Of a DNA stretch of 64,000 nucleotides, positions 1 through 64,000 are shown piece by piece; positions within the stretch are counted from its first letter, which is position 1; each line of letters opens with the position of its first letter. The DNA is from Dehalococcoidia bacterium (lineage in GTDB: Bacteria > Chloroflexota > Dehalococcoidia > Lucifugimonadales > UBA3495), in NCBI GenBank assembly GCA_965197665.1, contig CBDANO010000003.1, positions 361,924-425,923 on the forward strand, in the 5' to 3' direction. Both the position numbers and the translations under genes were made by a program. The notes under the pieces were generated by a model. It saw nothing but the letters and a program-made list of their open reading frames with translations. It was not told the DNA's origin and ran no database searches.

Positions 1-1
1 T

Positions 2-658
2 TCGGCAGCCCTTATGGCACTGTACCACCAGCGGCTTACCGGAGAAGGGCAGCACGTGGACGTTTCCATCCAGGAGTCCGTAGCCTCGGGGCTGAGGGAT
101 GTGGTGAGCAACTACACCTACACCGGCGCGGTGCGGCGCCGCCAGCCAAACCACAGCGGCGACCTGACGCGGCTGAGAGAAACCTCCGACGGCTACATCT
201 TGCCGAATCCCGGTCTCTCAACCGGCTTCGACTGGAATAAAGTAGTGGAGTTTCTGGGAAACCCCGAACTGGACGACGAGCGGTTTAGCACCCCCTCGGC
301 CCGGCTGGCCAACGCCGAGGCGCTGGGGGAGATCCTAGACCGCTATTTCCGGTCGGCAAAGAAATTGGAAATGTTTCATGCCGCTCATCAACGGCGCTTC
401 ATCTACGGCTTGGTCCAGTCGCCGGAAGAGGTCCACGCCGACCTCCAACTTCAACACAGGGGCTATTTCGTTGACGTGGACCACCCGGAGATGGGAACGG
501 TCCGGTTCCCAGGAGCGCCCTTCTTGATGAGCCGGACGCCCTGGGAAGCCCGGCGGGCGGCCCCGACCCTCGGCCAGCATAACCGGGAAGTGTACGGGCA
601 GCGGCTGGGCTACTCCGACTCCGACTTGGCTTCCCTGCGGTCCATGGAGGTTATGTAA
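2..658 (+). CDS. Family III CoA-transferase (CaiB/BaiF-type), C-terminal part; 5' end lies off-window
   Basis: Frame is open to the window edge (codons before the first Met read SAAL). The stretch YHQRLTGEGQHVDVSIQE and the tail are typical of family III CoA-transferases. The stop lies 3 nt before a paralogue. Confidence 0.75.
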   Translation, partial: SAALMALYHQRLTGEGQHVDVSIQESVASGLRDVVSNYTYTGAVRRRQPNHSGDLTRLRETSDGYILPNPGLSTGFDWNKVVEFLGNPELDDERFSTPSARLANAEALGEILDRYFRSAKKLEMFHAAHQRRFIYGLVQSPEEVHADLQLQHRGYFVDVDHPEMGTVRFPGAPFLMSRTPWEARRAAPTLGQHNREVYGQRLGYSDSDLASLRSMEVM

Positions 659-660
659 AG

Positions 661-2043
661 GTGGCCGGTCCGCTCCGGGGCATTCGGGTAATCGAAATGG
701 GGCAACTTATTGCCATACCGTGGGCCGCCAAGATGTTGGCCGACATGGGCGCCCAAGTAATTCGCTTGGAATCGTGCCAGCGGGTGGACAGCTATCGGAA
801 CGACTCCATTTACGAAAACGATACTCGAGGGGACTTCTGGAACCGCGGGGCTAACTTCTACGAGCAAAACAGAAACAAGCTGGGCGTAACCTTGGACTTA
901 AGCCAAGGTGAGGGACTCTCCCTACTGGGGGAGTTGGTGGCGGTCAGCGACGTCTTTGCCGAAAATTTTACGCCGCGGGTGATCAAGAACTTCCGCTTGG
1001 AGTATGACGACCTGCGGCAAATAAGGCCCGACATCATCATGGTTTCTTCCACCGGCTATGGCTACACAGGCCCTTGGTCTGAGTTCGGCGCCACCGGGCC
1101 GGCCACTGAGGGAGCTTCGGGACTGGCTTACATGACCGGCTATGCCGGCGGCCCTCCGGCGTTGCCCGAGATACCCCATACCGACTACACCGCGGCAGAG
1201 CATACGGTCTACGCGGTGATGGCGGCGCTGCTGCACCGGCTGCGCACGGGCCGCGGGCAATTCATCGACGTCTCCCAGGCCCAGACTGCCAGCGCAACGG
1301 TACCGGAGGCGTTGCTGGACTTCGCCGTCAACGGCAGAATCGAACCCCGGTCGGGCAATGAGCATCCCGCCATGGCGCCTCACGGCTGCTACCCTTGCCG
1401 GGGCGATGACCGTTGGATTGCCGTCGCTGTTGCCAATGATGCGCAATGGCGGGCTTTTTGCGGCGTGTTGGACCGGGCGGCGTGGGTTGACGACCGCCGT
1501 TTCGCCGACGAAAACGTCCGCTGGCGTTACCGGGAGGAACTGGACCGTTTGGTGTCCGAAGGGACCCTAGAGTGGCAGGCCCGGGAGTTGATGGACCGGT
1601 TGCAAGCCGTGGGAGTGGCAGCGGGTGCGGTCCTAGACAGCAAGGACCTGTTATTCGACCCTCACCTGAAAGCGCGGCGGTTCTTCGAAGTTACGCGGCA
1701 CCATGCCAGCACCGGGATCCCTCCGCTGCCCTACGCCGGCCGGCCGTGGAAACTGTCGGCTACCCCGGCGGTGGAGGGCAAAGCGGCCCCAATCATGGGG
1801 GAACACAACCGGACGGTTCTAGGCGAGTTGTTGGGCCGGACGGAAAAGGAGTTGACCCACCTGGAAGAGCAGGGAGTCATCGGCTATCGCCCGGTCAACC
1901 TTAGACCGATAGAAAGGCCGCCGCTGGAAGAGCAGGTCCGGCAAGGCCGGCTGCAACGCCACGAAGCGGACTTCAGAGAGCAAGTAACGGAATTCTTTAG
2001 AATAGATTGGTCCCCACCACTTCGGTCGGCCGAGGACGATTGA
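661..2043 (+). CDS. Family III CoA-transferase (CaiB/BaiF-type)
   Basis: 460-aa ORF with a GTG start. The N-terminus GIRVIEMGQLIAIPWAAKMLADMGAQVIRLE is the signature region of this family. Confidence 0.85.
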   Translation: MAGPLRGIRVIEMGQLIAIPWAAKMLADMGAQVIRLESCQRVDSYRNDSIYENDTRGDFWNRGANFYEQNRNKLGVTLDLSQGEGLSLLGELVAVSDVFAENFTPRVIKNFRLEYDDLRQIRPDIIMVSSTGYGYTGPWSEFGATGPATEGASGLAYMTGYAGGPPALPEIPHTDYTAAEHTVYAVMAALLHRLRTGRGQFIDVSQAQTASATVPEALLDFAVNGRIEPRSGNEHPAMAPHGCYPCRGDDRWIAVAVANDAQWRAFCGVLDRAAWVDDRRFADENVRWRYREELDRLVSEGTLEWQARELMDRLQAVGVAAGAVLDSKDLLFDPHLKARRFFEVTRHHASTGIPPLPYAGRPWKLSATPAVEGKAAPIMGEHNRTVLGELLGRTEKELTHLEEQGVIGYRPVNLRPIERPPLEEQVRQGRLQRHEADFREQVTEFFRIDWSPPLRSAEDD

Positions 2044-2054
2044 TAGCTAAGCCT

Positions 2055-2648
2055 TCACTGCCGGCGGGACGCTTCGTATGCCGCGATCTTGTCTTCGAAT
2101 TGCAAAGTCAGGCCGATGTCGTCCAAGCCGTGGAGCAGGGCGTGCCGGCGGGCAGGGTCTACATCGAAAGATATTGAGATTGCTTCATCATCCGACCATA
2201 TTCGTTGCGCTTCCAAGTCCACGTTCAACCTGCTCCCGGGGTTGGCCAAGGCATGGCCCATCACTAGGCGGGCCTCCTCCTCCGGGAGCCTTACCGGCAA
2301 CAGACCGTTCTTGAAGCAGTTGCTGTAGAAGATGTCGGCGAAGCTCGGGGCGATGACGCACCGGATGCCGTAGTCGTGAAGGGCCCACGGAGCGTGCTCC
2401 CGGGAAGAGCCGCAGCCGAAGTTGCTGCCTCCGACCAAGATATTGGCATTCCGGTACTCGGGGTCATTCAGAACGAAGCCGGGGTTTGGACTGCCGTCGA
2501 GGTTGTAACGCCAAGGGGCGAACAAAAAATCGCCGAAGCCGGTACGTTCGATACTCTTCAGGTAAACGGCGGGAATAATTTGGTCTGTGTCCACGTTCGC
2601 CCGGTCCAGGGGGGCGGCAACACCATCCAGTTTTCGAAACGGTTCCAT
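2055..2648 (-). CDS. leuD: 3-isopropylmalate dehydratase small subunit
   Basis: 197-aa ORF with the motifs [17 protein letters not shown] and [17 protein letters not shown]. It lies 9 nt downstream of leuC. Confidence 0.9.
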
Positions 2649-2657
2649 TTTGGACTC

Positions 2658-4058
2658 CTACCACTCCCTAATATCTACGAAGTGCCCCGCTACGCCGGCG
2701 GCCGCGGCCATGGCGGGGCTTACCAGATGGGTGCGCCCGCCTTTGCCTTGACGGTTTTCGAAGTTCCGGTTGGAAGTGGAGGCGCACCGTTGCCCCGGGT
2801 CCAGGGTATCCGGGTTCATGCCCAGGCACATGGAGCAGCCGGCGACCCTCCAGTCAAAACCGGCGTCTTTGAAAATCCGGTCCAATCCTTCCTCCTCGGC
2901 TTGCTCCTTTATTCGGGCGGACCCGGGCACCACCATCGCATAGACCTCCGGATGGACCGAGCGCCCTTTGACTACTTCCGCAGCGGCTCGGAGGTCTTCC
3001 AACCGGGCGTTGGTGCAGGCGCCAATGAAGACCCGGTCGATTTTTACGTCTTGAATGGGAGTATCCGGCTCCAAGTCCATGTAACGCAAGGCCCTCTCGG
3101 CAACCTCACGGTCGTTGGCGTCGCTGAACGACGCCGGGTCGGGTATGCGGGCGGTGACCGGGACCACCATCCCGGGATTGATCCCCCAAGTGACGTAGGG
3201 CTCCAGGCCGGCGGCGTCCACCTCGATCAACCGGTCATAAATTGCGCCGTCGTCCGTGGGGAGGGCGTTCCACCGCTCCACGGCAGTCTCGAAGTCGCGG
3301 CCCCGGGGAGCGAAGGGGCGGCCTCGCAAATACTCGAAAGTCGTTTCGTCGGGCGCGATCATGCCGGCTCGAGCGCCCCCTTCGATGCTCATGTTGCAAA
3401 CCGTCATCCGGCCGTCCATGGACAAGGACCGAATAGCCTCGCCGGTGTACTCGATGACGTGACCCACGCCGCCGTTTACCCCAATGCGGCCGATGATGCC
3501 CAATATCACGTCCTTGGCGGTAACTCCGGCAGGCAACTTGCCATCGACCCGCACCTCCATAGTCTTGGGTTTGAACTGGCGCAAGGTTTGAGTGGCCAGC
3601 ACGTGCTCCACTTCAGAAGTGCCGATGCCCACGGCCAAGGCGCCCAAGGCGCCGTGGGTGGAGGTGTGGCTATCGCCGCAGACCACCGTCTTACCCGGCT
3701 GGGTGTACCCCAAGTCCGGCCCGATTATGTGAACAATGCCCTGCATCGGGCTGAACCGGTCGTAAAGGGTCACGCCAAACTCCTGGCAGTTCTTGGAGAG
3801 GGCTTCCAGTTGTTTCCTGGATATCTCATCGGTCACCGGGCGGGACAACTCCCAAGTGGGGGTGTTGTGGTCGGCAGTCGCCACGGTCAAGTCGGTCCGC
3901 CGGACCCGGCGTCCGGCTAGTCGCAACCCGTCGAAGGCTTGGGGCGACGTTACTTCGTGCACCAGGTGAAGGTCAATATAGATGATGGTGGGTTGCTCCG
4001 GCTCTTGGTGCACCACGTGGTCGTCCCAAATCTTTTCGAACATCGTCTTCGGCGGCAT
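2658..4058 (-). CDS. leuC: 3-isopropylmalate dehydratase large subunit
   Basis: Aconitase-family motifs [33 protein letters not shown] and [10 protein letters not shown]. The ORF track starts at 4169, but homology begins at [11 protein letters not shown] (ATG 4058). Confidence 0.9.
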
Positions 4059-4427
4059 GTAGTCAGACCTCTCTTGAGGAGAATCCGTTAGAGCGGTGCG
4101 CCCCGGCGCCCCTTGAATGGGCCGCGCCGGGGGCTGATGGTGAAGCGCGGCTAGGAAAGCGTAGCGCATTATAACATTGCTTTTTCACCCACGAATAGCG
4201 AAGGTATAGACTGTCGGCCAACCGCCTCCAAGCTCCGTCTAAGCGTGGGGGGCGCCTAGGAAAGTGGCCGGCCCCACCACCGGGTGGTCGCGGTGTTAAA
4301 CTAGCGAAGGCCCCTTTCGTCCGGCGGCGCGGGCCAGCCGGGGGCATCAACCTGAAAAGTTTGGCCGCGGCCGGGCCGCTTCCCGCACCGCTTCTATAGG
4401 ACCACTTCTAAAAGGAGGAACGATAAC

Positions 4428-7052
4428 ATGCCCGCATCTGAGGCGTTCGCGCTGCCGACGTCGGTGCGCCCCACCAGGTACGCGATCAAGCTGCAACCGG
4501 ACTTCGAGAAGTTCTCATATAGCGGCGAAGAAAGCGTCGCTATCGAAATCACGGACCCGGTTTCTGAAATCGTACTGAATGCCGTTGACCTGCAGGTGAA
4601 TTCAGCCGCCTTCTCCAGAGACGGTTCAACGGTCGCGGCCAAGAGTATCCGGTTGGACGAGTCTCGAGAAACCCTTACGTTGGAGTTGGGCGAGACCGTT
4701 ACTCCGGGTCCGGCTACCCTGAGGCTGGAATTTACCGGGGAGCTCAATGACAAGCTGCACGGTTTCTACCGGAGCCGGTACACGGGCCCCGGCGGGCAGG
4801 AGCGCCACTTGGCGGCGACCCAGTTCGAAGCCACCGACGCCCGCCGGGCCTTCCCTTGCTGGGACGAGCCGGCCCGGAAGGCCGTGTTCGAGGTTACTCT
4901 AGTAGTTCCCTCCGAGCTTGCGGCCGTGTCCAACACACCGGTCGTCGATGAGAAGGATGCCGGGCCGGGACTCAAAACCATCCGCTTCGCGGAGACTCCG
5001 GTGATGTCCACCTACATCTTAGCCTTCATCGTTGGGGACTTGGTCTCGGTCGAGTCCCAATATGAGAGCGAAGACGCCGCAACCAAGGTCGCCGTCTGGA
5101 CCACTCGCGGCAAGGAGGACCAAGGGCGCTTCGCTCTGGATACTTCAGTGCGGCTGCTCTCCTTTTTCAACGAATATTTTGGTATCCCGTACCCCCTGGC
5201 AAAGCTGGACCACATTGCTATTCCCGACTTTGCCGCCGGCGCCATGGAAAACTGGGGGGCTATTACCTACCGGGAAACGGCCCTCCTGGTCGATGCGGCG
5301 AATTCTTCAGCGGGCACCCGCCAGCGGGTGGCTGAAGTAGTAGCCCACGAGATGGCCCACATGTGGTTCGGCGACTTGGTGACCATGGAATGGTGGGATG
5401 ACCTGTGGCTTAACGAGAGTTTTGCTTCATGGATGGGGACCAAGGCGGTGGACTGGCTTTTCCCCGATTGGGAAATGTGGACCCAGTTCGTGAACATGGA
5501 CACCAACCGCGCGTTGAGCTTGGATGGCCTCAAGAACTCCCATCCCATCGAGCAAGAGGTCCGAAACCCGGCGGAGGTCAACCAACTATTCGACGCGATC
5601 AGCTACTCCAAGGGCGCGTCGGTAATCCGTATGCTGGAGCAGTTCCTGGGACCGGAAACTTTCCGGCGGGGCCTCCAGAGGTATCTCACTTCCCATCAGT
5701 ACGGAAACGCCCGAACCGAAGACCTTTGGTCGGCGTTGGAAGAGGCTTCAGGCCAGCCGGTGACCTCGATCATGGACTCTTGGACCAAGCAAATGGGGTA
5801 CCCGGTGCTTCAAGTTGAAACCGTCGGCGCCCCCGGCGGGGAGGAACTGGTTCTTTCCCAGGAACGCTTCGTTTATGACCGGCTGCTGGATAGTCGGGAT
5901 GAGAATGGGGATGACGGCGGAGCGGGGCCGGAGGTTTGGCAGGCGCCGGTTAGGGTCAGTCACGCCGGCGGAGAGTCTACGTCCCTGTTGATGGCCGGCC
6001 GCCAGGCCCGGATGCCCTTGCGGCGCCAAGATGACGCCCCAAGGTCTTGGTTCAAAGTCAATCTCAACCAGACGGGCTTCTTCAGGGTCAACTACCGCCC
6101 CGAGGACTGGGACAAATTGGTACCCGCCATCCACGGCTTGGAGTTGCCGGCCTCCGACCGCTTGGGCATCCAGAACGACGCCTATTCCCTGTCTAGGGCC
6201 GGGATGTTGCCGGTTACCCAATTCCTCACTCTGGCCAAAGCTTATGTCAACGAGACGGACGCTTCGGTATGGGGCGACCTCTCCAGCAACCTAAGAGACG
6301 TGGACGTGTTGTTGGCGGAGGAACGGTCGAAAGACGATTACCAGTCCTTCGCCCAAGCAATTTTCCGCCCCGCGGTGGAACGCGTGGGCTGGGAAGTCAC
6401 GCCGGAAGAAGGCCACTTGGACGCCTTGGTGAGGAGTACAGTTCTGAGCCAAGCGGGAAGCTATGGAGACCCTGGCGTCCTCGAACAAGCTAAAGCGCGG
6501 TTCGAAGGCTACGTTCAAGACCCGTCCGCCGTGCACCCGGACCTGCGGGGCGTTGTGCTCAGCTTGACCGCACAGACCGGCGGCAGAGGGACTTACGACC
6601 AACTGTGGAGAATGGAGAAGGAAACGGCCCTGCAAGAGGAAAAAATTCGGTTGTTGTTGGCGCTCACTAGGTTCTCCGACCTAGAGCTATTGCGGGAAAC
6701 CCTAGAGCGGTCTCTATCGTCGGAAGTGCGCCTTCAGGATACGATCAGCGTGGTCGCCGGGGTCGCCTCCAACCACCGCGGAAGGGACCTAGCGTGGCAG
6801 TTCATCAAGGATAATTGGGCAGAGTTCGACCGGCGCTACGGCGCCGGAGGGTTCGGGCTGATGCGGTTGGTGTCCGTTTGCGGCGCCTTTACCAGCCAAG
6901 ACCGGCTGAACGACGTGGAAAACTTCTTCCAAGAGAACCCAACGCCGGCCGCCGAGCGGACTATACGGCAAGCCTTGGAGCGGATCAAGCTAAACGTGAA
7001 GTGGTTGGAGCGAAACCGGGAAGAAGTGGCGGCGTGGCTCGCCGACGCCTGA
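4428..7052 (+). CDS. pepN: M1-family aminopeptidase N
   Basis: 874-aa ORF with the GAMENWG motif and the zinc site HEMAHMWFGDLVTMEWWDDLWLNESFA (HExxH-18-E). An AAGGAGG RBS lies upstream. Confidence 0.9.
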   Translation: MPASEAFALPTSVRPTRYAIKLQPDFEKFSYSGEESVAIEITDPVSEIVLNAVDLQVNSAAFSRDGSTVAAKSIRLDESRETLTLELGETVTPGPATLRLEFTGELNDKLHGFYRSRYTGPGGQERHLAATQFEATDARRAFPCWDEPARKAVFEVTLVVPSELAAVSNTPVVDEKDAGPGLKTIRFAETPVMSTYILAFIVGDLVSVESQYESEDAATKVAVWTTRGKEDQGRFALDTSVRLLSFFNEYFGIPYPLAKLDHIAIPDFAAGAMENWGAITYRETALLVDAANSSAGTRQRVAEVVAHEMAHMWFGDLVTMEWWDDLWLNESFASWMGTKAVDWLFPDWEMWTQFVNMDTNRALSLDGLKNSHPIEQEVRNPAEVNQLFDAISYSKGASVIRMLEQFLGPETFRRGLQRYLTSHQYGNARTEDLWSALEEASGQPVTSIMDSWTKQMGYPVLQVETVGAPGGEELVLSQERFVYDRLLDSRDENGDDGGAGPEVWQAPVRVSHAGGESTSLLMAGRQARMPLRRQDDAPRSWFKVNLNQTGFFRVNYRPEDWDKLVPAIHGLELPASDRLGIQNDAYSLSRAGMLPVTQFLTLAKAYVNETDASVWGDLSSNLRDVDVLLAEERSKDDYQSFAQAIFRPAVERVGWEVTPEEGHLDALVRSTVLSQAGSYGDPGVLEQAKARFEGYVQDPSAVHPDLRGVVLSLTAQTGGRGTYDQLWRMEKETALQEEKIRLLLALTRFSDLELLRETLERSLSSEVRLQDTISVVAGVASNHRGRDLAWQFIKDNWAEFDRRYGAGGFGLMRLVSVCGAFTSQDRLNDVENFFQENPTPAAERTIRQALERIKLNVKWLERNREEVAAWLADA

Positions 7053-7101
7053 AGAAGCACAAGGACCCGGCTAGTGCTACAATGGCGATTGATTTAGTTC
7101 A

Positions 7102-10100
7102 ATGCTTGATGAGTTTATGGACAACACGCACCGAATCGACGCCCTGAAATCGTCGCTGAAGGAACGCATTCTGATCATCGATGGGGCCATGGGCACGTCT
7201 ATACAGGACCGCGGCCTTGGGCCGGACGACTTTGGTGGCCTCGCCTATGAAGGATGCAATGAGTACCTGGTAGTCACCCGCCCTGACGTAATCGAAGGGA
7301 TTCACCAGGAATTTTTGGACGCTGGGGCCGACATCATAGAAACCAACACCTTCGGGGCGACCTCGGTGGTGCTGGAGGAGTACGGGCTGGCCCACGAGGC
7401 CAAGCGGCTAAACCGAGAAGCGGCCCAATTGGCCCGTCGAGCGGCCGACGAGGCCGGCAGAGCGGGGAAGCTCCGCTTTGTGGCCGGGTCTATGGGGCCG
7501 ACCACAAAGACCATTTCGGTTACCGGCGGCGTCACTTTCGAAGCGCTGGCCGGCGCATATCGGCAGCAAGCGGCCGGCCTGATGGAGGGCGGCGCCGACC
7601 TGCTACTCCTAGAGACCGGCCAAGACACTCTGAATATCAAAGCTGGGCTGGAGGGCATCGACCTGGCCTTCAGCGAGTTGGGCCGGTCCATTCCGGTGGC
7701 CGTTCAAGGCACTATCGAACCGATGGGGACCCTTTTGGCCGGGCAGGACGCGGAAGCCTTTTACACTTCCCTGGCCCACCGGGACTTGTTATGGATCGGC
7801 TTGAACTGCGCCACCGGGCCGGAGTTCATGACCGACCACATACGCACCCTCGCGGGGCTGTCCCGTTTTCCAGTGGCCTGCGTTCCCAACGCCGGGCTGC
7901 CCGACGAAGACGGGAGGTACAACGAGACCCCGGAGATGCTGGCGAATACTTTGGCGCGCTTCATGGATTCCCGCTGGCTAAACGTAGTTGGCGGGTGCTG
8001 CGGCACCGGACCGGACCACGTCAGCTTGCTGGCAAGGCGGGCCGAAGGGCGCGCCCCGCGTGAGACGGTCCGGTCCTCGGCGACGCGAATCTCGGGAATA
8101 GAGGCGTTGGTAGTTGACCAAGACACCCGCCCCGCTATTGTGGGCGAGCGCACCAACGTGCTGGGGAGCCGCCGTTTCCGTAGGCTCATCGCCGAGGGGG
8201 CCTTCGAGGAAGCGTCGGAAATAGGCCGCCGCCAAGTGCGCAACGGCGCCCATCTGCTGGACGTCTGTCTTCAAGACCCGGACCGGAACGAGACGGCCGA
8301 CCTGACGACCTTCCTCGAACTGCTGACCAAGAAGATCAAGACGCCGGTGATGATCGACTCGACCGACACGGAAGCCGTAGAACAAGCCTTGAAACTCTTG
8401 CAGGGGAAGTCGGTCATCAATTCCATAAACCTGGAGGACGGAGAGGCCCGCTTTCAAGCTATAGTCCCCTTGGCGCGGCGGTACGGGGCGGCCCTGGTGG
8501 TGGGCTGCATCGACGAAGACAAACAGCAGGCGCAAGCCGTTACCCGGCAGCGAAAGCTGGAAGTCGCCAAGCGTTCCTTCCGGATTCTAACGGAAAAGTA
8601 CGGCGTGCGCCCCGAAGACATCATATTCGACCCGCTGGTATTCCCGGCGGGCACCGGCGACGTGAACTATGTTGGGTCAGCCGCCGAAACGATAGAAGGG
8701 GTGCGCTTGATTAAGGAAGCCATCCCCGAAGCCAAAACGGTCCTGGGCATATCCAACGTATCCTTCGGGCTGCCCGGCGCAGGGCGGGAGGTGCTCAACT
8801 CAGTGTTCTTGTATCACTGCGTTCAGGCTGGGTTGGACATGGCTATCGTCAACTCGGAGCTGATGCAGCGTTATACTTCCATCCCTGAGCAGGAGAGGGA
8901 GCTGGCCGAAGACCTGATTTGGCACCGGGGTGAAGACCCGGTAGCGGCTTTCGCCGCCCACTTCCGAGACCGCCCCCCCCAAGCCACCGATGAAGAGCGG
9001 CGAGGCCTTCCGTTAGACCAACGCTTGGCCCTGGCAATAATCGAAGGCACCAAGGAGGGACTGGCTGAGGATCTAGAGGAAGCCCTAACCGAGAGAGAGC
9101 CCTTGGAAATCATCAACGGGCCCTTGATGGAGGGAATGACCGAAGTCGGGCGGCAATTCAACCTCAACCAGTTGATCGTGGCCGAGGTCCTCCAGTCTGC
9201 CGAGTCGATGAAATTCGCCGTGGCCCACTTGGAACCCCACATGGACCGGGTGGACAGCGCCATCCGGGGCAAGATCGTATTGGCTACGGTAAAAGGCGAC
9301 GTTCACGACATCGGCAAGAACCTCGTGGACATCATTCTTTCCAACAACGGCTACCGGATCATCAACCTGGGAATCAAGGTGCCTCCCCAGGAGTTGATCG
9401 ACGCCTACCAAGAGCACCGGCCAGACATCATCGGTTTGTCCGGCCTTCTGGTGAAGTCGGCTCAGATGATGGTGGAAACCGCCCAGGACTTCCAGCAGGC
9501 CGGAGTCAACTGCCCCATGCTGGTGGGGGGCGCCGCTCTATCCAACCGGTTCACCCGCCTTCGCATCGCGCCGGAGTACGACGGCCTCGTTGCTTACGCC
9601 CCGGATGCTATGTCCGGACTGGCCTTGGCCAACACGGTCATGGACGCGGACGAGCGGCAAAAGCTGGCCGCTCACCTTGACGCGGAAACCGATGAGCTGC
9701 TGAGGACACGCCCGCGAACGGCAGGACCGGCCCATCGACGAGTCTCCGGCCCCGCCATCTCCGGCCCGGGTCCGGCGCGACTTTCCTATACCCAACCCCC
9801 CCGACCTGAAGCTTCACGTGCTTCGGGACTTCGACTTGGAGCGGATTTTCCCCATGATAAATCCGCAGATGCTCTACGGGCGCCACCTGGGATTCAAGGG
9901 CCGGTTCGCTGAAGCGATAGCCGCCGGGGACCCCGCGGCCCAGGAGCTGCGCGAATCGGTCCGCAAGGTCGAGGAGTTGGTGCTGGCCAGCCGTCAAGTC
10001 AACTCCAACGCCGTGTTCAAATTCTTCCCTTGCCAAGGGGACGGCCAGAAGCTGTTGGTCTATAGCCCGGACGGCCAATCGGTGCTGGAGACCTTCTATT

Positions 10101-10642
10101 TCGGCCGCCAGTCCCAGCGGGACGGGTTGTGCCTGGCCGACTACGTTAGGCCCAAGGACAACCCGGACGGGCCTGACGACGTGGACTACGTCGCAATGTT
10201 CATTACCTCCGTGGGACCGGGAACCCTGGAACTGTCGGAGCGTCTGAAGGCCGAGGGGCGGTTCTTAGACTCTCATATCCTTCAAGCGCTGGCCTTGGAG
10301 AGCGCGGAAGCATTTGCGGAACTGCTCCACCAGCAAATAAGGCAGATGTGGGGCTTCGGCGACCCGCCCGGCGTCTCCCATCAAGACCTGTTCCGGACCC
10401 AGTACCGGGGCCGGCGTTATTCCTTCGGCTATCCGGCCTGCCCCCGGCTGGAGGACCAAGACAAGCTGTTCCGGCTGCTGGACGTCACCGCCAACATAGG
10501 TGTGGAGTTGACCGAAGGGTTTATGATGGACCCTGAGTCGTCGGTGTCCGCTCTGGTCTTTCATCATCCCGACGCCAAGTACTTCAACCTCAACGAGCAA
10601 GACGTAGACCGCTTGGAGAGAGAGGCCGCCGAGAGGTCGTGA
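7102..10642 (+). CDS. metH: Cobalamin-dependent methionine synthase, split into two overlapping ORFs by an apparent +1 frameshift near 9706-9712
   Basis: ORF 7102..9912 (frame 1) carries the Hcy-binding, pterin-binding and B12-binding (GDVHDIGKN) modules. ORF 9818..10642 (frame 2, open from 9704) carries the AdoMet activation domain (RYSFGYPACP). Joined length is about 1180 aa. Confidence 0.8.
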
Positions 10643-10766
10643 AGGGGCTTCCCCTCTACTCCGGTGGAATTTCTCGAGAAGCCGGCAGACTCGAGTTTGG
10701 CAAAAGGGTCCGGATTCTAATCATGCCGCCGCGGGGCCTTTCGGCCAGCCCGCAGCCGGAGATGTT

Positions 10767-12410
10767 ATGGAACCTATCGTCGACGTAGCGGCCCGACTGG
10801 GACTCGATGAGGAGCATCTAATCCCCTACGGGCGATATAAAGCTAAGATTTCTCTTGACGCCATGGCCGCCGAGAGCGCTACTTCGAGCGGACGGCGGCG
10901 GGGCAAGCTGGTGGTGGTGACGGGCATCACCCCCACGCCGGCGGGGGAAGGCAAAACGACGACGGCCATCGGCCTCACCCAGGGTCTAGGCAAACTGGGA
11001 CGCAATGCGGTGGTTACCCTCAGAGAGCCGACGTTGGGGCCGATCTACGGTATCAAAGGCGGCGGCACCGGCGGGGGCAACGCCCGGGTGTTGCCTGAAG
11101 ACGAAATCAACATCCACTTTACCGGCGACGCTCACGCGGTGGCGTCGGCCCACAACCTGCTGGCCGCTCTGGTGGACAATGCGGTGTACCGCAACGCGGT
11201 ACCGGGTCTGGAAGCCTCCGGTATTAGCTGGTCCCGGGTAACCGACGCTTCAGACCGGGCCCTGCGCCAAGTCGTAACCGGGATAGGCGGCGACGCCAAT
11301 AGCCCGCTGCGGGAGACCCGGTTCGACATAGTTTCCGCCTCGGAGATCATGGCTATCCTGGCCTTGGCGGCCGGACCGGAGGACCTGCGGGCGCGGATTT
11401 CCCGCTTGGTGGTGGGGACCACTAGGGGCAACGAACCGGTCTCGGTTGACTCCTTGGGAGTTACTGGACCCGTGATGACGCTGCTGCGCCAAGCTATCTT
11501 GCCCAACTTGGTCCAAACCTTGGAAGGCCAACCGGCGATAATCCACGCCGGTCCCTTCGGCAACATAGCCCATGGCTGCAACTCTATCATCGCCGACCGC
11601 TTGGCCCTGGAGTATACCGACTTCGTCATAACGGAAGCGGGGTTCGCCTCGGACCTGGGGTTCGAGAAGTTCATGCACATCAAAGCGAGACAAAGCGGTT
11701 TGCTGCCCAACGCCGCGGTCTTGGTGGCCTCGGTGCGGGCGCTGAAGTGGCACGGCGGCACTCCCAGGAGGGACCTGGAATCTCCCAATCCTAAAGCGGT
11801 GCGGGACGGCGCTGCGAACCTGGAGCACCACATCGATGCCGTGAGCAGCTTCGGCGTGCCGGTGGTGGTGTGCGTCAATCGTTTCGATAGCGACAGCCCG
11901 GAGGAACTGCGAGAAGTCGCGGCCATCGCTTCCGAAGCCGGCGTCCAAGCCACCGCTGAGTGCTCGGGTTTTGCCAACGGCGGCGCCGGAGGGACGGAGT
12001 TGGCCGAAGCGGTGGTGAGGGCGGCCGGGGAAACGCCCGAGGTCAACTATGCTTACTCCTTGGACGCCGACGTGGAGGAAAAAGTGCTGGCATTGGCCCG
12101 GAGGATATATGGGGCCGACGACGTGAGTTGGTCGCCCGAGGCGCGCCGCCGGGTCCGCTACTTCCAAGACCAAGGTTGGGGTAACCTGCCCATCTGCATG
12201 GCCAAGACTCATTTGTCCACCTCCCACGACCCATCCCGGAGGGGCAGCCCGCGAGGGTATACCTTCCCAATCTCCGACATCCGAGCTTCCGTGGGGGCGG
12301 GTTTCCTCTACCCGCTGGCCGGTACGATAGCGACGCTGCCGGGACTGCCTTCGAAGCCCCGGGCCTTGGACATGGACGTGGATTCCTCGGGAGAGATCGT
12401 CGGGCTTTAG
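10767..12410 (+). CDS. fhs: Formate--tetrahydrofolate ligase
   Basis: 547-aa ORF with the GITPTPAGEGKTTT nucleotide-binding loop. The full length resembles Fhs. Confidence 0.92.
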   Translation: MEPIVDVAARLGLDEEHLIPYGRYKAKISLDAMAAESATSSGRRRGKLVVVTGITPTPAGEGKTTTAIGLTQGLGKLGRNAVVTLREPTLGPIYGIKGGGTGGGNARVLPEDEINIHFTGDAHAVASAHNLLAALVDNAVYRNAVPGLEASGISWSRVTDASDRALRQVVTGIGGDANSPLRETRFDIVSASEIMAILALAAGPEDLRARISRLVVGTTRGNEPVSVDSLGVTGPVMTLLRQAILPNLVQTLEGQPAIIHAGPFGNIAHGCNSIIADRLALEYTDFVITEAGFASDLGFEKFMHIKARQSGLLPNAAVLVASVRALKWHGGTPRRDLESPNPKAVRDGAANLEHHIDAVSSFGVPVVVCVNRFDSDSPEELREVAAIASEAGVQATAECSGFANGGAGGTELAEAVVRAAGETPEVNYAYSLDADVEEKVLALARRIYGADDVSWSPEARRRVRYFQDQGWGNLPICMAKTHLSTSHDPSRRGSPRGYTFPISDIRASVGAGFLYPLAGTIATLPGLPSKPRALDMDVDSSGEIVGL

Positions 12411-12478
12411 GGACCCTCGCCCGAAGCCTTCACTTGAAGCTCACACTCGGGTGGACGAGGGGGCAAGAAACTTGGTAC

Positions 12479-12490
12479 GGGGGGGGGGGG
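12479..12490. repeat. G12 homopolymer tract in an intergenic region
   Basis: Twelve consecutive G residues, about 60 nt upstream of the NIPSNAP gene start. Confidence 0.9.
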
Positions 12491-12548
12491 CTGCCCGACG
12501 GATATAGCCTGTATACGGCGCAAATTTGAGTAGGAGCAGGAGGAAAGG

Positions 12549-12869
12549 ATGATCTACGACTTTCGAGTTTACACGTTGAAGCCGGGGGCCACCCCCGATT
12601 ACATGGCGGCGGTCAAGGAATTGGCTCTGCCCATCCGGGAGAAGTACGGGATCAAGTTGGCCGGTTGGTACTACAGCGACATAGGGGTGTTGAACCAGGT
12701 GGTCCACATTTGGGGGTACCGAGACGAGGAACACTTGAGCGAAGCTAAAGCCCAAGTCTACGCCGACCCCGATTGGATCGAGAAGTACGTCCCTAGGGTG
12801 AAAGACCTGTTGGTGGAGCAGAAGACCTACTTGATGAAGTCACCCGACTTCGCGCCGTCGCCGGCCTAA
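12549..12869 (+). CDS. NIPSNAP-family protein
   Basis: 106-aa ORF with the pattern MIYDFRVYTLKPG ... VVHIWGY, as in NIPSNAP dimeric alpha-beta barrel proteins. A GGAGGA RBS is present. Confidence 0.7.
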   Translation: MIYDFRVYTLKPGATPDYMAAVKELALPIREKYGIKLAGWYYSDIGVLNQVVHIWGYRDEEHLSEAKAQVYADPDWIEKYVPRVKDLLVEQKTYLMKSPDFAPSPA

Positions 12870-12910
12870 GGGTCGCTCAAGCCCCCGGCCCCGGGTCGGC
12901 CGTGCCTCGC

Positions 12911-14011
12911 TCAGCTATGGCATCCCCTCGCTTGGATGTCCCAGACCGCCTCTACCTTTCCGTCCCGAACGCCGATGAACCGGTCCCAGCGGCTTACCAT
13001 AGCGTCCTGCTGGGCGGGCAGCAGAGTTATCTGGTCTCCGACGCGGAGTTCCACGCCGTCGTCGACGCGGAAAACGGCGTGGTAGGAATCCATTGACTCC
13101 ACGGTTACGCCCCGGCGGTTTTCCACCTTGGGCAGCCCTTTCACCATAGACAGGGCCTTAACGCCGGCGTCGCCTACGGCCACACCGGGGCGCGGCGTGC
13201 TGATGACGGTGGCCAAGACCTTTCCGGCATGGCTGAAGTCAGGCATGTAATCGTAGCCGGTGTCCATAACCAGGTAGCTGCCCCCCTGTACCTCGGTTAC
13301 GCCGGGGATCTCTCCGGCCACGTCGAAGCTCCAAGTTTCGCCGGTGGAAACAATCTCCACGGGAATTCCCGCGGCCTCTATGCCGTCTTTAAGGTCGATG
13401 ACGTTCTGGATAACGCGGCGGGCTTCGGTTGCCCGGTCCTCCCGGTCCGGCATGGGAGTGATTACCTGGTGGCTCATGATCCCCCGGAAGGTAAGTCCGG
13501 GCAAGGAATGGATGGTCCGGGCCAGAGCCACTCCCTGCTCGGTATCCTGGACGCCGCAGCGTACGATACCGGTTTCCAGCTCGATGACGACGCCTAGATT
13601 CACCCAATGCTCCGTGGCCGCCCGGGAAAGGTCCCGGGCGTTCTGCGGGTCGTCGCAAGCCACTATCATTTCCGCTTGTTGGGCCAAGGCGCACAGCCGC
13701 TCGATCTTTAGAGGCGCGACGATCTCGCTGGTAATGAGCACGCTGGGTATGCCGCCGTGGACCATCACTTCGGCTTCCGAGACCTTGGCGGCGCATACCC
13801 CGCCGACGGTGCCCCCTCGCCGAATCTGACGGTGAGCCAACGCGGGAGTCTTGTGGTTCTTGCTATGGCCGCGCAGCTTGGTGGGCAGGCCGGCGTAGCA
13901 GGCGGATATGGCGTCCATATTACGGTCGAGAGCGTCCATGTCTAGAATCAGGCACGGCGTATCCAACTCTTCAACCGGCGTGCCCGGCGGGGGACGGTAG
14001 TTCTGGTCCAT
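12911..14011 (-). CDS. DSD1 / D-threonine aldolase-family PLP enzyme (alanine racemase N-terminal-like barrel)
   Basis: 366-aa ORF. The motifs ELDTPCLILDMDALDRNM and the lysine region LRGHSKNHKT match this family. Confidence 0.75.
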   Translation of the reverse strand: MDQNYRPPPGTPVEELDTPCLILDMDALDRNMDAISACYAGLPTKLRGHSKNHKTPALAHRQIRRGGTVGGVCAAKVSEAEVMVHGGIPSVLITSEIVAPLKIERLCALAQQAEMIVACDDPQNARDLSRAATEHWVNLGVVIELETGIVRCGVQDTEQGVALARTIHSLPGLTFRGIMSHQVITPMPDREDRATEARRVIQNVIDLKDGIEAAGIPVEIVSTGETWSFDVAGEIPGVTEVQGGSYLVMDTGYDYMPDFSHAGKVLATVISTPRPGVAVGDAGVKALSMVKGLPKVENRRGVTVESMDSYHAVFRVDDGVELRVGDQITLLPAQQDAMVSRWDRFIGVRDGKVEAVWDIQARGCHS

Positions 14012-14070
14012 AGCGAGCCTCCTAGCCTGATATTATCCTGTTTATGTAATTTTCATGTGATTCTGGGGGG

Positions 14071-15216
14071 TCAGCCGAAGCGGCCGCGCCCGGCCAGCGG
14101 CCAAAACCCTTGCAGCTTCCCGTCCCGCACCGCCCGGATGTAGTCATACTGGTTGAGGGCAAGGCCGAGGGAGTAGGGGAGCAGCCAGACCTTTTCGCCG
14201 GGTCGAAATTGTTGGCGGGCCGCGCCTTCCAACTCCAGGACGCCGTGCTCGGCGCTAAAGCGGGCGGCCCGGGCGCCGGGGAACCCCTCCAATACCGGCA
14301 AGCCCAAGTCGGGTCCGGTGGCTTTGTGGCCAGCATCCGTTACCGCTCGACGGTCCACCGGATGGCTGATCACCTCGGTAAGTATCTTGGCGGCTTGGCC
14401 GAACTCGGGGCGCAGTTGGCAGTAGCCGTAGTCCATCAGGGGATAGGAGCCGGCTCGGACCTCGGTAATGCCGGATGCGTCAGCGGCAATGTCATAGTTA
14501 TGGGTGCCGCTTACGCTAACGACGTCCACCGGCATCCCCGCCGCCTCGATTAGCTCCCTGGTGTCAACCACGGTCTGTAGCTGGCGCCTCGCGTCGGCTT
14601 CCAGCGCCGCTGGGTCCGGGAACGCCGGCGCCTCTTGCTCTTGATCACCCTTCGCCGGAGTGGGAACCGGGAAAGTCGCCATCAATCCGGAGAAGCTCAG
14701 ACCGGGGCGGCCGTCGGCGTGCCGGGCAAGGTCCAACGCCGGTCTTCCCGGGTCCACGCCGCAGCGGCCCAAGCCCGCGTCCAACTCCACCAGCGCTTGC
14801 AGAGTTACGCCGGAGGCCGCGGCCGCTTCCGACAGGGCGTCCACGTTCCGGGGGTCGTCTACGGCGACGGTAATCCGGCCTCGCTTGGCCAAGGCGCACA
14901 ACCGGCCGATCTTGCCGCGAGTCACCACTTGGTTGGCGATTAGAATGTCGTTGAACCCGCTTGCGCTGAAGGCCTCCGCCTCTCCCAGGGTGGTTACGCT
15001 GACTCCCCCCACGGTACCGCCGGCCTCTAGCTGCAGGTGAGCGATTTGAGGGCACTGGTGGCCACCGGCGTGGGGGCGGAGCTTGGCGGTGGACTGCCGG
15101 AACTTCCCGTGCAGAACGTCGATGTTGCGTTCCATCACGGCCAAGTCCACGACCAGCGCGGGAGTGTCCAACTCCTCCACAGCGGCGCCTACGGGCTGAA
15201 ATACTGGGCGTTCCAT
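14071..15216 (-). CDS. DSD1-family paralogue lacking the expected PLP-lysine motif
   Basis: 381-aa ORF, colinear with 12911..14011 (ELDTPALVVDLAVMERNI). The lysine region reads LRPHAGGHQC. Confidence 0.7.
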   Translation of the reverse strand: MERPVFQPVGAAVEELDTPALVVDLAVMERNIDVLHGKFRQSTAKLRPHAGGHQCPQIAHLQLEAGGTVGGVSVTTLGEAEAFSASGFNDILIANQVVTRGKIGRLCALAKRGRITVAVDDPRNVDALSEAAAASGVTLQALVELDAGLGRCGVDPGRPALDLARHADGRPGLSFSGLMATFPVPTPAKGDQEQEAPAFPDPAALEADARRQLQTVVDTRELIEAAGMPVDVVSVSGTHNYDIAADASGITEVRAGSYPLMDYGYCQLRPEFGQAAKILTEVISHPVDRRAVTDAGHKATGPDLGLPVLEGFPGARAARFSAEHGVLELEGAARQQFRPGEKVWLLPYSLGLALNQYDYIRAVRDGKLQGFWPLAGRGRFG

Positions 15217-15413
15217 ACCATCGTTCCTTTACGTTGTTCCTTTACTCAGTCGTATTAGGAGAGTACGAGAGCTACCGGTCCCTTGGCAAGCCGTATAGAA
15301 GAATATCACAAAAATAGTTAGCGTTCCGCATCGATATTACCCGGCCCATGACGCTGTGCAAATACTGACAAGAAAAGGTTGATTGGCCCCGGCCGTTGCA
15401 CTAGCATAGCCCC

Positions 15414-17702
15414 GTGCTTGAGCGCCTGAAAGCCCACTTCGGGTTCGACCGATTCCTGCCATTGCAAGAAGAGGTCGTGAATCACGTCTTCGCCCGGGAA
15501 GACGCTTTGGTCGTGATGCCCACCGGCGGTGGAAAATCCTTGTGCTACCAACTGCCGGCCGTATGCTTCCCTGGGCTTACCGTCGTGATTTCCCCGTTGA
15601 TTGCTCTGATGAAGGACCAAGTGGACAACCTCAACGCCAACGGTATTGCCGCGGCCTTCATCAACAGCACGCTAACCTCGGCCGAAATCGCTCGGACCCA
15701 GGCTCGGGCGCGAGATGGTTCCCTCAAGATTCTATACCTTGCCCCCGAGCGGCTGGCGCTGCCCGGATTCCGGGACTTTTTGAGGACCCTGGACATTAGT
15801 CTCTTTGCCATCGATGAGGCCCACTGTATTTCGGAATGGGGTCACGACTTTCGCCCGGACTATCTGAACCTCAAGACGCTGCGGGCCGACTTCCCGACCG
15901 TACCGGTTGTCGCCTTGACCTCCACCGCCACCGAAAGGGTGCGCCGCGACATAGCCGGCCAACTGGAGCTCAGGCAGCCCAAGGTGTTCAGCTCGGGCCT
16001 CAACCGGGCCAACCTCACCTATGCGGTGCGGCCCAAACGAGATTCCCGAGATTCCTTTCAGGACCTCCTAACCCTGTTGGAGAAGCGCAAGGGCGACTCG
16101 GCGATCATATACCGGTCTTCCCGGAGCGACACGGAATCAATGGCGGCGGAGCTGTCGGAATACGGTTACAAGTCGGCCCCCTACCACGCCGGGCTGGACC
16201 GCTCAACCCGGCGCGACACTCAAGAGAGCTTCATTAGGGACGAGGTCCAGATGATAGTCGCTACCATCGCCTTCGGTATGGGGATAGACAAGCCCAACAT
16301 TCGCTTGGTGGTGCACTACGATTTGCCAAAGTCCCTTGAAGGCTACTACCAAGAGACGGGGCGCGCCGGGCGAGACGGCCTGCCCGGCGAGTGCGTCCTC
16401 TATTATTCATACGGCGACAAGGTAAAGCACGACTTCTTCATAGAAAAGGTCCAGGACGCGGTGGAGCGGGATAACGCATGGCGAAAGCTGGCGCAGGTGA
16501 TTGATTTCTGCACCCTCCGGACCTGCCGTCGCAAGTACTTGCTGACCTACTTCGGCGATACGTGGGACGGGGATAACTGCGACGGGTGCGACGTCTGTTT
16601 GACTCCTAGAGAGGAGTTCGACGCTACCGAAGTAGCTCAACAAATTCTCTCGACAGTGATACGCACCAAAGAGCGGTTCGGGGCCAAGCACATCGTAAAC
16701 GTGCTCCGGGGCGGGGAAGTCAAGCAAGTGCGCCGGTGGGCCCATGACCGGTTGACCGTTTTTGGAATCGCCAAGGATTGGTCCGACGATGGTCTGACGA
16801 GCGCCATCGACGGGTTGTTGGGAGCGGGGCTGCTGGCAAAGGATAGCGGCGGCTACCCAACCCTGGCCGTCACCAAGGAAGGCCGGGGCTTTCTGAAGAA
16901 CCGGGAGACATTGACCCTCACCCGGCCGGCGCCCTCCGCCGCGGACGCCGGTCCCGGAGTTGGGGAGGGAGCGGAATGCGACCCGGGCTTGATCGAGAAG
17001 CTGCGGGTCCTGCGCAAGCAAATCGCTGACGAACGCGGGGTCCCCGCCTACGTCATTTTTGGCGACGCGACGCTGCGTCAAATGGCCTCCTACTTTCCCC
17101 TGACCCGGGAGAGCTTCGGGCGCATTTCCGGCGTGGGGGCCGTGAAGTTGGAAGAATTCAGCCGTCCGTTCCTGGAGGTAATTAGCGAATATTCCAGGGC
17201 CAACGGCCTCGTGGAGATGCGGGCGCCGCTGGGACGAAGAGAGGCCAAGAACGGCGCCAAACAGGCCGGACCGACCCTGAAGGCCACCAAGGACTTGGTA
17301 TCTCAGAAGCGGACAGTCCGGGACATCGCGGCAACCCGCGGGTTGGCCGAGAGCACCATCATCAATCACCTGCGCCGGTTGATTGAAGCGGGTGAAGAGT
17401 TGGACTTGGAATATCTTATGCCGCAGCCGGACCGGATGGCCAACATAGAAAGAGCCTTCCGCCAAACCGGGGATACTCGTTTAGCCCCGGTACGGGAATT
17501 ACTGGGTGATGAATACCCTTACGACGAGCTCTCCCTGGCTAAGATGGGGCTGCAGCAAAAAGGGTTCTTCGCCGCAAACGGGGATGGTCCGGAAACCGCC
17601 TGGGAGCCGCCCTCTTTCTTGTCGGGGTGGGACAACCCTTGCGTTATGCTTGGACAAGCGATAAGAAACCCGCGCGCGGGGTTAACCAACCCGCGGAATT
17701 AA
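15414..17702 (+). CDS. recQ: ATP-dependent DNA helicase RecQ
   Basis: 762-aa ORF with a GTG start. Motifs are VVMPTGGGKSLCYQ, DEAHCISEWGHDFRPDY and a Cys4 zinc motif (CRRKY...CDGCDVC), with a winged-helix/HRDC-like C-terminus. Confidence 0.9.
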   Translation: MLERLKAHFGFDRFLPLQEEVVNHVFAREDALVVMPTGGGKSLCYQLPAVCFPGLTVVISPLIALMKDQVDNLNANGIAAAFINSTLTSAEIARTQARARDGSLKILYLAPERLALPGFRDFLRTLDISLFAIDEAHCISEWGHDFRPDYLNLKTLRADFPTVPVVALTSTATERVRRDIAGQLELRQPKVFSSGLNRANLTYAVRPKRDSRDSFQDLLTLLEKRKGDSAIIYRSSRSDTESMAAELSEYGYKSAPYHAGLDRSTRRDTQESFIRDEVQMIVATIAFGMGIDKPNIRLVVHYDLPKSLEGYYQETGRAGRDGLPGECVLYYSYGDKVKHDFFIEKVQDAVERDNAWRKLAQVIDFCTLRTCRRKYLLTYFGDTWDGDNCDGCDVCLTPREEFDATEVAQQILSTVIRTKERFGAKHIVNVLRGGEVKQVRRWAHDRLTVFGIAKDWSDDGLTSAIDGLLGAGLLAKDSGGYPTLAVTKEGRGFLKNRETLTLTRPAPSAADAGPGVGEGAECDPGLIEKLRVLRKQIADERGVPAYVIFGDATLRQMASYFPLTRESFGRISGVGAVKLEEFSRPFLEVISEYSRANGLVEMRAPLGRREAKNGAKQAGPTLKATKDLVSQKRTVRDIAATRGLAESTIINHLRRLIEAGEELDLEYLMPQPDRMANIERAFRQTGDTRLAPVRELLGDEYPYDELSLAKMGLQQKGFFAANGDGPETAWEPPSFLSGWDNPCVMLGQAIRNPRAGLTNPRN
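17624..17693 (+). repeat. Copy A of a conserved element of about 70 nt (core TTGGACAAGCGATAAGAAAC...CGGGGTTAA)
   Basis: 53/72 ungapped identities with copy B (22133..22202). 30/36 identities with the core of copy C. It overlaps the last 25 codons of recQ. Confidence 0.7.
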
Positions 17703-18818
17703 CTACAAGGCCAACGCCGCTGCCAGCTTGCGGCGGTGGTGTCTTGGGTCGCCCAAGTAGTGGTACAGGGTGCGTGAAGCACGGGTGTGCAGGACCAGCC
17801 CATACTCGATCATGCTGCCGACTCCGCCGTGGACCTCGTGAGCGAAATTGGCGGCCTGGTAGTAGGCCTCCGAGCCCACGGCTTTGGCCAAGTGCAGGCT
17901 GTCGTCGGCCCGGCGTCCGGTGTCCAGCTTCCACAGGGCCTCGTAGGTGGTCCACCGGGCAGCGTCCAACTGGTTGACCAGGTTGACGACGTGGTCTTGG
18001 ACCCGCTGGAACCGGCCTATCGGTGTGCCGAACTGGATCCTGGTCCGGCTGTATTCCACGGACATTTCGTACATGGCCTGGCACCCGCCCACCTGATAAG
18101 CACTCAGAATCGGGATGGTCCGGGCAATTCCTTGCTGAAGAGCGTCCCATCCTCCTTGGAAAGATAGCCCCAGGAGGTCCGACTCCTCCACAGCCGCGTC
18201 CTCCATCGTGACCTCCGCCAGGTTCCAAGCGAATCCGGGAAGAGAGCGGACTTGCACGCCGGGAGCGTCAGCCGGTACCGCCGCTAGTCCCACCTCGGTG
18301 CCGTAGCGGACCGCACACAAGAAATGGGTAGCGGAGGCGGCGTCGAGGACATAGGCTTTGGCCCCGCTCAATCGAAAGCCGGTGCCGTCGCGCCGGGCAG
18401 CGAGTTGCACGTCTTCCGCGTCCCATCCGTAGTCGGCCTCAGTCACCGCCGGGACTAGGATGCGCTCCCCGGCAGCTAGGCGGGGCAGCCACTCCCGCTT
18501 TTGCTCCTCGGTACCTCCGGCCAGTATCGTGAATACGCTCAGCACCGCGGAGCTCAGGTGGGGGCCAGGCACCGGCCCCCGGCCCAGTTCTTCGAAAAGA
18601 ACGCCGGCGTCGGTGAATGAGCCGCCCTCTCCCTGGTACTCTTGGGGCACCAGTATGCCCAGCCAGCCGGTGGCCGCCAGCTTGCTCCAAGGGTCCGAAG
18701 GTGCGGCTCGGCCCGACGTGGACATCTCCAACAGGGTGTCTCTGGGGTACTCCTGTTGAACGAAGCGGCCGACCGCCGACTTGAGCATTTCTTGGTCGGG
18801 TGTTAATGAAAGGTCCAT
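17703..18818 (-). CDS. Acyl-CoA dehydrogenase family protein
   Basis: 371-aa ORF with overall ACAD-like organisation. It sits in tandem with a second ACAD. Confidence 0.75.
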   Translation of the reverse strand: MDLSLTPDQEMLKSAVGRFVQQEYPRDTLLEMSTSGRAAPSDPWSKLAATGWLGILVPQEYQGEGGSFTDAGVLFEELGRGPVPGPHLSSAVLSVFTILAGGTEEQKREWLPRLAAGERILVPAVTEADYGWDAEDVQLAARRDGTGFRLSGAKAYVLDAASATHFLCAVRYGTEVGLAAVPADAPGVQVRSLPGFAWNLAEVTMEDAAVEESDLLGLSFQGGWDALQQGIARTIPILSAYQVGGCQAMYEMSVEYSRTRIQFGTPIGRFQRVQDHVVNLVNQLDAARWTTYEALWKLDTGRRADDSLHLAKAVGSEAYYQAANFAHEVHGGVGSMIEYGLVLHTRASRTLYHYLGDPRHHRRKLAAALAL

Positions 18819-18888
18819 CAGTCACGTCTCTTGTTGGGATAGCAGCGTCCGGCGCGGGACCTTTTGGCGCCGTCGGAGTGCCGCGCCT

Positions 18889-20121
18889 CTAGGCCATGGC
18901 TCCGGCTTTCTCTTTGACCTCGCGGCCGATGCCGATGCGCCGGGCCATGATGACTTTTTGAATATCGGCGGTGCCGCCAGGGTGAATCGCAACGATGGCC
19001 GACCGGTGATGGGCCTCTACGTGACCCTCGGCCGCGCCCAACTGAGGGTCTTTGGTGAGAGCCGCCGGCCCCAGGATGTCCAGGATGCTTCCGGCCATGC
19101 GCAGCCCCGACATCTTCTTGTAATACGATACTTGGGGCCCTTCGTAGGTCATGCCGGCCCCGCTGTGGCGCATCCAGTAATTGCGAAGGTTGAATAAACG
19201 GCAAATCTCCGCCTCTACGTAGATGTCCACCAAGCGGTCCCGCACGTCCGGGTCTTGGGTCAAGGGCCGGCCCCGGCGTTGCGTATTCCGGCAGTGCTCG
19301 AAGAGCCGGCCCACCAGCCGGTTTCGAGCGATTCGGCCCCCGCTGCCGTGCTCCAACTCCAAATGAGTAGTAGCTACTTTCCAGCCCTCGTTCTCGCCAC
19401 CCACCAAATGGAAGCCGGGGACCCGCACGTTATCGAAGTACACTATGTTCTTGATCCCGGATCCGGCGCCCGATTCACCCCCAGCTATCAAGAGGTCCAT
19501 GGGGGCCACGGTGATTCCGGGCAGGTCCGCCGGGATCAAGAACCAACCCAGGTTCTGATGCCTGGGGGCTTCGGGGTCGGTCCGGGTCAGGGTCCACATA
19601 TAATCGCATCCAAAGGCGCTGCCTACGAAGACCTTTTGGCCGTTGATGAGATAGTCGCCGCCGTCGGCCTGCGCCGTCGTCTTTACGTTGGCCACGTCGG
19701 AACCGGCCTCGGGTTCGGTCAGCAACTGCCAGGTGCGGACCTCGCCCCGGAACATCTGGGGAAGGAAGGTTTTCTTTTGCTCCTCGGAACCCCAAACCAG
19801 GATTGACTCTCCCCCCAAGTGACCGCCGGTGTCGTAGTAAGGAGGGATGGTCAGCCCGTAGGAGTCCACCTCTTCCTCCAACACCACCGAGTGGTCCAGC
19901 GAAAGGCCGCCGCCGCCGTACTCCACCGGGGCGGTGGGCCACAGCCAGCCCTTGGCCCCCAGGCGCCGCCCCAAGTCACGGCGAAGTTGGTATTGCTCGT
20001 AGGTCAACTCGGCCCCGTCCGGCGGATGAACGACGCCTGAGGGCACGTTCTGCTTCAGCCACTCCCGCACCTCCAAGCGGAACTGTTCTTGCTCTATGGT
20101 ATACGTGGGCTCGAAGTCCAT
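18889..20121 (-). CDS. Acyl-CoA dehydrogenase
   Basis: 410-aa ORF with the LLTEPEAGSDVANVKT motif typical of ACADs. Confidence 0.85.
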   Translation of the reverse strand: MDFEPTYTIEQEQFRLEVREWLKQNVPSGVVHPPDGAELTYEQYQLRRDLGRRLGAKGWLWPTAPVEYGGGGLSLDHSVVLEEEVDSYGLTIPPYYDTGGHLGGESILVWGSEEQKKTFLPQMFRGEVRTWQLLTEPEAGSDVANVKTTAQADGGDYLINGQKVFVGSAFGCDYMWTLTRTDPEAPRHQNLGWFLIPADLPGITVAPMDLLIAGGESGAGSGIKNIVYFDNVRVPGFHLVGGENEGWKVATTHLELEHGSGGRIARNRLVGRLFEHCRNTQRRGRPLTQDPDVRDRLVDIYVEAEICRLFNLRNYWMRHSGAGMTYEGPQVSYYKKMSGLRMAGSILDILGPAALTKDPQLGAAEGHVEAHHRSAIVAIHPGGTADIQKVIMARRIGIGREVKEKAGAMA

Positions 20122-20248
20122 GTGAACCTCCGCGGGCGTCGGCCCCCAGCTTTTTGAGCGTACCTTGGGCCTGGTTTTATTTTATGCGCGGCGATGGATT
20201 ATTTTTCATAGCGTTGAGTGGAAGCAACCCTCGTACCGGGACCCCTCT

Positions 20249-21808
20249 CTACTGTGACCTCAAGGCCCGTCCCGGCAGCGCTCCCGTATGGGTGCCATTA
20301 TCTATCACCAACCGGCCGTTAACCATAACGTAATCTATGGCGGCGGGGTATTGCTTGGGGTCTTCGAAGGTGGCTTTGGCCTCCACCCGGTCCGGGTCGA
20401 ACATGACCAGGTCCGCCTTCATGCCGTCCCGGAGGATGCCCCGGTCCTTCAGCCCCAGTCTTTGGGCCGGGATGGCCGACATCTTTCGCACCGCCTCCTC
20501 CAGCCGCAGCAGCCCCTCTTCGCGGACGAACTGGCCCAGCACGTAGGGGAAGGTGCCGTAGGTCCTGGGGTTGGGCATCTGACCGGTGAGAATAGCGTCC
20601 GAGCCAACCATCTGGGCCGGGTGGCGCACGATGGTCCGGATGTTGTCCGGGTTGCCGGTCCGGGCCACGAAAGCGACTTCCAGGTTTTCTTCGATCAACA
20701 GGTCGCAGACCGCGTCGATCATCTTCTTGCCTTGGGCCCGGGCCAAGTCGGTCAGGGAACGGCCCTCCCACTCTTTATTCTTGGCCGACCCTACGTGGCT
20801 AAAAATGTACTGGTCCAGAGACAAGCCCCACATCGGGTTAATCGAGTCGTCAAGCTCGTCCCTTACACGCCGGTCCTGAATTCTTTGGAGCAGAGCGGTT
20901 GGCCCGCCGGAGTGCACCCAGTAAGGGAGCAGCGAGTGCAACACGGTACTGGCGGCGGCGTAAGGGTACTGGTCGAAGGTCACGTCTATACCGCCGCTCC
21001 GGGCTTGGTCTACCAGGCCCACCATTTGCTGGCCCATGCCGTCCACCGGGCTGTGATAGTGGGAAATGTGTACCGGCACCCCGCTGCGGCGGCCGATGTC
21101 CACCGCCTCCCGGAAGGGGTCCAACAACCGGTCCCCCAGGCTGTACCGGGCGTGGGTCATGTAGAACCCTCCCAGGTCCTTGATAGCGTCGCACACCGCC
21201 ACCAATTCGTTGGTGTCGCTGTATGCCCCCGGCGGGTAAGTCAGCCCGGTAGCGAAGCCAAAAGCGCCGTCCCGCATTCCCTGGCGGGCCAGTTCCCGCA
21301 TCCGGCCCAGCTCAGCCTCGGTGGGCAAACGGTCATCCCATCCCATGGCTTCTACCCGGAGGGCGGCGTGAGGGACCATGTAGACCGCGTTACAAGCGGC
21401 CCGGCCATCGAACAAGTCCAGGAACTCTTTAACGCTACTCCATCCCACACCGGCCGGGGGTCTGCCGTTGACGGCGGCCAAGTGGGTCAGGAGGTGGTCC
21501 AGATTGCCCGGAGAAATCGGGGCGTAGGAAAGGCCGTCCATGCCCAGGGCTTCGGTGGTGACGCCCTGCCGTACTTTGGCTTCATGCCTCGGCTCCGCCA
21601 GCATTAGCAGGTCCGAATGGGAGTGCATGTCGATGAAACCCGGGCATACCACGTAGTTGGAGGCATCGATCACTCTTCCGGCTTGCAACGAGGAAACGTC
21701 GCCCCGCAAGATCGTAACCTCATCTCCGGTTATGCCCACGCCAGCCCGGAACCAGGGCCCTCCAGTACCGTCGATAACCCGGCCGTCCTTAATCAGCAGG
21801 TCGAACAT
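20249..21808 (-). CDS. N-acyl-D-amino-acid deacylase (D-aminoacylase) family amidohydrolase
   Basis: 519-aa ORF with the N-terminus MFDLLIKDGRVIDGTG and the metal site GFIDMHSHSD. Confidence 0.8.
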   Translation of the reverse strand: MFDLLIKDGRVIDGTGGPWFRAGVGITGDEVTILRGDVSSLQAGRVIDASNYVVCPGFIDMHSHSDLLMLAEPRHEAKVRQGVTTEALGMDGLSYAPISPGNLDHLLTHLAAVNGRPPAGVGWSSVKEFLDLFDGRAACNAVYMVPHAALRVEAMGWDDRLPTEAELGRMRELARQGMRDGAFGFATGLTYPPGAYSDTNELVAVCDAIKDLGGFYMTHARYSLGDRLLDPFREAVDIGRRSGVPVHISHYHSPVDGMGQQMVGLVDQARSGGIDVTFDQYPYAAASTVLHSLLPYWVHSGGPTALLQRIQDRRVRDELDDSINPMWGLSLDQYIFSHVGSAKNKEWEGRSLTDLARAQGKKMIDAVCDLLIEENLEVAFVARTGNPDNIRTIVRHPAQMVGSDAILTGQMPNPRTYGTFPYVLGQFVREEGLLRLEEAVRKMSAIPAQRLGLKDRGILRDGMKADLVMFDPDRVEAKATFEDPKQYPAAIDYVMVNGRLVIDNGTHTGALPGRALRSQ

Positions 21809-22132
21809 TATGTCTTCCCCCGGCGGCCTATTCGCCGTTAGTATCAGGAACGGAATGGCGTAAATGGGACCGCAGAATATAGAATCGAAGTATTATGTTA
21901 CAACATTTTGCTTGTAGACAGGGCCACGAACCGAGCCGGCCGCTCCCTTGCCAGCGGCTGCCGCGGCGACTAATATTGTCGCAGCCGTTAGACGCCTGAA
22001 GCAGCGCCGGCCGGTGGCGACGCATTTACGCTTTCTCCGAAAGCTTGCTAGCTAACTCGATGTGCAAGTTCTTCAGGCTCCCGATTGGATTGCCGGCGCC
22101 ACAGCGTCTTCGTTGGATATGACACTTCTTCC

Positions 22133-22202
22133 GGGGGTGTGGCAACCCTTGCCTTATGCCTGGACGGCCGATAAGAAGCTTGCAGACGGGGTTAATTACC
22201 CC
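22133..22202 (+). repeat. Copy B of the conserved element of about 70 nt
   Basis: Colinear with copy A without gaps. It ends 25 nt upstream of the VOC gene ATG. Confidence 0.7.
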
Positions 22203-22226
22203 ACTTCAACGAGAAGGAGGGCTGGG

Positions 22227-22634
22227 ATGGGGACGGTAAGCATCGATCACATAGCGATGCCCACCGCCAACGCGGAGCGTACCATCGAGTTCTACAAGCG
22301 GCTGGGATTCCACATTAACGATGAAGACGATTGGCGCGCCGGTAAAGCAAAAATCTTTTCCATCCAAGTCGGCGACTCCAAAATCAATGTTCACCCCGAG
22401 GGTTTCACCGCCGATCTGAGAGGGCCGACTGCGGTACCCGGCTGCGCCGACATCTGCTTCGTGTGGGAGGGAACGGCGGAGGAGTGCAAGCAGTGGCTCG
22501 AAGACGCCGGGGTGGCGGTAATCCGGGGGCCGGGACCCCGCAAGGGCGCCCGGTCCGGCGGCGGCCTGCCGGCAGTCAGCTTATACGCTAGGGACCCGGA
22601 CGAGAACTTGCTGGAATGGATGGTCTATATCTAA
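22227..22634 (+). CDS. VOC / glyoxalase-family protein
   Basis: Carries the motif IDHIAMPTANAERTIEFYKRLGF. ATG 22227 is preceded by AAGGAGG. The longer ORF-track start (22062) runs through the repeat element. Confidence 0.7.
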   Translation: MGTVSIDHIAMPTANAERTIEFYKRLGFHINDEDDWRAGKAKIFSIQVGDSKINVHPEGFTADLRGPTAVPGCADICFVWEGTAEECKQWLEDAGVAVIRGPGPRKGARSGGGLPAVSLYARDPDENLLEWMVYI

Positions 22635-22668
22635 ACGCTGGAAATCTTGAGCTGAGGAAGAGTAACGC

Positions 22669-24342
22669 ATGCCAACGATGACAGGTAAACAAGTCTTGGC
22701 TCAGATGCTGATTGCTGAAGGGTTGGAGTACATCTTCGGCAACCCTGGCACCAGCGAGACCCCCCTGTTGGACGCCCTTCAGGACTACCCCAGGCTGAAG
22801 TACGTGCAATCACTTCAAGAAGGGACCGCCGTGGGCATGGCCGACGGCTACGCCCGGGCAACCGGCCAGCCAGCCTTCGCTAACATCCACATTGCCGGGG
22901 GGTTAGCCAACGGTATAAGCGCCCTGTACAACGCCTACAGAGGCGGGACCCCAATGGTGCTGACGGCGGGCAATTCGGACACCCGGATGTTCATGCACGA
23001 CCCGGTCCTGTCCGGCGACCTAGTGGAGATGACCAAGCAGTACACCAAGTGGAGCGCCGAGGTCCTTCACGCCTCGGACATACCCGTAGCGGTGCGCCGG
23101 GCCTTCAAGGAAGCAAAAACGCCGCCCACCGGTCCGGTATTCCTTTCCTTTCCTTGGGACACCATGGATGACTTGGCCGACTTGGCGGTCAACCCGTCTT
23201 CACCGGGCTTCTTTCGGACGAGGCCGGACAGCGGCGCCGTGGCCAAGGCTTCCCGCCTGCTGTCCCAGGCGGAGAATCCGCTGATCGTGGTGGGGGACCG
23301 GGTGGCCCAATCGGGCGCCGTCAGTCAGGTGGTACGCGTTGCCGAGCAGTTGGGCGCCAAGGTGTACGCCTCTTCCTATTCGGAGGTCAACTTCCCTACC
23401 AGCCACGGCCTGTACGGCGGGATGCTGAACCTGAACAACCCGGCCACTAGCGAGTATTTCACCGGCGCCGACGTGGTGCTGGCCGTCGGGTCCAACGTCT
23501 TCAATTCCTTCTTGTACGTACCGGACCCGTTCCTGGAACCAACCACCAAATTGGTCCACTTGGACAACGACGCTACGGAACTGGAAAGAATATACCCCAC
23601 CGAAATCGGCATGTTGGCCGATCCGGCGGCCGGATTAGAGGAACTGTCCGACGCGCTGGAGCAGGACATGAACGCCGCCGCTCGGGAAGCGGCCGCAACC
23701 AGGAGCGCCACGTGGGCCGAGAGAAAGCGCCAAGCCGCGGTGCAAGACCGGCAGCGCCTCAGCAGCATTTGGAACCGGCGGCCGATGCCGGCGGAGCGAA
23801 TGATGCACGAGTTGGCCCAAGCCTCACCCCCCGACACTATCGTGGCCGATGAAGCCATAACCTCCAAGTCCGCCCTGATGCAAGCCTTCGATTTCGACGA
23901 GCCGGGCAGTTTCTATGGCATCCGGGGCGGCGCCCTGGGTTGGGCGATGCCGGGTGCCTTGGGGATCAAGCTGGCTAATCCGGACCGTCCGGTGCTGGCG
24001 GTGGTCGGGGACGGCTCTTCCCTGTATACAATCCAGGCGTTATGGACGGCGTCCCGCTATGACATTCCGGTGGTCTACGCCATATGCAACAACAGGTCGT
24101 ACCGCATTCTCAAAGTCAACATGGAAATCTACCTCCGGAGCATGTTGAACGACAAGCAGCGGCAAAGCGAGTACGTGGGGATGGAGTTCGCCAATCCGTT
24201 GGACTTGGCGGCCATCGCTCCGGGAATGGGGGTCTCCGGTGAGAAAGTGGAGGACCCGGAGGCGCTGGGACCGGCTCTGCGCCGGGCCTTCGACAGCGGC
24301 AAGCCCGCCGTCATAGACGTTAGCATCGACGGCTCGTTGTAG
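22669..24342 (+). CDS. Thiamine-diphosphate-dependent enzyme (benzoylformate decarboxylase / acetolactate synthase-like)
   Basis: 557-aa ORF with an N-terminal GNPGTSE and a C-terminal GDGSSLYTIQALWTA ThDP-binding motif. Confidence 0.85.
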   Translation: MPTMTGKQVLAQMLIAEGLEYIFGNPGTSETPLLDALQDYPRLKYVQSLQEGTAVGMADGYARATGQPAFANIHIAGGLANGISALYNAYRGGTPMVLTAGNSDTRMFMHDPVLSGDLVEMTKQYTKWSAEVLHASDIPVAVRRAFKEAKTPPTGPVFLSFPWDTMDDLADLAVNPSSPGFFRTRPDSGAVAKASRLLSQAENPLIVVGDRVAQSGAVSQVVRVAEQLGAKVYASSYSEVNFPTSHGLYGGMLNLNNPATSEYFTGADVVLAVGSNVFNSFLYVPDPFLEPTTKLVHLDNDATELERIYPTEIGMLADPAAGLEELSDALEQDMNAAAREAAATRSATWAERKRQAAVQDRQRLSSIWNRRPMPAERMMHELAQASPPDTIVADEAITSKSALMQAFDFDEPGSFYGIRGGALGWAMPGALGIKLANPDRPVLAVVGDGSSLYTIQALWTASRYDIPVVYAICNNRSYRILKVNMEIYLRSMLNDKQRQSEYVGMEFANPLDLAAIAPGMGVSGEKVEDPEALGPALRRAFDSGKPAVIDVSIDGSL

Positions 24343-24540
24343 TCACCCCTCAAGGGTTTCGTCCACCGGCCCGGCGATAATTTCCGCCCCGCCGGTCTTC
24401 GCCGCTAACGCCGACCGCCAAAACCGCCACAGTGAATTTCGGCGAAACCCGCAGTGACTAGCGCCTTATGTCAACTGCAACTGCCCCAACCACCAGTCTT
24501 CCAGGCGCGGCAAAGGGGACTTTCACGGCGGAGGAATAAC

Positions 24541-25350
24541 GTGGAGCAAAAGAGGTACCGGCTGGAAAATAAAGTCGCCATCGTTACGGGGGCCGGGTCA
24601 AGCGGGCCCGGGATGGGGACCGGGAAAGCCGCCGCTATATTGTTCGCCCGGGAGGGTGCCAAGGTGCTGCTGGTGGACCGGGACGGACGGCGCGCCGAAG
24701 AGACCCAAGCGGCTATCCGGGAGGAAGGCGGAGAGGCGGCGGTATTCGATGGGGACGTTACTCGAGAGCGGGACTGCAAAGCCTTGGCGGATGCGGCGGT
24801 TGAACGCTACGGCCCCATAAGCATCCTCTTCAACAACGTCGGCATTCTGGGCAGGGGCAGCGTCGTGGAAGTGACGGAAGAAGCATGGGACCAAGTGATG
24901 GCGGTCAACTTGAAGAGCATGATGTTGACCAGCAAGTTCGTCGTGCCGATTATGGCCCAAGGCGGGGGCGGCTCGATCATCAATGTGTCGTCTATTGCTG
25001 GGCTGAGGGCCGGCAGCGGAGGCCCCAGCATGTCGTATTCGGCCTCCAAGGGCGGCGTCATAGCTTTGACGGCCTCCATGGCGGTGCATCACGGCAGGGA
25101 CAACGTCCGAGTGAATTGCATCGCTCCCGGCCACATATACACGCCGATGGTGTCGGCCATGAGCGAAGAGTCCCGGGACCTGCGGCGGCGGGCCGGGCCA
25201 CTGGGGACGGAAGGCACGGCTTGGGACATCGCTTGGGCGGCAGTGTTTCTGGCCAGCGACGAGGCGAGGTGGATATCCGGCGTGGTGCTGCCCGTGGACG
25301 CCGGGTTACTGGCCGCAACGCCCATGTCAATGTTGGAGCATCTCAGGTAG
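24541..25350 (+). CDS. Short-chain dehydrogenase/reductase
   Basis: Carries the TGAGSSGPGMG Rossmann motif and the catalytic YSASKGG. GTG 24541 with a GGAGGA RBS is preferred over ORF-track start 24454. Confidence 0.85.
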   Translation: MEQKRYRLENKVAIVTGAGSSGPGMGTGKAAAILFAREGAKVLLVDRDGRRAEETQAAIREEGGEAAVFDGDVTRERDCKALADAAVERYGPISILFNNVGILGRGSVVEVTEEAWDQVMAVNLKSMMLTSKFVVPIMAQGGGGSIINVSSIAGLRAGSGGPSMSYSASKGGVIALTASMAVHHGRDNVRVNCIAPGHIYTPMVSAMSEESRDLRRRAGPLGTEGTAWDIAWAAVFLASDEARWISGVVLPVDAGLLAATPMSMLEHLR

Positions 25351-25517
25351 TTCACCCGGCGCCCAAGCCCGCCTCCGGCCGGACCTGAAATACAAGAAAT
25401 ACCAAAGGAATCGCTATGGTCCGCCGCGGCGGACCGCCCCGATCATTCTGTTTCTTTCCGGGCGGCCCTCGCGTTTGCTTGGACCTGCGGCGAGAAACTT
25501 GCCTTCGGGGTTGGCCG

Positions 25518-26477
25518 TCAGCCGTCCGGGTGGGTTGTAATGAACCGGGCCGCTTTGTCCGGGTCCACGTGGGGGGAGCGGACCTCCACACCCGCCTGCT
25601 CCTCTTGTAGCAAGAAGGTCACGTTGTTGTCTAGATCACCCCAACCCCGGTTGATTCCCTGGATGGCGATCTGCTCCACAAGGTTGGCCACCGGCATGGG
25701 AACGTTGAACTCTTTGCCCAACTCGGTGGCCAGCCCGACGTCCTTCCTGGCCAGGGACAAAGCAAAGCTGGGCGGGTCGAACTCCCCGCGAAACACGGTT
25801 CTTGGGATGGCCTCGTGGAGCCCGCTCATCCGCCCTACCGCGCCGCGGCGCACGCACTCCCATAGGGCCTCGGGATCGACTCCGGCCTTGACTCCCAGGG
25901 TCAGGCCTTCGGCGATGGCTTGGCGGACTCCGTGGCCTATCATGTTGTGGACCAGCTTGGCCACGCTGCCGGCGCCAATGCTCCCGGCATAGAACACCTT
26001 GTCACCAAAAGCGTCGAGCAAGGGCTTGACGCGGTCATAAATCTCCCGCTCTCCACCCACCATCACCGCCAGGTTACCGCTTGCGGCGCCGCTCTTGCCG
26101 CCGCTGACCGGAGCATCCAACACGTGGGCGCCCTTCTGCCGGAACCGGGGTTCGATTTCACGGATCAGCGTGGGACGGCTGGTGGACAATTCCACAAGTA
26201 CGCCTCCGGGCCTGATGCCCTCGAGCACTCCTTCGGCGCCCAGGGAGACCTCCTCCACCTCCGCCGGCCCGGGCAACGACGTTAGGACAACGTCGGCTTG
26301 CCTAGCCACGTCGGCTGGGGAGTTGGCCAAGCGGGCGCCCTCCTCCAGAAAGGGCCTGACGGCAGCCTCGCGTATGTCGAACACCACCATCGGGTACCCG
26401 GCTTTTTGAATGTTGCCGGCCATCCCGGCGCCCATGTTCCCAAGGCCGATAAATCCTGCCGTCTCCATTGCGTCCAC
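25518..26477 (-). CDS. NAD(P)-dependent 3-hydroxyisobutyrate dehydrogenase-like oxidoreductase
   Basis: Carries the GFIGLGNMGAGMAGN dinucleotide motif with a 6PGDH-like C-terminal domain. Confidence 0.85.
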   Translation of the reverse strand: MDAMETAGFIGLGNMGAGMAGNIQKAGYPMVVFDIREAAVRPFLEEGARLANSPADVARQADVVLTSLPGPAEVEEVSLGAEGVLEGIRPGGVLVELSTSRPTLIREIEPRFRQKGAHVLDAPVSGGKSGAASGNLAVMVGGEREIYDRVKPLLDAFGDKVFYAGSIGAGSVAKLVHNMIGHGVRQAIAEGLTLGVKAGVDPEALWECVRRGAVGRMSGLHEAIPRTVFRGEFDPPSFALSLARKDVGLATELGKEFNVPMPVANLVEQIAIQGINRGWGDLDNNVTFLLQEEQAGVEVRSPHVDPDKAARFITTHPDG

Positions 26478-26848
26478 TCTCCTATCTTGGCCGTTTTTTC
26501 TTTTCTCCGCTTTTTCTGTTCTGTGGCGACCGTGTCGCTTGCGGCGTTGGACCGGACTACCCTAACAGCGGCGTTCCTCATTTAGAAGACCGAATTGGAG
26601 GGCCGCTTCAGGGGCCGGGCCGCCTCCCCCGGTTGAGGTGAGAGAGCTAGGGAGGCGCCGGGGCCTTTCCGCAAGTCCGGCGCAAGGGATTATAGCCGGT
26701 CGGGTGACCCATCTCCACTGTGGGCGGAAGTCCCGGTTGACGACGCCAAGTTCCGTGGTTACACTCCCCTCACCCCGCCCTCTTCCTCAATTGAGAGGGA
26801 GGATGAAAAGGTTCTGGGTTCCGCCCTTGATTTCTTGAGGAGAAAGCT

Positions 26849-28021
26849 ATGATCAAGTCTTTTGCTACGCTTTACACCGGGCACGTGCTCGAAGGCGAGG
26901 GAATAGGTTTCGGAGGTACGCCTCACGACGACCGTTGGTTCTCCAACGAGCGTTTGATCACCGCTTTTGACATCGCCAAAGATACAGCGCAAAAGTTGGA
27001 GGAGTTGGGTTATGACGTGCTGTGGATGGCGGAGCACCATTTCCAGCGGGAAGGCTATGAATGTATACCCAACTTGCTCATTCTTAGCCAGTGGTTGAGC
27101 CAGCATACCAAGAGGATCAAATTCGGTTGCGGGTTCAACATTCTACCCATGTGGCACCCGCTGCGCTTGGCCGAAGATTTCGCAATGGTGGACATTCTTA
27201 CCGGAGGCCGAGTGATTTTTGGCATCGGTCGAGGCTATCACACCCGAGAAGTTGAGACCTTTGGCGCGCCGATGCTTGACGCCGACGCCAACCGGGACCT
27301 GTTCGAAGAGCAGTTCGAAATCGTCATGAAAGCCTTCAACGAAGAGTCTTTTTCTTACCGGGGTAAGCACTATACGGTGCCGCCGGAAGTCCCCTACCGC
27401 GGATACCAACTCAAGGAGATTACCCTGGTGCCGCGCCCGATAAACCTGCCGGTGGAGACTTGGCAGCCCATAGTAAGCGGCAACGCCAAGGGCATGGAAT
27501 TCATGGCCAAGCATGGAATAAAGGGCATGATCCTGGGAACGGCTATGGAGTACGCCGACGAATGGATACACCGGTTCCGAGAGACCAACGCCCAACACGG
27601 TCGAGAGCTCCCGCTCGGCGGCAACTTGGCTATGGGATTTTGGAGCTTCATGGATGACAGCCGTGAGAAAGCCGAGCAAGCTTTGCAGCCAATCTTCGAG
27701 GAGCACGTCAAGTTCGCTGCGCCGCTGGGCATGCTGAGGTACACCGAGGAACAGATGAAAGAGATCGGACCCGGCGGGGTGGCCCGCCACATTGCGGCCG
27801 GCACCAACTACCGGGAAGTCTTGGAGAAGGGGGCTTGGTTCGCCGGCACGCCCGAGGACACTATCGCTTACCTGAAGGACATCGAACAGAAGTACCCGGG
27901 ACTGGAGCAAGTGTTGATTGGGTTCCCGATGGGAGTGGCCAAAGCCCAGTTCATGGAACAGTTGACCCGCTTTGCCAAAGAGGTGATGCCGGCCTTCAAG
28001 ACCAGTCCGGTAGGCGCCTAG
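26849..28021 (+). CDS. Luciferase-like (LLM) flavin-dependent oxidoreductase
   Basis: 390-aa ORF with an LLM-family TIM-barrel pattern. A GAGGAG RBS is present. Confidence 0.8.
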   Translation: MIKSFATLYTGHVLEGEGIGFGGTPHDDRWFSNERLITAFDIAKDTAQKLEELGYDVLWMAEHHFQREGYECIPNLLILSQWLSQHTKRIKFGCGFNILPMWHPLRLAEDFAMVDILTGGRVIFGIGRGYHTREVETFGAPMLDADANRDLFEEQFEIVMKAFNEESFSYRGKHYTVPPEVPYRGYQLKEITLVPRPINLPVETWQPIVSGNAKGMEFMAKHGIKGMILGTAMEYADEWIHRFRETNAQHGRELPLGGNLAMGFWSFMDDSREKAEQALQPIFEEHVKFAAPLGMLRYTEEQMKEIGPGGVARHIAAGTNYREVLEKGAWFAGTPEDTIAYLKDIEQKYPGLEQVLIGFPMGVAKAQFMEQLTRFAKEVMPAFKTSPVGA

Positions 28022-28114
28022 CGGCGAGTATCCCGGCGACGGGACCGGCCCGCCCGCGTAGCCAGGCGCCCAGGATTACCAACAAATCGAAGATAGATTT
28101 GAGAGGAGCCAAGA

Positions 28115-28345
28115 ATGACGGACCACACATACAAAGTTGTTGAACTGGTCGGATCGTCCAATGAAGGAGTGCAACAAGCCATCGACGGGGCCATCGCTAG
28201 GGCCTCGCAAACGCTGCAGCATCTGGACTGGTTCGAGGTAAAGGAAATCCGCGGCAACATCCAAGAGGGAAAAGCAGCCTGGTACCAGGTCAAACTAGCT
28301 ATCGGCTTTCGCGTTTTGGAACCGGAGGACCTGACCAAGGACTGA
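28115..28345 (+). CDS. Dodecin-family flavin-binding protein
   Basis: 76-aa ORF with the pattern YKVVELVGSS...LDWFEVKEIRG typical of dodecins. Confidence 0.75.
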   Translation: MTDHTYKVVELVGSSNEGVQQAIDGAIARASQTLQHLDWFEVKEIRGNIQEGKAAWYQVKLAIGFRVLEPEDLTKD

Positions 28346-28383
28346 CCTTTCCGGGGCCGTAACAACGACTGCGGTCGCGGCGA

Positions 28384-30024
28384 TTACCAGCGTTGGGGTT
28401 CGGAAGGACCGCTTGCGCCCCGGGCCAGGGAGTCCAAGACCACTCCTACCCTAGACCGGAAGGGCCTGACCCGGTTCTTTGCGTCGGGCGCGCCGACAGC
28501 GACCAGGAACATGAGACTCTTGCCTTTCGCGTGGGGCGAAAAGAACTCAATGGCCTCGTCGTCGTAGAAAGTCATGCCGGTAGCCCCCAAGTCCAAGGAG
28601 TGGGCGCAGAGGTACACGTTTCCAACCAGGATGCCCGCTTGTAGTTGGGCCGCCCGGTAACCCCGGCCTCCGTATCTGGCAAAAACTCCGTCCAACGCCG
28701 CCGTGAAGAACACCACCGCTGCCGCGTCGGCCCCTAAGGCTTGCTCGAAACACAGGTGGCCGGCCTCTTCTCGAAAATCCCCCGGCTTCAACAATTCCAG
28801 TCTCCGCTGGACGGAAGAGTAGTAGTACGCTCCCGCCCTCGCGCCTTCCACGGCGTTGGCAATAACGTAAGCGTCGACCAACAGGCCGCCGGCCCCTTCC
28901 CTGGAAAAATCGGCGGAAAAATCGGCGGAGACTCCCCGGATTGAGGTATCCAGGATGTCCCGTAACTTGGCCAAGGGAATTGGTACCCGGGAAAAGCGGC
29001 GGGTGGAGCCCCGGCGCAAGATGGTCTCTCCCAGGGGCCTGCCTTGGCGGTCTCCAACGCCGCGCCCGCGGCCAGGGGCGGGCGATTGAACATGGCCTTC
29101 GTTCGCCACGGGAAGCCGGCCTGGGGCCGCCTTTCGCCACACCAAGACTTCATCTTCGTCTTTCAAACAGGAGGCGGCATGGGTAGCGGCAATTACCGGG
29201 TAAGCGGTCTCTCCGGGGAAACGGTCGTCCGACCGGGCCGTTACCGGGGCCAAGCGGGGCAGGACCGGCCCTTCCGGAACACCGGCGCCGGCCCCTAGAG
29301 CAACCAGGCACAGGCTGGCCTCGCGCTCCCCTTGTATCCCCAGAAGCCGGTCCACTCTTTGGTCGACGAAGCCGGTTACCAACCTCGCCGGAAGAGCCGC
29401 CTCGCCACTGGCGGCCAGCAAGTTGGCCAGCATGGCGCCGGCGTCCCAGAAGCAGTAGCGGTACCCCCGTTCGCGGTACTTCCAGGCGCTGCGCCAAAAC
29501 AGCGCCGAGAATATCATGGTCACGGGAGCGTCGGCGACGGCCTCATCGCCCGCGGCGGCCCGTACCAATTCGCCCCGGTGGTCACCCTCTCGAAGCAGCC
29601 TGACGGTAAAGTCCAGCGGAGAGAAGTGATAGACGCCGGCCGCCAAGCCGGGAATGTCCCCGGTGACAAGGTACACCTCGACGGGGTACAAGGCCCCGGC
29701 GGAGGCCGCGGCCCGGTAATGCACCTCGCCCGCCACCGGGAGGACTCGTTTGTTGATCAACCCGGCCGAGTAGAACAGCAACCGGGCCAACTCGGTGAGA
29801 TCCAACGGCCCGGACCCGGGCCGCTCTGGCGCGGCGGCCCCGGAGACCGCTCCCAAGGTCGACGCCGCCGGCTGGGAAAAATTGACGGGCAAAGTGATGA
29901 CCTTGCCGCCCCGGTAGGACTTGTACAGGGGCGGTTTATTGGCCAGGTTGATGTAGGTTAGCTTGGTGGCCTCGTGGTAGCTTCGGGAAGCCTCGACGTT
30001 CCGATTGTCCACTTTCCCCCTCAC
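28384..30024 (-). CDS. SagB/ThcOx-type dehydrogenase with two nitroreductase-like halves
   Basis: 546-aa ORF with an N-terminal SYHEATKLTY motif and two nitroreductase-fold repeats. Confidence 0.65.
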   Translation of the reverse strand: MRGKVDNRNVEASRSYHEATKLTYINLANKPPLYKSYRGGKVITLPVNFSQPAASTLGAVSGAAAPERPGSGPLDLTELARLLFYSAGLINKRVLPVAGEVHYRAAASAGALYPVEVYLVTGDIPGLAAGVYHFSPLDFTVRLLREGDHRGELVRAAAGDEAVADAPVTMIFSALFWRSAWKYRERGYRYCFWDAGAMLANLLAASGEAALPARLVTGFVDQRVDRLLGIQGEREASLCLVALGAGAGVPEGPVLPRLAPVTARSDDRFPGETAYPVIAATHAASCLKDEDEVLVWRKAAPGRLPVANEGHVQSPAPGRGRGVGDRQGRPLGETILRRGSTRRFSRVPIPLAKLRDILDTSIRGVSADFSADFSREGAGGLLVDAYVIANAVEGARAGAYYYSSVQRRLELLKPGDFREEAGHLCFEQALGADAAAVVFFTAALDGVFARYGGRGYRAAQLQAGILVGNVYLCAHSLDLGATGMTFYDDEAIEFFSPHAKGKSLMFLVAVGAPDAKNRVRPFRSRVGVVLDSLARGASGPSEPQRW

Positions 30025-30099
30025 CCGCGCTCAGCCGGTTGAGGTCCCTGCGTCGTAACGACGGCGGCGCTCCGGCTGACAGCTAGATTGTCCCTTTGA

Positions 30100-30909
30100 C
30101 TAGATGGTTCCTTTGAATTTTGGGGGCCGCTTTTCTACGAAGGCCCGGGCCGCCTCTTGGTGGTCCGGATGCCTGGCGCTCCTCTCCTCGATCGCGAGAC
30201 CCAAGTCCAAGGCTTGGTTGAGATCGTTCCAGACCTTCTTGTTCAGGGTATGCTTGGTGCCGCGTATAGCCAACGCGGGGCCGTCGGCCAAGCGCCGGGC
30301 CAGTTCCATTACTGTCTCCATGAGTTCGTCGTGGGGTACCACTTTGTTGACCAAGCCGATGCGTTCCGCTTCCCGGGCGTCGATGATGTCCCCGGTCATC
30401 AACAACTCTTTGGCCTTGGCCACGCCGACCAGCAGGGGCCAAATGACGCTTCCGCCGTCCCCGGCGACAAGTCCGGCGCGAACATGGGTATCGCCTATGC
30501 GAGCTTGGTTCGACGCGTAGATGATGTCGCAAAACAGGGCTAACGTGGCCCCAAGCCCGGCCGCCACGCCGTTGAGCGCGCAGAGCAACGGCTGCTCCAA
30601 CCACAGGATGTTATGTAAAATGCGCCGCCCGTCCTGGGTAACGGCGCCTAACGGCCGACTCTGGAGGGCAATGGCGCCGCCCCTTTCGGACATCGCCCTG
30701 AGATCGCCGCCGGAGCAGAAAGCCCGTCCGGCGCCGGTAAGCACCACGGCGCTCACATCCGCGTCCATCCCGGCCTCTTCGAACACGTCGCCGATTTCCT
30801 TGTGCATCACTTCATCCACCGCGTTCAGACGCTCCGGACGGTTCAAGGTGATGGTTAGAATGTTGTCTTTCTTATCGACCAGCAGCGTATCGTACTTGTA
30901 AACAGCCAT
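30100..30909 (-). CDS. Enoyl-CoA hydratase/isomerase (crotonase) family
   Basis: 269-aa ORF with the oxyanion-hole region VVLTGAGRAFCSGGDL. Confidence 0.85.
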   Translation of the reverse strand: MAVYKYDTLLVDKKDNILTITLNRPERLNAVDEVMHKEIGDVFEEAGMDADVSAVVLTGAGRAFCSGGDLRAMSERGGAIALQSRPLGAVTQDGRRILHNILWLEQPLLCALNGVAAGLGATLALFCDIIYASNQARIGDTHVRAGLVAGDGGSVIWPLLVGVAKAKELLMTGDIIDAREAERIGLVNKVVPHDELMETVMELARRLADGPALAIRGTKHTLNKKVWNDLNQALDLGLAIEERSARHPDHQEAARAFVEKRPPKFKGTI

Positions 30910-30992
30910 TTCCCGGTTCCTCCGATACTCGACTCAGAAGAGGGTTTTCAAGGGCGGCGCCTCAGGGCCTCCCCTCAAGACAGCGGCACTCG

Positions 30993-31469
30993 CTAGGCCC
31001 GGCCTCCCAGGCTCAGGATTTCGTCCCACTCTTCTTTGGCGACGGGAGTAATGGACAAGCGCATGCCCCGCCGCGCCACCATCATGTGCTGCAAGGTCGG
31101 GTGGGACTTTATTTCCGCCAGCGTAACGGGCCGGGCAAACTCCCGTTCAGCCTGTATGTCCACCATCAACCAGACAGGGTTCTCCGGGGTGCTCTTGGGG
31201 TCGAAGTGCTTGTCGCCGGGGTCCCAGGCGGTATGGTCAGGGTAGGCCTCTCCCACGATCCGGGCGGTCCCCACCACGGCCATAGGCGTCGTAGAGCTGT
31301 GGTAGAAGAGCACGCCGTCGCCCACCTTCATCTCGTCCCGCATCAAGTTGCGGACCTGGTAGTTGCGGACGCCGTCCCATTCGGCGGTCCGGTCCTCCTC
31401 CCCTTGCAGGTCGGAATAGGAATAGGTGGTTGGCTCCGATTTGAAGAGCCAATATTTTCGCTCTGCCAT
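30993..31469 (-). CDS. EVE (PUA-like) domain protein
   Basis: Carries the pattern KYWLFKSEP...WDGVRNYQVRN...FYHS. ATG 31469 is preferred over 31487. Confidence 0.75.
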   Translation of the reverse strand: MAERKYWLFKSEPTTYSYSDLQGEEDRTAEWDGVRNYQVRNLMRDEMKVGDGVLFYHSSTTPMAVVGTARIVGEAYPDHTAWDPGDKHFDPKSTPENPVWLMVDIQAEREFARPVTLAEIKSHPTLQHMMVARRGMRLSITPVAKEEWDEILSLGGRA

Positions 31470-31570
31470 CTCCAACTCCCAACGCATGACCCGGCCCTCA
31501 TCCCGGGCAACCCTTGGCGTCTTCCGGTGGTATCTTGGGGCGAAGAGTAGACCCTTGAACTGGGCCTGTC

Positions 31571-33265
31571 TTAGCGCAAGCTGATCCCGGCGGCTTCACG
31601 GTCGAAGCAGCCGTGGATTGGGTCCTCCCGCTCTTGGCGAAGCAGGTCTTTGCGCACTCGAAGGCTGGGCGTTCGGGGCAAATCCTCCCGCATTTCGATA
31701 TAGCGAGGGACCTTGAAGTAAGCCAAGCGCTCGGCGCACCAATACACTACCTCCGCCGGCTCAACCGCGACCCCGGGCCGGGGCACCACGTATGCTTTTA
31801 TTTCGTCTTCACCCAATTCAGAGGGGACGGCCATCACAGCGCAGTCCAGCAGTTGAGGGTGACGCTTGATGACGTTCTCCACTTCTTGGGAGGAGATGTT
31901 CTCGCCCCTGCGCCGGATGATGTCCTTCTTGCGGTCCACGAAGTAAAGGTAACCGTCTTGGTCCAACCAACCCAGGTCTCCGGTGTAGAGCCAACCGTCC
32001 CGCAGGGACTGGGCGGTCTGCTCCTCGTTACGCCAGTAGCCGGGCATGACCGCCGGGTTCTTGACGGTGATTTCGCCCACCTGTTCAGGGCCGGCGGGTA
32101 GGCCCGACTCCGGGTCCGAGATGCGGACTTGGTTCACGAAGCGCGGGTCCGGGTGTTGCCGGGCTTGGCCGGAAGAACCGGCGCGTCTGGGCTGGCTGAT
32201 TCTTTCGATGGTCCCATAGCAAGTCTCGGTCATTCCGAAGCCGACGATGATATTCGTGCCGAACCTATCTTGGAAGGACCGGAGGAACTCGGGCGGGAAG
32301 GCCGGAGAGCCGTAGAAAAGACGGACAGTGTTTTGACTATCCGTTGCCGCCTGCGGTTGTTTGGCCAATACGGGCATCATCATGCCGATGAAGTTGACAA
32401 CCGTCGCCCCGGCCTCGCGGACTTGGCCCCAAAACCGGGAGGCGCTGAACCGGTCAACCACCACGAGAGCGGCCCCGGCGGCTAGAGCGCCCATGGTCGA
32501 GTAGTATTGAATGTTGGCGTGGTAGAAGGGAAGACAGGTAAAGAAGCGGTCTTGGTCCGAGGCTTGAGTCCAGTGAGCAAACCCCTGCCCGGCCGCCACG
32601 TACATCCGGTGGGTTACCATCACTCCCTTGGGATTGCCGGTAGTCCCCGACGTGTAGACCAGCAGGGAAACGTCATCGGGCGCCACTGATGGAAGCGCTT
32701 CCAGCTCCACGGACGCGGCAAGGGCGCCGGTGAAGCTCGTCCAAGCAGGCCGCTTATCATTATCCTCCCCGGGTGAAGAGGGACGGGGTGACGGCCCTTC
32801 CGGTACCTCTGGACCGCCGGGACGCTGTTCCACCAAGAGTTTGTGGCTGACCGTTGGGGCTAGGGCCGCCGCTTCCTCGGCTACCTCCAGCAACGACTCG
32901 TGGGCCACCAAGGCCTTGGCGCCGGCGTCGTTCAGGATGAAGGCGGTCTCGTCCCGTTTGTAGGCGGTGTTGATGGGAACGCCGATGGATCCTAGGGCCG
33001 ACAAGCCGAACCAACAAAAAAGGTACTCGGCGCAGTTGGGCATGAACAAGCCCACCCGGTCCCCTTTGGCCACGCCCAAGGCCTGAAACAGCCCCGCCGT
33101 TTGCAGCACCGATGCTTGAAACTGCCGGTAAGTCAGTTTCCGGCCGGATATTTCCACGAAGACTTTGTCCGGACTGCGAGCGGCGGCCTCTTCCAGGAAG
33201 TCCGCGAGGGACATATCCCAAGGAAGCCGGTCTTGTGAAGCGCTCTTATCAGGGGCGTTGTTCAA
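31571..33265 (-). CDS. AMP-dependent acyl-CoA synthetase/ligase
   Basis: 564-aa ORF with the motifs LVYTSGTTGNPKGV, YTGDLGW and RRGENIS. Confidence 0.85.
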   Translation of the reverse strand: MNNAPDKSASQDRLPWDMSLADFLEEAAARSPDKVFVEISGRKLTYRQFQASVLQTAGLFQALGVAKGDRVGLFMPNCAEYLFCWFGLSALGSIGVPINTAYKRDETAFILNDAGAKALVAHESLLEVAEEAAALAPTVSHKLLVEQRPGGPEVPEGPSPRPSSPGEDNDKRPAWTSFTGALAASVELEALPSVAPDDVSLLVYTSGTTGNPKGVMVTHRMYVAAGQGFAHWTQASDQDRFFTCLPFYHANIQYYSTMGALAAGAALVVVDRFSASRFWGQVREAGATVVNFIGMMMPVLAKQPQAATDSQNTVRLFYGSPAFPPEFLRSFQDRFGTNIIVGFGMTETCYGTIERISQPRRAGSSGQARQHPDPRFVNQVRISDPESGLPAGPEQVGEITVKNPAVMPGYWRNEEQTAQSLRDGWLYTGDLGWLDQDGYLYFVDRKKDIIRRRGENISSQEVENVIKRHPQLLDCAVMAVPSELGEDEIKAYVVPRPGVAVEPAEVVYWCAERLAYFKVPRYIEMREDLPRTPSLRVRKDLLRQEREDPIHGCFDREAAGISLR

Positions 33266-33470
33266 TGCTGGTCCCGGCCGGTCAGAATCGCCCGCAAGGG
33301 CGGCGGCGCGGCTTGGAGATGAGGCGCCTCTAGGTTTCGGCGGCCTGCCGTGCTTGGGCTATTCCCAAACCTATCATTTACCGGATGCCGGGTCAACCAC
33401 GAGGTTGATACCGTTGACACCCCAAGATGGCAGGTTTAAGCTGATTTTTGCTTGTGGGTAGGAGCGTGAG

Positions 33471-33905
33471 TTGCTAATGGCCGTCTCGGTTGATTCGCGG
33501 CGCTTGAAGTTATCCAACGACGAGGGTACAGAAGGGGTCCTTCTCGGCGCCCGGTGCCGGGACTGTGGAGTTCACGCCTTCGGGCCGGCTGTCTTCTGCC
33601 AGGCGTGCACCTCCAGCAATCTTGGGCCGGTGGAGCTTAGCCGGCAGGGCGTCTTGTACAGCTACACTGTGGTCCGGGTCCCGCCGGCGGGTTGGCCCGG
33701 CCCGGCCCCCTACGTCTTGGGGCAGGTTGAGCTTCGAGAAGGCCCCCAAGTCTTGGCCGAGATCATCGAATGCCAGCACAGCGACTTGAAAATCGGCATG
33801 CCATTGGATTTGGCGCTTCTGCCGGTGAAAGAGTCGGAGGGCGGTCCGGAAGTAGTGGTCTACAAATGGAAACCGGCTTCGTCCGGAGAGGAGGAAGGGC
33901 GGTGA
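33471..33905 (+). CDS. DUF35 OB-fold / zinc-ribbon protein
   Basis: 144-aa ORF with a CRDCG...CQAC zinc ribbon followed by an OB fold. Its stop overlaps the start of the thiolase-like gene. Confidence 0.7.
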   Translation: MLMAVSVDSRRLKLSNDEGTEGVLLGARCRDCGVHAFGPAVFCQACTSSNLGPVELSRQGVLYSYTVVRVPPAGWPGPAPYVLGQVELREGPQVLAEIIECQHSDLKIGMPLDLALLPVKESEGGPEVVVYKWKPASSGEEEGR

Positions 33906-35056
33906 CCCAGTCGAAACCCGGCAGGAAGGTGGTGGTTGCGGGGGTAGGGTTGCACCCATTCGGCAGGTTCCCCGACAAGGACCTGTCCACCCTGGCCTTG
34001 GAGTCCGTAGTGCCTGCCCTGCAAGACGCCGGCGTCGGTTGGAAGGATATTTCGGTAGCCTACTTCGGCCACGTCTACTATCACGGCATGTCCGTGGGGG
34101 AGACGGCGATGGCCAAGCTGGGGTTGACCGGAATACCAATAATCAACGTGGAAAACGCTTGCTCCAGCGGGTCCACGGCCTTTTGGCAAGCCTACTGGGG
34201 CGTGACCACCGGACTCTACGATCTTGCGCTGGCCTTCGGCGCGGAGAAAGTGCCCAGGGGGCCGGTGACCGTGACCGCCGAGGAGAGTCCCGACCGCTAC
34301 ATCGGCGGCGACCACATGATGGCGGGGTATGCCCTGCGGATGCGCCGCTACATGGAGGAGACGGGGGCCCCGGCCGCCGCCTTTGCCCAAGTGTCGGTAA
34401 AAGCCCGCCGGAACGCCGCGCTGAATCCCTACGCCCACCGGAAGGATACCTATAACTTGGACGAGGTATTGGAGTCCAGGCTAATCGCGGACCCCTTGAC
34501 CCTGTACCAATGCTGTCCCACCAGCGAAGGCGCGGCTGCCGCCGTCCTCTGCGCCGACGACGCCCTGGACCATTACGGCATCGACAAGAGCCGGTCGGTG
34601 CGAGTGGCCGGGGCGGTATTGAGTTCCGGCAGCTACAATGGACGGGGCAGCGACCACTCGGCGTTCAGTCCCTACCGGACTGAGCCGGCCGCCCTGGCGG
34701 CCTACGAGATGAGCGGGATTGGGCCGGAGGACGTGGACTTGGCCCAAGTCCACGATGCCGCAACCATCGGGGAGCTGCAGCAACTGGAGTCCCTGCGCTT
34801 GGTCCCGTGGGGGGAGGCGTGGCAAGCAACCCTGGATGGCCGGACCGCCTTGAATGGCAGCATCCCTACCAATACCGACGGCGGGCTGCTGGCCATGGGC
34901 CACCCCTTCGGCGCCACCGGAATACGCATGATTCACGAAACCGTTACCCAGTTGCGGAAGGAAGCCGGGCCTCGTCAGGTGGCCAATCCCAAGGTGGGGC
35001 TGGCTCAATGCTCCGGGGCCGGTGACGTTACGACGGTGCATATCCTGACCCGGTAG
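33902..35056 (+). CDS. SCP2/Ltp-type thiolase-like protein
   Basis: Carries the motifs VVVAGVGLHPFGRF, NVENACSSGSTAF and GHPFGATG. GTG 33902 overlaps the upstream stop (GTGA). The ORF-track start 33770 is rejected. Confidence 0.8.
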   Translation: MTQSKPGRKVVVAGVGLHPFGRFPDKDLSTLALESVVPALQDAGVGWKDISVAYFGHVYYHGMSVGETAMAKLGLTGIPIINVENACSSGSTAFWQAYWGVTTGLYDLALAFGAEKVPRGPVTVTAEESPDRYIGGDHMMAGYALRMRRYMEETGAPAAAFAQVSVKARRNAALNPYAHRKDTYNLDEVLESRLIADPLTLYQCCPTSEGAAAAVLCADDALDHYGIDKSRSVRVAGAVLSSGSYNGRGSDHSAFSPYRTEPAALAAYEMSGIGPEDVDLAQVHDAATIGELQQLESLRLVPWGEAWQATLDGRTALNGSIPTNTDGGLLAMGHPFGATGIRMIHETVTQLRKEAGPRQVANPKVGLAQCSGAGDVTTVHILTR

Positions 35057-35131
35057 GCGCCGTTCCCGGCCCCCGACGGGCCCTCCCCGTCCACGGCGCC
35101 ACACCGATAAAGCAAGCAAAAGCGAGGCGGG

Positions 35132-35914
35132 CTAGAGGTCCTTGGCGAATTCCCGTAGGCGGCTGAAGTCGGCCCGGAATCCCTCGATCAGCGCCCGCCG
35201 GTCGGTGCCGTGGAGGACGAACCGGGCCCCTTGAGAGATCCAGAAGGTGGACAGCTCTGGGGTCTGGTGGTGGACCAATACCGGAATTCCGCGTCTCTCG
35301 GAGGTTTCAATGATGTGCTTGACCGCGTTCTGGTACTCCTGCCGATCGTACTCATCGGGGACCCCTAGCGATATGCTCAAGTCGTTGGGGCCGACGAATA
35401 TGCCGTCGATTCCCGGCACCTGAAGGATGTTTCCCAAGGCGCTGACGCCGGCCTCGCTTTCGATGCCGATTATGGCTATGCTGTTGCGGTTCCGGTCTTC
35501 CAGGTAGGCCCGCGTGGCTTCACTGGCGTGCTCCCCAGTATCCACCACGCGCCGCACCGCTTCTCCTTTGAGGGGCCGCCACTTGGCGGCGGCCACCACC
35601 TCCTTGACTTCCTCCGGGGTCTCACAGTACGGGGCCAGCACTCCCTGGGCGCCGGCGTCCATGGCCATGGTCACGTAGTGGGAGTCCGGAACGGGAACGC
35701 GGACGATGGGTACCACGCCGGTAGTGTTCAGCATGGCCAGGTAGTCGCCCAGTTCCGCCCTGCTGCGGGGATTGTGCTCGGTGTCGATGATGACGTAATC
35801 CAAGCCCACCCCGGCAAAGGAGGGTATCCACCGGGGGCTGCGGCCGATCGTTATCATGGTGCCGAAGACCAAGCCGCCCGACTGTAAAGTAGCTTTAAGT
35901 TCCGCGCCGTTCAT
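35132..35914 (-). CDS. HpcH/HpaI-family aldolase
   Basis: 260-aa ORF with the family pattern VGLDYVIIDTEHNP and GIFVGPNDLS. Confidence 0.8.
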   Translation of the reverse strand: MNGAELKATLQSGGLVFGTMITIGRSPRWIPSFAGVGLDYVIIDTEHNPRSRAELGDYLAMLNTTGVVPIVRVPVPDSHYVTMAMDAGAQGVLAPYCETPEEVKEVVAAAKWRPLKGEAVRRVVDTGEHASEATRAYLEDRNRNSIAIIGIESEAGVSALGNILQVPGIDGIFVGPNDLSISLGVPDEYDRQEYQNAVKHIIETSERRGIPVLVHHQTPELSTFWISQGARFVLHGTDRRALIEGFRADFSRLREFAKDL

Positions 35915-35966
35915 GTTTCTTCAGACGCTTTCTTTTTTAGATGCTTTGCCATCAAGCGGACCCCCT

Positions 35967-37046
35967 CTAGCGGGCTTCCAGGACTCTTTCACAAAAACGG
36001 GCCGTGTTCATTAGGTCGGGTATGAGTACGTGCTCTTTTACTGTGTGCATACCGTAGGTGGACATTCCCACGACCACGCAATCGATGCCGTTTAGGCGCA
36101 TGGCGTTGGCGTCGGTACCGCCGCCTGAGGGCTGAATGTCCGGCTTGAGGTCCATCTCCCCCATGATCCTGGACACCATGCGGACCACCGGGTCGCTGGG
36201 GTCGAGTTCGTACATGTGAAACAGGACTTCTAGGTCATCTTTGATTATCGCGTCTGAGTAGCGCTTCCGGGCCTGCTCCATGGTAGCTTGGACTTGCATT
36301 CGAAGGCTGTCCACCATCTCGATGTTGTGGCTGCGGAACTCGCCGCTGAACGTAACTTCCGCCGGGACCGCGTTTCTCACCGAGCCGCCGGAAATCAACC
36401 CCACGTTGAAAGTGCTCTCTTCGTCCAACCGGCCTTGGGGCAGATCGGCAATGATATCCGACGCGATGCGGATGGCGGAGAGCCCTTTCTCCGGTTCCAC
36501 ACCGGCGTGGGCGGCCCGTCCCGTGACGGTCACGTCGAAAGCGACGTAGGTGGGGCTGGAGCCTGTAATCCGGTTTACCGGGCCGTTGCCGTCGAAAACC
36601 ACCGACTCCCTGGCGCGTATCATCGAGTAGTCCAAGTTGGTGGCGCCCACCAGCCCGATCTCTTCACCTCGAGTGAATACCACCTGCACCGGGCGTCTGG
36701 AGCGGCTTTCTCGGTCTATCGACTCCAAGGCCTCCATGATGGACACGACCCCCGCTTTGCAATCGCCGCCAAGAATCGTGGTCCCGTCGGACTCGATCCG
36801 GTCTCCGACCACCTGGGGTTTGATACCCCGCCCCGGCTCCACCGTGTCCATGTGGGCCGACAAGAGGAGGGGGTCTTCACCCGCCTCGGAGGCGATGACG
36901 TTGCCGTAAGAATCGCGTTCTACCTGGAATCCGAGGCGGCCAAGCCAGGTTTCCAGGTGCTTGGAAACGTCTTCCTCTTCGTTAGAGGGGCTGTCGATGC
37001 GGACCAAATCGCAAAACGAGTTGACCAACCTTTCCTGATCGACCAT
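35967..37046 (-). CDS. M20/M42-type metallopeptidase (PepT-like)
   Basis: 359-aa ORF with the motifs LLLSAHMDTV, GEEIGLVGA and GGGTDAN. Confidence 0.8.
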   Translation of the reverse strand: MVDQERLVNSFCDLVRIDSPSNEEEDVSKHLETWLGRLGFQVERDSYGNVIASEAGEDPLLLSAHMDTVEPGRGIKPQVVGDRIESDGTTILGGDCKAGVVSIMEALESIDRESRSRRPVQVVFTRGEEIGLVGATNLDYSMIRARESVVFDGNGPVNRITGSSPTYVAFDVTVTGRAAHAGVEPEKGLSAIRIASDIIADLPQGRLDEESTFNVGLISGGSVRNAVPAEVTFSGEFRSHNIEMVDSLRMQVQATMEQARKRYSDAIIKDDLEVLFHMYELDPSDPVVRMVSRIMGEMDLKPDIQPSGGGTDANAMRLNGIDCVVVGMSTYGMHTVKEHVLIPDLMNTARFCERVLEAR

Positions 37047-37206
37047 TTCTACCTTCCTGACGCTATGATCGCTTTTGCTCCGGCCTTACGCCCTTTCAGT
37101 CCCGGTCCCCGGGGTCGAGGCCGTCCATATTATACATCACGCCCCGCGGATTGCCGCCGCGGGGCATGCTTGGGTGGCTGTAGCTGTATCGGACGCGGCG
37201 TCCGGT

Positions 37207-38157
37207 TCATTCGGCGCGGTCCAGGGCGGCTAGGACCGGAGCGAAGGCTTCAACCGCAGCCGGGGAGTTTGGCAAGATACAGACCTGCAGATGGGAGAAG
37301 CCGGCCCGGGCAAAGTCGCGGAATACCTCGGCCACTTCCTCCGGGCTGCCGTTGAGGGGCTGGCCGAATAGCTTGGACCCGGCCCAAGGCGCCGGTGCCT
37401 GGTTCTGGGGCTGCCAAGTCACCAAAGCGGTGCGCAGCAGCGTAGACGGGTCGCGGCCGAGATCGTTGCAGGCACCGTCTAGGATTGCCATTTCCGCTTC
37501 GAGGCCTTCGGGGCGGCTTTGCCCCGGCGGTTTCTCGAACGACGCCGCATTCCACAGGTCGGCGTAACGGGTGGTGAGGCGGAGCATCTTTTGGCCGGTG
37601 GTCCCAATCATGATGGGAGGCCCCTCCGGTCGAGGCCCCCGGGGGCGCAGTTCGCACTCTCGCGCCCGGTAGTAGGCCCCCTCAAAATCGACGCTGCCGT
37701 TCCGCAGCAGACCATGAATGATTCGGACCGCCTCCTCGAACCTGCTATAGCGCCTATCCGTAGGGTAGCCGAAGGCTCGGTATTCCGGGTCATGCCAACC
37801 CGCGCCAATCCCAAGCACGAGGCGCCCGCCGCTGATTTCGTCGATGGTATCCGCCATCTTGGCCAGCAACGCCGGATTGCGAAAGCCGGTGCAAATTACC
37901 GCGGTGCCCAACTCGACCCGCTTGGTGGAGGAAGCCAGGGCGGCCAGCATTGATCCGCACTCCCAGACCCCTATCGGGCTCTCTTCTAGCCTGAAAATCA
38001 GATGGTCCGAAAGCCAGATGGAATCGAAGCCGACGTCCTCGGCCATCTGGGCCATTGCCAGGATATCAGTCCATCGGGCGGTCTCTCCATCCATGCACCC
38101 TTCGACCGGACAAATAGCTAACCCAATTTTAGGAAGGCGCCGCTGATGGTCAGGCAT
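37207..38157 (-). CDS. LLM-class (probably F420-dependent) oxidoreductase
   Basis: 316-aa ORF with the LLM pattern FDSIWLSDH and GIGAGW. Confidence 0.75.
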   Translation of the reverse strand: MPDHQRRLPKIGLAICPVEGCMDGETARWTDILAMAQMAEDVGFDSIWLSDHLIFRLEESPIGVWECGSMLAALASSTKRVELGTAVICTGFRNPALLAKMADTIDEISGGRLVLGIGAGWHDPEYRAFGYPTDRRYSRFEEAVRIIHGLLRNGSVDFEGAYYRARECELRPRGPRPEGPPIMIGTTGQKMLRLTTRYADLWNAASFEKPPGQSRPEGLEAEMAILDGACNDLGRDPSTLLRTALVTWQPQNQAPAPWAGSKLFGQPLNGSPEEVAEVFRDFARAGFSHLQVCILPNSPAAVEAFAPVLAALDRAE

Positions 38158-38232
38158 CTAGTCACACCCCTGTGTAAGTTTATTGTCGCCTGTCCGGGCA
38201 CAACGGGAGGGTTGCTCCACCACCTATGAGAC

Positions 38233-38273
38233 GGGACGTGATTGGCCCGCCTTGGGCGGCCCGATCACGTCCC
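38233..38273. other. Strong GC-rich hairpin (10 perfect bp GGGACGTGAT/ATCACGTCCC plus an imperfect extension)
   Basis: The inverted repeat is read directly from the sequence and is followed on the + strand by AATTTTCTCG. It lies between two minus-strand genes. Confidence 0.5.
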
Positions 38274-38431
38274 AATTTTCTCGTTGAAGCCGGGGGTATA
38301 AGACGATGACGCTGTTGCGCGGGCAGTCCTATTTCCAGCCTGGAGAACTTGCACGTCGGGTTAGCTACTCATAAGAGGTTCTTCCCTTACCTCCGGTATC
38401 CGGTGGGGCGGCAGGTACCGGAACGGGCGGC

Positions 38432-38974
38432 TCAGAAGAAGTTGCTCACGTTCTTGGCCAAGAGCACGTTTTGGTCGAGCACGATTTTGCGGTAAGCGAT
38501 CTTCCACTGGCCGTCCACCTTCCTCAAGGTGTCTTGGCGGCTTCCCACGTAGAAGTCCTGCTCAGTCTCCGCCCTGGTCCGGTACATCAAGAAGTTGGAG
38601 TAAACGGTTAGCTCGTTCTCCGAGGCGCCTGGCTCAATCTCGACGTTGGAGATCATGTGACGGGTGCGGGAAGGGGGGTCTTCGGCCCAAGCCATCCCTG
38701 TATCCAACCGGTCGATTCTCCGGGTAAGAGAGTCTTTGTCCTCGTCCATGATGGCCAATTCTCCCTCCTTGGACACTTCCTCTTCCTCGTAGCGGGCGCC
38801 GTCTAGGATGGAGATGGCCTTGCTCGACACCGGATAGCGGTTGGACCGCACCGGCATCCAGTAGTGTATATCGTCGGTAAGCAGGTCCAGCCACCGGTGA
38901 AATTGCCGGTTGTCCAGCATTCTGGCTTCGCGGTACAGGAACTGCTCCACCTCGCGAATAAGCTCGTCGCGCAT
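38432..38974 (-). CDS. Aromatic-ring-hydroxylating dioxygenase beta subunit (orphan)
   Basis: 180-aa NTF2-like ORF with FLYREARMLDNRQFHRWLDLL. No Rieske alpha subunit is adjacent. Confidence 0.75.
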   Translation of the reverse strand: MRDELIREVEQFLYREARMLDNRQFHRWLDLLTDDIHYWMPVRSNRYPVSSKAISILDGARYEEEEVSKEGELAIMDEDKDSLTRRIDRLDTGMAWAEDPPSRTRHMISNVEIEPGASENELTVYSNFLMYRTRAETEQDFYVGSRQDTLRKVDGQWKIAYRKIVLDQNVLLAKNVSNFF

Positions 38975-39331
38975 GATGATTAGCCTCCTCCGGTTGAGCT
39001 AAGTGGCTCTACATTTCCTTCCGAATGAGCGAGTTACCCTGTTTGAGGCGGGGATGCCCCGGGCCACGATGCCGGGGCGACAGCGGCTTGATTCTCAAGT
39101 CCGGCGAATTCGCCCCTGGGGCCGGCCGGCGGCGCTCAGGTCTTGGTGTTGCAGCAATTGTAGTGATGCCCTGGGAGACCGTCAACAAAAGCGCCGGCTT
39201 GAGGGTTCGCTGGGCGGGCCAACACGCCGAGTTTACTTGTGGTGCTACAAATTGTATATTTGACTCGGACACTTCATGCCTGAATACCTGAATAGTCGTA
39301 TCATCGCCGTTTTGGAATTGAGCATGGCGCC

Positions 39332-42313
39332 ATGATTAGAACGCAAACGAGCATACACGACTTGTTCAAAGCTCAAGCCGCCCGGACCCCGGACGCCATC
39401 GCCTTGGTATCCGGCAACGAACAAATATCATACTCGGAGCTTGACCGGGTAACGGATTCCCTGGGGGCCTATCTTCGCCGCCGCGGGGTATCGCCCGACG
39501 ACCGGGTAGGTGTCCTGATGGAGACCTCCTGGGAGTACGTCGTCGCTTGCATCGGGGCCCTCAAAGCCGGGGGCGCCTTCATGCCCTTGGACTTGGACTC
39601 ACCCGATCATTTGCTGAAGGGCATCGTAGCGGAAGCAACACCGAGGGTAATAATAACCAAGAAGCAGCATGCCTCCCGTTCCAACCTGGATCCCGGCGCC
39701 CACGTATTAGTCTTGGACGCCGCTGAGTCTTGGAGCGAACTCGAAGCCGATCCGGACGGCCCCGTCGTCACCGGCGAGAACCTGGCCTTCGTGCCGTATA
39801 CCTCGGGTACCACCGGCGACCCAAAGGGAGTAATGCAGACCCACGGCGCCGTCACGTCGTCCTACTTCGCGCGGTACGAATTTAGTTCTTATCGAACCGG
39901 AGACCGGGTCGCTTGCAACATATTCTTAATATGGGAGTTTCTCCGGCCGTTGCTCAAGGGAGGGACGGTCTACGTAATTCCTGACGAGGTGATGTTCCTG
40001 CCCCGGGCCCTGACGGAGTTCATCTCCGAACACCGAATATCCGAGGTCTTGTTTACCCCCTCTCTGCTGCAAGGGGTTTTCAACTCGGCGAGCGTCGAGG
40101 ACTTGCGGGCCCGGCTTGAGTCCTTGCGGGTTGTTTGGTTGAACGGCGAGGTCGTGTCTTCCAGCCTCATAGACCAAGCGTTGAAAGTATTTTCCAAGGC
40201 CGCTCGAGTGCTGAATACTTACAGCATTTGCGAGACCCACGATGTTTGCACCGTGGAGTTGAAGAAAGGGGATTGGGACGGGCGGGACGTTTGCCCGGTG
40301 GGGCTTCCCATGGAAGGGGTGACGGTGCGGGTGCTGCCCGAGGGAGAGTCCTCGTTGGCCGCCGTGGGGATGGGCGAGATGTATATAGGGGGGCTGGGCT
40401 TGGCGAGGGGCTATCTGGGGAGGGAGGACTTGGACCAGCAGAAGTTCCTTCCGGTGGGCGGCGATAGGTATTACGCTACCGGCGACCTGGCCGAGATTGA
40501 TTTCCAAGGAATGGTAACCGTCACCGGCCGTAACGATTCGATGGTCAAGGTTAGAGGGTATAGCGTCTACCTCAGCGGTATAGAAGAGACTCTTAGGAAA
40601 CACTGCGATGTCCTCGACGCCGTGGTTACGGCGGAAGCGGAAGACGAGGCCAATAAGCGCCTGATGGCTTACGTTGTCCGCAAACCCGGCGCCGCTTGGC
40701 GGATCGATGCCGGGAGCGGGACTAGCAGGGAGCTGCAGAACCTATTGGACCGGTACCTCCCCCATTTCATGGTGCCCAGCCGGTACATGGAACTGGGCGA
40801 ACTTCCCATCAACCAACAGACGGGCAAACTTAACCGCAAGGCCCTCCCCAAGCTTCAGAAGATCAAGGCCCGCGCCAAGAACCGGGTGGTGAATCCCGAA
40901 CAAGCGACTATGGAGGAGCGGCGTTCGGTGTTGCGGGAGCTATGGGGCGAAGTTCTGGACATGGAGAAGGACTCGTTGGACGACGATTGGAATTTCTTGG
41001 AGCTTGGCGGCCATTCGCTGTCCGGTCTGGAGTTGACGCTGGGCATGGAGCGGGCGTTCGGAATTAAGCTCCAAGGGACGGAAGTCTACGATTACCAGAC
41101 CATCAACAAGCTGGCGGCTTATTTGGGAGATAGAGGTTCGCATATGGACTCCAAGATTTCCCTTGCCGAAGAAGCGCGCTTGGACCCGGAAATCGTGCCG
41201 GCCGGCGGGGCGGCTTGTACCCGCTTGAGTGAAGCGGGTTCGGTATTCATAACCGGCGCTACGGGTTTTCTGGGCGCCTTCCTTCTTGACGAGCTATTAC
41301 GCTCGACGAGCCGGGACACCAAGTTCTATTGCTTGGTCCGGCACCGGGGTGACCGGGGAGGGCCAGAGAGCAACCGGGTGTTAGACACTCTGAGGTTCTA
41401 CGATCTGCCGGGCCAAACGCTCCGTGACCGCGTCGTCCTAGTGAACGGCGATTTGACTCAACCCCAATTCGGATTGGACGATGGGGACTTCAACAGGCTC
41501 GCCAAAGACATGGACTTGATCTTTCACTGCGCGGCTTCCGTTAACTACGTCTACACCTATCCGGCGATCAAGCCCCATACCGTCGGCGGCACCGAAGAGG
41601 TGCTCAAGTTCGCCTGCCGGGCCAAGACCAAGCCGCTTCAGTACGTTTCATCCAATGGAGTTTTTCCCGGCGGAGACGCTACGCCCTACCTGGAAAACAA
41701 GGAGATAGCCGGTTGGGCCCATCGAATGGAGGGCGGCTACAACCAAGCCAAGTGGGTTGCGGAAATGCTGGTGTGGTCGGCCGTATCCCGCGGGCTGCCC
41801 GCCTGTATCTTTAGACCTGGGAACATTGGCCACCACAGCGTCACCGGCGTGGTCAACCCCAACGACTTCCAAACGTTGATAATCAAGTCCTGTTTGCGGG
41901 TTGGGTGCGCTCCCCGGACGCCGGACTGGTTGTTCGAGATGACCCCGGTGGACTTCCTGGTTGAAGCCGTGGCCAGGATAGCCGACGATCCGGTTCATCT
42001 GGGCAGGGTCTACAACGTCGTTCAGGGCGATCCGGTCCCAGCCGACCAAGTCTTCGGCTATATGAAAAGCAACGGGTACATAACGGAGCGCGTACCGTTG
42101 GCGGAGTGGAAGTCAAGATTGGAAGCTTTGGCAGATAAGGAGAACGATCTGGAGCTAAAGATGCTGGTCCAATCTCTGGACTCCGTTGAAGGGTACTTGA
42201 CCGACACCAGCGTCTACGACATCAGCAGGTTCAGCGAGGCTATATCAGCTATGGGCCTGACGCCGCCAACGGTGGACGTGGCCTACGTGACCAAATTCCT
42301 GAGCGGCTCGTAG
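39332..42313 (+). CDS. NRPS-like carboxylate reductase: adenylation - carrier (T) - thioester reductase (A-T-R)
   Basis: 993-aa ORF. A motifs are YTSGTTGDPKGV, NTYSICET, GEMYIGGLGLARGY, YATGD, GRNDSMVKVRGY and GKLNRKAL. The T motif is LELGGHSLSGLEL. The R domain begins FITGATGFLGAFLLDELL. Confidence 0.85.
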   Translation: MIRTQTSIHDLFKAQAARTPDAIALVSGNEQISYSELDRVTDSLGAYLRRRGVSPDDRVGVLMETSWEYVVACIGALKAGGAFMPLDLDSPDHLLKGIVAEATPRVIITKKQHASRSNLDPGAHVLVLDAAESWSELEADPDGPVVTGENLAFVPYTSGTTGDPKGVMQTHGAVTSSYFARYEFSSYRTGDRVACNIFLIWEFLRPLLKGGTVYVIPDEVMFLPRALTEFISEHRISEVLFTPSLLQGVFNSASVEDLRARLESLRVVWLNGEVVSSSLIDQALKVFSKAARVLNTYSICETHDVCTVELKKGDWDGRDVCPVGLPMEGVTVRVLPEGESSLAAVGMGEMYIGGLGLARGYLGREDLDQQKFLPVGGDRYYATGDLAEIDFQGMVTVTGRNDSMVKVRGYSVYLSGIEETLRKHCDVLDAVVTAEAEDEANKRLMAYVVRKPGAAWRIDAGSGTSRELQNLLDRYLPHFMVPSRYMELGELPINQQTGKLNRKALPKLQKIKARAKNRVVNPEQATMEERRSVLRELWGEVLDMEKDSLDDDWNFLELGGHSLSGLELTLGMERAFGIKLQGTEVYDYQTINKLAAYLGDRGSHMDSKISLAEEARLDPEIVPAGGAACTRLSEAGSVFITGATGFLGAFLLDELLRSTSRDTKFYCLVRHRGDRGGPESNRVLDTLRFYDLPGQTLRDRVVLVNGDLTQPQFGLDDGDFNRLAKDMDLIFHCAASVNYVYTYPAIKPHTVGGTEEVLKFACRAKTKPLQYVSSNGVFPGGDATPYLENKEIAGWAHRMEGGYNQAKWVAEMLVWSAVSRGLPACIFRPGNIGHHSVTGVVNPNDFQTLIIKSCLRVGCAPRTPDWLFEMTPVDFLVEAVARIADDPVHLGRVYNVVQGDPVPADQVFGYMKSNGYITERVPLAEWKSRLEALADKENDLELKMLVQSLDSVEGYLTDTSVYDISRFSEAISAMGLTPPTVDVAYVTKFLSGS

Positions 42314-42482
42314 CCTCCCTCCGGCCAATCAAGTCTCTCCCGTAATGCGCCCGTTCCAGGCTAGAAGAGCCGGCGTTAGGCCGGTGACTACAGTGTCGTT
42401 CTCGAGTATAGGGGACGCCATACCGGCCCCCGGTCCGAGTCTTCAGTACACCAGTGCGCCGATGCGTTCTGAGGAGCCGCAA

Positions 42483-43325
42483 ATGCAGGAATCACGAAAC
42501 ATTGCTTCAACCGTGGCCGTCACCAAAGAGTATTACGACGGCCCGGCCGATGAGATATACAAGCTGGTTTGGGGTGAAAACATACACCTTGGGATTCCCT
42601 GCAACGCCGATTGCCCGCATCCGAAAGCCATGGAACACACCAATGAGGTCATGGCCCGGATCGCCGGCTTGAAAAAGGGCTGGCGGGTGCTGGACTTGGG
42701 GTGCGGCTACGGGGCCGCCGCCCGTTATCTGGCTCGAAAGTACGGATGCGCGGTTGTGGGCGTCAACCTGAGTGAAAAGGAGTTGGCGGCGGCAAACCGG
42801 AGCGCCCGCGATGCCGGGCTACAGGGGCCGGTCTCCTTCGAGCTGGGGGACTTTCACTCTCTCAGGTTCGACAGCGAGTCCTTCGACGTAGTGTGGAGCC
42901 AGGAAGCCTTCCTCCACGGCGCGGACAAGTCCCAAGTGATTTCGGAGTGCAAGCGAGTGTTGGTACCCGGTGGCACTTTGATCTTTTCGGACCTCGTGGT
43001 GCGGTCCGGCACCCCCCAGGCCGACCGGGAGCGGATATACGACAGGATAAAATCGCCGGACATGTGGGACGCCGACGACTATCACCGCTGTTTGATTGAG
43101 CAAGGATTTCGGGTGATTCAAGCGGAAGACTGGTCGGGCCACGTGGCCAGGTCATACTCTTGGGTCCGGGATAAGGTGATAGAAAACCGAGGCGAACTGC
43201 TGGCTAGGACGGACTCGGAGACCATCGATCGAACGATCGATTCACTAAGGTTTTGGGTGGATTCGGCCAACGCCGGTAAGATCGGTTGGGCGTTGTTTGC
43301 GGCAGCAAAGGGGGCCGTGAATTAA
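42483..43325 (+). CDS. SAM-dependent N-methyltransferase resembling sarcosine/dimethylglycine N-methyltransferase
   Basis: 280 aa from ATG 42483 (GAGGAG RBS). It carries YYDGPADEIYKLVWGENIHLG and the SAM motif VLDLGCGYGAAARYLA. Size and N-terminal motif match halophile SDMT/DMT as I remember them. Confidence 0.7.
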   Translation: MQESRNIASTVAVTKEYYDGPADEIYKLVWGENIHLGIPCNADCPHPKAMEHTNEVMARIAGLKKGWRVLDLGCGYGAAARYLARKYGCAVVGVNLSEKELAAANRSARDAGLQGPVSFELGDFHSLRFDSESFDVVWSQEAFLHGADKSQVISECKRVLVPGGTLIFSDLVVRSGTPQADRERIYDRIKSPDMWDADDYHRCLIEQGFRVIQAEDWSGHVARSYSWVRDKVIENRGELLARTDSETIDRTIDSLRFWVDSANAGKIGWALFAAAKGAVN

Positions 43326-43413
43326 CAACCCGATGCGAAAGTTTTCCGGGCCGTGGATAGAATCGTCAATGTAACAACCCTGTCCTACAGCCCTTCTTAG
43401 GCGAGACGTTTAG

Positions 43414-43468
43414 GCTCCTACCCAACTTATTACTAATATTCTTTATTACAATTTATGATGGTAGGAGC
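43414..43468. other. 9-bp inverted repeat GCTCCTACC / GGTAGGAGC enclosing a 37-nt AT-rich loop
   Basis: Read directly from the AT-rich spacer between the two methyltransferase genes. Confidence 0.5.
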
Positions 43469-43640
43469 GTCAATACTCAAAACGGGCCGTATCATGCCGG
43501 TATTGTTCGAAATACGCTCTTGTTTCCGCGATACGCCCGCGGAGACCGTAACAATACCAACTAGCGGGGCCTGCATACGGCCATTTGACATACCCAAGTC
43601 AATTGGGTATAGGTAAGTCTACCCCCTTCTTTTTTGCATT

Positions 43641-43672
43641 ACGTTAACGTTTTGTTAGGGGAATGTTAACGT
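43641..43672. promoter_or_regulatory. Two GTTAACGT palindromic boxes 22 bp apart (the first is a perfect ACGTTAACGT); candidate operator
   Basis: Boxes lie at 43643..43650 and 43665..43672, which is 40-70 bp upstream of the GSMT-like start. Confidence 0.3.
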
Positions 43673-43710
43673 CATGTCAAGGCAATGTTATTGATTTCAG
43701 GAGAGCGACC

Positions 43711-44481
43711 ATGCGTACGTCTGAGAAACCGAGTTCCAAACTATTTCTCGAGCAATATACCCCTGCCTTTGTGAGCCGGTGGGATGAATTGATCGACTGG
43801 AAGAGCCGCCGCCGCTCCGAAGACGGGTTCTTCGAGAGGCTCCTGTCTAACACCGGCGCCCGGAAAGTGCTGGATATTGCTTGCGGCACGGGCTATCACA
43901 CGATAAACCTCAGGCTGACGGGCTTCGAAGTGACAGGCGCGGACGGGTCCGCCAACATGCTCTCCAAAGCCCAAGAAAACGCCAACCGGTACGGGTTGGG
44001 AAACATCCGTTTCGTGGAAACTGAGTGGGCCTCTTTGAGCGAATCGTTTCCCGGCGGCAATCAGTTCGATGCCATAGTTTGCTTGGGGAACGCTTTCACC
44101 CACTTGTTTGAAGAACACGACCGGGTCGCAGCCCTCAGGGAAATCTACTCCCTCTTGAACCCCGGCGGAATCGCAATCATAGACCACCGCAACTACGACT
44201 CCATACTCGAAGAGGGATTCAGCAGCAAGCACCAGTACTATTACCTTGGCGACACCGTAGATGTCCGACCGGCTATCGTCCACCCAAACACCCTCGAGTT
44301 GGAATACAACTACGAAGACGGGGAAACTCACTTCCTTACCCTATTTCCGCTGCGCCAAGAGTACCTGACCGGGTTATTGCGGCGGACAGGCTTCGCCTCG
44401 GTGGTCCGCTACGGGGATTTCGAGGAAGACTACGACGCCTTGGCCCCCGACTTCATAGTTCAAGTGGCGACGAAGACCTAG
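43711..44481 (+). CDS. SAM-dependent N-methyltransferase resembling glycine/sarcosine N-methyltransferase
   Basis: 256 aa from ATG 43711 (AGGAGA RBS). It carries WDELIDWKSRRRSEDGFFERLL, VLDIACGTGYHTINL and GADGSANML, a layout typical of GSMT/GNMT-type enzymes. Confidence 0.7.
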   Translation: MRTSEKPSSKLFLEQYTPAFVSRWDELIDWKSRRRSEDGFFERLLSNTGARKVLDIACGTGYHTINLRLTGFEVTGADGSANMLSKAQENANRYGLGNIRFVETEWASLSESFPGGNQFDAIVCLGNAFTHLFEEHDRVAALREIYSLLNPGGIAIIDHRNYDSILEEGFSSKHQYYYLGDTVDVRPAIVHPNTLELEYNYEDGETHFLTLFPLRQEYLTGLLRRTGFASVVRYGDFEEDYDALAPDFIVQVATKT

Positions 44482-44785
44482 CTCCCCCAAAGGCGCCAAT
44501 CACCGTTTTATCCAATCGGCGGGCAAGGGCCCCTGAGACCTACCGAAAGAACGGCGATTGGCCCAGGACCAAGCTCCTCACCGCTTAGCGTCCGCTCCCG
44601 TCTGTTAGCCACCCCCGCACCCGCAACGAAGCGACCTAGCCTCCGGCGGAGTTGCCGCACTGCCCCGCGTCACGTGATAGCCGGTTAACCCTATGGGCAA
44701 GTTATCCAGGCCGGAGATAATATTATCGACGCGACAACGCAATCGTCCGACATGGGCCGGCTTCTACCAGGGAGACGGGTTGGGG

Positions 44786-44840
44786 AACCGTCGAGTTGCC
44801 CTTGGCCAAGCGATAAGAAACTTGGGCACGGGGTTAGCTG
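44786..44840 (+). repeat. Copy C (shorter variant) of the conserved element
   Basis: TTGGCCAAGCGATAAGAAACTTGGGCACGGGGTTAG shares 30/36 positions with copy A. It ends about 45 nt upstream of ORF 44883. Confidence 0.65.
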
Positions 44841-44882
44841 AGGCAGTTAGAAGAAAAGCAGTCCATACCGGTTGAGGGAGTC

Positions 44883-45119
44883 ATGGCGCCAGAGATGGAT
44901 TCGCGGGAATGGCGGGAGTTCTTGAATGCTAGGAATGAGCTCGAGGCTGCTAATGAGTACCACATTAGCCTCATCGACAAATACACTTCGGACACCGCCA
45001 GGCCCGGCCAGCCTATGACAATCGTGACGCAAGCCGCGAAGGCGGAAATGGAAGAGGCGGCGAATCGACTGGAGTTTGCCCGCGAACGTCTCCGCTTGGC
45101 CCAGAGACGGTTGCAATAG
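44883..45119 (+). CDS. Hypothetical small coiled-coil protein
   Basis: 78-aa ORF with a GAGGGAG RBS-like sequence. No recognisable family. Confidence 0.35.
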   Translation: MAPEMDSREWREFLNARNELEAANEYHISLIDKYTSDTARPGQPMTIVTQAAKAEMEEAANRLEFARERLRLAQRRLQ

Positions 45120-45284
45120 TCCTGATGTCATCGGGGGCGCGGCGGTTGGGTTTCCCCGGATTCCGGCTCAAAGGTTCGCCGCGGCGAGTCTACCGGAGGT
45201 AGGACCGGAACGACAGGCGATTCCCTGGCGTCTCCGCCCCACGCGAATACTCGGGGTGACTTATATTGAGGTGCTTCTGAGGTT

Positions 45285-45361
45285 TGGTAGCGCGTGCGGG
45301 ATTCGAACCCGCGATCTCCGCCTTGAGAGGGCGGTGTCCTTGGCCTCTAGACGAACGCGCC
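45285..45361 (-). tRNA. tRNA-Glu (anticodon CUC), CCA encoded
   Basis: A 77-nt cloverleaf was folded by hand: acceptor GGCGCGT/ACGCGCT, D arm GTCT-AGAGGCCAA-GGAC, anticodon arm CCGCC-CTCTCAA-GGCGG, T arm GCGGG-TTCGAAT-CCCGC, then ACCA. The D and anticodon arms closely match E. coli tRNA-Glu as I remember it. Confidence 0.9.
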
Positions 45362-45636
45362 ACTAGCAGCTGGGGCGAGGCAGGCCCGGAATGAGCACTC
45401 CGCCTGTTCCATCGTAGCAAACCCCCATTGCATTGTAAACCGGACTTGCCAGGCCAAAACCGCCATTCAAAAGACGGAAGCGCCTCCTTGAGTCCCGCTA
45501 CACCCGGCTATGACAATAATCGCCGGCCAAGAGTCATCATCCTACGATGGGAGGCGCAAAAGGCATCAACCGGGGAGCGCCGCCGCCGCGGGTTATCGCC
45601 GGTTACATTGGCCGTCACCGGCAGACCGGCGCAGGC

Positions 45637-47208
45637 CTAGCCCAACGGTCCTCGCCCGGCGACGAAGGAATCCCGCGCCCGGACCACTGCCTTGAGCTTG
45701 GCCTCCGCAACGCCGGCGGAAGCTACTGGGTTGTCGGCGAAGGTGGCGAATCCGCAGTCGGGAGTGAACAAGACGCGCTCCCGTCCGAAGAGATGGACGG
45801 CTTGGTTTATTCGCCGGCGTATGTCCTCGTTCGGCTCCACGGCGTCCACCTTTTGGTTGACGACACCGACGCCGACCCGCTTGTCGTCAGGGATGCCCCG
45901 GAGCACCTCAGCCTCGCCGGCGCGCTCGGTGCAAAGCTCCAGGAACAAGACGCCGACCTCCGCCCGCTTCAGAAGGTCCAAGAGCGGCCGGTAATCGCCG
46001 GCCAAGGCGGCGGACTCGTCGCCGGTCCAGTTGCCCCGGCAGATGTGCAGGCCCAAGCGCTCCTTGGGCAGGCCCAGGACCACTTGGTTCAGCAGCCCGA
46101 CGGCGAAGTCCAGCTCTGGGCCCGGGGCCAGCTTTTCGCTCAGGGCGCCGCACATGAAGCTGCGGGTCCGGCTGGCGGCGCCGAAGACGACCTCGGTCAG
46201 CACCGGCTCGTCGAACTGCACCAAGGCCGCGCCGGAGGCCAGCAGGAAATGCAGTTCCTCACGGACTACCCGGACGATGTCTCGGGCCAGTTCCTCCCGG
46301 GTCCGGTAAGGGCGGTCAGTGAGGCAGTCCAGCCACATGGTGCGCGTGAGCAAGTAGGGGCCGGGCAACGCCACTTTCACCGGCAGGTCGGCGCAAGTCT
46401 TGGCAAAGTCGAATTCGTGGACGGCTAGAGGCCTGCTCCGGCCCAGACTGCCGTAGACCACCGGGTGCCGGACCTCCGCCGCGGGAACGTCGAGGGCGCG
46501 AAGCTCCAACTCGAACTCTTCCGGGTCGTCCACCATGGCGGTGAGGTCGCTGAGGGGGATGAGCTGGCAGTTGTCCAGCAGCCCGCCAACGAAGCTGGCG
46601 TAGCTGTCCCGCCGTTGTTCGCCGTCGGTCAGAACGTCAACCCCCGCCCTAAGCTGGGCGTCAAGGCAGAGACGCACCGCGTCGTCCGCCGTGGCCTGGT
46701 AGTCGGCCTCGTCCAGCCGGCCCTCCAAGCGGTCGTGTATGGCTTGGAGCATCCATCGGGGCCGGGGCCAACTCCCGATGCCCATGACGGACAACGGACC
46801 AATCTTTGGGGCCCGGACCGGCGGCGGCAGCGATCCGGGGATGGCCACCGGGACCCGTAGCTGCTCGCCTATTCCCGCGGCGGACGCTTGGGTGCCGTGC
46901 GGGGCGTCATCGATGTCACGCTCAATACCGCGCTCAACATCACGGTCAATATATGGGCCCTTGCTGACCAGAAAGCTTCGCCGGCGGCCCTCCTTGGTCC
47001 AAGAGACCAGTTCGTTTTTGGTCAACCGGCACCAAGCCGGGAGTTCGACCTCAACCGTTGAATCGGTGGACAGGATTTCCAGCAGGCCGCCGGGGTTCAA
47101 GGGGTCGATGTGCCGGCGGATAAGCAGCAGCAATCCGCCGCCGCAGTCTAGGTCTCCGCCGTCGAAGCTAACGTCAGGTTGGCGGGCGTGTTGTGGGACC
47201 GGTTCCAT
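45637..47208 (-). CDS. Fusion protein: N-terminal TusA-like domain plus C-terminal cobalamin-independent methionine synthase (MetE catalytic-domain)-like Zn methyltransferase
   Basis: From ATG 47208 the N-terminus reads GGDLDCGGGLLLLIRRH...LPAWCRL (TusA/SirA-like). The C-terminal 370 aa carry MetE-like zinc ligand motifs LHICRGNW, LFLELCTE and FTPDCGFAT. Confidence 0.75.
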   Translation of the reverse strand: MEPVPQHARQPDVSFDGGDLDCGGGLLLLIRRHIDPLNPGGLLEILSTDSTVEVELPAWCRLTKNELVSWTKEGRRRSFLVSKGPYIDRDVERGIERDIDDAPHGTQASAAGIGEQLRVPVAIPGSLPPPVRAPKIGPLSVMGIGSWPRPRWMLQAIHDRLEGRLDEADYQATADDAVRLCLDAQLRAGVDVLTDGEQRRDSYASFVGGLLDNCQLIPLSDLTAMVDDPEEFELELRALDVPAAEVRHPVVYGSLGRSRPLAVHEFDFAKTCADLPVKVALPGPYLLTRTMWLDCLTDRPYRTREELARDIVRVVREELHFLLASGAALVQFDEPVLTEVVFGAASRTRSFMCGALSEKLAPGPELDFAVGLLNQVVLGLPKERLGLHICRGNWTGDESAALAGDYRPLLDLLKRAEVGVLFLELCTERAGEAEVLRGIPDDKRVGVGVVNQKVDAVEPNEDIRRRINQAVHLFGRERVLFTPDCGFATFADNPVASAGVAEAKLKAVVRARDSFVAGRGPLG

Positions 47209-47242
47209 CAGGGGGCCTCGGATGTGGGTATGGAACAACCGC

Positions 47243-47605
47243 TTAGTAGGTGATGCAGGGTGTGCCGTTGCTGAGAAACTCCACCAGTACGGCCCCGCCG
47301 ACGATTCTCGCGCCATCGACCAGATTACTTTCATCCAGCCCGCGTTTCCTAAAACACGGGGCGCAGACGTAGATGCTCCCCTCTGCGGTGGCGAAGTTGT
47401 CCATCAGTTCCTTGAGGGGCAGGTACCCCTCCTCGTGGACGTCGTCTGGGTATCCCTTTTGGGACAGCCGGACGCCTTCGGTGCTAAGGAAGACGACGGT
47501 GTCCTTTTCCGAGCCGAGGGCCGCGTTGGCTAGGACGAAAGCCACGGTCGCCTTGTCGGTGTCGTCCTTAGCGCAGGTGAGGCTAACGCAGAATTTATCC
47601 GCCAT
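47243..47605 (-). CDS. DsrE/DsrF-like sulfur-relay family protein
   Basis: 120 aa from ATG 47605, with KATVAFVLANAAL ... YVCAPCFRKRG. Confidence 0.65.
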   Translation of the reverse strand: MADKFCVSLTCAKDDTDKATVAFVLANAALGSEKDTVVFLSTEGVRLSQKGYPDDVHEEGYLPLKELMDNFATAEGSIYVCAPCFRKRGLDESNLVDGARIVGGAVLVEFLSNGTPCITY

Positions 47606-47640
47606 TTTGGTCCGTATTCCCTCCGGTGCGTAATTTGTTA

Positions 47641-47907
47641 CTAGTTGCTTTTTGCTTCGATCCAGTAGTGAGGATGCTCGGCGCGGAGCAGCCGGCGGCC
47701 GGTCATCCGGCACCAAGCCGGCAGGTCTTCGGGAGCGCCCAGGTCCTGGGAGGTCAGCTTAAGCACGTCTCCCGGGTTGAGCTTTCTCATTCGGAGCCGG
47801 AGCAAGATGATGACCTCGCCGCAACCCATGTGGCCCGCGTCCCATTCGTCGGCGACGGGCATATCGGCCTCTTGGAACCGGGGAGCGCCCGGCTCAAAGT
47901 TGGTCAC
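47641..47907 (-). CDS. TusA-like sulfurtransferase family protein
   Basis: 88-aa ORF with HMGCGEVIILLRLRM...DLPAWCRMTG. It parallels the N-terminal domain of the fusion protein. Confidence 0.65.
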   Translation of the reverse strand: MTNFEPGAPRFQEADMPVADEWDAGHMGCGEVIILLRLRMRKLNPGDVLKLTSQDLGAPEDLPAWCRMTGRRLLRAEHPHYWIEAKSN

Positions 47908-47972
47908 CGGCGCAACTCTCCTACCCTATGCAGCGCCGGTTCATCGAGAGCCGTCGTCACCATGTTTTATGT

Positions 47973-48059
47973 CTTGCCCCCAAGTTGCCTGGAGTCCTGT
48001 TCTTCATGCTCGCGAAGGAGCGCATCAGCAGACTTGCCCCCACGTTGCCCGGAGTCCTG
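47973..48059. repeat. Two 27-bp direct repeats (CTTGCCCCCAAGTTGCCTGGAGTCCTG / CTTGCCCCCACGTTGCCCGGAGTCCTG), 60-bp period
   Basis: 25/27 identical, at 47973..47999 and 48033..48059. They lie 66-152 bp upstream of the tusA-like start. Confidence 0.8.
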
Positions 48060-48620
48060 ACCATGCGCTGCGGCTCAACCGGATGGTGGAGGTGAGGGGA
48101 GTATAAGACCTCGTATATTAAAGCTAAATAACGTTAGTACTGGCTCTGTACCCTTGGGTTTCCCACAAGTGTTCCCACATAAACGGTTGGACGTTGTGGG
48201 ACTTCTCGGGCACAACCCATAATCAGGTCCCTGAAGGCACTGTCCCAGGACTGAATACCGGATTTCCGCTAGGACGCCCTGATGGCATCAAAGTGTTGGG
48301 TCATGGCAGCCAGCCAAAGCGATGCAGCCTGAGGCCTGGCAAGGTTAACCGTTATGGAGCACTCAGCTAATTCCACATTGATCCTACCGAGATAACTCAT
48401 CCCGCGTCGGGAAAGCGGATTGTTGATTCACCCGCAGCCTTTGATACAAGATATCTTATCATGTTTCAAATCATGGCCACCGGCGATTCTTTTTGGCCTT
48501 GAGAGAGGGGCAACACTTCCGAAAAGGGCTCCATAACCCCTAATCGTCCAAACAGCTGGGCTGGATGGAAAAACAAGCTTGCTTAACGGTCGGTTCGAAC
48601 CCTCTTAGGTGGGCTTACTC

Positions 48621-49400
48621 CTACGGTTCTTCCACAAGTTGTAGGTTGCACGCTGCCGCAGCGCTGAAGAATGCCATCGGTGGGCCTGCATCGTCGGGTT
48701 GCAGCGCTGCGGCCACTCCTTCAGGTCCACCCAACTCGTCCATCACGCATTCCAGGCCTTCCCGGTCGTCAGGACCAAAGCCCAACGAGGGACCGGCAGC
48801 CTGCCACTCCTCTTCGTTCAGGCAGGATAGCGTCACCAGGAAGCCGGCCATACTGCCTACCATGGCCGCTGCCTCGTCGGACTCCCCGGACGTGGCAAGC
48901 ATAATGGCGCGAAGGTCGAAGTCCTCGAATCCACTGCGAACGCACGCCGAGGTCTCCCCGCTCAGCGGCCCGGTCTGACCGGTCAGTCCGGTCAGGAACA
49001 GCCTCAGCAACGTCTCTTGCTCCAGGCATTGGAATAATTCCGCAGCCTCCTCGGGCGAGACAAGGTCTGGGCCGTCCTCCGGCGCCATGAGCCGCTGGAG
49101 GTCAACGTTCTCCGGGAGGCAGGACTGCTCGACGGCCGATAGCTCGGACAGGAACACCTGCGGGTCCTCTAGGTTAAGGGGAAGGATCGCTCCGGACCCT
49201 GGAGCGGGTTTCGGTGCTGCCTCTGTCGGCAGGGGAGTGGTCGTGGGGGCCGGCGTTGGGGTTGGAGCGGGTGTGGGAGTAGGCGCCGGGGTAGAGGTCG
49301 GAACTGGTACAGTGGTTGAAGTCGGTGTCGGTGTCGGGCTGGAACAGGCTAACACCGAGGCCAGTACCAGAAAGATTGCGCAAGACAGGACTTTCAACAT
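48621..49400 (-). CDS. Putative lipoprotein with a Pro/Thr-rich linker
   Basis: From ATG 49400 the protein reads MLKVLSCAIFLVLASVLAC (signal peptide plus lipobox-like Cys). This is followed by a (TP/AP)n linker of about 45 aa and an acidic domain. Confidence 0.6.
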   Translation of the reverse strand: MLKVLSCAIFLVLASVLACSSPTPTPTSTTVPVPTSTPAPTPTPAPTPTPAPTTTPLPTEAAPKPAPGSGAILPLNLEDPQVFLSELSAVEQSCLPENVDLQRLMAPEDGPDLVSPEEAAELFQCLEQETLLRLFLTGLTGQTGPLSGETSACVRSGFEDFDLRAIMLATSGESDEAAAMVGSMAGFLVTLSCLNEEEWQAAGPSLGFGPDDREGLECVMDELGGPEGVAAALQPDDAGPPMAFFSAAAACNLQLVEEP

Positions 49401-49675
49401 CAAAGCATCACCACCCCTGAGACTAGGCAACCTCCACCTAGTTGGGCGTGGCCGCCACTCCACCGATTGTATCTCAGAGCACCAGGACCAGACCCTCGAA
49501 ACGCGGGCGAGATTCCAACAGTTCCAGCAAGGCTCGAGCCTTTCCAGGAATGCGGAGCAGCAAGAATAACCGGCCTGAGTTAGTCCTGCTGATTGACGAC
49601 AATAAGGGATGCCGGTAGCGTCGACTATTTTTGCCGGTTTAGATGAGGTAAACCCTCCGGCACGGAGGTGCCGGA

Positions 49676-51178
49676 TTGATCAAAGACCGACAAGTCAGGC
49701 TACTGAGGCAGAAACTTATGAAAGGAAAGACACAGGAGACGGCGGCGGCCATGGCTGGGATGAGCGTGCGATCGGCGCGCAAGTGGCAGAGCGGCCCGTT
49801 GCCGTCGGAGACCAGGCAGGATCGCTGGTGGCGCACCCGGCCCGACCCCTTCGACGGGATTTGGGAGGAGGAGATTGAGCCCCTGTTGCAAGGTGATCCA
49901 GCGGGCAGGCTGAAAGCAACGACAATTATCGAATGGTTGGAGGAGCGGCATCCCGGCCGGTTCAGCGCCTCGCAACTGCGTACCCTGCAACGACGACTAC
50001 AGGACTGGCGAGCGCTGAACGGTCCCGATCAGGAGGTGTACTTCCCCCAGGAGCATCCGCCGGGCCGGGAAGCCCAGTTCGACTTCACTCACTGCAATGC
50101 CCTGGGCGTGACCGTCGCCGGCCAGCTCTATCCCCACCTGCTGTTCCAAATGATTCTCAGCCACTCGGGGTGGCGTTACGCCGAGGTCGCCACCGGCGAG
50201 ACCTTCCTGGCATTGCAGCAGGGACTGCAGTCCGCCCTCTGGGCTTTGGGCGGTGTACCGGAGGTGGTGCGCAGCGACAATACGTCTGCCGCCACCCACG
50301 AAATGCGCCGCAGCCGCGGCCGCGCACTAAACGACAATTACGCCGCCCTCCTGGACCACTACGGCCTGCGCTCCACCCGCATCAATCGTGGCCAGAGCCA
50401 TGAAAACGGCATAGCCGAGCAGGGACATTATCGCCTCAAGGATGCCGTGGACCAGGCCCTCATCCTGCGCGGCAGCCGCGATTTCCACACCGCCGACGAT
50501 TACGCCGGTTTCGTCCAGCAGATGGTCGAGAAGCGCAATCGCCTGGTGAAGGGGAAGCTGGAGCAGGAAATGGCTTGCCTACGGCCCCTGCCGCCAGCTC
50601 CCATGCCGGAATACGTCAACTACCAGTCCAGGGTGCGCAAGTGGAGCACCATCCAGGTAGCGGGACATAGCTACAGCGTCCCATCCCGTCTCATCGGCAA
50701 GGAAGTGCAGATCCGTCTGTACTCCGACTGGGTGGAAGTGTACTACAAGAGCCACCTGGTGGAGGGCATGTCGCGGGTGCGTGGCGAAGGGGAGTCCAAC
50801 GTCAATTACCGCCACGTCATCGGCTCGCTGGTGCGCAAGCCCGGGGCCTTCGCTCGCTACCGCTTCCGGGAGCAGCTGTTTCCCACCATGCCCTTCCGGC
50901 TGGCCTACGACGCACTAAAGGAGTGGCGTGGCGAGCGTGCCGACGTGGAGTACGTGCGTATCCTGCAGCTGGCGGCCACGACCATGGAAGCCACGGTGGA
51001 CAGCGCGCTGTCGTTGCTGCTGGAGGCGGGTGAGCCCTTCGACTACACCCAGGTCCGGGACCTGGCCGAGCCGAAGCCTCCCGAGGCCCCGGCGCTGGCC
51101 TGGTCCGGGCAGCCGGACCTGAAAATCTACGACGGCCTGCTCACGAGCAGTCTGTCAGTGGCGGCGGTGGGTGGATGA
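49676..51178 (+). CDS. istA: IS21-family transposase IstA
   Basis: 500-aa ORF with an N-terminal HTH and a DDE integrase core. Layout is typical: it overlaps istB by 4 nt (ATGA). Confidence 0.9.
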   Translation: MIKDRQVRLLRQKLMKGKTQETAAAMAGMSVRSARKWQSGPLPSETRQDRWWRTRPDPFDGIWEEEIEPLLQGDPAGRLKATTIIEWLEERHPGRFSASQLRTLQRRLQDWRALNGPDQEVYFPQEHPPGREAQFDFTHCNALGVTVAGQLYPHLLFQMILSHSGWRYAEVATGETFLALQQGLQSALWALGGVPEVVRSDNTSAATHEMRRSRGRALNDNYAALLDHYGLRSTRINRGQSHENGIAEQGHYRLKDAVDQALILRGSRDFHTADDYAGFVQQMVEKRNRLVKGKLEQEMACLRPLPPAPMPEYVNYQSRVRKWSTIQVAGHSYSVPSRLIGKEVQIRLYSDWVEVYYKSHLVEGMSRVRGEGESNVNYRHVIGSLVRKPGAFARYRFREQLFPTMPFRLAYDALKEWRGERADVEYVRILQLAATTMEATVDSALSLLLEAGEPFDYTQVRDLAEPKPPEAPALAWSGQPDLKIYDGLLTSSLSVAAVGG

Positions 51179-51957
51179 TGAACACCGACACCCGCGTCGT
51201 GCAGGAACGCATCGGCCAGCTGTGCCACCAATTCAAGCTGCCCACGGTGGCGGCGGAAACCACTTCGCGTTTCACCGAGGCAGGCCACGGCGACGCCCTG
51301 CCCACCCTGCTTGAGGTGTTGGAGCAGGAAGCCGAGGATCGCCGCCAGCGACGCATCATCCGGCTGCTTCGGGAATCCAGGCTGCCTTTGGGCAAGACCT
51401 GGGAGACCTTCGAGCACCACCGGATGCCCTTGGCGCTGCGCCAGCAACTGGACCATCTGGCCCAGGGCAGTTTCGTGGAGCACGGCGTCAACGTCCTGGC
51501 CTTCGGATTGCCCGGCACCGGCAAGACCCATGCCCTGTGCGCCCTGGGCCACCGGCTGGTGGAAGCCGGCCACTCCGTCCTCTTTGCCCCAGCCTACCGC
51601 TTGGTGCAGGAACTCCTCGCCGCCAAGCGAGACCTGGACCTGCCCCGCCGGCTCCGCAGGCTGGACAACTTCGACTTCCTGCTCCTGGACGACCTGGGCT
51701 ATCTGCCCCAGGGGGCCGAGGAGTCCGAGGTGCTCTTCACCCTCATCGCCGAGCGCTACGAACGGAGGTCCCTGGGCATAACGTCAAACCTGGTCTTCTC
51801 CGAGTGGGAGCGCATCTTTGCCAACCCCATGGCCACCGCCGCGGCCATCGACCGGGTGGTGCACCACTCCGTCATCCTCGAGTTTGACGTCCCCAGCTAC
51901 CGGACTGATGCAGCCCAGCAACGGGGACAACCACAGGAGGTGAACCGGCAAAACTAA
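51175..51957 (+). CDS. istB: IS21-family ATP-binding helper IstB
   Basis: 260-aa ORF with Walker A GLPGTGKTH and Walker B FLLLDDLGY. Confidence 0.9.
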   Translation: MMNTDTRVVQERIGQLCHQFKLPTVAAETTSRFTEAGHGDALPTLLEVLEQEAEDRRQRRIIRLLRESRLPLGKTWETFEHHRMPLALRQQLDHLAQGSFVEHGVNVLAFGLPGTGKTHALCALGHRLVEAGHSVLFAPAYRLVQELLAAKRDLDLPRRLRRLDNFDFLLLDDLGYLPQGAEESEVLFTLIAERYERRSLGITSNLVFSEWERIFANPMATAAAIDRVVHHSVILEFDVPSYRTDAAQQRGQPQEVNRQN

Positions 51958-52110
51958 TCGACGACTATTCGGCACAAATAGTTGACGCGGGACACCTGCG
52001 GAGGGCGAAGTCGCGGACATAAAGCTTTATCCTCCGGGAAGTTTGGTAAAGGGGACTTGGAGGTGAAAGATAATAAGACCGGGGAAACCGGAGGAGTGAG
52101 GTGGACCCAG

Positions 52111-53050
52111 TCAGTTGGACAGAATTAAGGCGGAGTTAAGTGAGGGTCCCGCCGCTCCCGCATAAGATACCACGTCTGCTTCCGGCGACCACCTCCCAAC
52201 TGTTGACTCTTCATTTTGGGGCTCCCGGCCCTCAGAGAACACTTCCCCCGGCGTCCTATATCCCAAGGCCTGATGAGGCCTCTGGTCATTATAGAACCGG
52301 AAGTAAGCTCCCAGTTCCCTCCGGGCCTCCCCCGCGCTGGCGTAGGCTTTCAGGTACACCTCCTCGTACTTCACCGTGCGCCACAGCCGCTCGACGAAGA
52401 TGTTGTCCGCGTACCTCCCCTTCCCGTCCATGCTGATCTTCACACCGCGGTCCTGAAGGACCTGGGTGAATTCCTGGCTGGTGAACTGGCTCCCTTGGTC
52501 GGTGTTGAACACCTCCGGCCTTCCCCTCTCCATCGCCTCGATCAGAGCCTCGGCGCAGAAGCCGGCCTCCAGGGTGTTGGACAGACGCCAGGACAGGACA
52601 TACCGGCTGTGCCAGTCCATGACGGCCACCAGGTAGAGGAATCCCCGGGCCATGGGCAGGTAGGTGATATCGGCGGCCCACACCTGGTTGGGTCTGGTGA
52701 TTGCGGCCTTCCCCAACAGATAGGGATAGACCCGCACTCCCGGCGCCGGTCGGCTGGTTCTGGGTCGCCGGTAGATGGCCCTCAGTCCCATGACCCGCAT
52801 CAGCCGCTGCACCCGCTTCCGGCTCACCTGCTTGCCCTGCCGCTCCAGCCAGACCTTCATCCGCCTAGACCCATAGAAGGGGGTCTCCAGGTACTGCCGG
52901 TCCATCTCCCGCATCAGCGGCCCGCTTCCGAAGCCCCCTGGGGACGGTAGTAGATGCTGGAGCGGCTCACCCCCAGCAGGGCGCATTGCCCCACTATCGG
53001 CAACGAGGGATGCTCCCGGTCCACCATCTCCCGCCGCCGGGCCGGGTTCA
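52111..53050 (-). pseudogene. IS3-family transposase OrfB (DDE integrase core) with an internal frameshift
   Basis: ATG 53050 overlaps the orfA stop (ATGA) and reads MNPARRREMVDREHPSLPIVGQCALLGVSRSSIYYRPQGASEAGR, stopping at 52914. The integrase core (PLMREMDRQY...WAADITY...TDQGSQF) continues in another frame to 52111. Confidence 0.7.
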
Positions 53051-53332
53051 TGGACCGGACCTCTCCGCCAAGAAATCCCGCTCCACCTTCAACTGGCCGA
53101 TCTCCTGGTACAGGCGGGCGACCAGGGCAGCGTCGCTCTTGGCCTTCTGGTCCTGACCGTTGCCGAACACACCGGCGGCACCCCCGGTCAGGACCTTCTT
53201 CCAGGCTTGAATCTGCCCCGGGTGGACTTCGTGCCGGGCCGCCAGTTGGGCCACTGTCTCCTCTCCCTTCACCGCATCCAGGGCCACCCTGGCTTTGAAG
53301 GCCGGGCTGTGTTTCCTTCTTCCTTGCGCCAT
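53048..53332 (-). CDS. IS3-family transposase OrfA (HTH)
   Basis: From ATG 53332: MAQGRRKHSPAFKARVALDAVKGEETVAQLAARHEVHPGQIQAWKK, followed by a leucine-zipper-like tail. Confidence 0.8.
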   Translation of the reverse strand: MAQGRRKHSPAFKARVALDAVKGEETVAQLAARHEVHPGQIQAWKKVLTGGAAGVFGNGQDQKAKSDAALVARLYQEIGQLKVERDFLAERSGP

Positions 53333-53401
53333 GTCCTTCTCCTTCCAGACAGCAACAGCTGCCCTTAGTTTAGGAGCGGGACTCCCCACTAACCAATGTC
53401 G

Positions 53402-54796
53402 TCACGCGGCAATTGGCGCGCCAGAGGGTGCATAGGTTGTGTGTTCCGGAGCATCGGGCATGGGCACCAGCTGATAGCCCAGTTGCGCCGCCCGACGCTT
53501 TGCCGCGCGCAACGCCCGCTGCTGATATCGACGTTCGTAGTATTCGGCCCCGGCGTCCACGTACTCTTGGCCGTATCGCAGCATGGAATAGATGATGCGA
53601 GCCAGCTTGTGAGCGGTGGCAGTGATGGCCTTGGGCGCGCCCATCTGTGCCTTCTTCCGGCGCAGGAAGGCGCCCAGGGCGCTGTCGGAGTGGTGCAGCG
53701 CGTTGGCCGCCAGACGTAAGGCCGCCGACGCCCGGTTGGCGCTGGGCTTGGTCTTGGAGCTCATGACCTTGCCGCCGGTGATGCGGTTGTTTGGGCTCAA
53801 CCCCAACCAGGACGCAAAGTGCTTCGCACTCGTCCATTTCGTCATGTCGGTGCCAATCTCACTCACCACCTTGAACGCGGTGTAGGCATCCACACCGTCG
53901 ATCTGGGTCAGGTCAACCCCCGTCATACAGTACAGGTGCGTCCAAACGTCGAAGCGTGGCGCGTTTCCCTTGCTGCGTCTCCGGCCGGACTTCGCCGCTG
54001 GAAGATCACCATTGCTGTGACCCTCAAACCGCTCCAGCTGGGCTTCAATCTCCCGGTCGCACTCGGCAATCTTATCCTGATAGAACCGGTACAGCTCCAG
54101 GGCCTGGGTCAGCTCGAAGATGTGCTCTTCCCGCCAGTGGCCTTGCAGCGACTTGGCGATGGTTGCCTCGTCGGCCTTGATCCTGGGGTCGCGCAATAGC
54201 GCCAGTTGTCGCGGGTCCCGTTGGCCGCCCACGATGGCTTCGATGATGTCCAGGCCGGTCTTGCCCGTGATGTCGCTGATGACGTGGTGGAGCTTCACGT
54301 TCATCTGGGTCAGCGCCTTCTGCATGTGCTGGACGTGATGAGAGGCGTACTGCACCAGCATGGCCCGCTGCCGCAGGTAGCTGCGCAGGCGGCGTATATC
54401 CTCGTTCGGCCGAAAGGCCCCGGAGAGCAGCCCGTAGGTGTGCAGCTGTTGCAGCCACTGGCAGTCCAGAACGTCGGTCTTGCGGCCGGGCACGTTCTTG
54501 ATGCGCCGGGGGTCCACCAGCATCACCTGGAAGCCCCGTTCTTCCAGCACTCCGAACAACGGTATCCAGTACACGCCGGTGGACTCCATAACCACGATCT
54601 CCACACCACACTCGGCCAGCCAGTCCGCCAAACGGTACAGGTCCGCCGTGAAAGCCTCAAACTCTTGCACCGGCTGTTCCGAGCGATTAACGGGAACCGC
54701 CACGAAATGGCTGGTGGCGCCCACGTCGATGCCCGCCGCGTTCAGGTTCAACTGGGATAGCTCCGCCGGATTCGTGCTGATCTTGCCTCTCTTCAT
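53402..54796 (-). CDS. IS110-family (DEDD) transposase/recombinase
   Basis: From ATG 54796: NAAGIDVGATSHFVAV...VVMESTGVYWIPL. The C-terminal domain reads LTQIDGVD...SWLGLSPNNRITGGK. Confidence 0.85.
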   Translation of the reverse strand: MKRGKISTNPAELSQLNLNAAGIDVGATSHFVAVPVNRSEQPVQEFEAFTADLYRLADWLAECGVEIVVMESTGVYWIPLFGVLEERGFQVMLVDPRRIKNVPGRKTDVLDCQWLQQLHTYGLLSGAFRPNEDIRRLRSYLRQRAMLVQYASHHVQHMQKALTQMNVKLHHVISDITGKTGLDIIEAIVGGQRDPRQLALLRDPRIKADEATIAKSLQGHWREEHIFELTQALELYRFYQDKIAECDREIEAQLERFEGHSNGDLPAAKSGRRRSKGNAPRFDVWTHLYCMTGVDLTQIDGVDAYTAFKVVSEIGTDMTKWTSAKHFASWLGLSPNNRITGGKVMSSKTKPSANRASAALRLAANALHHSDSALGAFLRRKKAQMGAPKAITATAHKLARIIYSMLRYGQEYVDAGAEYYERRYQQRALRAAKRRAAQLGYQLVPMPDAPEHTTYAPSGAPIAA

Positions 54797-55095
54797 CGCC
54801 CCTCCGCCATTGCCGTGTAGGCCCATCGCCGGAGGGAGTCGCGAACTGTAGACAATCTCCCCAACGGGATCGCCCTGACCGGGGCGTCACCAATGATGCC
54901 GTCGCAAGTCTCCCAGACCATGCTCTCACCCGGGCAATGCGCACCAGTGTCCACTCGGCCTCAATCCGGACGACAGGCCTCATCGGGAGCCTACACCACT
55001 GGCGGGACTATCTGGTTAGTCGCCTCTGCACGGCCCGGATACGGGCATAACATTGCTCTCTCACTTAGCCACCTGTCCAGTTTTCCGGGTCCACC
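54797..55095 (-). ncRNA. Candidate IS110 5' non-coding RNA (bridge-RNA-like) region
   Basis: Call rests on position only: a 299-bp ORF-free segment directly upstream of the IS110 recombinase, where IS110-group elements encode their guide RNA. Confidence 0.3.
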
Positions 55096-55728
<633 letters not shown>

Positions 55729-55822
55729 TCACATCGTCCAGTGTCCTGTAAAATCTCCGATGGACGCAAGGATTTCCCATTGTGAAAGCCAGTGACAGCA
55801 AGGATGCTGGCGTGAGGATTCA

Positions 55823-58501
55823 GTGATGAGGGATGATGAGACCGCGCCGGCTTATACTCGGCGCCACTGGGCAAAATCGGACCGGCAGGACCACTGGCGG
55901 ATACACCTGCTTGAGCACCACCTAGCCGACGTCAGTGCGTGTTTCGAGGCGCTGCTAAAACAACCCACGATCTACCAACGACTGGCCCGCACCGCCGGGC
56001 GCGACGACTTGGATCCAACGACCGTGGCGCGCCTGTGCGTGTTCGCCGCCCTCCACGACATCGGCAAGGTGAACGTCGGCTTCCAGGCGCAGATATGGCG
56101 GCGCGAAGATTTTCCGGGAGGCCATCGGCCTGCATCCTTTCGACGGGTCGGCCACACGTTGGATATTACGCCGGTGTTGAACGGCGATGACCAGGCCACC
56201 GGAGACTGGTTTTTCGATTCGCTCGGCTGGTGGGAAGACGCTATTTCCTGGGACAACGATGAGGGCAAAACAGTCTGCGCTCTGCTCATCGCGGCGTTAT
56301 CGCACCACGGGCGGCCCCTGCAACTGTATGGAAGCCGGTCGCGCAACTCCGAAATCTGGCAGTCCTTTAACAGCCTGAGTCCCAAAGGCTGCGTCCAGCG
56401 CGTTGGTCGGCTGATACGTGAGTGGTTCCCACAAGCCTTCATACCTGATTCGGCTCCCATCCCTGACGCCGCCGCCTTCCAACACATGTTCCTAGGACTG
56501 TGCAACCTGGCCGACTGGATTGGCTCCAACGAGAACTGGTTTAAATTTGTTGACGCGCCCCAGGATGATTACATTGCCACTGCTCGCGACAAGGCCAATC
56601 AATCCATCAAAGCAGTTGGGCTGGACCTCACAGAACAACGTTGGCGGTTCGCCGGAGCGCCGGGTTTCGATGTTTTGTTTCCTCACGTCGACGGCCAAGA
56701 TAACGCCATTCAGCGGGCCGCGGCCCAAGATACACCGTTGGACCAGCGGTTGGTCATCATCGAATCGGAGACCGGTTCCGGCAAGACCGAAGCGTCTCTC
56801 TGGCGTTTCGCCAGGATGTACGAAGCCGAGTTGGTCGATGGCATTTACTTCGCGCTACCCACCCGGGCCTCCGCAGTGCAGATACACGAGCGAGTCCGGC
56901 AATTCATCGGGAATCTGTTCCCGGAGCTTCCCCGCCCTCCGGTTGTGCTCGCTGTTCCCGGTTACGAGTCGGACCAGGACTGCATCGAATCGGGGTTACA
57001 AGATTACGACGCCTCGTGGAACGGCGATAACCACCGGGAAACGCCCTGGGCTTCGGAGAGTCCTAAACGATTTCTCGCGGCGCAGATTGCCGTGGGAACT
57101 GTGGATCAGGCGATGTTGGGAGCGCTCAAAGTCAAGAACGCCCACCTGCGGACCGCTTGCCTGGCTCGCAACCTTCTGGTGGTTGACGAGGTCCACGCCT
57201 CCGACACCTACATGCGCCGCGTGCTGAAGTCACTGCTCGATGTCCACCTCGGCGCCGGGGGTTACGCTTTGCTGATGTCGGCCACTCTGGGCTCGAGGGC
57301 TCGGCGGCAATGGCTGTCCAACCGCCGCCTCAGCCCCGACGATGGCCTGAGCCTCAATGACGCGATCAAGGCGCCCTATCCCGCCGTCAGCGTCATGGCA
57401 TCCAGTTCCGCGGCCTTTGGAGGAGAAATCATCACTGCCGCGGGTGAGAATGACCGGGAGAAAACCGTCAATATCACCGCCAGGCCCGATATGCAGGACT
57501 TCGGCCAGGTGGCACAACTGGGCCTGGCGGCCGCCCGCGCCGGCGCCAAGGTACTGGTGGTCCGCAACACGGTCGGGCACGCTCTCGCCACAATGGAGGC
57601 GATGGAACTGGCCGCTAGTGATGGCGAACTCGGCTTGTTGTTCGCCTGCCAGGACAAGCCAACGCTGCACCACAGCCGCTTCGCCCCCGGCGACCGCCGC
57701 CTGCTGGACCGGGAGGTGGAAGCTCGGCTAGGTAAGGAGCGCAGACCTGGCGGCGTTGTTGTGGTCGGCACACAGACCCTGGAACAGTCATTGGACATCG
57801 ACGCCGACCTGCTGATTACCGACCTGTGCCCCGTGGACGTGCTGCTGCAACGGATCGGCCGCCTCCATCGCCACCGGGAACATGACCGCCCCGACGGTTA
57901 CGTCGCGCCCGCCTGTATCGTACTGACGCCACAAGACGAGAACCTGTCGCTACTGCTAAAATCGCCGGTGAACGGACTGGGCCGCTACGTCTACGAAGAC
58001 CTGCGAGTCCTCGAAGCCACCCGACGGTTAATTATTGAGCATCGTCAATGGAGCATCCCTCGGATGAACCGCGAGTTGGTGGAGCGCGCTACCCACCCGG
58101 ACGCGCTGGACACCATCACTCAAGAATTGGGTGAAGCCTGGCAAGAACACGCCGTCCGAGTCACCGGGGATAAATTTGCCGAAGGTCTGACCGCCGGCAC
58201 GGCCATTATCAACTGGGACCTGTCTTTTTTTGCCGACAACCGCGATGTGCTCTTCGGCTCGGCGGAAGAAAAGATACGTACCCGTCTTGGCGACGAGGGC
58301 ATCGAATTGAAGTTTGACCCGCCGCCGCCCAGCCCTTTCGTCCCGGGTCGGACCATCGACCGGATGACGGTCCCCTTCCGTTGGCTTGCCGAGACCGCTG
58401 TCGACAGCCCCGTGGTCCCCGCCCTGATCGAAGAAGGCTTCACATTCAGCATCGGCGCCCGGTCGTTCCGCTACGATCGCCTGGGCTTGCACCCAATGTG
58501 A
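55823..58501 (+). CDS. cas3: Type I-E CRISPR-associated nuclease/helicase Cas3
   Basis: 892-aa ORF. HD domain motifs are HLLEHHLADV, AALHDIGK and LSHHG. Helicase motifs are ESETGSGKTEA and VVDEVHASD. Confidence 0.9.
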   Translation: MMRDDETAPAYTRRHWAKSDRQDHWRIHLLEHHLADVSACFEALLKQPTIYQRLARTAGRDDLDPTTVARLCVFAALHDIGKVNVGFQAQIWRREDFPGGHRPASFRRVGHTLDITPVLNGDDQATGDWFFDSLGWWEDAISWDNDEGKTVCALLIAALSHHGRPLQLYGSRSRNSEIWQSFNSLSPKGCVQRVGRLIREWFPQAFIPDSAPIPDAAAFQHMFLGLCNLADWIGSNENWFKFVDAPQDDYIATARDKANQSIKAVGLDLTEQRWRFAGAPGFDVLFPHVDGQDNAIQRAAAQDTPLDQRLVIIESETGSGKTEASLWRFARMYEAELVDGIYFALPTRASAVQIHERVRQFIGNLFPELPRPPVVLAVPGYESDQDCIESGLQDYDASWNGDNHRETPWASESPKRFLAAQIAVGTVDQAMLGALKVKNAHLRTACLARNLLVVDEVHASDTYMRRVLKSLLDVHLGAGGYALLMSATLGSRARRQWLSNRRLSPDDGLSLNDAIKAPYPAVSVMASSSAAFGGEIITAAGENDREKTVNITARPDMQDFGQVAQLGLAAARAGAKVLVVRNTVGHALATMEAMELAASDGELGLLFACQDKPTLHHSRFAPGDRRLLDREVEARLGKERRPGGVVVVGTQTLEQSLDIDADLLITDLCPVDVLLQRIGRLHRHREHDRPDGYVAPACIVLTPQDENLSLLLKSPVNGLGRYVYEDLRVLEATRRLIIEHRQWSIPRMNRELVERATHPDALDTITQELGEAWQEHAVRVTGDKFAEGLTAGTAIINWDLSFFADNRDVLFGSAEEKIRTRLGDEGIELKFDPPPPSPFVPGRTIDRMTVPFRWLAETAVDSPVVPALIEEGFTFSIGARSFRYDRLGLHPM

Positions 58502-58631
58502 ATGCCCTTACTGGGTCAGAGTTGCGAAGTGGTAGCGGCAGGTTTGACAAGGCATACCGGTGGGATTACGATAAACCCGATAAATGTCATTAACATCGTT
58601 AAAATTCAACTGGCATCAGGGAGGCTCTCCG

Positions 58632-58853
58632 ATGACTCAAATCACCGCGCGTGTGCCGGACCAACTGGTGGAAGCGTTGGACGGGGCCGCTGCACAGCTC
58701 AAACGCAGCCGCGCCGACGTTATTCGCCACGCGTTGGAGCATTATTTGGAGGACTTCGACGACCTCACCGTAGCAGTGGAACGGCTGCGGGACCCGTCCG
58801 ACCCTGTCTTGGACTGGGATGAGGTCCGGAGTGACCTACTCGGTTCGGATTAA
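58632..58853 (+). CDS. Ribbon-helix-helix (CopG/RelB-like) antitoxin
   Basis: 73 aa from ATG 58632 (GGGAGG RBS), reading MTQITARVPDQLVEALDGAAAQLKRSRADVIRHALEHYL. Confidence 0.75.
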   Translation: MTQITARVPDQLVEALDGAAAQLKRSRADVIRHALEHYLEDFDDLTVAVERLRDPSDPVLDWDEVRSDLLGSD

Positions 58854-59091
58854 GCGCACAGCCGCCAAGGAGTTGGCCGGGATTCCGCAACCGGCAAGGA
58901 CTCGCATGGTCCATGCCATTGACTCGCTCATTGAGCAGCCCTTGGCCGGGATCCCGCTCAAGGGAGGTCTCCGCGGGTTGCGGCGCCTGCGCGTTGGCGA
59001 CTACCGGATTGTGTACGAACTGCTGGACGACGAACTTGTCGTCCTGGTGGTCCGGGTAGCTCACCGCCGCCACGCCTACCGCCCGGCGTAA
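58819..59091 (+). CDS. RelE/ParE-family toxin
   Basis: YSVRIKRTAAKELAGIP...LRVGDYRIVYELLDDELVVLVVRVAHRRHAY. It overlaps the antitoxin 3' end. An alternative GTG start is at 58831. Confidence 0.8.
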   Translation: MRSGVTYSVRIKRTAAKELAGIPQPARTRMVHAIDSLIEQPLAGIPLKGGLRGLRRLRVGDYRIVYELLDDELVVLVVRVAHRRHAYRPA

Positions 59092-59263
59092 CCTACGGCC
59101 AACACTCAGAACTATCTACATTCAACCCTGGCAAGCCGTGAATGTTGGGTGCGTAGCTCTCGCGGCGGGTTTGAGACCCACCGTTTTGCCGACCGAAGCG
59201 ACGACTCGCCGTCCCAAAGCTGAGCCCCAGGTCAACGGGAGTCGGACTACCAATCCGCCCCAA

Positions 59264-59341
59264 TTTCTATCCCCGCGCCTACGGGGGAACATACGTTAAC
59301 TTGGCTGAACATGGTCTATTCCCACTTTCTGTGGGGAACTC
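59264..59341 (-). CRISPR. Degenerate two-repeat mini-array with type I-E-like repeats and a 20-nt spacer
   Basis: The minus strand reads GAGTTCCCCACAGAAAGTGGGAATAGACC, then ATGTTCAGCCAAGTTAACGT, then ATGTTCCCCCGTAGGCGCGGGGATAGAAA. Both 29-mers fit the I-E repeat pattern GAGTTCCCC-hairpin-GGGGATAAACC. Their hairpins are kept by compensatory changes (CCCAC/GTGGG versus CCCCG/CGGGG). Confidence 0.55.
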
Positions 59342-59686
59342 CGGATTGGCCCGGCCCTTGTCCCGACCATCCGGATGCCATAAAGTACCATTTAATCGTT
59401 CCGCTAACTAAACTTACTCATTGCATTAAGAGCGCATGATGAAAGCACTTCCCTATTCCAAACTTGAGGAAATATTGCGTGATAAAGAAGCCCCGTTGTC
59501 TGAAGCTGAATCCAGATGTTACGAACTCAGACTTGAATGCAAATCGATCCGGACCACCGTAGACATTATCGACGGTTCTAAGGATGCTCAACCGGAGGAT
59601 GACAAACCGGGCTAGATTGAGTTATGGGAAAACTTTAACATAGCGCAGGTGTTCATAATTTCGATTCTGGCCTAGTGGGAAAGTCT
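59342..59686. promoter_or_regulatory. AT-rich spacer: likely divergent promoter region (Cascade operon on +, mini-array leader on -)
   Basis: GC drops visibly relative to the flanks. The region lies immediately upstream of cas8e on + and of the first mini-array repeat on -. Confidence 0.35.
59436..59615 (+). CDS. Hypothetical 59-aa acidic small ORF (below the ORF-track cutoff)
   Basis: Hand-translated as MMKALPYSKLEEILRDKEAPLSEAESRCYELRLECKSIRTTVDIIDGSKDAQPEDDKPG. No clear RBS, and codon usage is AT-rich and atypical for this window. Confidence 0.2.
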   Translation: MMKALPYSKLEEILRDKEAPLSEAESRCYELRLECKSIRTTVDIIDGSKDAQPEDDKPG

Positions 59687-61273
59687 ATGCACAATATCTT
59701 AACATGCCGCCTGATTCGGATAGACAAATCCAAGGCGCCCCGTGTAGAAGCGTCCTTGCCGGAAATCTATGTCGCGCTAATGGCCGACAAGGTTATATCC
59801 TTCCCTTCCCTGCGGCCCCACCAGCGCCACGCCTGGCACGCCTTCCTGGTGCAGTTGGGGGCTATGGCGATGCACAGGGCCGGATTAACTGAATTGCCGG
59901 TTGGTCCCGAAGAGTGGGCCACGTTGATTCGCGGCCTAACCGCTGACTACAACGACGACGAACCTTGGCAACTCGTCGTGAAAGACATCACCAAACCCGC
60001 TTTCATGCAGCCACCGGCCCGTTCCAAAGAGCGGGCACAGGAATACACGAGCATTGTCGATACGCCCGACGAGTTGGACATGCTAGTCACGTCCAAGAAT
60101 CACGATCTCAAGTCGGCGGTGGCGGTCCAGGCCAACGTTGATGATTGGATTTTCGCTCTGATTTCCCTTCAGACGATGGAGGGTTTCGGCGGCGCAGGAA
60201 ACTACGGTATCTCGAGGATGAACGGCGGCTTGGGTAACCGGCCCGCTTTCGCCCTGGCTCCTGCCGACGGCGGCCTCGGGGCCCATGTCAAGCGCGATAT
60301 TCTAGCCTTGCTGGAACGTCGTCGGGGGTTGGATACAGATGCCCCAAGGGTCGACAACCCTACAACCCTGTTATGGACTATGCCGTGGGACGGAACTACT
60401 AATGAGGCATTGCCGTTGGACTGCCTTGACCCATTTTACGTCGAGGTTTGCCGCCGAGTCCGACTGTACGACGCGGACGGGCTATTGCGCGGCATCCGCA
60501 CAAGCTCTAAAGCAGCGAGGATAAGAGGCCAAGAATTAAAAGGCAGGACCGGGGATCCTTGGACTCCTACCAACCAAGAAAGAGAAGGTTTGCCGCTCAC
60601 CCTTTCTGCCGGCGGATTTACCTACAAGAGAATTACCGAGTACCTGCTGTCGGGGGCTTGGGAGCGGCCAACCTTGCTCCGCCCCACGGAATCCGAACAA
60701 CACTCCGCTGAACCAATGCGGCTGGTAGCCCGCGCTATGGTGCGAGGTCAAGGCAAGACTGAGGGTTACCACGAGCGTAGCATCCCCGTGAGACACAAGG
60801 TCGTGTCGGCAATGCTACGCCGCGATGCTACGCAGGAACTGGGCCAGATCGCTGATTCCCGTATTGGAGACGTTGGCAAAATCCAACGCATACTCAGTCA
60901 CGCCATACAGGTTTTCCTGGCCCGAGGCGACGGGGACAAAGTTAGCCCTGAACACCGCAACCTCGCGCGGCCCTGGTTAAACCGCCTTGATCAAATTGTG
61001 GATGGGCGCTTCTTCGAGGACTTGCAGATGGAGTTCGACGCCGACGGAAACGAACGCCCGAGCATCCGTAACGAATGGTTGCGGAACGGAGATGATGGCG
61101 TGATAGACCACGCCCACAACTTGCTCAATGAAGCTATGGACTCCCTGCCTTGCCCCGCCATCCACCGCTATAAGGCGCGAGCTAATGCCGAAGGCCTGTT
61201 TGAAGGGCGGCTTCGGGGGAACTCAGGGTTGCCCGACGCCTTCTCAAGTACTAATAGGGAGATTGACCAATGA
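59687..61273 (+). CDS. cas8e: Type I-E Cascade large subunit Cse1/CasA (Cas8e)
   Basis: About 528 aa, first gene of the cse1-cse2-cas7-cas5-cas6 order. The N-terminal SLPEIYVALMADKVISFPSLRPHQRHAWHAFLVQL fits Cse1. An alternative GTG start is at 59675. Confidence 0.85.
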   Translation: MHNILTCRLIRIDKSKAPRVEASLPEIYVALMADKVISFPSLRPHQRHAWHAFLVQLGAMAMHRAGLTELPVGPEEWATLIRGLTADYNDDEPWQLVVKDITKPAFMQPPARSKERAQEYTSIVDTPDELDMLVTSKNHDLKSAVAVQANVDDWIFALISLQTMEGFGGAGNYGISRMNGGLGNRPAFALAPADGGLGAHVKRDILALLERRRGLDTDAPRVDNPTTLLWTMPWDGTTNEALPLDCLDPFYVEVCRRVRLYDADGLLRGIRTSSKAARIRGQELKGRTGDPWTPTNQEREGLPLTLSAGGFTYKRITEYLLSGAWERPTLLRPTESEQHSAEPMRLVARAMVRGQGKTEGYHERSIPVRHKVVSAMLRRDATQELGQIADSRIGDVGKIQRILSHAIQVFLARGDGDKVSPEHRNLARPWLNRLDQIVDGRFFEDLQMEFDADGNERPSIRNEWLRNGDDGVIDHAHNLLNEAMDSLPCPAIHRYKARANAEGLFEGRLRGNSGLPDAFSSTNREIDQ

Positions 61274-61881
61274 CCACCATCCGATCCGTTGACGCTGCCG
61301 GTGAACCGGTGCCGGAAGGCCAGACCCGGTTCTGGGGTGAAATTGCCTTCTACTTCGCGAGGAAAATTGCCCGCGCCGACTTTCAACGAGGTGACTTGGC
61401 AGGGCTCCGGCGTATGGACCCCGATGCGCCGGACACGGCGCCCTTTTGGAGGCTGTTGGCGGAGCAAGATCTCTTGGGGATTCCCATCGTCGAAAACAAA
61501 TGGGCTTTAATCCTCCACGGCATTGCTCTGATGACCCCTACCCACAGCGGTGAAGGAAGTCCCCAGAGCGCTCACGACGGTTCCGTGCATGTGGGGCGAG
61601 CGCTGTTTTTGGGGGCGGAATCCCAGCGACGGGATAGCCCATTTTACAGCGAAACGCGCCTGAACCGGCTGCTAACAGCCCAAGGACCAATGCTCCGAAC
61701 CCTGTTGGCTCGGATGTTCCGGATGCTGGGGGCCTCGGACGTGTCATTCAACTGGCGGGAAATGGCTTCGTTCATTCTGAACGAAGGCTACGACGATGAA
61801 GCCACCGAGCGGTCCCGCCGCCGCATTGCCAAAGAGTATTATCAGGCCGAGCGGCGCAGTTCCCGGGTATCTGAAGAGTAG
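61270..61881 (+). CDS. cse2: Type I-E Cascade small subunit Cse2/CasB
   Basis: 203-aa ORF. Its ATGA start overlaps the cse1 stop, and position and size are typical of Cse2. Confidence 0.8.
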   Translation: MTTIRSVDAAGEPVPEGQTRFWGEIAFYFARKIARADFQRGDLAGLRRMDPDAPDTAPFWRLLAEQDLLGIPIVENKWALILHGIALMTPTHSGEGSPQSAHDGSVHVGRALFLGAESQRRDSPFYSETRLNRLLTAQGPMLRTLLARMFRMLGASDVSFNWREMASFILNEGYDDEATERSRRRIAKEYYQAERRSSRVSEE

Positions 61882-61908
61882 CAAATAACTTTACTAAGGA
61901 GTCTCCCC

Positions 61909-63075
61909 ATGACTATCCCTAGATTTCTTCAAGTCCACACCCTGCACTCGTACCCGGCTGCCCTGTTGAACCGGGACGATAGCGGCTTGGCTAAGCGTAT
62001 GCCCTTCGGCGGCGCGGTTCGCACCCGCATTTCCTCTCAATGTCTGAAGCGGCATTGGCGGGTTGCCCAGGACGAGTTCGCCATCCACAACATCGCCGGC
62101 AGCATGTCGGCAATTCGGTCGCGGAACACGGTGGAACGGAAGGTAATACAGCCGTTGCGCGATGGCGGTAACATTGCCGATGAAATTCTCACCGCGGTGG
62201 AAAACGCTTTCAACGTCGGCGTATACGGCAGCAGCGGCACGTCGGAAAGAGGCAGACAACCCCTATTGTTGGGCCTGCCGGAAGTGGCACACCTGCACGA
62301 AAGAGCAGCCGCCATTTGCGCCGAACACTCCGGCGACGCCAAGGCTGCCGGCGAGGCTGCCACTGCGCTTTTCACCGCACGTCGGGGCGAAGGCAACAAC
62401 TTCCGGGCGTTGCTCGATACTGCCCGCCTGCCCGCGGGGTTGGAGGGCGCGCTGTTTGGTCGCATGGTGACCTCCGACCCAGGGGCCAACATCGATGCCG
62501 CTATCCATGTTGCCCACGCTTTCACCGTGCACGGCGAGGAGAGCGAGAGCGACTATTTCTCGGTGGTGGATGACTTGCAACGCGACGATGAGGACGCCGG
62601 GGCCGCCCACATTGGCGATATGGAACTGACCGCCGGCCTGTTCTACGGCTACGTGGTGGTGGACGTGCCGGGGCTGGTTTCCAACCTGGAAGGCTGCCGT
62701 GCCGAGGACTGGCAGACCGCCGACCGGGATCTGGCCGCCAACGTGGTGGAGCACCTGTTGCATCTGATCGCCACCGTCAGCCCTGGCGCCAAGCTGGGTT
62801 CCACCGCGCCCTACGGCCGGGCTAGGTTCATGCTCATTGAAGCGGGGTCCCGCCAGCCCTACAGTCTCGCCGACGCCTTTCGCAAGCCCGTCCGTCCCCG
62901 GGTCGAAGATGCGCTGGACGCCCTGACTGCCGAGATCAAAGGTCAGGATGCCGCCTACGGAATGCGGTCCACCCGCCGGTTCATGTCGATAGAGGACTGC
63001 GACGTCCCCGGCTCTGAGCGGTTTTGCCTGGACGACCTGGCGTCCTGGGCGGCGCAGACCGTCCGGGAAGGCTAG
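61909..63075 (+). CDS. cas7: Type I-E Cascade backbone subunit Cas7e (Cse4/CasC)
   Basis: 388-aa ORF with the characteristic N-terminus FLQVHTLHSYPAALLNRDDSGLAKRMPFGGAVRTRISSQCLKRHWR. Confidence 0.9.
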   Translation: MTIPRFLQVHTLHSYPAALLNRDDSGLAKRMPFGGAVRTRISSQCLKRHWRVAQDEFAIHNIAGSMSAIRSRNTVERKVIQPLRDGGNIADEILTAVENAFNVGVYGSSGTSERGRQPLLLGLPEVAHLHERAAAICAEHSGDAKAAGEAATALFTARRGEGNNFRALLDTARLPAGLEGALFGRMVTSDPGANIDAAIHVAHAFTVHGEESESDYFSVVDDLQRDDEDAGAAHIGDMELTAGLFYGYVVVDVPGLVSNLEGCRAEDWQTADRDLAANVVEHLLHLIATVSPGAKLGSTAPYGRARFMLIEAGSRQPYSLADAFRKPVRPRVEDALDALTAEIKGQDAAYGMRSTRRFMSIEDCDVPGSERFCLDDLASWAAQTVREG

Positions 63076-63087
63076 GCGGTATAGCTA

Positions 63088-63915
63088 ATGAAACACTTGA
63101 TTCTAAACCTGGAATCCCCGCTGGTGGCCTTCGGCGGCGAGACCATCGACAACCTGGGCGTCATCCGCTGGTTCCCGTCCGCATCGATGCTAACCGGCCT
63201 GCTGGCCAACGCCCTGGGCTGGCGGCGCATGGAACGCGGGCGGCACCAACAATTGCAGGACCGGCTTGTCTTCGCCGCCCGTATCGACCGAGAGCCGGCA
63301 GGCGGGGTGCGTCTGACCGACTTTCAGACAGCGCAGTTAGCTGCTAACGACAAAGGCTGGACTACCCGGGGAGCACCTGATGATCGGGCCGGCGGAGCCA
63401 ATACCTACAACGCCCCCCACCTGCGTTACCGCGACTATTTCGCCGACATGTGCGTAACCGTTGCCCTGCGGCTGGGACCGGACGCTGACGACCCCACGCT
63501 GGACGACCTGGCCGATGCGCTGCAAGAACCGGCGCGCCCTTTGTTTATCGGGCGCAAACCATGCTTGCCTTCGGCCCCGCTGGTCCCAAATAAAGAGTGT
63601 ATAGATCGGGATTCCGCGCTGGCCGCCGTCCTCCATGCGCCGATGCAAGAGGAAGACAGAAAAGCCGCAGGTAATGTACGGGTCCTGTGGCCGGAGAACG
63701 AAGATCACGGTGTGAATGTGCGGTGGCCCGAAGACGACGGCCCGTCTGAGCCGGACGTAGCCGCGAACAACACCTACATGCTCACCGACCAACGCAATTG
63801 GGTATCGGGGTTGCACGGCGGCGGTCGGCCAGTTTGGGAGGGAGTCGTAGGGAGGGAGTCGTTCACCACTCTCGGGGGAACACCAGAACAACCCGGAAAG
63901 GAGCAACAGCAATGA
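63088..63915 (+). CDS. cas5: Type I-E Cas5e (CasD)
   Basis: 275-aa ORF with the N-terminus MKHLILNLESPLVAFGGETIDNLGVIRWFPSASMLTGLLANALGW, typical of Cas5e. Confidence 0.85.
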   Translation: MKHLILNLESPLVAFGGETIDNLGVIRWFPSASMLTGLLANALGWRRMERGRHQQLQDRLVFAARIDREPAGGVRLTDFQTAQLAANDKGWTTRGAPDDRAGGANTYNAPHLRYRDYFADMCVTVALRLGPDADDPTLDDLADALQEPARPLFIGRKPCLPSAPLVPNKECIDRDSALAAVLHAPMQEEDRKAAGNVRVLWPENEDHGVNVRWPEDDGPSEPDVAANNTYMLTDQRNWVSGLHGGGRPVWEGVVGRESFTTLGGTPEQPGKEQQQ

Positions 63916-64000
63916 CGACGGCAACAAACCCGGCCACCGAAACGAGCGTCTTGCAAATGCTGCGCGCCGAGGTCAACGTGCGGGAGTTCCAGCGATGGGC
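63912..64000 (+). CDS. cas6e: Probable Cas6e (Cse3/CasE), 5' part only; runs off the window
   Basis: The ATG overlaps the cas5e stop (ATGA). Identity is inferred mainly from the canonical I-E gene order, since only 29 codons are visible. Confidence 0.55.
   Translation, partial: MTTATNPATETSVLQMLRAEVNVREFQRW

What the first reader, a model, noticed from the sequence alone, without database searches (positions are those of the whole stretch)
39332..44481. NRPS-like A-T-R reductase clustered with a GSMT-like/SDMT-like methyltransferase pair: candidate bacterial glycine to betaine to betaine-aldehyde/choline route
Seen in sequence:
- A 993-aa ORF has complete adenylation motifs, a GGHSL carrier motif and a C-terminal GATGFLG thioester-reductase domain.
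- Two SAM methyltransferases follow on the same strand.
- The first (280 aa) has an N-terminus (YYDGPADEIYKLVWGENIHLG) that resembles sarcosine/dimethylglycine N-methyltransferases.
- The second (256 aa) carries WDELIDWKSRRRSEDGFF...GADGSANML and resembles glycine/sarcosine N-methyltransferases.

Established knowledge: GSMT plus SDMT make glycine betaine from glycine in halophilic bacteria and cyanobacteria. A fungal NRPS-like A-T-R-R enzyme (ATRR) reduces glycine betaine via betaine aldehyde to choline.

Inference:
- This co-localisation suggests a pathway that methylates glycine and then reductively activates the betaine carboxylate, or a related N-methylated amino acid.
- With a single R domain the predicted product is an aldehyde.
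- In my hand alignment of core A4 (ACNIFLIWEF versus GrsA AFDASVWEMF), the Asp235 position that binds a free alpha-amino group is Ile, with Phe and Trp nearby. That fits a substrate without a primary amine.
- The cluster is bounded by AT-rich spacers and a tRNA-Glu, so it may be horizontally acquired.

I know of no described bacterial operon of this composition.
Basis: partly seen in the sequence, partly recalled or inferred. Interest (0 to 1): 0.8.

Follow-up and report, generated by a model that had tools for sequence, protein, structure and literature searches.

The report
Bacterial betaine-reductase-like enzyme with betaine-synthesis genes
A marine Chloroflexota (Dehalococcoidia/SAR202-type) genome carries a conserved three-gene cassette: two methyltransferases that should make glycine betaine from glycine, and a bacterial one-reductase relative of the fungal enzyme that reduces betaine towards choline. 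If confirmed, this would be a route not yet described in bacteria.

Summary
A 993-aa A-T-R protein (39332-42313) is followed on the same strand by an SDMT-like methyltransferase (42483-43325) and a GSMT-like one (43711-44481).

MT2 keeps 10 of 11 substrate, cofactor and catalytic residues of the crystallised Methanohalophilus GSMT. MT1's best family and structure matches are SDMTs. Both score below NCBI's strict equivalog cut-offs.

The A-T-R belongs to a large, highly conserved Chloroflexota family. It aligns end to end (35% identity) with the A-T-R1 part of a eukaryotic A-T-R1-R2 protein. It shares the ATRR clade's motifs and has F198/W201/W269/D304 where published Aspergillus ATRR has its betaine cage F201/W204/W270/E304.

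The trio recurs in eight loci (ATR identity 67-100%), twice flanked by transposases. It is a derived state. Most family members sit next to a different small methyltransferase and a PfkB-fold protein that lacks the catalytic Asp.

A glycine to betaine to betaine-aldehyde/choline route is the best-supported reading (about 0.5). It is unproven: the clade also contains a tryptophan-reducing enzyme, the product's redox state is open, and composition does not support recent horizontal acquisition. I found no prior description in the literature I could search.

The parts
39232..39260 (+). Weak sigma-70-like promoter match (TTTACT-17-TATATT), 72 bp upstream of the ATR start codon
   Evidence: It matches 9 of 12 positions. 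The region has 5 such sites against 2.7 expected from shuffles, so this is only a consensus match.
39332..42313 (+). ATR: a single-module NRPS-like carboxylate reductase, 993 aa, with adenylation, carrier and thioester-reductase domains. Proposed activator and reducer of glycine betaine or a closely related N-methylated glycine.
   Evidence: The family is conserved at 64% identity or more in over 120 clusters. It is 35% identical over 1018 aa to the eukaryotic A-T-R1-R2 protein P0482.
39365..40813 (+). Adenylation domain (residues 12-494). Putative cation-binding pocket: I197, F198, L199 (F in most relatives), W201, L240, W269, N271, T296, H303, D304, K499. The A5 motif is NTYSICE rather than NxYGPTE.
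   Evidence: Invariant or near-invariant in 28 family members and in 33 loci down to 40% identity. Positional match to AnATRR F201/F202/W204/W270/E304 and to PtNRPS1 F214/F215/W217/F285/E319.
40928..41125 (+). Carrier (thiolation) domain, residues 533-598. The phosphopantetheine attachment Ser is in LGGHSL (S562).
   Evidence: Pfam PP-binding 57 bits. S562 is invariant. Motif position.
41243..42295 (+). Thioester reductase domain, residues 638-988. It has the TGATGFLG nucleotide-binding motif and the Y803-x3-K807 catalytic pair.
   Evidence: TIGR01746 scores 279.4 bits against a cut-off of 213.35. Best solved relative is the MxaA R domain 4u7w, E=2e-73. Y803 and K807 are invariant.
42483..43325 (+). 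MT1: an SDMT-like class I SAM methyltransferase, 280 aa. Proposed to carry out sarcosine to dimethylglycine to glycine betaine.
   Evidence: Best NCBIfam hit is NF041675 SDMT, 174.6 bits over the full length, below the 550 cut-off. Best PDB hit is 2o57, Galdieria SDMT, E=4e-34. Orthologues at 66-71% identity follow the ATR gene in L008, L009, L035, L038, L039 and L040.
43326..43710 (.). AT-rich (GC 0.457) spacer specific to this lineage, lying between MT1 and MT2. It has a tandem 22-nt repeat and an inverted repeat containing GTTAACG (43637-43686) just upstream of MT2. It may hold a separate promoter or operator for MT2.
   Evidence: It is shared only with L005 (99% identical). The same gap is 43 bp in L009 and 16 bp or overlapping in L041 and L042. 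No Rfam match.
43711..44481 (+). MT2: a glycine/sarcosine N-methyltransferase (GSMT)-like enzyme, 256 aa. Proposed to carry out glycine to sarcosine to dimethylglycine.
   Evidence: PDB 5gwx (MpGSMT) E=1e-69 over the full length, 46.7% identity. Y26, W34, W40, R43, L132, N134, H138, R167, Y185 and Y206 are conserved, and M218 becomes L. NF051855 scores 277.6 bits against a cut-off of 350.

Best explanation
The three genes form a functional cassette for making, and then reductively activating, a methylated glycine.

Proposed steps:
1. MT2 (GSMT-type) and MT1 (SDMT-type) use SAM to methylate glycine stepwise to glycine betaine.
2. The ATR protein is a bacterial, single-reductase homologue of the A-T-R1 part of the eukaryotic ATRR enzymes. 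Its adenylation domain binds the cationic head group in a pocket that lacks the usual Asp235. Instead it offers F198, W201 and W269 for cation-pi contacts and D304 as the counter-charge.
3. The A domain adenylates the carboxylate and loads it as a thioester on the carrier domain (S562).
4. The R domain releases it with NAD(P)H as betaine aldehyde. Either the same R domain or an unlinked dehydrogenase then takes it on to choline.

What is shown:
- the domain architecture and intact catalytic motifs;
- GSMT active-site conservation in MT2;
- full-length homology of the ATR to an A-T-R1-R2 protein;
- positional identity of the pocket residues;
- conserved gene linkage.

What is inferred: the identity of the substrate, the direction of flux, and the redox state of the product.

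Evolutionary reading: across the family the ancestral partners of the ATR are a different ~230-aa methyltransferase (oMT) and a PfkB-fold protein. The GSMT/SDMT pair exists on its own elsewhere in SAR202 genomes. One clade recruited it immediately downstream of the ATR gene, and there oMT and the PfkB-fold gene tend to be lost. That pattern is what one expects if all these methyltransferases supply the ATR's substrate.
For: 1. Architecture and catalytic motifs are intact.

2. MT2 is 46.7% identical to MpGSMT over the full length and conserves 10 of the 11 residues examined: 8 of the 9 substrate-, cofactor- and catalysis-related residues named in PMC5146677, plus W34 and W40.

3. MT1's best family hit is SDMT over the full length, and its best solved relative is the Galdieria SDMT. 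JGI names its homologues SDMT. MT1 followed by MT2 is a conserved adjacent pair even away from any ATR gene.

4. ATR-MT1-MT2 in the same order and on the same strand occurs in window, L005, L008, L009, L035, L039 and L040. L038 has ATR-MT1. In these loci the ATR is 67-100% identical to the window's. Gaps in L009 are 79 and 43 bp. In L039 and L040 the trio is flanked by transposases or resolvases on both sides, so it appears to move as a unit.

5. The pocket motif CN(I/V)FFxWE...WxN...NTYSI(C/S)ExHDV is invariant down to 40% identity.

6. The window ATR aligns collinearly (12-990 against 23-1023, 35% identity, 576 bits) with P0482. P0482 has Pfam architecture A-T-NAD_binding_4-adh_short, and it shares these motifs and the same deletions relative to canonical A domains.

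7. Published residue numbers map position for position: AnATRR F201/F202/W204/W270/E304, PtNRPS1 F214/F215/W217/F285/E319, window F198/L199/W201/W269/D304. The discriminating position is Trp in the betaine enzyme and in the window family, Phe in the tryptophan enzyme, and Val in P0482.

8. Supporting context:
- an OpuAC (betaine-binding) domain gene lies 2.5 kb upstream of the ATR in the L001/L003/L004 clade;
- MetH and formate-THF ligase flank the ATR in L024 and L034;
- oMT's best match in the window is MT1.
Against: - No biochemical data exist.
- Neither methyltransferase reaches NCBIfam's equivalog cut-off.
- The FFxWE and acidic-residue features occur across the whole clade, including a diatom enzyme reported to reduce tryptophan, so much of the specificity argument rests on the single position W269.
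- I could not obtain the AnATRR sequence, so the correspondence is inferred from published residue numbers and from alignment to P0482.
- There is no R2 domain, and no conserved aldehyde reductase sits nearby. The SDR beside the ATR in the 40% clade resembles R2 no more than other SDRs do.
- Most SAR202 genomes keep MT1-MT2 and the ATR at separate loci.
- A spirochaete ATR with the same pocket has no betaine-related neighbours.
- The structure prediction failed: pLDDT was below 50 over the pocket region.
- Making betaine and immediately reducing it has no obvious physiological rationale unless choline is the goal.
Confidence: 0.5

Rival explanations
1. Two independent functions happen to be neighbours. 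MT1+MT2 are simply the cell's glycine-betaine osmolyte or piezolyte synthesis pair. The ATR reduces a different cationic carboxylate, such as another betaine (beta-alanine betaine, carnitine, gamma-butyrobetaine), DMSP or an amino acid, and is not fed by them.
For: - The MT1-MT2 pair stands alone, with no ATR within 8 kb, in L041-L044.
- Most ATR genes lack the pair.
- In the window, MT2 is separated from MT1 by a 385-bp spacer with promoter- or operator-like features.
- The clade includes a tryptophan reductase.
- The 40% clade sits beside CoA-transferase III genes, the Pfam family that also contains carnitine CoA-transferase (that membership is from my own knowledge).
Against: - The same order and strand are kept in at least six diverged lineages, with 43-79 bp gaps in L009.
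- The trio is kept together when flanked by IS elements.
- oMT and the PfkB-fold gene tend to be lost where MT1/MT2 were gained, which suggests functional replacement.
- W269 matches the betaine enzyme rather than the tryptophan enzyme.
Confidence: 0.2
2. The ATR acts on a partly methylated glycine (sarcosine or dimethylglycine) and releases an N-methylated aminoacetaldehyde or ethanolamine. Methylation to the quaternary amine is completed afterwards, by oMT in most lineages. Choline or phosphocholine is therefore built by reducing first and methylating later.
For: - oMT is the ATR's near-universal partner and is only distantly related to the SDMT/phosphoethanolamine-MT group.
- Aromatic cages also bind protonated tertiary amines (my own knowledge).
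- D304 is shorter than ATRR's Glu, which changes the pocket geometry.
- L009 keeps MT1, MT2 and oMT together, so oMT is not simply redundant there.
Against: - The window lineage has no oMT anywhere in 64 kb yet keeps the ATR under strong conservation.
- According to the ATRR paper, each methyl group contributes to binding in the homologous pocket.
- SDMT-type enzymes normally finish at betaine (my own knowledge).
Confidence: 0.13
3. This is a secondary-metabolite NRPS-like enzyme. The ATR releases an amino aldehyde that condenses into a pyrazine, piperazine or imine-type product, as PvfC, HqlA or AusA-type reductases do, and the methyltransferases are tailoring enzymes.
For: - Best NCBIfam profile hits are to MxcG and AusA modules.
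- A-T-R enzymes are commonly classed as biosynthetic gene clusters.
- IS elements flank some copies.
Against: - The family is extremely conserved (64% identity or more, constant ~992 aa, hundreds of clusters) and near-ubiquitous in one lineage, which is more typical of core metabolism.
- Asp235, needed to bind a free alpha-amine, is absent.
- MT2 keeps the exact glycine/sarcosine-binding residues.
- There are no condensation, oxidase or transporter genes typical of such clusters.
Confidence: 0.07

Closest known systems
Fungal ATRR, the NRPS-like glycine betaine reductase (Aspergillus nidulans AN5318; Hai, Huang & Tang 2019, bioRxiv 10.1101/559534), and the wider eukaryotic A-T-R1-R2 clade (nematode MiATRR, PMC11050029; diatom PtNRPS1, PMC13194791)
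   Same: - The A-T-R core is homologous along its whole length: 35% identity over 1018 aa to the A-T-R1-R2 protein P0482.
- Both lack Asp235.
- Both share FFxWE, the same deletions before A4, and the A5 variant NxYS(I/V)SE.
- Cage residues correspond: F198/W201/W269/D304 against F201/W204/W270/E304.
   Different: - The window protein has only one reductase domain and no SDR-type R2.
- It is bacterial, from Chloroflexota. Relatives with the same pocket are encoded in a spirochaete genome (P0376) and on unplaced metagenomic contigs (P0369, P0378).
- It has Asp where ATRR has Glu as the counter-charge.
- It is genomically coupled to methyltransferases, whereas the ATRR paper reported no informative gene context in fungi.
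- Its substrate is untested.
Two-enzyme glycine betaine synthesis, GSMT + SDMT (Methanohalophilus portucalensis, PMC5146677 and PMC3176816; Aphanothece halophytica; Ectothiorhodospira/Actinopolyspora)
   Same: - MT2 is 46.7% identical to MpGSMT, with all polar substrate, cofactor and catalytic residues kept.
- MT1's best matches are SDMTs.
- The two genes are adjacent, as in known betaine operons.
   Different: - Both score below NCBIfam's equivalog cut-offs.
- The gene order is SDMT-like first, then GSMT-like.
- They are linked to a carboxylate reductase rather than standing alone or sitting with SAM-recycling genes.
- The host is a marine Chloroflexota lineage, not a halophile.
Terminal NRPS/PKS thioester reductase domains MxaA (PDB 4u7w) and MxcG
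   Same: Closest solved R domain (E=2e-73) and best NCBIfam profile hit. Same TGxxGxxG and YxxxK motifs.
   Different: Those domains release peptide or polyketide chains from multi-module lines. From my own knowledge they perform four-electron reduction to alcohols. Here the R domain serves a stand-alone single module acting on a small acid.
Bacterial carboxylic acid reductases (CAR) and fungal Lys2
   Same: Same A-T-R logic: ATP-dependent activation, a thioester on a carrier domain, and NADPH-dependent release as an aldehyde.
   Different: The CAR profile scores 181.8 bits against a cut-off of 1300, and the Lys2 profile 314 against 1030. The A domain is of the amino-acid-adenylating NRPS type, not the aryl- or fatty-acid type.

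Membership tests
ATRR-type glycine betaine reductase | Domain architecture A-T-R1-R2, i.e. a thioester reductase followed by an SDR-type aldehyde reductase | tested here: not met
   Pfam finds A, T and one NAD_binding_4 domain and nothing after residue 993. The true A-T-R1-R2 protein P0482 has an extra adh_short domain at 1046-1235.
ATRR-type glycine betaine reductase | Full-length homology of the A-T-R1 core to ATRR-clade proteins | tested here: met
   BLASTP against P0482: 35% identity over 1018 aa, 576 bits, collinear. P0482's contig is eukaryotic. I could not obtain the AnATRR sequence itself.
ATRR-type glycine betaine reductase | Loss of the Asp235 equivalent that binds a free alpha-amino group | tested here: met
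   There is no acidic residue between D191 and E202. In the alignment, I197 sits where canonical A domains have FD(A/S).
ATRR-type glycine betaine reductase | Aromatic cage (F201, W204, W270) plus an anionic residue (E304) for the quaternary ammonium | tested here: met
   F198, W201, W269 and D304 are invariant across the family. The correspondence comes from published numbering for AnATRR and PtNRPS1 together with alignment to P0482. This is indirect, because there was no direct alignment to AnATRR. The window has Asp instead of Glu.
ATRR-type glycine betaine reductase | Glycine-betaine-dependent NADPH oxidation and formation of betaine aldehyde or choline | not testable with these tools
   Requires enzyme assays.
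Glycine/sarcosine N-methyltransferase (GSMT): MT2 | Score at or above the NCBIfam NF051855 equivalog cut-off (350 bits) | tested here: not met
   277.6 bits over the full length of the profile (13-256 of 259).
Glycine/sarcosine N-methyltransferase (GSMT): MT2 | Substrate-binding and catalytic residues of MpGSMT: R167, Y206, N134, H138, M218, Y26, Y185, R43, L132 | tested here: met
   All are conserved except M218, which becomes L. W34 and W40 are also conserved.
Glycine/sarcosine N-methyltransferase (GSMT): MT2 | Gene adjacent to an SDMT-type partner | tested here: met
   An MT1 orthologue lies immediately upstream in every locus that has MT2.
Sarcosine/dimethylglycine N-methyltransferase (SDMT): MT1 | Score at or above the NCBIfam NF041675 equivalog cut-off (550 bits) | tested here: not met
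   174.6 bits. It is still the best family hit and covers profile positions 8-277 of 278. The next family scores 103.9 bits.
Sarcosine/dimethylglycine N-methyltransferase (SDMT): MT1 | Closest solved or characterised relative is an SDMT | tested here: met
   Best PDB hit is 2o57, the Galdieria sulphuraria SDMT, E=4e-34. The next hits are O-methyltransferases and phosphoethanolamine MTs at 1e-25 to 1e-27.
Sarcosine/dimethylglycine N-methyltransferase (SDMT): MT1 | Methylation of sarcosine and dimethylglycine | not testable with these tools
   Requires an assay. I had no residue-level definition of SDMT specificity to test against.
NRPS thioester reductase domain (TIGR01746) | Profile score above the cut-off, plus the nucleotide-binding and YxxxK motifs | tested here: met
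   279.4 bits against 213.35. TGATGFLG is at 641-648. Y803 and K807 are invariant.
Canonical amino-acid adenylation domain (TIGR01733) | Profile score above the cut-off (317.4), FDxS in A4 and NxYGPTE in A5 | tested here: not met
   277.5 bits. A4 reads CNIFLIWE and A5 reads NTYSICE.
Carboxylic acid reductase (NF041592) | Equivalog score of 1300 bits or more | tested here: not met
   181.8 bits.

The most novel reading that the evidence does not exclude
Marine SAR202/Dehalococcoidia carry a previously unrecognised pathway that reduces glycine betaine, made de novo from glycine or taken up, to betaine aldehyde or choline using a single-R homologue of eukaryotic ATRR. Relatives with the same pocket are encoded in at least one other bacterial phylum (a spirochaete). 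The ancestral three-gene core (ATR, a novel ~230-aa methyltransferase, and a PfkB-fold protein that has lost the catalytic Asp) would then be an uncharacterised system for quaternary-amine metabolism. Bacteria would gain a route to free choline that is independent of phospholipid N-methylation, and the origin of the eukaryotic ATRR enzymes could be traced.
Probability: 0.3. Interest if true: 0.8.

Novelty: new variant of a known kind. Interest (0 to 1): 0.68.

Why it matters
Glycine betaine and choline are major currencies of carbon, nitrogen and methyl groups in the ocean, and they are precursors of trimethylamine.

The only characterised enzyme that converts betaine back to choline is the eukaryotic ATRR. 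[quoted passage not shown]

The enzyme family described here is abundant in deep-ocean metagenomes and is very strongly conserved in SAR202-type Chloroflexota, one of the dominant dark-ocean lineages. If it is a betaine reductase, three things follow:
- a bacterial sink for betaine and a bacterial source of choline would be added to marine budgets;
- de novo choline synthesis from glycine in bacteria would become directly testable;
- a compact A-T-R biocatalyst for small quaternary-ammonium acids would become available.

The family also offers a natural series (Trp, Phe or Val at one pocket position) for learning how this clade of A domains selects its substrates.

Tried and rejected
1. Getting the AnATRR sequence or its 10-residue code. 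The PNAS version is not held. The alignments in the bioRxiv supplement and the nematode paper's figures exist only as images. The nematode supplements hold no sequence. I worked around this with an R-domain-only representative search, which recovered a eukaryotic A-T-R1-R2 protein, and with residue numbers from the diatom paper.

2. Structure route. AlphaFold on the 28-sequence family alignment gave mean pLDDT 56.7, and below 50 over residues 146-413. It was unusable, so I ran no fold search.

3. Sequence-only assignment of positions 235 and 236 against PDB A domains. HMMER placed the gaps differently depending on the template. A MAFFT alignment with clade members resolved this.

4. SDR link. 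The SDRs next to the ATR (40% clade), next to stand-alone MT1-MT2 pairs, and ATRR's R2 domain are all only 30-37% identical to one another, which is generic SDR similarity. This gives no evidence for a detached R2.

5. Choline-lipid link. The CDP-alcohol phosphatidyltransferase near the ATR in L006 resembles a PIP synthase, not Pcs.

6. Riboswitch or other RNA element in the spacers. Rfam finds only the tRNA.

7. Compositional signal of horizontal transfer. GC and GC3 of the three genes overlap those of their neighbours.

8. Independent context in another phylum. The Ca. Haliotispira prima ATR has no betaine-related neighbours.

9. A remnant of oMT or the PfkB-like gene in the window. None was found.

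10. An ElbD-type ether-lipid NRPS-like family reported in sponge Chloroflexi has a different architecture and is not this family.

Full report
**1. Observation**

- **ATR (39332-42313, +, 993 aa).** Pfam finds AMP-binding (12-362), AMP-binding_C (417-494), PP-binding (533-598) and NAD_binding_4 (640-880). NCBIfam's thioester-reductase domain model TIGR01746 is passed, at 279 bits against a cut-off of 213.
- **Methyltransferase starts.** The likely starts are 42483 (280 aa) and 43711 (256 aa). The same starts were called independently in a 98%-identical contig (L005).
- **tRNA.** tRNA-Glu(CTC) lies at 45285-45361 on the minus strand.
- **Correction.** Only the MT1-MT2 spacer is AT-rich, at GC 0.457. 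The other spacers (0.57-0.62) and the GC3 of the three genes (0.72-0.74) are within the range of the neighbourhood.

**2. The methyltransferases**

*MT2.*
- It aligns over its full length with the crystallised Methanohalophilus portucalensis GSMT (5gwx, E=1e-69), at 46.7% identity.
- I mapped the residues that PMC5146677 assigns to substrate binding (R167, Y206, N134, H138, M218), to catalysis (Y26, Y185) and to cofactor binding (R43, L132), plus W34 and W40. All are conserved except M218, a van der Waals contact, which becomes Leu.
- The bacterial GSMT equivalog model scores 277.6 bits, below its cut-off of 350.

*MT1.*
- Its best family hit is the SDMT equivalog, which covers the whole profile but scores only 174.6 bits against a cut-off of 550.
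- Its best solved relative is the Galdieria SDMT (2o57, E=4e-34).
- Its homologues are abundant in Dehalococcoidia and SAR202, and JGI's automated annotation names some of them SDMT.

*The pair elsewhere.* In other SAR202-type contigs, MT1 followed by MT2 is a tightly packed pair that stands alone with no ATR within 8 kb. Those copies are 63-68% identical to the window proteins.

I therefore regard MT2 as a GSMT in mechanism. MT1 is SDMT-like, but its membership of that family is not proven.

**3. The ATR family**

- **Size and conservation.** The protein belongs to a large, tightly conserved family. More than 120 clusters at the 90% level are at least 64% identical to it, and almost all are about 992 aa.
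- **Hosts and habitats.** Members come from Dehalococcoidia MAGs and from many deep-ocean metagenomes.
- **Pocket.** Putative pocket residues are invariant in a 28-sequence alignment and in 33 loci down to 40% overall identity. The conserved pattern is CN(I/V)FFxWE ... W269-x-N271 ... N295-T-Y-S-I-(C/S)-E-x-H303-D304-V.
- **How it differs from canonical A domains.** Those have FD(A/S) and NxYGPTE at these positions. HMMER could not place the A4 gap consistently.

**4. Relationship to ATRR**

The ATRR paper names F201, W204 and W270 as an aromatic cage and E304 as the counter-charge, and notes the loss of Asp235. I could not obtain the AnATRR sequence.

- **Search strategy.** An A-domain query would be swamped by multi-module NRPSs, whose scores add up across modules. 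I therefore searched the representative library with the R domain alone.
- **What it recovered.** P0482 (1289 aa) has Pfam architecture A, T, NAD_binding_4, adh_short, which is A-T-R1-R2. Its contig has eukaryotic neighbours and sparse genes.
- **Alignment.** The window ATR aligns collinearly with P0482's A-T-R1 part, at 35% identity over 1018 aa and 576 bits. The two share CN(I/V)FFxWE, the same deletions relative to canonical A domains, and NxYS(I/V)SExHD.
- **Residue map from the diatom paper.** That paper gives AnATRR F202 and W204, and PtNRPS1 N212, F214, F215, V216, W217, F285 and E319. Combined, this yields:

| Enzyme | Pocket positions |
|---|---|
| AnATRR (betaine) | F201 / F202 / W204 / W270 / E304 |
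| PtNRPS1 (tryptophan) | F214 / F215 / W217 / F285 / E319 |
| Window ATR | F198 / L199 (F in most relatives) / W201 / W269 / D304 |

- **Reading.** In PtNRPS1 the Glu is described as salt-bridging the substrate's amine. The acidic residue is therefore the cation binder throughout the clade, and the FFxW motif is a clade feature. The position that varies with substrate is 269. It is Trp in the betaine enzyme and in the window family, Phe in the tryptophan enzyme and Val in P0482.
- **Weight of this evidence.** It is the strongest residue-level argument for a small quaternary-ammonium substrate. It is indirect and rests largely on one position.

**5. Gene neighbourhoods**

I collected 47 loci. 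I clustered their ORFs for the loci in hand and added the later loci by tblastn.

- **The trio recurs.** ATR followed by MT1 then MT2, on one strand, occurs in window, L005, L008, L009, L035, L039 and L040. L038 has ATR-MT1. In these loci the ATR is 67-100% identical to the window's.
- **Tight spacing.** In L009 the gaps are 79 and 43 bp.
- **Mobility.** In L039 and L040 the trio lies between transposase and resolvase genes.
- **The commoner state.** In about 20 loci the ATR is next to a different ~230-aa class I methyltransferase (oMT). In about 16 it is next to a ~320-330-aa PfkB-fold protein.
- **Fullest version.** L009 shows PfkB-ATR-MT1-MT2-oMT.
- **Tree.** A neighbour-joining tree of the ATR proteins makes the oMT and PfkB linkage ancestral. 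The MT1/MT2 linkage is a gain in one clade, with later replacement in L037 and in L001/L003/L004.
- **Betaine-binding gene.** L001/L003/L004 have an OpuAC betaine-binding-domain gene, another methyltransferase and an ERG4/DUF1295-like membrane protein upstream.
- **Window.** It has neither oMT nor the PfkB-fold gene anywhere in its 64 kb.
- **oMT relationships.** oMT matches no curated family. Its best match in the window is MT1, at 27% identity.
- **PfkB-fold partner.** It has GYGAGA(A/S)F where kinases of this fold have GAGD, so the catalytic Asp is lost. It also has LGDDAA in place of the GG motif, in all 12 distinct sequences.
- **Methyl-cycle neighbours.** In L024 and L034 the ATR sits between MetH and formate-THF ligase. 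Both genes are also present about 27 kb upstream in the window.

**6. Mechanism proposed**

GSMT (MT2) and the SDMT-like enzyme (MT1) convert glycine to glycine betaine. The ATR adenylates it, thioesterifies it on S562 and reduces it.

- **Redox state is open.** Homology to ATRR-R1 argues for betaine aldehyde. The closest solved R domain (MxaA) and the best profile hit (MxcG) come from systems that, by my own knowledge, reduce to alcohols.
- **No aldehyde reductase found.** No conserved one is linked. The SDR that follows the ATR in the 40% clade resembles ATRR-R2 no more than other SDRs do.
- **Gain and loss pattern.** MT1/MT2 were gained in one clade, where oMT tends to be lost. This fits the idea that the neighbouring methyltransferases supply the ATR's substrate, but it is an inference.

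**7. Rivals**

- **(a) Neighbours with unrelated functions, 0.2.** Supported by stand-alone MT pairs and by many ATR genes without them.
- **(b) Reduction of sarcosine or dimethylglycine, with methylation completed afterwards by oMT, 0.13.**
- **(c) A secondary-metabolite amino-aldehyde synthase, 0.07.** Disfavoured by the family's conservation, the absent Asp235 and the lack of other biosynthetic genes.

**8. Novelty**

Searches of the held literature found no bacterial ATRR-like betaine reductase and no description of this cassette. A 2022 marine study called the pathway unexplored in marine microbes and attributed atrr-like transcripts mainly to eukaryotes.

The thing itself is a variant of known kinds, namely ATRR-type reduction plus GSMT/SDMT synthesis. 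It has a new architecture (single R), a new host range and a new genomic coupling. The ancestral ATR-oMT-PfkB-fold core is entirely uncharacterised.

**9. Limits**

- There is no biochemistry.
- There is no direct AnATRR alignment.
- The structure model failed.
- The neighbourhood sample is biased towards what the scans returned.
- The independent context in a spirochaete was uninformative.
- Composition gives no support for recent horizontal acquisition in this window, although IS21 and an rve integrase lie 5-8 kb downstream.

Noticed in passing
L006:8126-9121(+), L009:687-1634(+) and about 14 other loci (not in the window): A PfkB-fold protein of ~320-330 aa is a recurrent neighbour of the ATR gene. 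In all 12 distinct sequences it has GYGAGA(A/S)F where PfkB kinases have GAGD, so the catalytic Asp is lost. It also has LGDDAA where the GG substrate-lid motif should be. It may not be a kinase, and the acidic lid could suit a cationic ligand.
   Followed up: partly
L006:9133-9831(-), L009:6452-7117(+) and about 18 other loci (not in the window): A ~230-aa class I methyltransferase (oMT) is the most constant partner of the ATR gene. It matches no curated family and has only weak PDB matches (YtkW, MitM, phosphoethanolamine MTs). It has more than 120 clusters of homologues, all with generic names. Its function is unknown.
   Followed up: partly
window 43637-43686: A tandem 22-nt direct repeat (GTTAACGTTTTGTTAGGGGAAT / GTTAACGTCATGTCAAGGCAAT) overlaps a 15-nt inverted repeat, 25 bp upstream of the MT2 start. 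It sits inside a 385-bp AT-rich spacer found only in this lineage. It looks like an operator and suggests that MT2 is regulated separately here.
   Followed up: partly
L024:6088-9588 and 13304-14980; L034 likewise; window 7102-9912 and 10767-12410: In two deep-ocean contigs the ATR gene sits between B12-dependent methionine synthase (MetH) and formate-THF ligase. The window has these two genes close together about 27 kb upstream of the ATR. This is a weak link to methyl and one-carbon metabolism.
   Followed up: no
L004:6854-9852 (= L001, L003): The 79%-identical ATR clade has different neighbours: an OpuAC (betaine-binding) domain protein, a 247-aa methyltransferase whose best NCBIfam hit is the daptide N-methyltransferase, and an ERG4/ERG24-DUF1295-like membrane protein upstream. 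A ~430-aa esterase-like protein lies downstream, and L037 has this too.
   Followed up: partly
L039:1-7065 and 13954-17359; L040:265-5761 and 15115-16579; L038:5463-6788 and 14634-15959: Copies of the ATR-MT1(-MT2) cassette are bracketed by IS256-type, IS3-type (rve) and DDE transposases and by resolvases. This suggests the cassette moves as a composite unit in some genomes.
   Followed up: partly
window 45637-47907 (-): Downstream of the tRNA lies a gene encoding a 565-aa protein with a MetE-like (cobalamin-independent methionine synthase) catalytic domain that scores below all equivalog cut-offs. The L005 gene call for its orthologue carries a faint TusA hit. It is followed by DsrE-like and TusA-like genes. 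This is an unusual sulfur-relay and methyltransfer combination.
   Followed up: no
window 38432-38974 (-): An HcaF-like ring-hydroxylating dioxygenase beta subunit (208 bits, above its subfamily cut-off) has no alpha-subunit gene adjacent. It lies directly upstream of, and divergent from, the ATR gene.
   Followed up: no
window 49676-52986: An IS21-family transposase (500 aa), an adjacent 260-aa ORF that I did not annotate (possibly its helper gene), and on the other strand an rve-type integrase. They lie 5-8 kb downstream of the cassette. The 98%-identical strain L005 has DUF433, HEPN and GmrSD genes there instead, so this flank is variable between close strains.
   Followed up: partly
L028:7216-9702 and 13045-13752 (= L029, L032, L033): The most distant ATR clade (40% identity, same pocket) is preceded by two CoA-transferase family III genes and a leucyl-aminopeptidase-like gene. 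It is followed directly by a 235-aa SDR. Whether that SDR substitutes for ATRR's R2 domain could not be decided.
   Followed up: partly
P0376 (L047:10001-13336), P0369, P0378, P0450, P0490: The same A-domain pocket type (CN(I/V)FFxWE, Trp at position 269, NxYSxSExH(D/E)) occurs outside Chloroflexota: in a spirochaete (Ca. Haliotispira prima), in TE-A-T-R and N-terminally extended A-T-R proteins, and in one case with Glu in place of D304. The clade is therefore broader than this one family.
   Followed up: partly
L041:6494-7246, L042:7125-7976, L044:7061-7912: Stand-alone MT1-MT2 pairs are each preceded on the same strand by an SDR gene. However, the L041 SDR is only ~35% identical to the other two, while those of L042 and L044 are 87% identical to each other. 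In L042 and L044 a SAM hydroxide adenosyltransferase-like gene (SAM_HAT) lies about 3-4 kb downstream.
   Followed up: partly

Follow-up and report, generated by a model that had tools for sequence, protein, structure and literature searches.

What is a zinc enzyme of the methionine-synthase family doing behind two small sulfur-carrier-like proteins, with a carrier-like domain of its own fused to the N terminus? The question arises from three adjacent genes in the stretch of DNA analysed here (the window, 64,000 nucleotides of the Dehalococcoidia bacterium assembly GCA_965197665.1, contig CBDANO010000003.1), for which an earlier note, made from the sequence alone, had proposed a TusA-like protein, a DsrE-like protein and a fusion of a TusA-like domain with a MetE catalytic module. 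That observation is confirmed. All three genes are present on the minus strand, separated by gaps of 35 and 34 nt, each with a Shine-Dalgarno-like GGAG/GAGG upstream, and the features are as follows.

47641..47907, minus strand: free TusA-like protein, 88 aa, GTG start, with predicted active-site Cys29 (codon 47821-47823) in the motif HMGCGE and a second cysteine, Cys66 (47710-47712).
47243..47605, minus strand: DsrE-like protein, 120 aa, with a CxxC pair, C81-A-P-C84 (codons 47363-47365 and 47354-47356), in the motif VCAPCF.
45637..47208, minus strand: the whole fusion gene, 523 aa, comprising TusA domain, linker and MetE-type catalytic barrel.
46954..47181, minus strand: TusA domain of the fusion (about residues 10-85), with Cys22 (47143-47145) in a DCGGG motif and Cys60 (47029-47031).
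46804..46953, minus strand: acidic, Pro-rich linker (about residues 86-135), predicted disordered, a possible swinging arm.
45664..46803, minus strand: MetE-type (Meth_synt_2) TIM-barrel module (about residues 136-515), with zinc ligands H388 (46045-46047) and C390 (46039-46041) in LHICRGNW, E424 (45937-45939) in LELCTE and C485 (45754-45756) in PDCGF, and counterparts of the homocysteine-binding residues S146 (46771-46773), E197 (46618-46620) and D333 (46210-46212).
46150..46152, minus strand: Cys353, in the S-F-M-C-G motif of an insertion after the DEP strand, a family-defining fifth cysteine.
46324..46569, minus strand: stretch bounded by Cys214 (46567-46569; NCQLIP, in an insertion at residues 209-245) and Cys295 (46324-46326; WLDCL).

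The free TusA-like protein matches Pfam TusA (PF01206) with E 2.7e-8 and 34 bits, above the cut-off of 28.6, and Cys29 aligns with Cys19 of E. coli TusA; Cys29 and Cys66 are invariant in 56 homologues. The DsrE-like protein matches Pfam DsrE (PF02635) with E 9.4e-13 (48.8 bits against 22.7), its closest structure is the DsrE/DsrF-like protein 3mc3, with whose cysteine C81 aligns, and C81 and C84 are invariant in 75 homologues. It does not belong to a DsrEFH/TusBCD set, since no DsrF or DsrH gene lies nearby and TusC models score only 16-18 bits against cut-offs of 79-94. Neither TusA motif is the canonical CPXP (PMC11094781); they read C-G-E in the free protein and C-G-G in the fused domain.

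Whether the N-terminal domain of the fusion is truly TusA-like, and whether the fusion could be an artefact, had been set beforehand as tests of the proposal. By profile the domain falls just short of the cut-off (E 1.1e-5, 25.6 bits against 28.6), however, a model of the domain alone (pLDDT 92.8) superposes on E. coli TusA (3lvj_C; Foldseek E 4.4e-6, TM 0.86, rmsd 1.6 Å), with the TusA-like protein YeeD as the next-best match after the TusA entries, and Cys22 lies within the stretch matched to TusA. The fusion is one continuous ORF here and in 74 full-length relatives from about 10 phyla, and the best 120 database hits are full length at 72-99% identity. Cys22 is invariant in 74/74 relatives and Cys60 in 73/74, whereas the linker is poorly conserved, variable in length and of low confidence in the model (pLDDT below 50 for residues 92-121). 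The three-gene order is kept in about 55 of 80 genome loci from many phyla, with the DsrE-like gene next to the fusion in 75 of 80 and the free TusA in about 56 of 80. This is far more than chance.

The catalytic module is a member of the MetE catalytic-domain superfamily (PF01717, Meth_synt_2) by profile (E 4.8e-27, 95.5 bits against a cut-off of 21) and by predicted fold (Foldseek to 3rpd and 1t7l at E 1e-15 to 1e-18). Its closest solved structure is MesD (PDB 3RPD; phmmer E 3.2e-20; Foldseek E 4.5e-18, TM 0.74; about 23% identity), followed by MetE C-terminal barrels (17-20% identity). The zinc ligands, which the earlier note had read as intact, and the counterparts of the residues that hold homocysteine or selenomethionine by the amino-acid backbone in MesD and MetE (roles from Price et al. 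2021, PMC7857596) are invariant in the fused family and in 66 sequences of an unfused sister family. Cys353 is likewise invariant in 74/74 fused and 66/66 sister-family enzymes, but falls in a gap opposite MesD 3rpd and T. maritima MetE. Cys214 and Cys295 are invariant (74/74) in the fused clade only, being replaced by V/M/I and by G in the sister family. The loops carrying these cysteines (350-356 for Cys353; 201-258 and 294-299) are of low confidence in the model.

Does this make the protein a methionine synthase? No curated methionine-synthase model is reached: the best, NF003317, scores 147.6 bits against a cut-off of 406 (148-215 bits when relatives are included), all 8-11 such models are far below cut-off for the window protein and for relatives, and full-length MetE models give 65-73 bits against cut-offs of 541-930. 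The N-terminal domain is TusA and not the methyltetrahydrofolate-binding Meth_synt_1 barrel, and a census of neighbours at 160 loci, in which not every neighbour was profile-scanned, found no conserved corrinoid protein, DUF1852 or methyltransferase. No SAM or B12 riboswitch and no T-box was found in the window or in 21 loci. The host also has MetH (7102-9912, with the activation domain at 9818-10642), which the earlier note had taken as frameshifted; the frame changes at a run of seven C (9799-9805), and this is probably a homopolymer assembly error and not a pseudogene, so that metH, being probably intact, says little either way about the note's interpretation.

The genomic contexts point to sulfur or selenium assimilation. 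In the unfused sister family (80 metagenome loci), an OsmC-like gene is adjacent in 70/80 and a two-domain rhodanese in 35/80; about 10 of those loci also carry a TusA-like gene or domain, which where examined is fused to OsmC and has the same DCGSG motif as the fusion, nine carry the same DsrE (62-74% identical to the Paracoccus one), and MerA-like disulfide reductases occur in five. A separate standalone core, 34% identical, also sits next to a DsrE with a CGIC motif. Sulfur carriers thus converge independently on the same enzyme family, with four kinds of sulfur-handling partner (TusA, DsrE, rhodanese, OsmC-like) in two architectures. Around the fusion, metY-metX-metW lies divergent from DsrE plus the fusion in 12-14 of the 15 Binatia-type loci, a CysB-family LysR is adjacent in six loci from several lineages, and sulfatases are nearby in 'Latescibacterota'. 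In Paracoccus ferrooxidans a SufS-type desulfurase is encoded upstream of the cluster and trxB downstream, and PhnCDE-type importers are built into the operon in several lineages.

Our best reading, held tentatively, is that the three genes form one conserved module in which a sulfane-sulfur relay ends in a zinc-dependent alkyl-transfer enzyme of the MetE family that is not an ordinary methionine synthase. The module, widely conserved but uncharacterised, probably makes or processes a sulfur (possibly selenium) amino acid from carrier-bound sulfur. In this view, a persulfide (or thiosulfonate) would be loaded onto the free TusA-like protein from a cellular donor, for which a SufS-type cysteine desulfurase or a rhodanese, both encoded alongside in some lineages, are candidates, and would pass via the DsrE-like protein to Cys22 of the fused TusA domain. 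On its roughly 50-residue flexible linker this domain would swing the sulfur into the barrel, probably onto Cys353 beside the zinc, where the zinc would activate the terminal sulfur as a nucleophile, as MetE does for homocysteine. The sulfur would be joined to a four-carbon amino-acid skeleton held by S146, E197 and D333, most likely an activated homoserine (O-acetyl- or O-phospho-homoserine), to give an enzyme- or carrier-bound homocysteine disulfide, and the CxxC pair of the DsrE-like protein would resolve that disulfide and release homocysteine; in relatives, an OsmC-like protein with TrxB or a MerA-like reductase may play this part. Persulfides are stronger nucleophiles, with low pKa (PMC11039317), and a TusA-like protein working with an importer on thiosulfate, YeeD, provides a precedent (PMC11073785).

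The domains, the invariant residues, the conserved gene partnership and the genomic contexts are established by the present data, whereas the direction of sulfur flow, the role of Cys353, its proximity to Cys22 and the zinc, the identity of the amino-acid substrate, any replacement of sulfur by selenium and the catalysed reaction itself, homocysteine methylation included, are inferred. We found no paper describing the reaction, and attack of a zinc-bound persulfide on an acyl- or phospho-homoserine has no known precedent in this family. The weight of the Ser/Glu/Asp triad as evidence for an amino-acid substrate is uncertain, and the OsmC-like partner of the sister family has only one cysteine in the two sequences read, so that a dithiol reductant is not general. 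In Binatia, moreover, the neighbouring MetY already makes homocysteine, so that a second route would be redundant, and that context fits a methionine synthase equally well. Several other contexts point to selenium rather than sulfur. In its most specific form, which we regard as doubtful although the evidence leaves it standing, the module would be an unrecognised route to the C-S (or C-Se) bond of homocysteine, i.e., a zinc-dependent, PLP-independent 'persulfide:homoserine-ester' homocysteine synthase that is widespread in soil bacteria and archaea and takes its sulfur from a TusA/DsrE (or rhodanese/OsmC) relay instead of from free sulfide or cysteine, a new reaction type for the MetE superfamily and a new terminal acceptor for TusA/DsrE relays.

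The interpretation in the earlier note is supported in part. Its domain calls and its core inference, that this is not classical MetE chemistry but chemistry coupled to carrier-bound sulfur, hold up, and its suggestion of a carrier-dependent homocysteine/methionine step is closer to our reading, however, its example of methylation of sulfane sulfur has no support, and the selenium-related contexts were missed.

Of the alternatives, the one that survives best, although unlikely, is a fifth kind of core methionine synthase, in which the barrel methylates homocysteine with a still unknown methyl donor and the TusA and DsrE proteins are accessory (donor handling, activation or repair of the zinc/thiol site), in parallel with MesD, which needs the uncharacterised MesX. 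The invariant zinc ligands and homocysteine-binding counterparts, the MesD-like structure, the fact that the best-scoring curated models are all methionine synthases, the adjacency to metY-metX-metW in Binatia and the existence of core synthases with unexplained partners (PMC7857596) speak for it. Against it stand the lack of a conserved methyl-donor or corrinoid partner and of a B12 or SAM riboswitch in the loci examined, scores far below every curated cut-off and the presence of MetH in the host; a thioether or persulfide on TusA is not an activated methyl donor, and this reading does not explain the four sulfur-handling protein types and the invariant Cys353 that accompany the family.

A second alternative, also unlikely and slightly weaker, is that the module handles selenium rather than, or as well as, sulfur: an imported selenium oxyanion would be reduced, carried as a perselenide on the TusA, DsrE, OsmC or rhodanese proteins and processed by the zinc enzyme, to supply selenocysteine synthesis or to sequester or detoxify selenium, for example as selenohomocysteine. 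In P. ferrooxidans the extended cluster lies inside a selenocysteine island, in the order selB, LysR, a UGSC selenoprotein with an in-frame TGA, SufS, TusA, DsrE, two unknown genes, the fusion, selA, trxB and tRNA-Sec, and in a Dehalococcoidia subclade (loci L038 and L044) the order is trio, HemW-like gene, selB. The binding protein of the ABC transporter beside one sister-family locus (L164) passes the cut-off of TIGR04553, 'putative selenate ABC transporter' (337 against 250 bits), itself only a putative assignment, and weaker relatives sit inside the operon in Rokubacteria, Methylomirabilota and Betaproteobacteria. The only curated match of the OsmC partner is 'OsmC-related (seleno)protein', the LysR neighbour gives a sub-threshold match to the selenium-associated LysR, and a TusA plus a DsrE with CxxC mirrors the selenium-associated YedF (PMC5322559). 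However, selenocysteine genes are adjacent in only two lineages, with none in the other 78 genome loci or in the 80 sister loci, no selD lies near any locus, there is no YedF model match, most of the selenium-labelled matches are below cut-off, the context in Binatia and 'Latescibacterota' is sulfur and methionine, and no cysteine position is replaced by an in-frame TGA in any homologue examined.

Methylation of the carrier-bound persulfide, with methanethiol released by reduction and condensed by MetY with O-acetylhomoserine to give methionine directly, is very unlikely: MetE-family zinc sites do catalyze methyl transfer to sulfur, metY and metX are adjacent in Binatia and the CxxC partner could release the product, but no methyl-donor gene is associated in the neighbour census, the invariance of the amino-acid-binding triad, which points to an amino-acid substrate, would be unexplained, and no evidence for methanethiol metabolism was seen in any context examined. 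Least likely is that the small cysteine proteins are not sulfur carriers here but metal (zinc) chaperones or redox protectors for an oxidation-sensitive but otherwise ordinary homocysteine methyltransferase, because the Fur-family, COG0523-like (both read by eye) and His-rich genes downstream in Binatia loci, which together with DsrE-like CxxC proteins noted next to zinc-import genes (bioRxiv 10.1101/2022.07.06.499078) would suggest this, are confined to one lineage, because rhodanese and SufS-type desulfurase partners are sulfur enzymes, and because the fused domain keeps the persulfide cysteine and the predicted TusA fold.

Compared with MesD, a core folate-independent methionine synthase that works with MesX/DUF1852, the fusion shares a single MetE-type barrel without the folate-binding N-terminal barrel, the zinc and Ser/Glu/Asp residues and a dependence on partners of unclear role, inferred here from gene context, but lacks a DUF1852 partner and has a TusA domain, two large insertions, the extra invariant cysteines (C353; also C214 and C295) and sulfur carriers as partners. 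With MetE it shares the H-x-C...E...C zinc site and the GS(W/F)P, DGE and DEP substrate motifs. YedF (TIGR03527) combines the same two domain types, with a CGXC in the DsrE part instead of the single cysteine typical of DsrE proteins, in a single polypeptide; here the domains are separate genes (no NCBIfam YedF match at E below 0.01), the TusA motif is CG(E/G) and not CPXP, and the pair is always coupled to a MetE-like enzyme. The TusA-to-DsrEFH-to-DsrC and TusA/DsrE3/rhodanese relays of sulfur oxidisers and the IscS-to-TusA-to-TusBCD relay (PMC11094781, PMC4175335) have the same carrier folds, active-site cysteine positions and logic of stepwise persulfide or thiosulfonate transfer, but their terminal acceptor is DsrC/DsrAB, sHdr or a tRNA-thiolation enzyme, and the present set has no DsrF or DsrH, a CxxC instead of a single cysteine and a non-canonical TusA motif. 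The YeeE(TsuA)-YeeD(TsuB) thiosulfate uptake system (PMC11073785; PDB 8j4c) likewise has a TusA-fold protein working directly with an importer of a sulfur oxyanion, but with a different transporter family and no MetE-like enzyme. Carrier-dependent homocysteine synthesis by thiocarboxylate carriers with MetY-type or threonine-synthase-like enzymes shows that homocysteine sulfur can come from a protein carrier, and epoxyalkane:CoM transferase, a MetE-family enzyme, that the MetE zinc site can catalyze alkyl transfers other than methylation; the former use ubiquitin-like thiocarboxylates with PLP enzymes and the latter coenzyme M with an epoxide, and neither is known to use TusA or DsrE persulfides with a MetE-type barrel.

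TusA/DsrE relays are established as feeding tRNA thiolation and dissimilatory sulfur oxidation (TusA also supports molybdenum-cofactor synthesis), and MetE-type enzymes are known as methyl, rarely other alkyl, transferases acting on free thiols. A conserved marriage of the two, in about 10 phyla and two architectures and with its own putative catalytic cysteine, would define a new end-point for protein-bound sulfane sulfur, and probably also a new activity for the methionine-synthase fold. Paracoccus versutus and P. ferrooxidans, both cultured, carry a 58%-identical copy, which makes the question directly accessible. If the module makes homocysteine or methionine, metabolic reconstructions that call these genes 'MetE' (as in Paracoccus) are wrong, and gaps in the sulfur-amino-acid pathways of uncultured soil lineages may be explained; if it handles selenium, it would supply a missing step between uptake and selenocysteine synthesis.

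Three co-directional genes lie on the minus strand, separated by 35 and 34 nt and each preceded by a Shine-Dalgarno-like motif:
47907..47641, minus strand, TusA-like gene (88 aa)
47605..47243, minus strand, DsrE-like gene (120 aa)
47208..45637, minus strand, gene for a 523-aa fusion protein

In Pfam profile searches the first protein matches TusA (E 2.7e-8) above the curated cut-off, the second matches DsrE (E 9.4e-13), and the third matches Meth_synt_2 (E 4.8e-27) with an additional sub-threshold TusA match at the N-terminus (E 1.1e-5, 25.6 against 28.6 bits). The N-terminal 90 residues were modeled alone (pLDDT 92.8), and the model superposes on E. coli TusA from the IscS-TusA complex (3lvj_C; E 4.4e-6, TM 0.86, rmsd 1.6 Å); after the E. 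coli TusA/YhhP entries, the next-best match is YeeD of the YeeE-YeeD thiosulfate importer. In the model of the full-length protein (pLDDT 71.6, pTM 0.68), residues 92-121 are disordered, consistent with a flexible linker, and the predicted barrel matches MesD (3rpd) best, followed by the C-terminal domains of MetE. The gene trio described in the earlier note, including the fusion of a TusA-like domain to a MetE-like catalytic module, is thus confirmed in every particular.

The trio has the following surroundings:
39332-44481, plus strand, an NRPS-like adenylation-thiolation-reductase protein (993 aa) followed by two SAM methyltransferases
45285-45361, tRNA-Glu(CTC), immediately downstream of the fusion
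48621-49463, minus strand, a 280-aa Pro/Thr-rich putative lipoprotein upstream of the TusA gene
49676-51957, IS21 istA/istB
52111-52986, minus strand, an rve integrase
53402-54826, minus strand, an IS110 transposase
55823-63915, a type I-E CRISPR-Cas set (cas3, cse2, cas7 and cas5)

The stretch from 49676 to 63915, just beyond the trio, is a mobile or variable region. The putative lipoprotein has no Pfam or NCBIfam match and is not conserved next to the trio elsewhere. The best matches of the two methyltransferases are sarcosine/dimethylglycine and glycine/sarcosine N-methyltransferases, both below cut-off, and the segment looks like a betaine-type N-methylation cassette coupled to a carboxylate reductase, although its function remains unexplained. 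A scan for promoters and terminators was uninformative.

The fusion is real and strongly conserved. The top 120 database relatives are full length (mostly about 506 aa) and 72-99% identical. A scan of one genome per species returned 80 loci, the hosts of which include soil Dehalococcoidia (closest, 84% identical), MAGs labelled Latescibacterota, Binatia, Planctomycetota, Rokubacteria, Methylomirabilota, Verrucomicrobia, Acidobacteria, Actinomycetota and Betaproteobacteria. The DsrE-like gene lies directly upstream in 75 of 80 loci and the free TusA gene in about 56 of 80, in the same order as in the window. Binatia lack the free TusA, and in Betaproteobacteria an ABC transporter, or two unknown envelope proteins, is inserted between DsrE and the fusion. 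Beyond the trio, no neighbor is conserved across phyla, so the trio is the unit. Three apparent variants proved to be artefactual: P0135, seemingly a standalone 58% relative, is a mis-called fused gene on a low-coverage contig with Ns, the DsrE and TusA domain of which lie upstream; P0025 (702 aa) is a frameshift read-through; and P0141 is a degenerate member without the H-x-C motif.

In 74 fused proteins, Cys22 of the TusA domain, the counterparts of the homocysteine-binding residues (S146, E197 and D333), and the zinc ligands H388, C390, E424 and C485 never vary, and Cys60 is retained in 73 of 74. Equally invariant are three cysteines without a Cys counterpart in the aligned MetE and MesD sequences, i.e., C214, C295 and C353; however, the loops carrying Cys22, C214, C295 and C353 are exactly the low-confidence parts of the model. 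In the partner proteins, the free TusA keeps Cys29 and Cys66, and the DsrE-like protein keeps a C81-x-x-C84 pair. Two features are atypical, since TusA proteins normally have a CPXP motif whereas these have CG(E/G), and DsrE proteins normally have a single conserved cysteine (PMC11094781). Replacement of a conserved cysteine by an in-frame TGA was not seen in any homolog examined.

Independent evidence is provided by a sister family. An exhaustive search of 1.84 billion cluster representatives found few fused representatives, and the nearest unfused cores are 34-42% identical. One of these (P0145) sits between a rhodanese and an OsmC-like gene, and another (P0177) follows a DsrE-like gene with a CGIC motif. 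Neighbors were counted in 80 metagenome loci of the P0145 family. An OsmC-like gene is adjacent in 70 of 80 loci (51 of the 54 loci of at least 4 kb), and a two-domain rhodanese is adjacent in 35 of 80, the recurrent operon being core, OsmC-like, rhodanese. About 10 loci also carry a TusA-like gene or domain; where examined (sister locus L164), the domain is fused to the N-terminus of OsmC and has the same DCGSG motif as the fused domain of the window. Nine loci have the order free TusA, DsrE (62-74% identical to the Paracoccus DsrE), TusA-OsmC, core. The same parts thus recur in different fusions. Cys353 (FMC motif) is invariant in this family too (66/66), whereas C214 and C295 are not, and the two families also share an H-x-C-R-G-N-W motif. 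The MetE-like subfamily is thus defined by Cys353 and by obligatory company with sulfur-handling cysteine proteins.

Several genomic contexts relate to methionine and sulfur assimilation. In 12-14 of the 15 Binatia-type loci, DsrE and the fusion lie divergent from metY, metX, metW and a nucleoside-phosphorylase-like gene; a CysB-family LysR regulator is adjacent in 6 loci from several lineages; and sulfatases are nearby in 'Latescibacterota'. Downstream of the fusion in Binatia (e.g., L050 10251-13527 and L048 7669-9339) lie a Fur-family regulator, a COG0523-type GTPase, His/Asp-rich secreted proteins and an outer-membrane-like protein, which resembles a zinc-limitation regulon; these assignments were, however, made by eye rather than by profile scan, and concern one lineage only. 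PhnD/E/C-type ABC importers are built into the operon in Rokubacteria, Methylomirabilota and Betaproteobacteria, and in sister-family loci; in one sister locus the binding protein passes the cut-off of TIGR04553, 'putative selenate ABC transporter' (337 against 250 bits). MerA-like disulfide reductases occur in 5 sister loci. Archaeal sister-family loci (L151, L154 at 2567-4006, and L163) carry NF038049, a 'SelD-related putative sulfur metabolism protein' (658 bits), beside which are a canonical CPXP TusA and an acylphosphatase-like gene (both read by eye), next to the TusA-OsmC, core and rhodanese genes. A secreted transglutaminase-like protein recurs next to the trio in Planctomycetota, Rokubacteria, Acidobacteria and Paracoccus (loci L047, L049, L055, L056, L063, L042, and L090 at 3469-4575), and a transglutaminase-like enzyme also appears among the predicted associations of YedF (PMC5322559).

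Among cultured hosts, Paracoccus versutus and P. ferrooxidans have a 58%-identical fusion annotated as MetE. The gene order in P. ferrooxidans is a SufS-type cysteine desulfurase (divergent), TusA, DsrE, a 168-aa membrane protein with a CVSC motif, a 522-aa envelope protein, the fusion, selA and trxB. The two proteins between DsrE and the fusion, found in Paracoccus and in one betaproteobacterium (L090 6853-8937; L065 3921-5980), have no family match; the larger has a signal peptide and a C-terminal anchor, and the pair may form an uptake system. In P. ferrooxidans, selB, a LysR and a UGSC-family selenoprotein gene lie upstream and tRNA-Sec lies downstream, such that a selenocysteine island surrounds the extended trio (L090, P. 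ferrooxidans CP038202.1, at 2496-3065 (minus strand), 10548-12919 and 18587-18680; L092 at 3379-5154). The selenoprotein gene is annotated as two ORFs but is joined by an in-frame TGA (…GLAN-U-GSC…). A second selenium-linked lineage is a Dehalococcoidia subclade, in which the trio is followed by a HemW-like radical-SAM gene and selB. A search with a query 98.8% identical to E. coli SelD detected no selD in any locus, nor within about 50 kb in the Paracoccus island.

A B12 or SAM riboswitch or a T-box upstream of the genes would have supported a methionine-synthase role, however, none was found in the window or in 21 loci from all the phyla sampled. No corrinoid protein, DUF1852/MesX or methyltransferase is conserved nearby in the neighbor census of 160 loci, and no curated methionine-synthase model is reached, with 148-215 bits against 406 for the best one. 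The host has MetH in the same window, encoded by a split gene:
7102-9912, plus strand, the first four domains of metH
9818-10642, plus strand, the activation domain, in the +1 frame

The shift, recorded in the earlier note as a frameshifted metH, coincides with a run of seven C at 9799-9805, and is probably a homopolymer assembly error rather than a pseudogene.

Four kinds of sulfur-handling protein, i.e., TusA, DsrE, rhodanese and OsmC-like, with a SufS desulfurase in one lineage, converge on one enzyme subfamily that has its own extra invariant cysteine. This makes delivery of protein-bound sulfane sulfur (or selenium) to the zinc site the most economical reading. The intact amino-acid-binding triad suggests a homocysteine-shaped ligand, and we therefore favor, tentatively, a sequence in which zinc activates an enzyme- or carrier-bound persulfide, the persulfide is alkylated by an activated homoserine, and the resulting disulfide is resolved by the CxxC partner. 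In effect, this would be a carrier-dependent homocysteine synthase. Whereas the domains, invariant residues, gene partnership and genomic contexts are direct observations, these catalytic steps are inferred, as would be any methylation of homocysteine by the enzyme. The interpretation in the earlier note is supported in part; its core inference, that a persulfide carrier coupled to a MetE-like alkyltransferase suggests chemistry on (per)sulfide rather than classical MetE activity, holds up.

Of the alternatives, a new core methionine synthase with an unknown methyl donor is unlikely but survives best. A selenium-specific role, which we consider about equally unlikely, is supported by two independent adjacencies to selenocysteine genes and by several selenium-flavored family matches, but the selenium link is absent from most loci. 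Methylation of the persulfide, an example offered in the earlier note, and a chaperone or protective role for the small proteins are both very unlikely.

Full-text searches found no description of this architecture or partnership, and Price et al. 2021 does not mention it. The parts belong to known families, and it is their combination that appears to be new. Cultured Paracoccus strains make the module experimentally accessible, and there is a real, albeit minor, chance that it embodies a new reaction for the MetE fold.

Follow-up and report, generated by a model that had tools for sequence, protein, structure and literature searches.

A probable CreR-type autoregulatory mini-array with a 20-nt guide in the type I-E CRISPR-Cas operon of a Dehalococcoidia bacterium

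Two degenerate CRISPR repeats that flank a short spacer lie on the minus strand between cas3 and cas8e of a type I-E system in a Dehalococcoidia bacterium, and they probably constitute a CreR-type autoregulatory mini-array, i.e. a degenerate crRNA gene that would direct Cascade to the promoter of its own operon. A sequence-only reading of the same DNA had labelled the element as CreR/CreTA-like. The repeats, the relatives and the target all bear out the regulatory mini-array in that label, and of the two classes we favor CreR over CreTA, a preference tempered by a small open reading frame (ORF) that is the first gene after the target. Two points are unusual, namely the 20-nt guide and this small, uncharacterised ORF downstream of the promoter. 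Minor peculiarities are that the seed-distal repeat is the intact one and that the target lies just downstream of the -10 box, not upstream of the promoter.

Domain searches and gene calls in the window (the whole 64-kb stretch of DNA that was analyzed) confirmed the gene context described earlier, with cas3 and a toxin-antitoxin pair on one side of the mini-array and cas8e on the other:

55823 to 58501, plus strand: cas3, with Cas3_HD, DEAD, and Cas3 C-terminal domains
58632 to 58853, plus strand: RHH antitoxin gene, between cas3 and the mini-array
58819 to 59091, plus strand: ParE-family toxin gene, between cas3 and the mini-array
59264 to 59291, minus strand: PsiR2, downstream repeat TGTTCCCCCGTAGGCGCGGGGATAGAAA, 28 nt, predicted to give the 3' hairpin handle; its own trailing handle is decayed (CC to AA)
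59292 to 59312, minus strand: PsiS, ATGTTCAGCCAAGTTAACGTA, 21 nt, of which base 1 is handle position -1, followed by the 20-nt guide
59311 to 59292, minus strand: guide TGTTCAGCCAAGTTAACGTA, 20 nt, in a register learned from relatives
59313 to 59341, minus strand: PsiR1, degenerate upstream repeat GAGTTCCCCACAGAAAGTGGGAATAGACC, 29 nt, whose 5-bp hairpin (CCCAC/GTGGG) leads into the conserved 5' handle ATAGACC
59436 to 59615, plus strand: small ORF encoding 59 aa, or 58 aa if translation starts at the second ATG; it comes first behind the promoter presumed to be targeted
59687 to 61273, plus strand: cas8e (cse1), called start ATG at 59687, open from GTG 59675 (TIGR02547, 2e-25; PADLOC Cas8e, 5.5e-163)
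61270 to 63915, plus strand: cse2, cas7, and cas5, Cascade genes downstream of the presumed regulated promoter

The locus also contains cas6e, beyond cas5. The element is a repeat-spacer-repeat unit inside the cas operon and apart from the adaptive array, as is characteristic of the CreR class.

In the window sequence, the reverse complement of 59264-59341 reads GAGTTCCCCACAGAAAGTGGGAATAGACC, then ATGTTCAGCCAAGTTAACGT(A), then (A)TGTTCCCCCGTAGGCGCGGGGATAGAAA. The sequence-only reading had divided these positions into two degenerate I-E-like 29-mers around a short spacer, on the minus strand between cas3 with its toxin-antitoxin genes and cas8e, with ATGTTCCCCCGTAGGCGCGGGGATAGAAA as the downstream 29-mer and ATGTTCAGCCAAGTTAACGT as the middle part, and the letters are exactly as it gave them. 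We reset the boundaries from the unit of the genomic array, in which the repeat has 28 nt and the spacer unit 33 nt. The spacer had been described as shorter than usual (20 versus about 32 nt) and it remains so, the 20-nt guide being 12 nt below the 32-nt guide of the real array. When the 64 kb were scanned with the pattern GTTCCCCN9GGGGATA, PsiR1 and PsiR2 were the only close matches (0 and 1 mismatch), in agreement with the I-E repeat architecture claimed for both 29-mers; ten other hits carried 3 mismatches each, which is chance level. The repeat-pattern scan detected no real CRISPR array within the 64-kb window.

An exact-protein look-up of Cas7 led to locus L081 (ENA ERZ25072625, contig_8), which reaches past the window. 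There, just outside the window and on the side where the earlier reading had expected it, downstream of cas1-cas2, we found the genomic array: about 78 repeats with a 61-nt period on the plus strand, located beyond cas6e and the cas1-cas2 gene, which is a fusion gene, and ~6.9 kb downstream of the mini-array. The array is built from the 28-nt repeat GGTTTCCCCGTAGGCGCGGGGATAGACC and a 33-nt spacer unit. Comparison with this repeat, which had been proposed as a check, established that the mini-array repeats are related to it. PsiR2 and GGTTTCCCCGTAGGCGCGGGGATAGACC are identical at 24 of 28 positions, including the genome-specific loop GTAGGCG, which is different in most relatives; the differences are confined to the first base, one base flanking the stem, and the last two bases of the handle. 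What PsiR1 shares with the genomic repeat is little more than a 5-bp hairpin and the handle ATAGACC, which is identical. Decay is therefore asymmetric, with the 5' handle kept in PsiR1 and the hairpin/3' handle kept in PsiR2, a feature of the CreR class, and the same division of labor between the two repeats is found in CreA and CreR. We rejected the mini-array as a bona fide adaptive array: it has two repeats with at most 24/28 identity, a spacer of 21 versus 33 nt, the opposite strand, and a location ~6.9 kb from the real array.

The hairpins of PsiR1 (CCCAC/GTGGG) and PsiR2 (CCCCCG/CGCGGGG) are both present in the minimum free energy fold, and the whole 96-nt stretch shows no excess of fold stability relative to shuffled sequences (z = -0.02). 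Searches of Rfam at gathering and permissive thresholds returned nothing in 59150-59700, the only match in the window being a tRNA elsewhere. The GC content of 59300-59800 is 0.445-0.47, versus 0.58-0.65 in the flanks. The AT-rich stretch 59342-59686, which had been taken for a leader, holds instead a putative divergent promoter region, the target, and the 59-codon ORF.

In a Cas8e-based scan restricted to one genome per species, we collected 80 I-E loci (L001 to L080). Cas8e identity to the window is 55-71% in the 53 closest loci, which come from metagenome-assembled genomes labelled Dehalococcoidia/Chloroflexota, Binatia, Entotheonella, and Caldilineaceae. Arrays of the relatives use the same repeat family, GGTTCCCCCG....CGCGGGGATAGACC. 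The mini-array is present in related genomes, as the sequence-only reading required, namely in 27 of the 53 closest loci and in L078 and L162-L164, so that the family set comprises 32 mini-arrays (the window and 31 further I-E loci). On the minus strand upstream of cas8e, these loci show a degenerate hairpin ending in [A/G]TAG.CC, a spacer-like stretch, and a near-intact repeat hairpin. PsiS has 33-35 nt in most loci and 21-23 nt in the window, L050, L047, L039, and L041. Guides of ~20 nt recur in at least six loci, and the similarities between guide sequences suggest that some of them arose independently.

Selection on a Cas6e-cleavable hairpin had been proposed from compensatory changes between the two stems in the window, and the family gives this proposal broader support. 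In 28 of 29 loci the stem of PsiR1 directly adjoins the handle, while its sequence varies through compensatory changes (e.g., CCCAC/GTGGG, CCACAC/GTGTGG, CCTCGT/GCGAGG, CACTGC/GCGGTG, TCCCAA/TTGGGA). Such variation is what selection for a Cas6e substrate would be expected to give.

Cascade flips out guide positions 6, 12, and 18. We scored targets over guide positions 1-18 minus these three (15 scored positions), and each mini-array was compared with its own intergenic region on both strands without any PAM constraint. The top hit had a score of at least 12/15 in 29 of the 32 loci (28 of 31 without the window), and every one of these 29 is a plus-strand site. Strand and PAM had no weight in the score, and yet the top hit was a plus-strand site with AA at -3/-2 in 31 of the 32 loci. 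Cross-locus controls, in which PsiS of one locus was compared with the region of another, averaged ~7.5. Among 29 non-redundant pairs, the matched fraction is 0.86-1.0 at positions 1-5, 7-11, and 13-14 of the guide. It drops to 0.24 at position 6, 0.10 at position 12, and 0.24 at position 18, none of which was scored, a pattern that Cascade would be expected to produce, and past about position 20 it is no better than chance. The scored positions match by construction, and the independent evidence consists of the PAM, the strand, the dips at every sixth position, and the shuffle and cross-locus controls. At -1, the PAM has T (15 pairs), C (9), A (3), or G (2). Among 2469 real spacers, 98% have C, G, or T as first base; in E. 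coli, the -1 base of the PAM is co-acquired with the spacer, and if the same holds here, the first bases suggest AAB as the PAM.

These relatives provided the rules by which the target in the window was read: the base after ATAGACC is handle position -1, the target is on the plus strand between the mini-array and cas8e, and AA precedes it. The sequence-only reading had found no convincing partial target. A PAM-flanked partial target is nevertheless present at the putative promoter upstream of cas8e (59394-59416):

59358 to 59386, plus strand: putative sigma-70-type promoter, proposed from consensus and positional homology, with -35 TTGTCC (59358-59363), a 17-nt spacer, and -10 TAAAGT (59381-59386)
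59390 to 59382, minus strand: putative extended -10 TGGTACTTT for mini-array transcription, proposed from its sequence and overlapping the plus-strand -10
59394 to 59396, plus strand: AAT, the PAM
59397 to 59416, plus strand: protospacer CGTTCCGCTAACTAAACTTA, partial target of guide TGTTCAGCCAAGTTAACGTA, matching at 14 of the 17 non-flipped positions

Guide and target mismatch at position 1 (where an rU:dG wobble is possible), 9, and 14, in addition to 6, 12, and 18. With 12/15, the site at 59397 is the best PsiS match in the 64 kb on both strands, with or without a PAM requirement; the runners-up reach 11/15 without a PAM and 10/15 with AA. Shuffled guides attained 12/15 in the intergenic region in 8 of 20000 trials (plus strand, AA PAM) and in 57 of 5000 (both strands, no PAM). 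A second target at the cas3 or toxin-antitoxin promoter was not found, there being no other site of at least 11/15 with an AA PAM anywhere in the window. A search of the window for an unbroken 5' seed in four registers yielded chance-level hits only, and it missed the true site because guide position 1 mismatches. Two such chance-level seed hits, AGG followed by TGTTCA at 59647-59655 and GGC followed by ATGTTaAG at 59705 (minus strand), were dropped as targets.

In nearly all related loci, cTTGACA follows the mini-array directly on the plus strand, with a -10-like hexamer ~17 nt further on and then the PAM, and most relatives have TAnnnT boxes at a distance of 10-50 nt upstream of PsiR1. In the window, the PAM starts 8 nt and the protospacer 10 nt after the -10 box, so the protospacer would cover roughly +1 to +24 of the putative promoter for the small ORF and cas8e. 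A strict promoter and terminator scan called neither of the two proposed promoters, its sole promoter hit being upstream of the antitoxin gene. The target is 290 nt from cas8e, with the small ORF between them.

The closest relative that bears a mini-array is L050 (Cas8e 67% identical), which has a 22-nt PsiS, a remnant of the antitoxin seen in the window, and a homologous small ORF. Positions 3, 17, and 19 of the guide differ between the window and L050, each with a compensating change in the target. The closest Cas8e relatives (L001, L003, L004, L006, L014, L016, L020) lack the mini-array, and so the element is dispensable and often gained or lost. No mini-array was found among relatives above 67% Cas8e identity in either the species scan or a metagenome scan, the latter of which returned no Cas8e relative closer than 58%; conservation in the window's own lineage is therefore not finely traceable.

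The small ORF behind the target encodes a hydrophilic protein for which structure prediction gives a single long helix. Small ORFs of this slot match no Pfam, NCBIfam, or PADLOC family. The family of the 59-aa protein is very rare, with 20 cluster representatives in 5.8 billion proteins, and in the contexts checked it always lies between cas3 (with or without a mini-array) and cas8e, directly behind the mini-array in all cases but L165, where the ORF occurs without one. Other loci carry an unrelated beta-rich small ORF in the same slot. In six mini-array loci (L002, L010, L012, L025, L026, L027), the target is only 50-125 nt from cas8e and no ORF of at least 30 aa with a plausible start separates the two, which indicates that the conserved function is control of cas8e.

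We propose the following mechanism for the CreR-type reading. The mini-array would be transcribed from a minus-strand promoter that overlaps the divergent promoter of the cas8e operon, and Cas6e would cleave the transcript at the base of the PsiR1 and PsiR2 hairpins. The processed RNA would then have ~49 nt, made up of the 5' handle AUAGACC plus one base, the 20-nt guide, and a 21-nt hairpin handle. Cascade carrying this RNA is predicted to recognise AAT at 59394-59396 and to pair with 59397-59416, given the complementarity found in silico, and once bound it would block transcription of the small ORF and of cas8e-cse2-cas7-cas5-cas6e, a form of autorepression. By analogy with E. coli -12 crRNAs and with CreR/CreA, pairing that is short (20 nt) and imperfect would not license Cas3, leaving the chromosome uncut. 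It is plausible that the chromosome escapes cleavage, since pairing never extends into the PAM-distal third of the 33-nt versions and the guide in the window has only 20 nt. As in the S. enterica I-E CreR, repression would be relieved when ordinary crRNAs compete for Cascade or anti-CRISPRs disable it.

The effect of a 20-nt spacer is known from E. coli, where Cas6e processes -12 crRNAs, the Cascades they assemble into contain fewer Cas7 subunits, and interference is very weak and is lost with a position-1 (C1T) mismatch (Kuznedelov et al. 2016, PMC5159557). The two guides are equally long; the -12 crRNA is a laboratory construct against a fully matching plasmid target, whereas here a natural short guide faces the host's own promoter. 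Because C1T abolished the weak interference of the -12 crRNA, binding in this genome may be weak, given the mismatches at positions 1, 9, and 14.

The closest counterpart is the CreR of the S. enterica I-E system, which represses P_casA through E. coli Cascade and is relieved by extra crRNAs or AcrIE8 (Liu et al. 2023, 10.1101/2023.03.10.532045). Both are degenerate two-repeat mini-arrays upstream of casA/cas8e in which PsiR1 keeps the 5' handle and PsiR2 the 3' handle, and in both, PsiS has partial complementarity to a site next to a PAM in the region of the casA promoter. The outcome proposed here is likewise an autorepression of Cascade that would sense crRNA load and anti-CRISPRs. Differences lie in the complementarity (15 consecutive matched nt in Salmonella versus 14 of 17 non-flipped positions here), in the PAM (AAG versus AAT), in the length of PsiS (only 21 nt here, with a 20-nt guide), and in the location of the target, which is ~140 bp upstream of casA in Salmonella and here just past the -10, 290 nt from cas8e with a small ORF between.

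Mini-arrays between cas3 and cas8 have been predicted in ~19% of bacterial I-E loci (Shmakov et al. 2023, 10.1101/2023.03.03.530964). The present element shares with them the long cas3-cas8 intergenic region, a predicted transcription opposite to cas3, a PAM-flanked target in the cas8 promoter with tolerated sixth-position mismatches, a spacer within the 20-60 bp range, the enrichment of toxin-antitoxin genes nearby, and variable cargo under the targeted promoter. It departs from their description in one respect, since those authors reported the seed-proximal repeat as better conserved, whereas here and in the relatives the seed-proximal PsiR1 is degenerate and PsiR2 is near-intact. CreTA of the Haloarcula hispanica I-B system and CrePA of the Acinetobacter I-F system are similar in that a mini-array RNA guides Cascade by partial complementarity and a gene stands right behind the promoter. 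They silence a demonstrated toxin, however, either an RNA (CreT) or a protein (CreP), whereas the transcript predicted to be repressed here runs into the Cascade genes. Judged by such comparisons, the mini-array has every sequence-level hallmark of the CreR class and is of a kind that has already been described.

An addiction or anti-anti-CRISPR module like CreTA/CrePA, in which the mini-array RNA silences a harmful 59-aa product that is released when Cascade is lost or inhibited, is quite improbable. A CRISPR-repressed protein toxin is known for I-F in the form of CreP, the ORF is the first gene past the target, its rare family is confined to the cas3-cas8e slot in the contexts checked, and the unrelated beta-rich ORF in the same slot resembles the variable cargo of Shmakov et al. 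(10.1101/2023.03.03.530964). Six mini-array loci do without a plausible ORF in that slot, however, the protein is hydrophilic and helical with nothing pointing to toxicity, and L165 carries the ORF without a mini-array, which would be lethal for an unrepressed toxin. Such a module would be compatible with CreR autoregulation. A related idea, which we regard as tentative and rather unlikely, is that the small helix protein is a CRISPR-repressed effector, either a CreP-like growth inhibitor or a modulator of Cascade, and that the 20-nt guide leads to a four-Cas7 "regulatory Cascade" unable to license Cas3; a CreP-like inhibitor would in that case be released upon Cascade loss or anti-CRISPR block.

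It is very unlikely that the element is a non-functional remnant, i.e. decaying repeats of an old array or of an aborted insertion with a chance match to 59397-59416. Standalone repeats do arise sporadically in I-E loci (Shmakov et al., 10.1101/2023.03.03.530964), the guide has three effective mismatches, position 1 among them, the nearest Cas8e relatives are without a mini-array, and the overall RNA fold is no better than that of shuffles. Yet 31 other loci with several phyla-level labels share the architecture, orientation, and position of the element, the hairpin is kept by compensatory changes, guide and target covary, and no site in the 64 kb matches the guide as well as the target, which has the family PAM and occupies the homologous promoter position; decay is also patterned rather than random, sparing the handle of PsiR1 and the hairpin of PsiR2. 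A plain inverted repeat, formed by the reverse complement of PsiS (59292-59311) and the target (59397-59416) and acting as a protein operator or transcript hairpin without any role for Cascade, would account for the inverted copies ~85 nt apart, and a transcript spanning both could pair. We consider it extremely improbable, as it leaves unexplained the constant AA beside one copy, the loss of matching exactly at 6, 12, and 18, the decay of matching past ~20 nt where PsiS has 33 nt in most loci, and the repeat-derived flanks.

As a CreR-type mini-array, the element adds an uncultivated, horizontally shared I-E clade to the CRISPR-Cas loci that regulate themselves through a degenerate crRNA, and it does so with unusually clean comparative support, in that an unscored PAM emerges in 31 of 32 loci and pairing fails at precisely the three flipped-out positions, 6, 12, and 18. 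The same comparison shows that a guide can do without its PAM-distal third, which is unpaired in the 33-nt versions and absent from the 20-nt versions, such as that of the window. For the operon itself, a promoter and a control point are predicted, and two unannotated small-protein families are flagged as candidates for co-regulation with Cascade. Natural short guides of this type may also serve as models for nuclease-silent type I repression tools.

In the gap from the mini-array target, at the putative cas8e-operon promoter, to cas8e, the window and several type I-E loci of relatives (L numbers) encode a family of 52-65-aa proteins, for which an AlphaFold model gives a single helix over residues 6-49 (pLDDT 87). 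Among 5.8 billion proteins, this family comprises only 20 cluster representatives, all of them unnamed and without Pfam domains, and all inspected contexts are I-E loci in which its ORF occupies the target-to-cas8e slot. In other loci the same slot is filled by a second small-ORF family, unrelated to the helical one, which appears to be beta-rich and carries a motif like ...V.A......P.SLTVRTP...VEVQV. For this second family, an NCBIfam search gave no match and comparison with PADLOC gave chance-level matches only (E 0.012 and above).

Small ORFs between the mini-array target and cas8e, and the neighboring toxin-antitoxin pair
Window 59436-59615, + strand: helical small ORF
L050 9849-10007; L018 9751-9942; L007 9777-9947; L008 9718-9912; L013 4659-4838; L021 9825-9983; L162-L166 3001-3198: helical small ORF, relatives
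L005 9756-9953; L011 6179-6394; L041 9741-9929; L049 9735-9977; L043 9709-9993; L038 9690-9932: second small-ORF family
Window 58632-59091, + strand: RHH-antitoxin/ParE-toxin pair, between cas3 and the mini-array

The position of the toxin-antitoxin pair beside the window mini-array fits the reported enrichment of such genes around mini-arrays. At L050 (~9440-9650), the same RHH antitoxin persists as a frameshifted remnant and ParE is absent.

The spacer-like stretch of the mini-array, PsiS, which contains the guide, is 21-23 nt long in L039, L041, L047, L050, and the window, and 34-35 nt long in L025/L026 and L045. By sequence similarity, each short guide compared looks like the 5' end of a different long one (L041 like that of L025, and L039 like that of L045), which suggests that the non-pairing PAM-distal part of the guide was truncated more than once. 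The PAMs of the regulatory-guide targets are AAT (n = 15), AAC (n = 9), AAA (n = 3), and AAG (n = 2). Real spacers, drawn from the arrays of L001-L053 and from positions 14285-19060 of L081 (the window's source contig, extended past the window), begin after the repeat handle ATAGACC with C (42%), G (33%), T (22%), or A (2%) (n = 2469). Judged from these raw counts, the regulatory targets may under-use G.

Two variant architectures were observed. L077, from a SAR202 MAG with 41% Cas8e identity, carries at 9760-9900 a sense-orientation mini-array with a guide of ~20 nt; a strong promoter (TTGACA-18-TATGAT) precedes this mini-array and cas8e follows it. The target of the guide lies on the opposite strand, covers the -10 box, has the PAM AAC, and scores 14/15 (guide positions 1-18 minus 6, 12, and 18). 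Such a regulator would be excised from the leader transcript of the operon itself. At 2905-3000 of L165/L166, the mini-array is gone and just a tail like PsiR2, the near-intact repeat, is left beside cas3. These loci still have the small ORF as well as a target-like sequence, TTAGTTGTAATGCT, an arrangement that resembles a natural deletion variant.

Past the window and downstream of cas6e, the gene call gives one 444-aa product for Cas1 and Cas2 (L081 12948-14282), with a weak Cas1 match and a Cas2_CT1978 domain, which may be a genuine fusion or an artefact of gene calling. Transposase genes of the IS3-family (rve), IS110-family, and IS21/Mu-type lie on both sides of the CRISPR-cas locus:

Window 52109-54798, - strand: flanking transposase genes
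L081 19207-21167: flanking transposase genes

These flanking genes, taken with the mix of taxonomic labels among the closest Cas8e relatives, point to horizontal spread of the CRISPR-cas locus.
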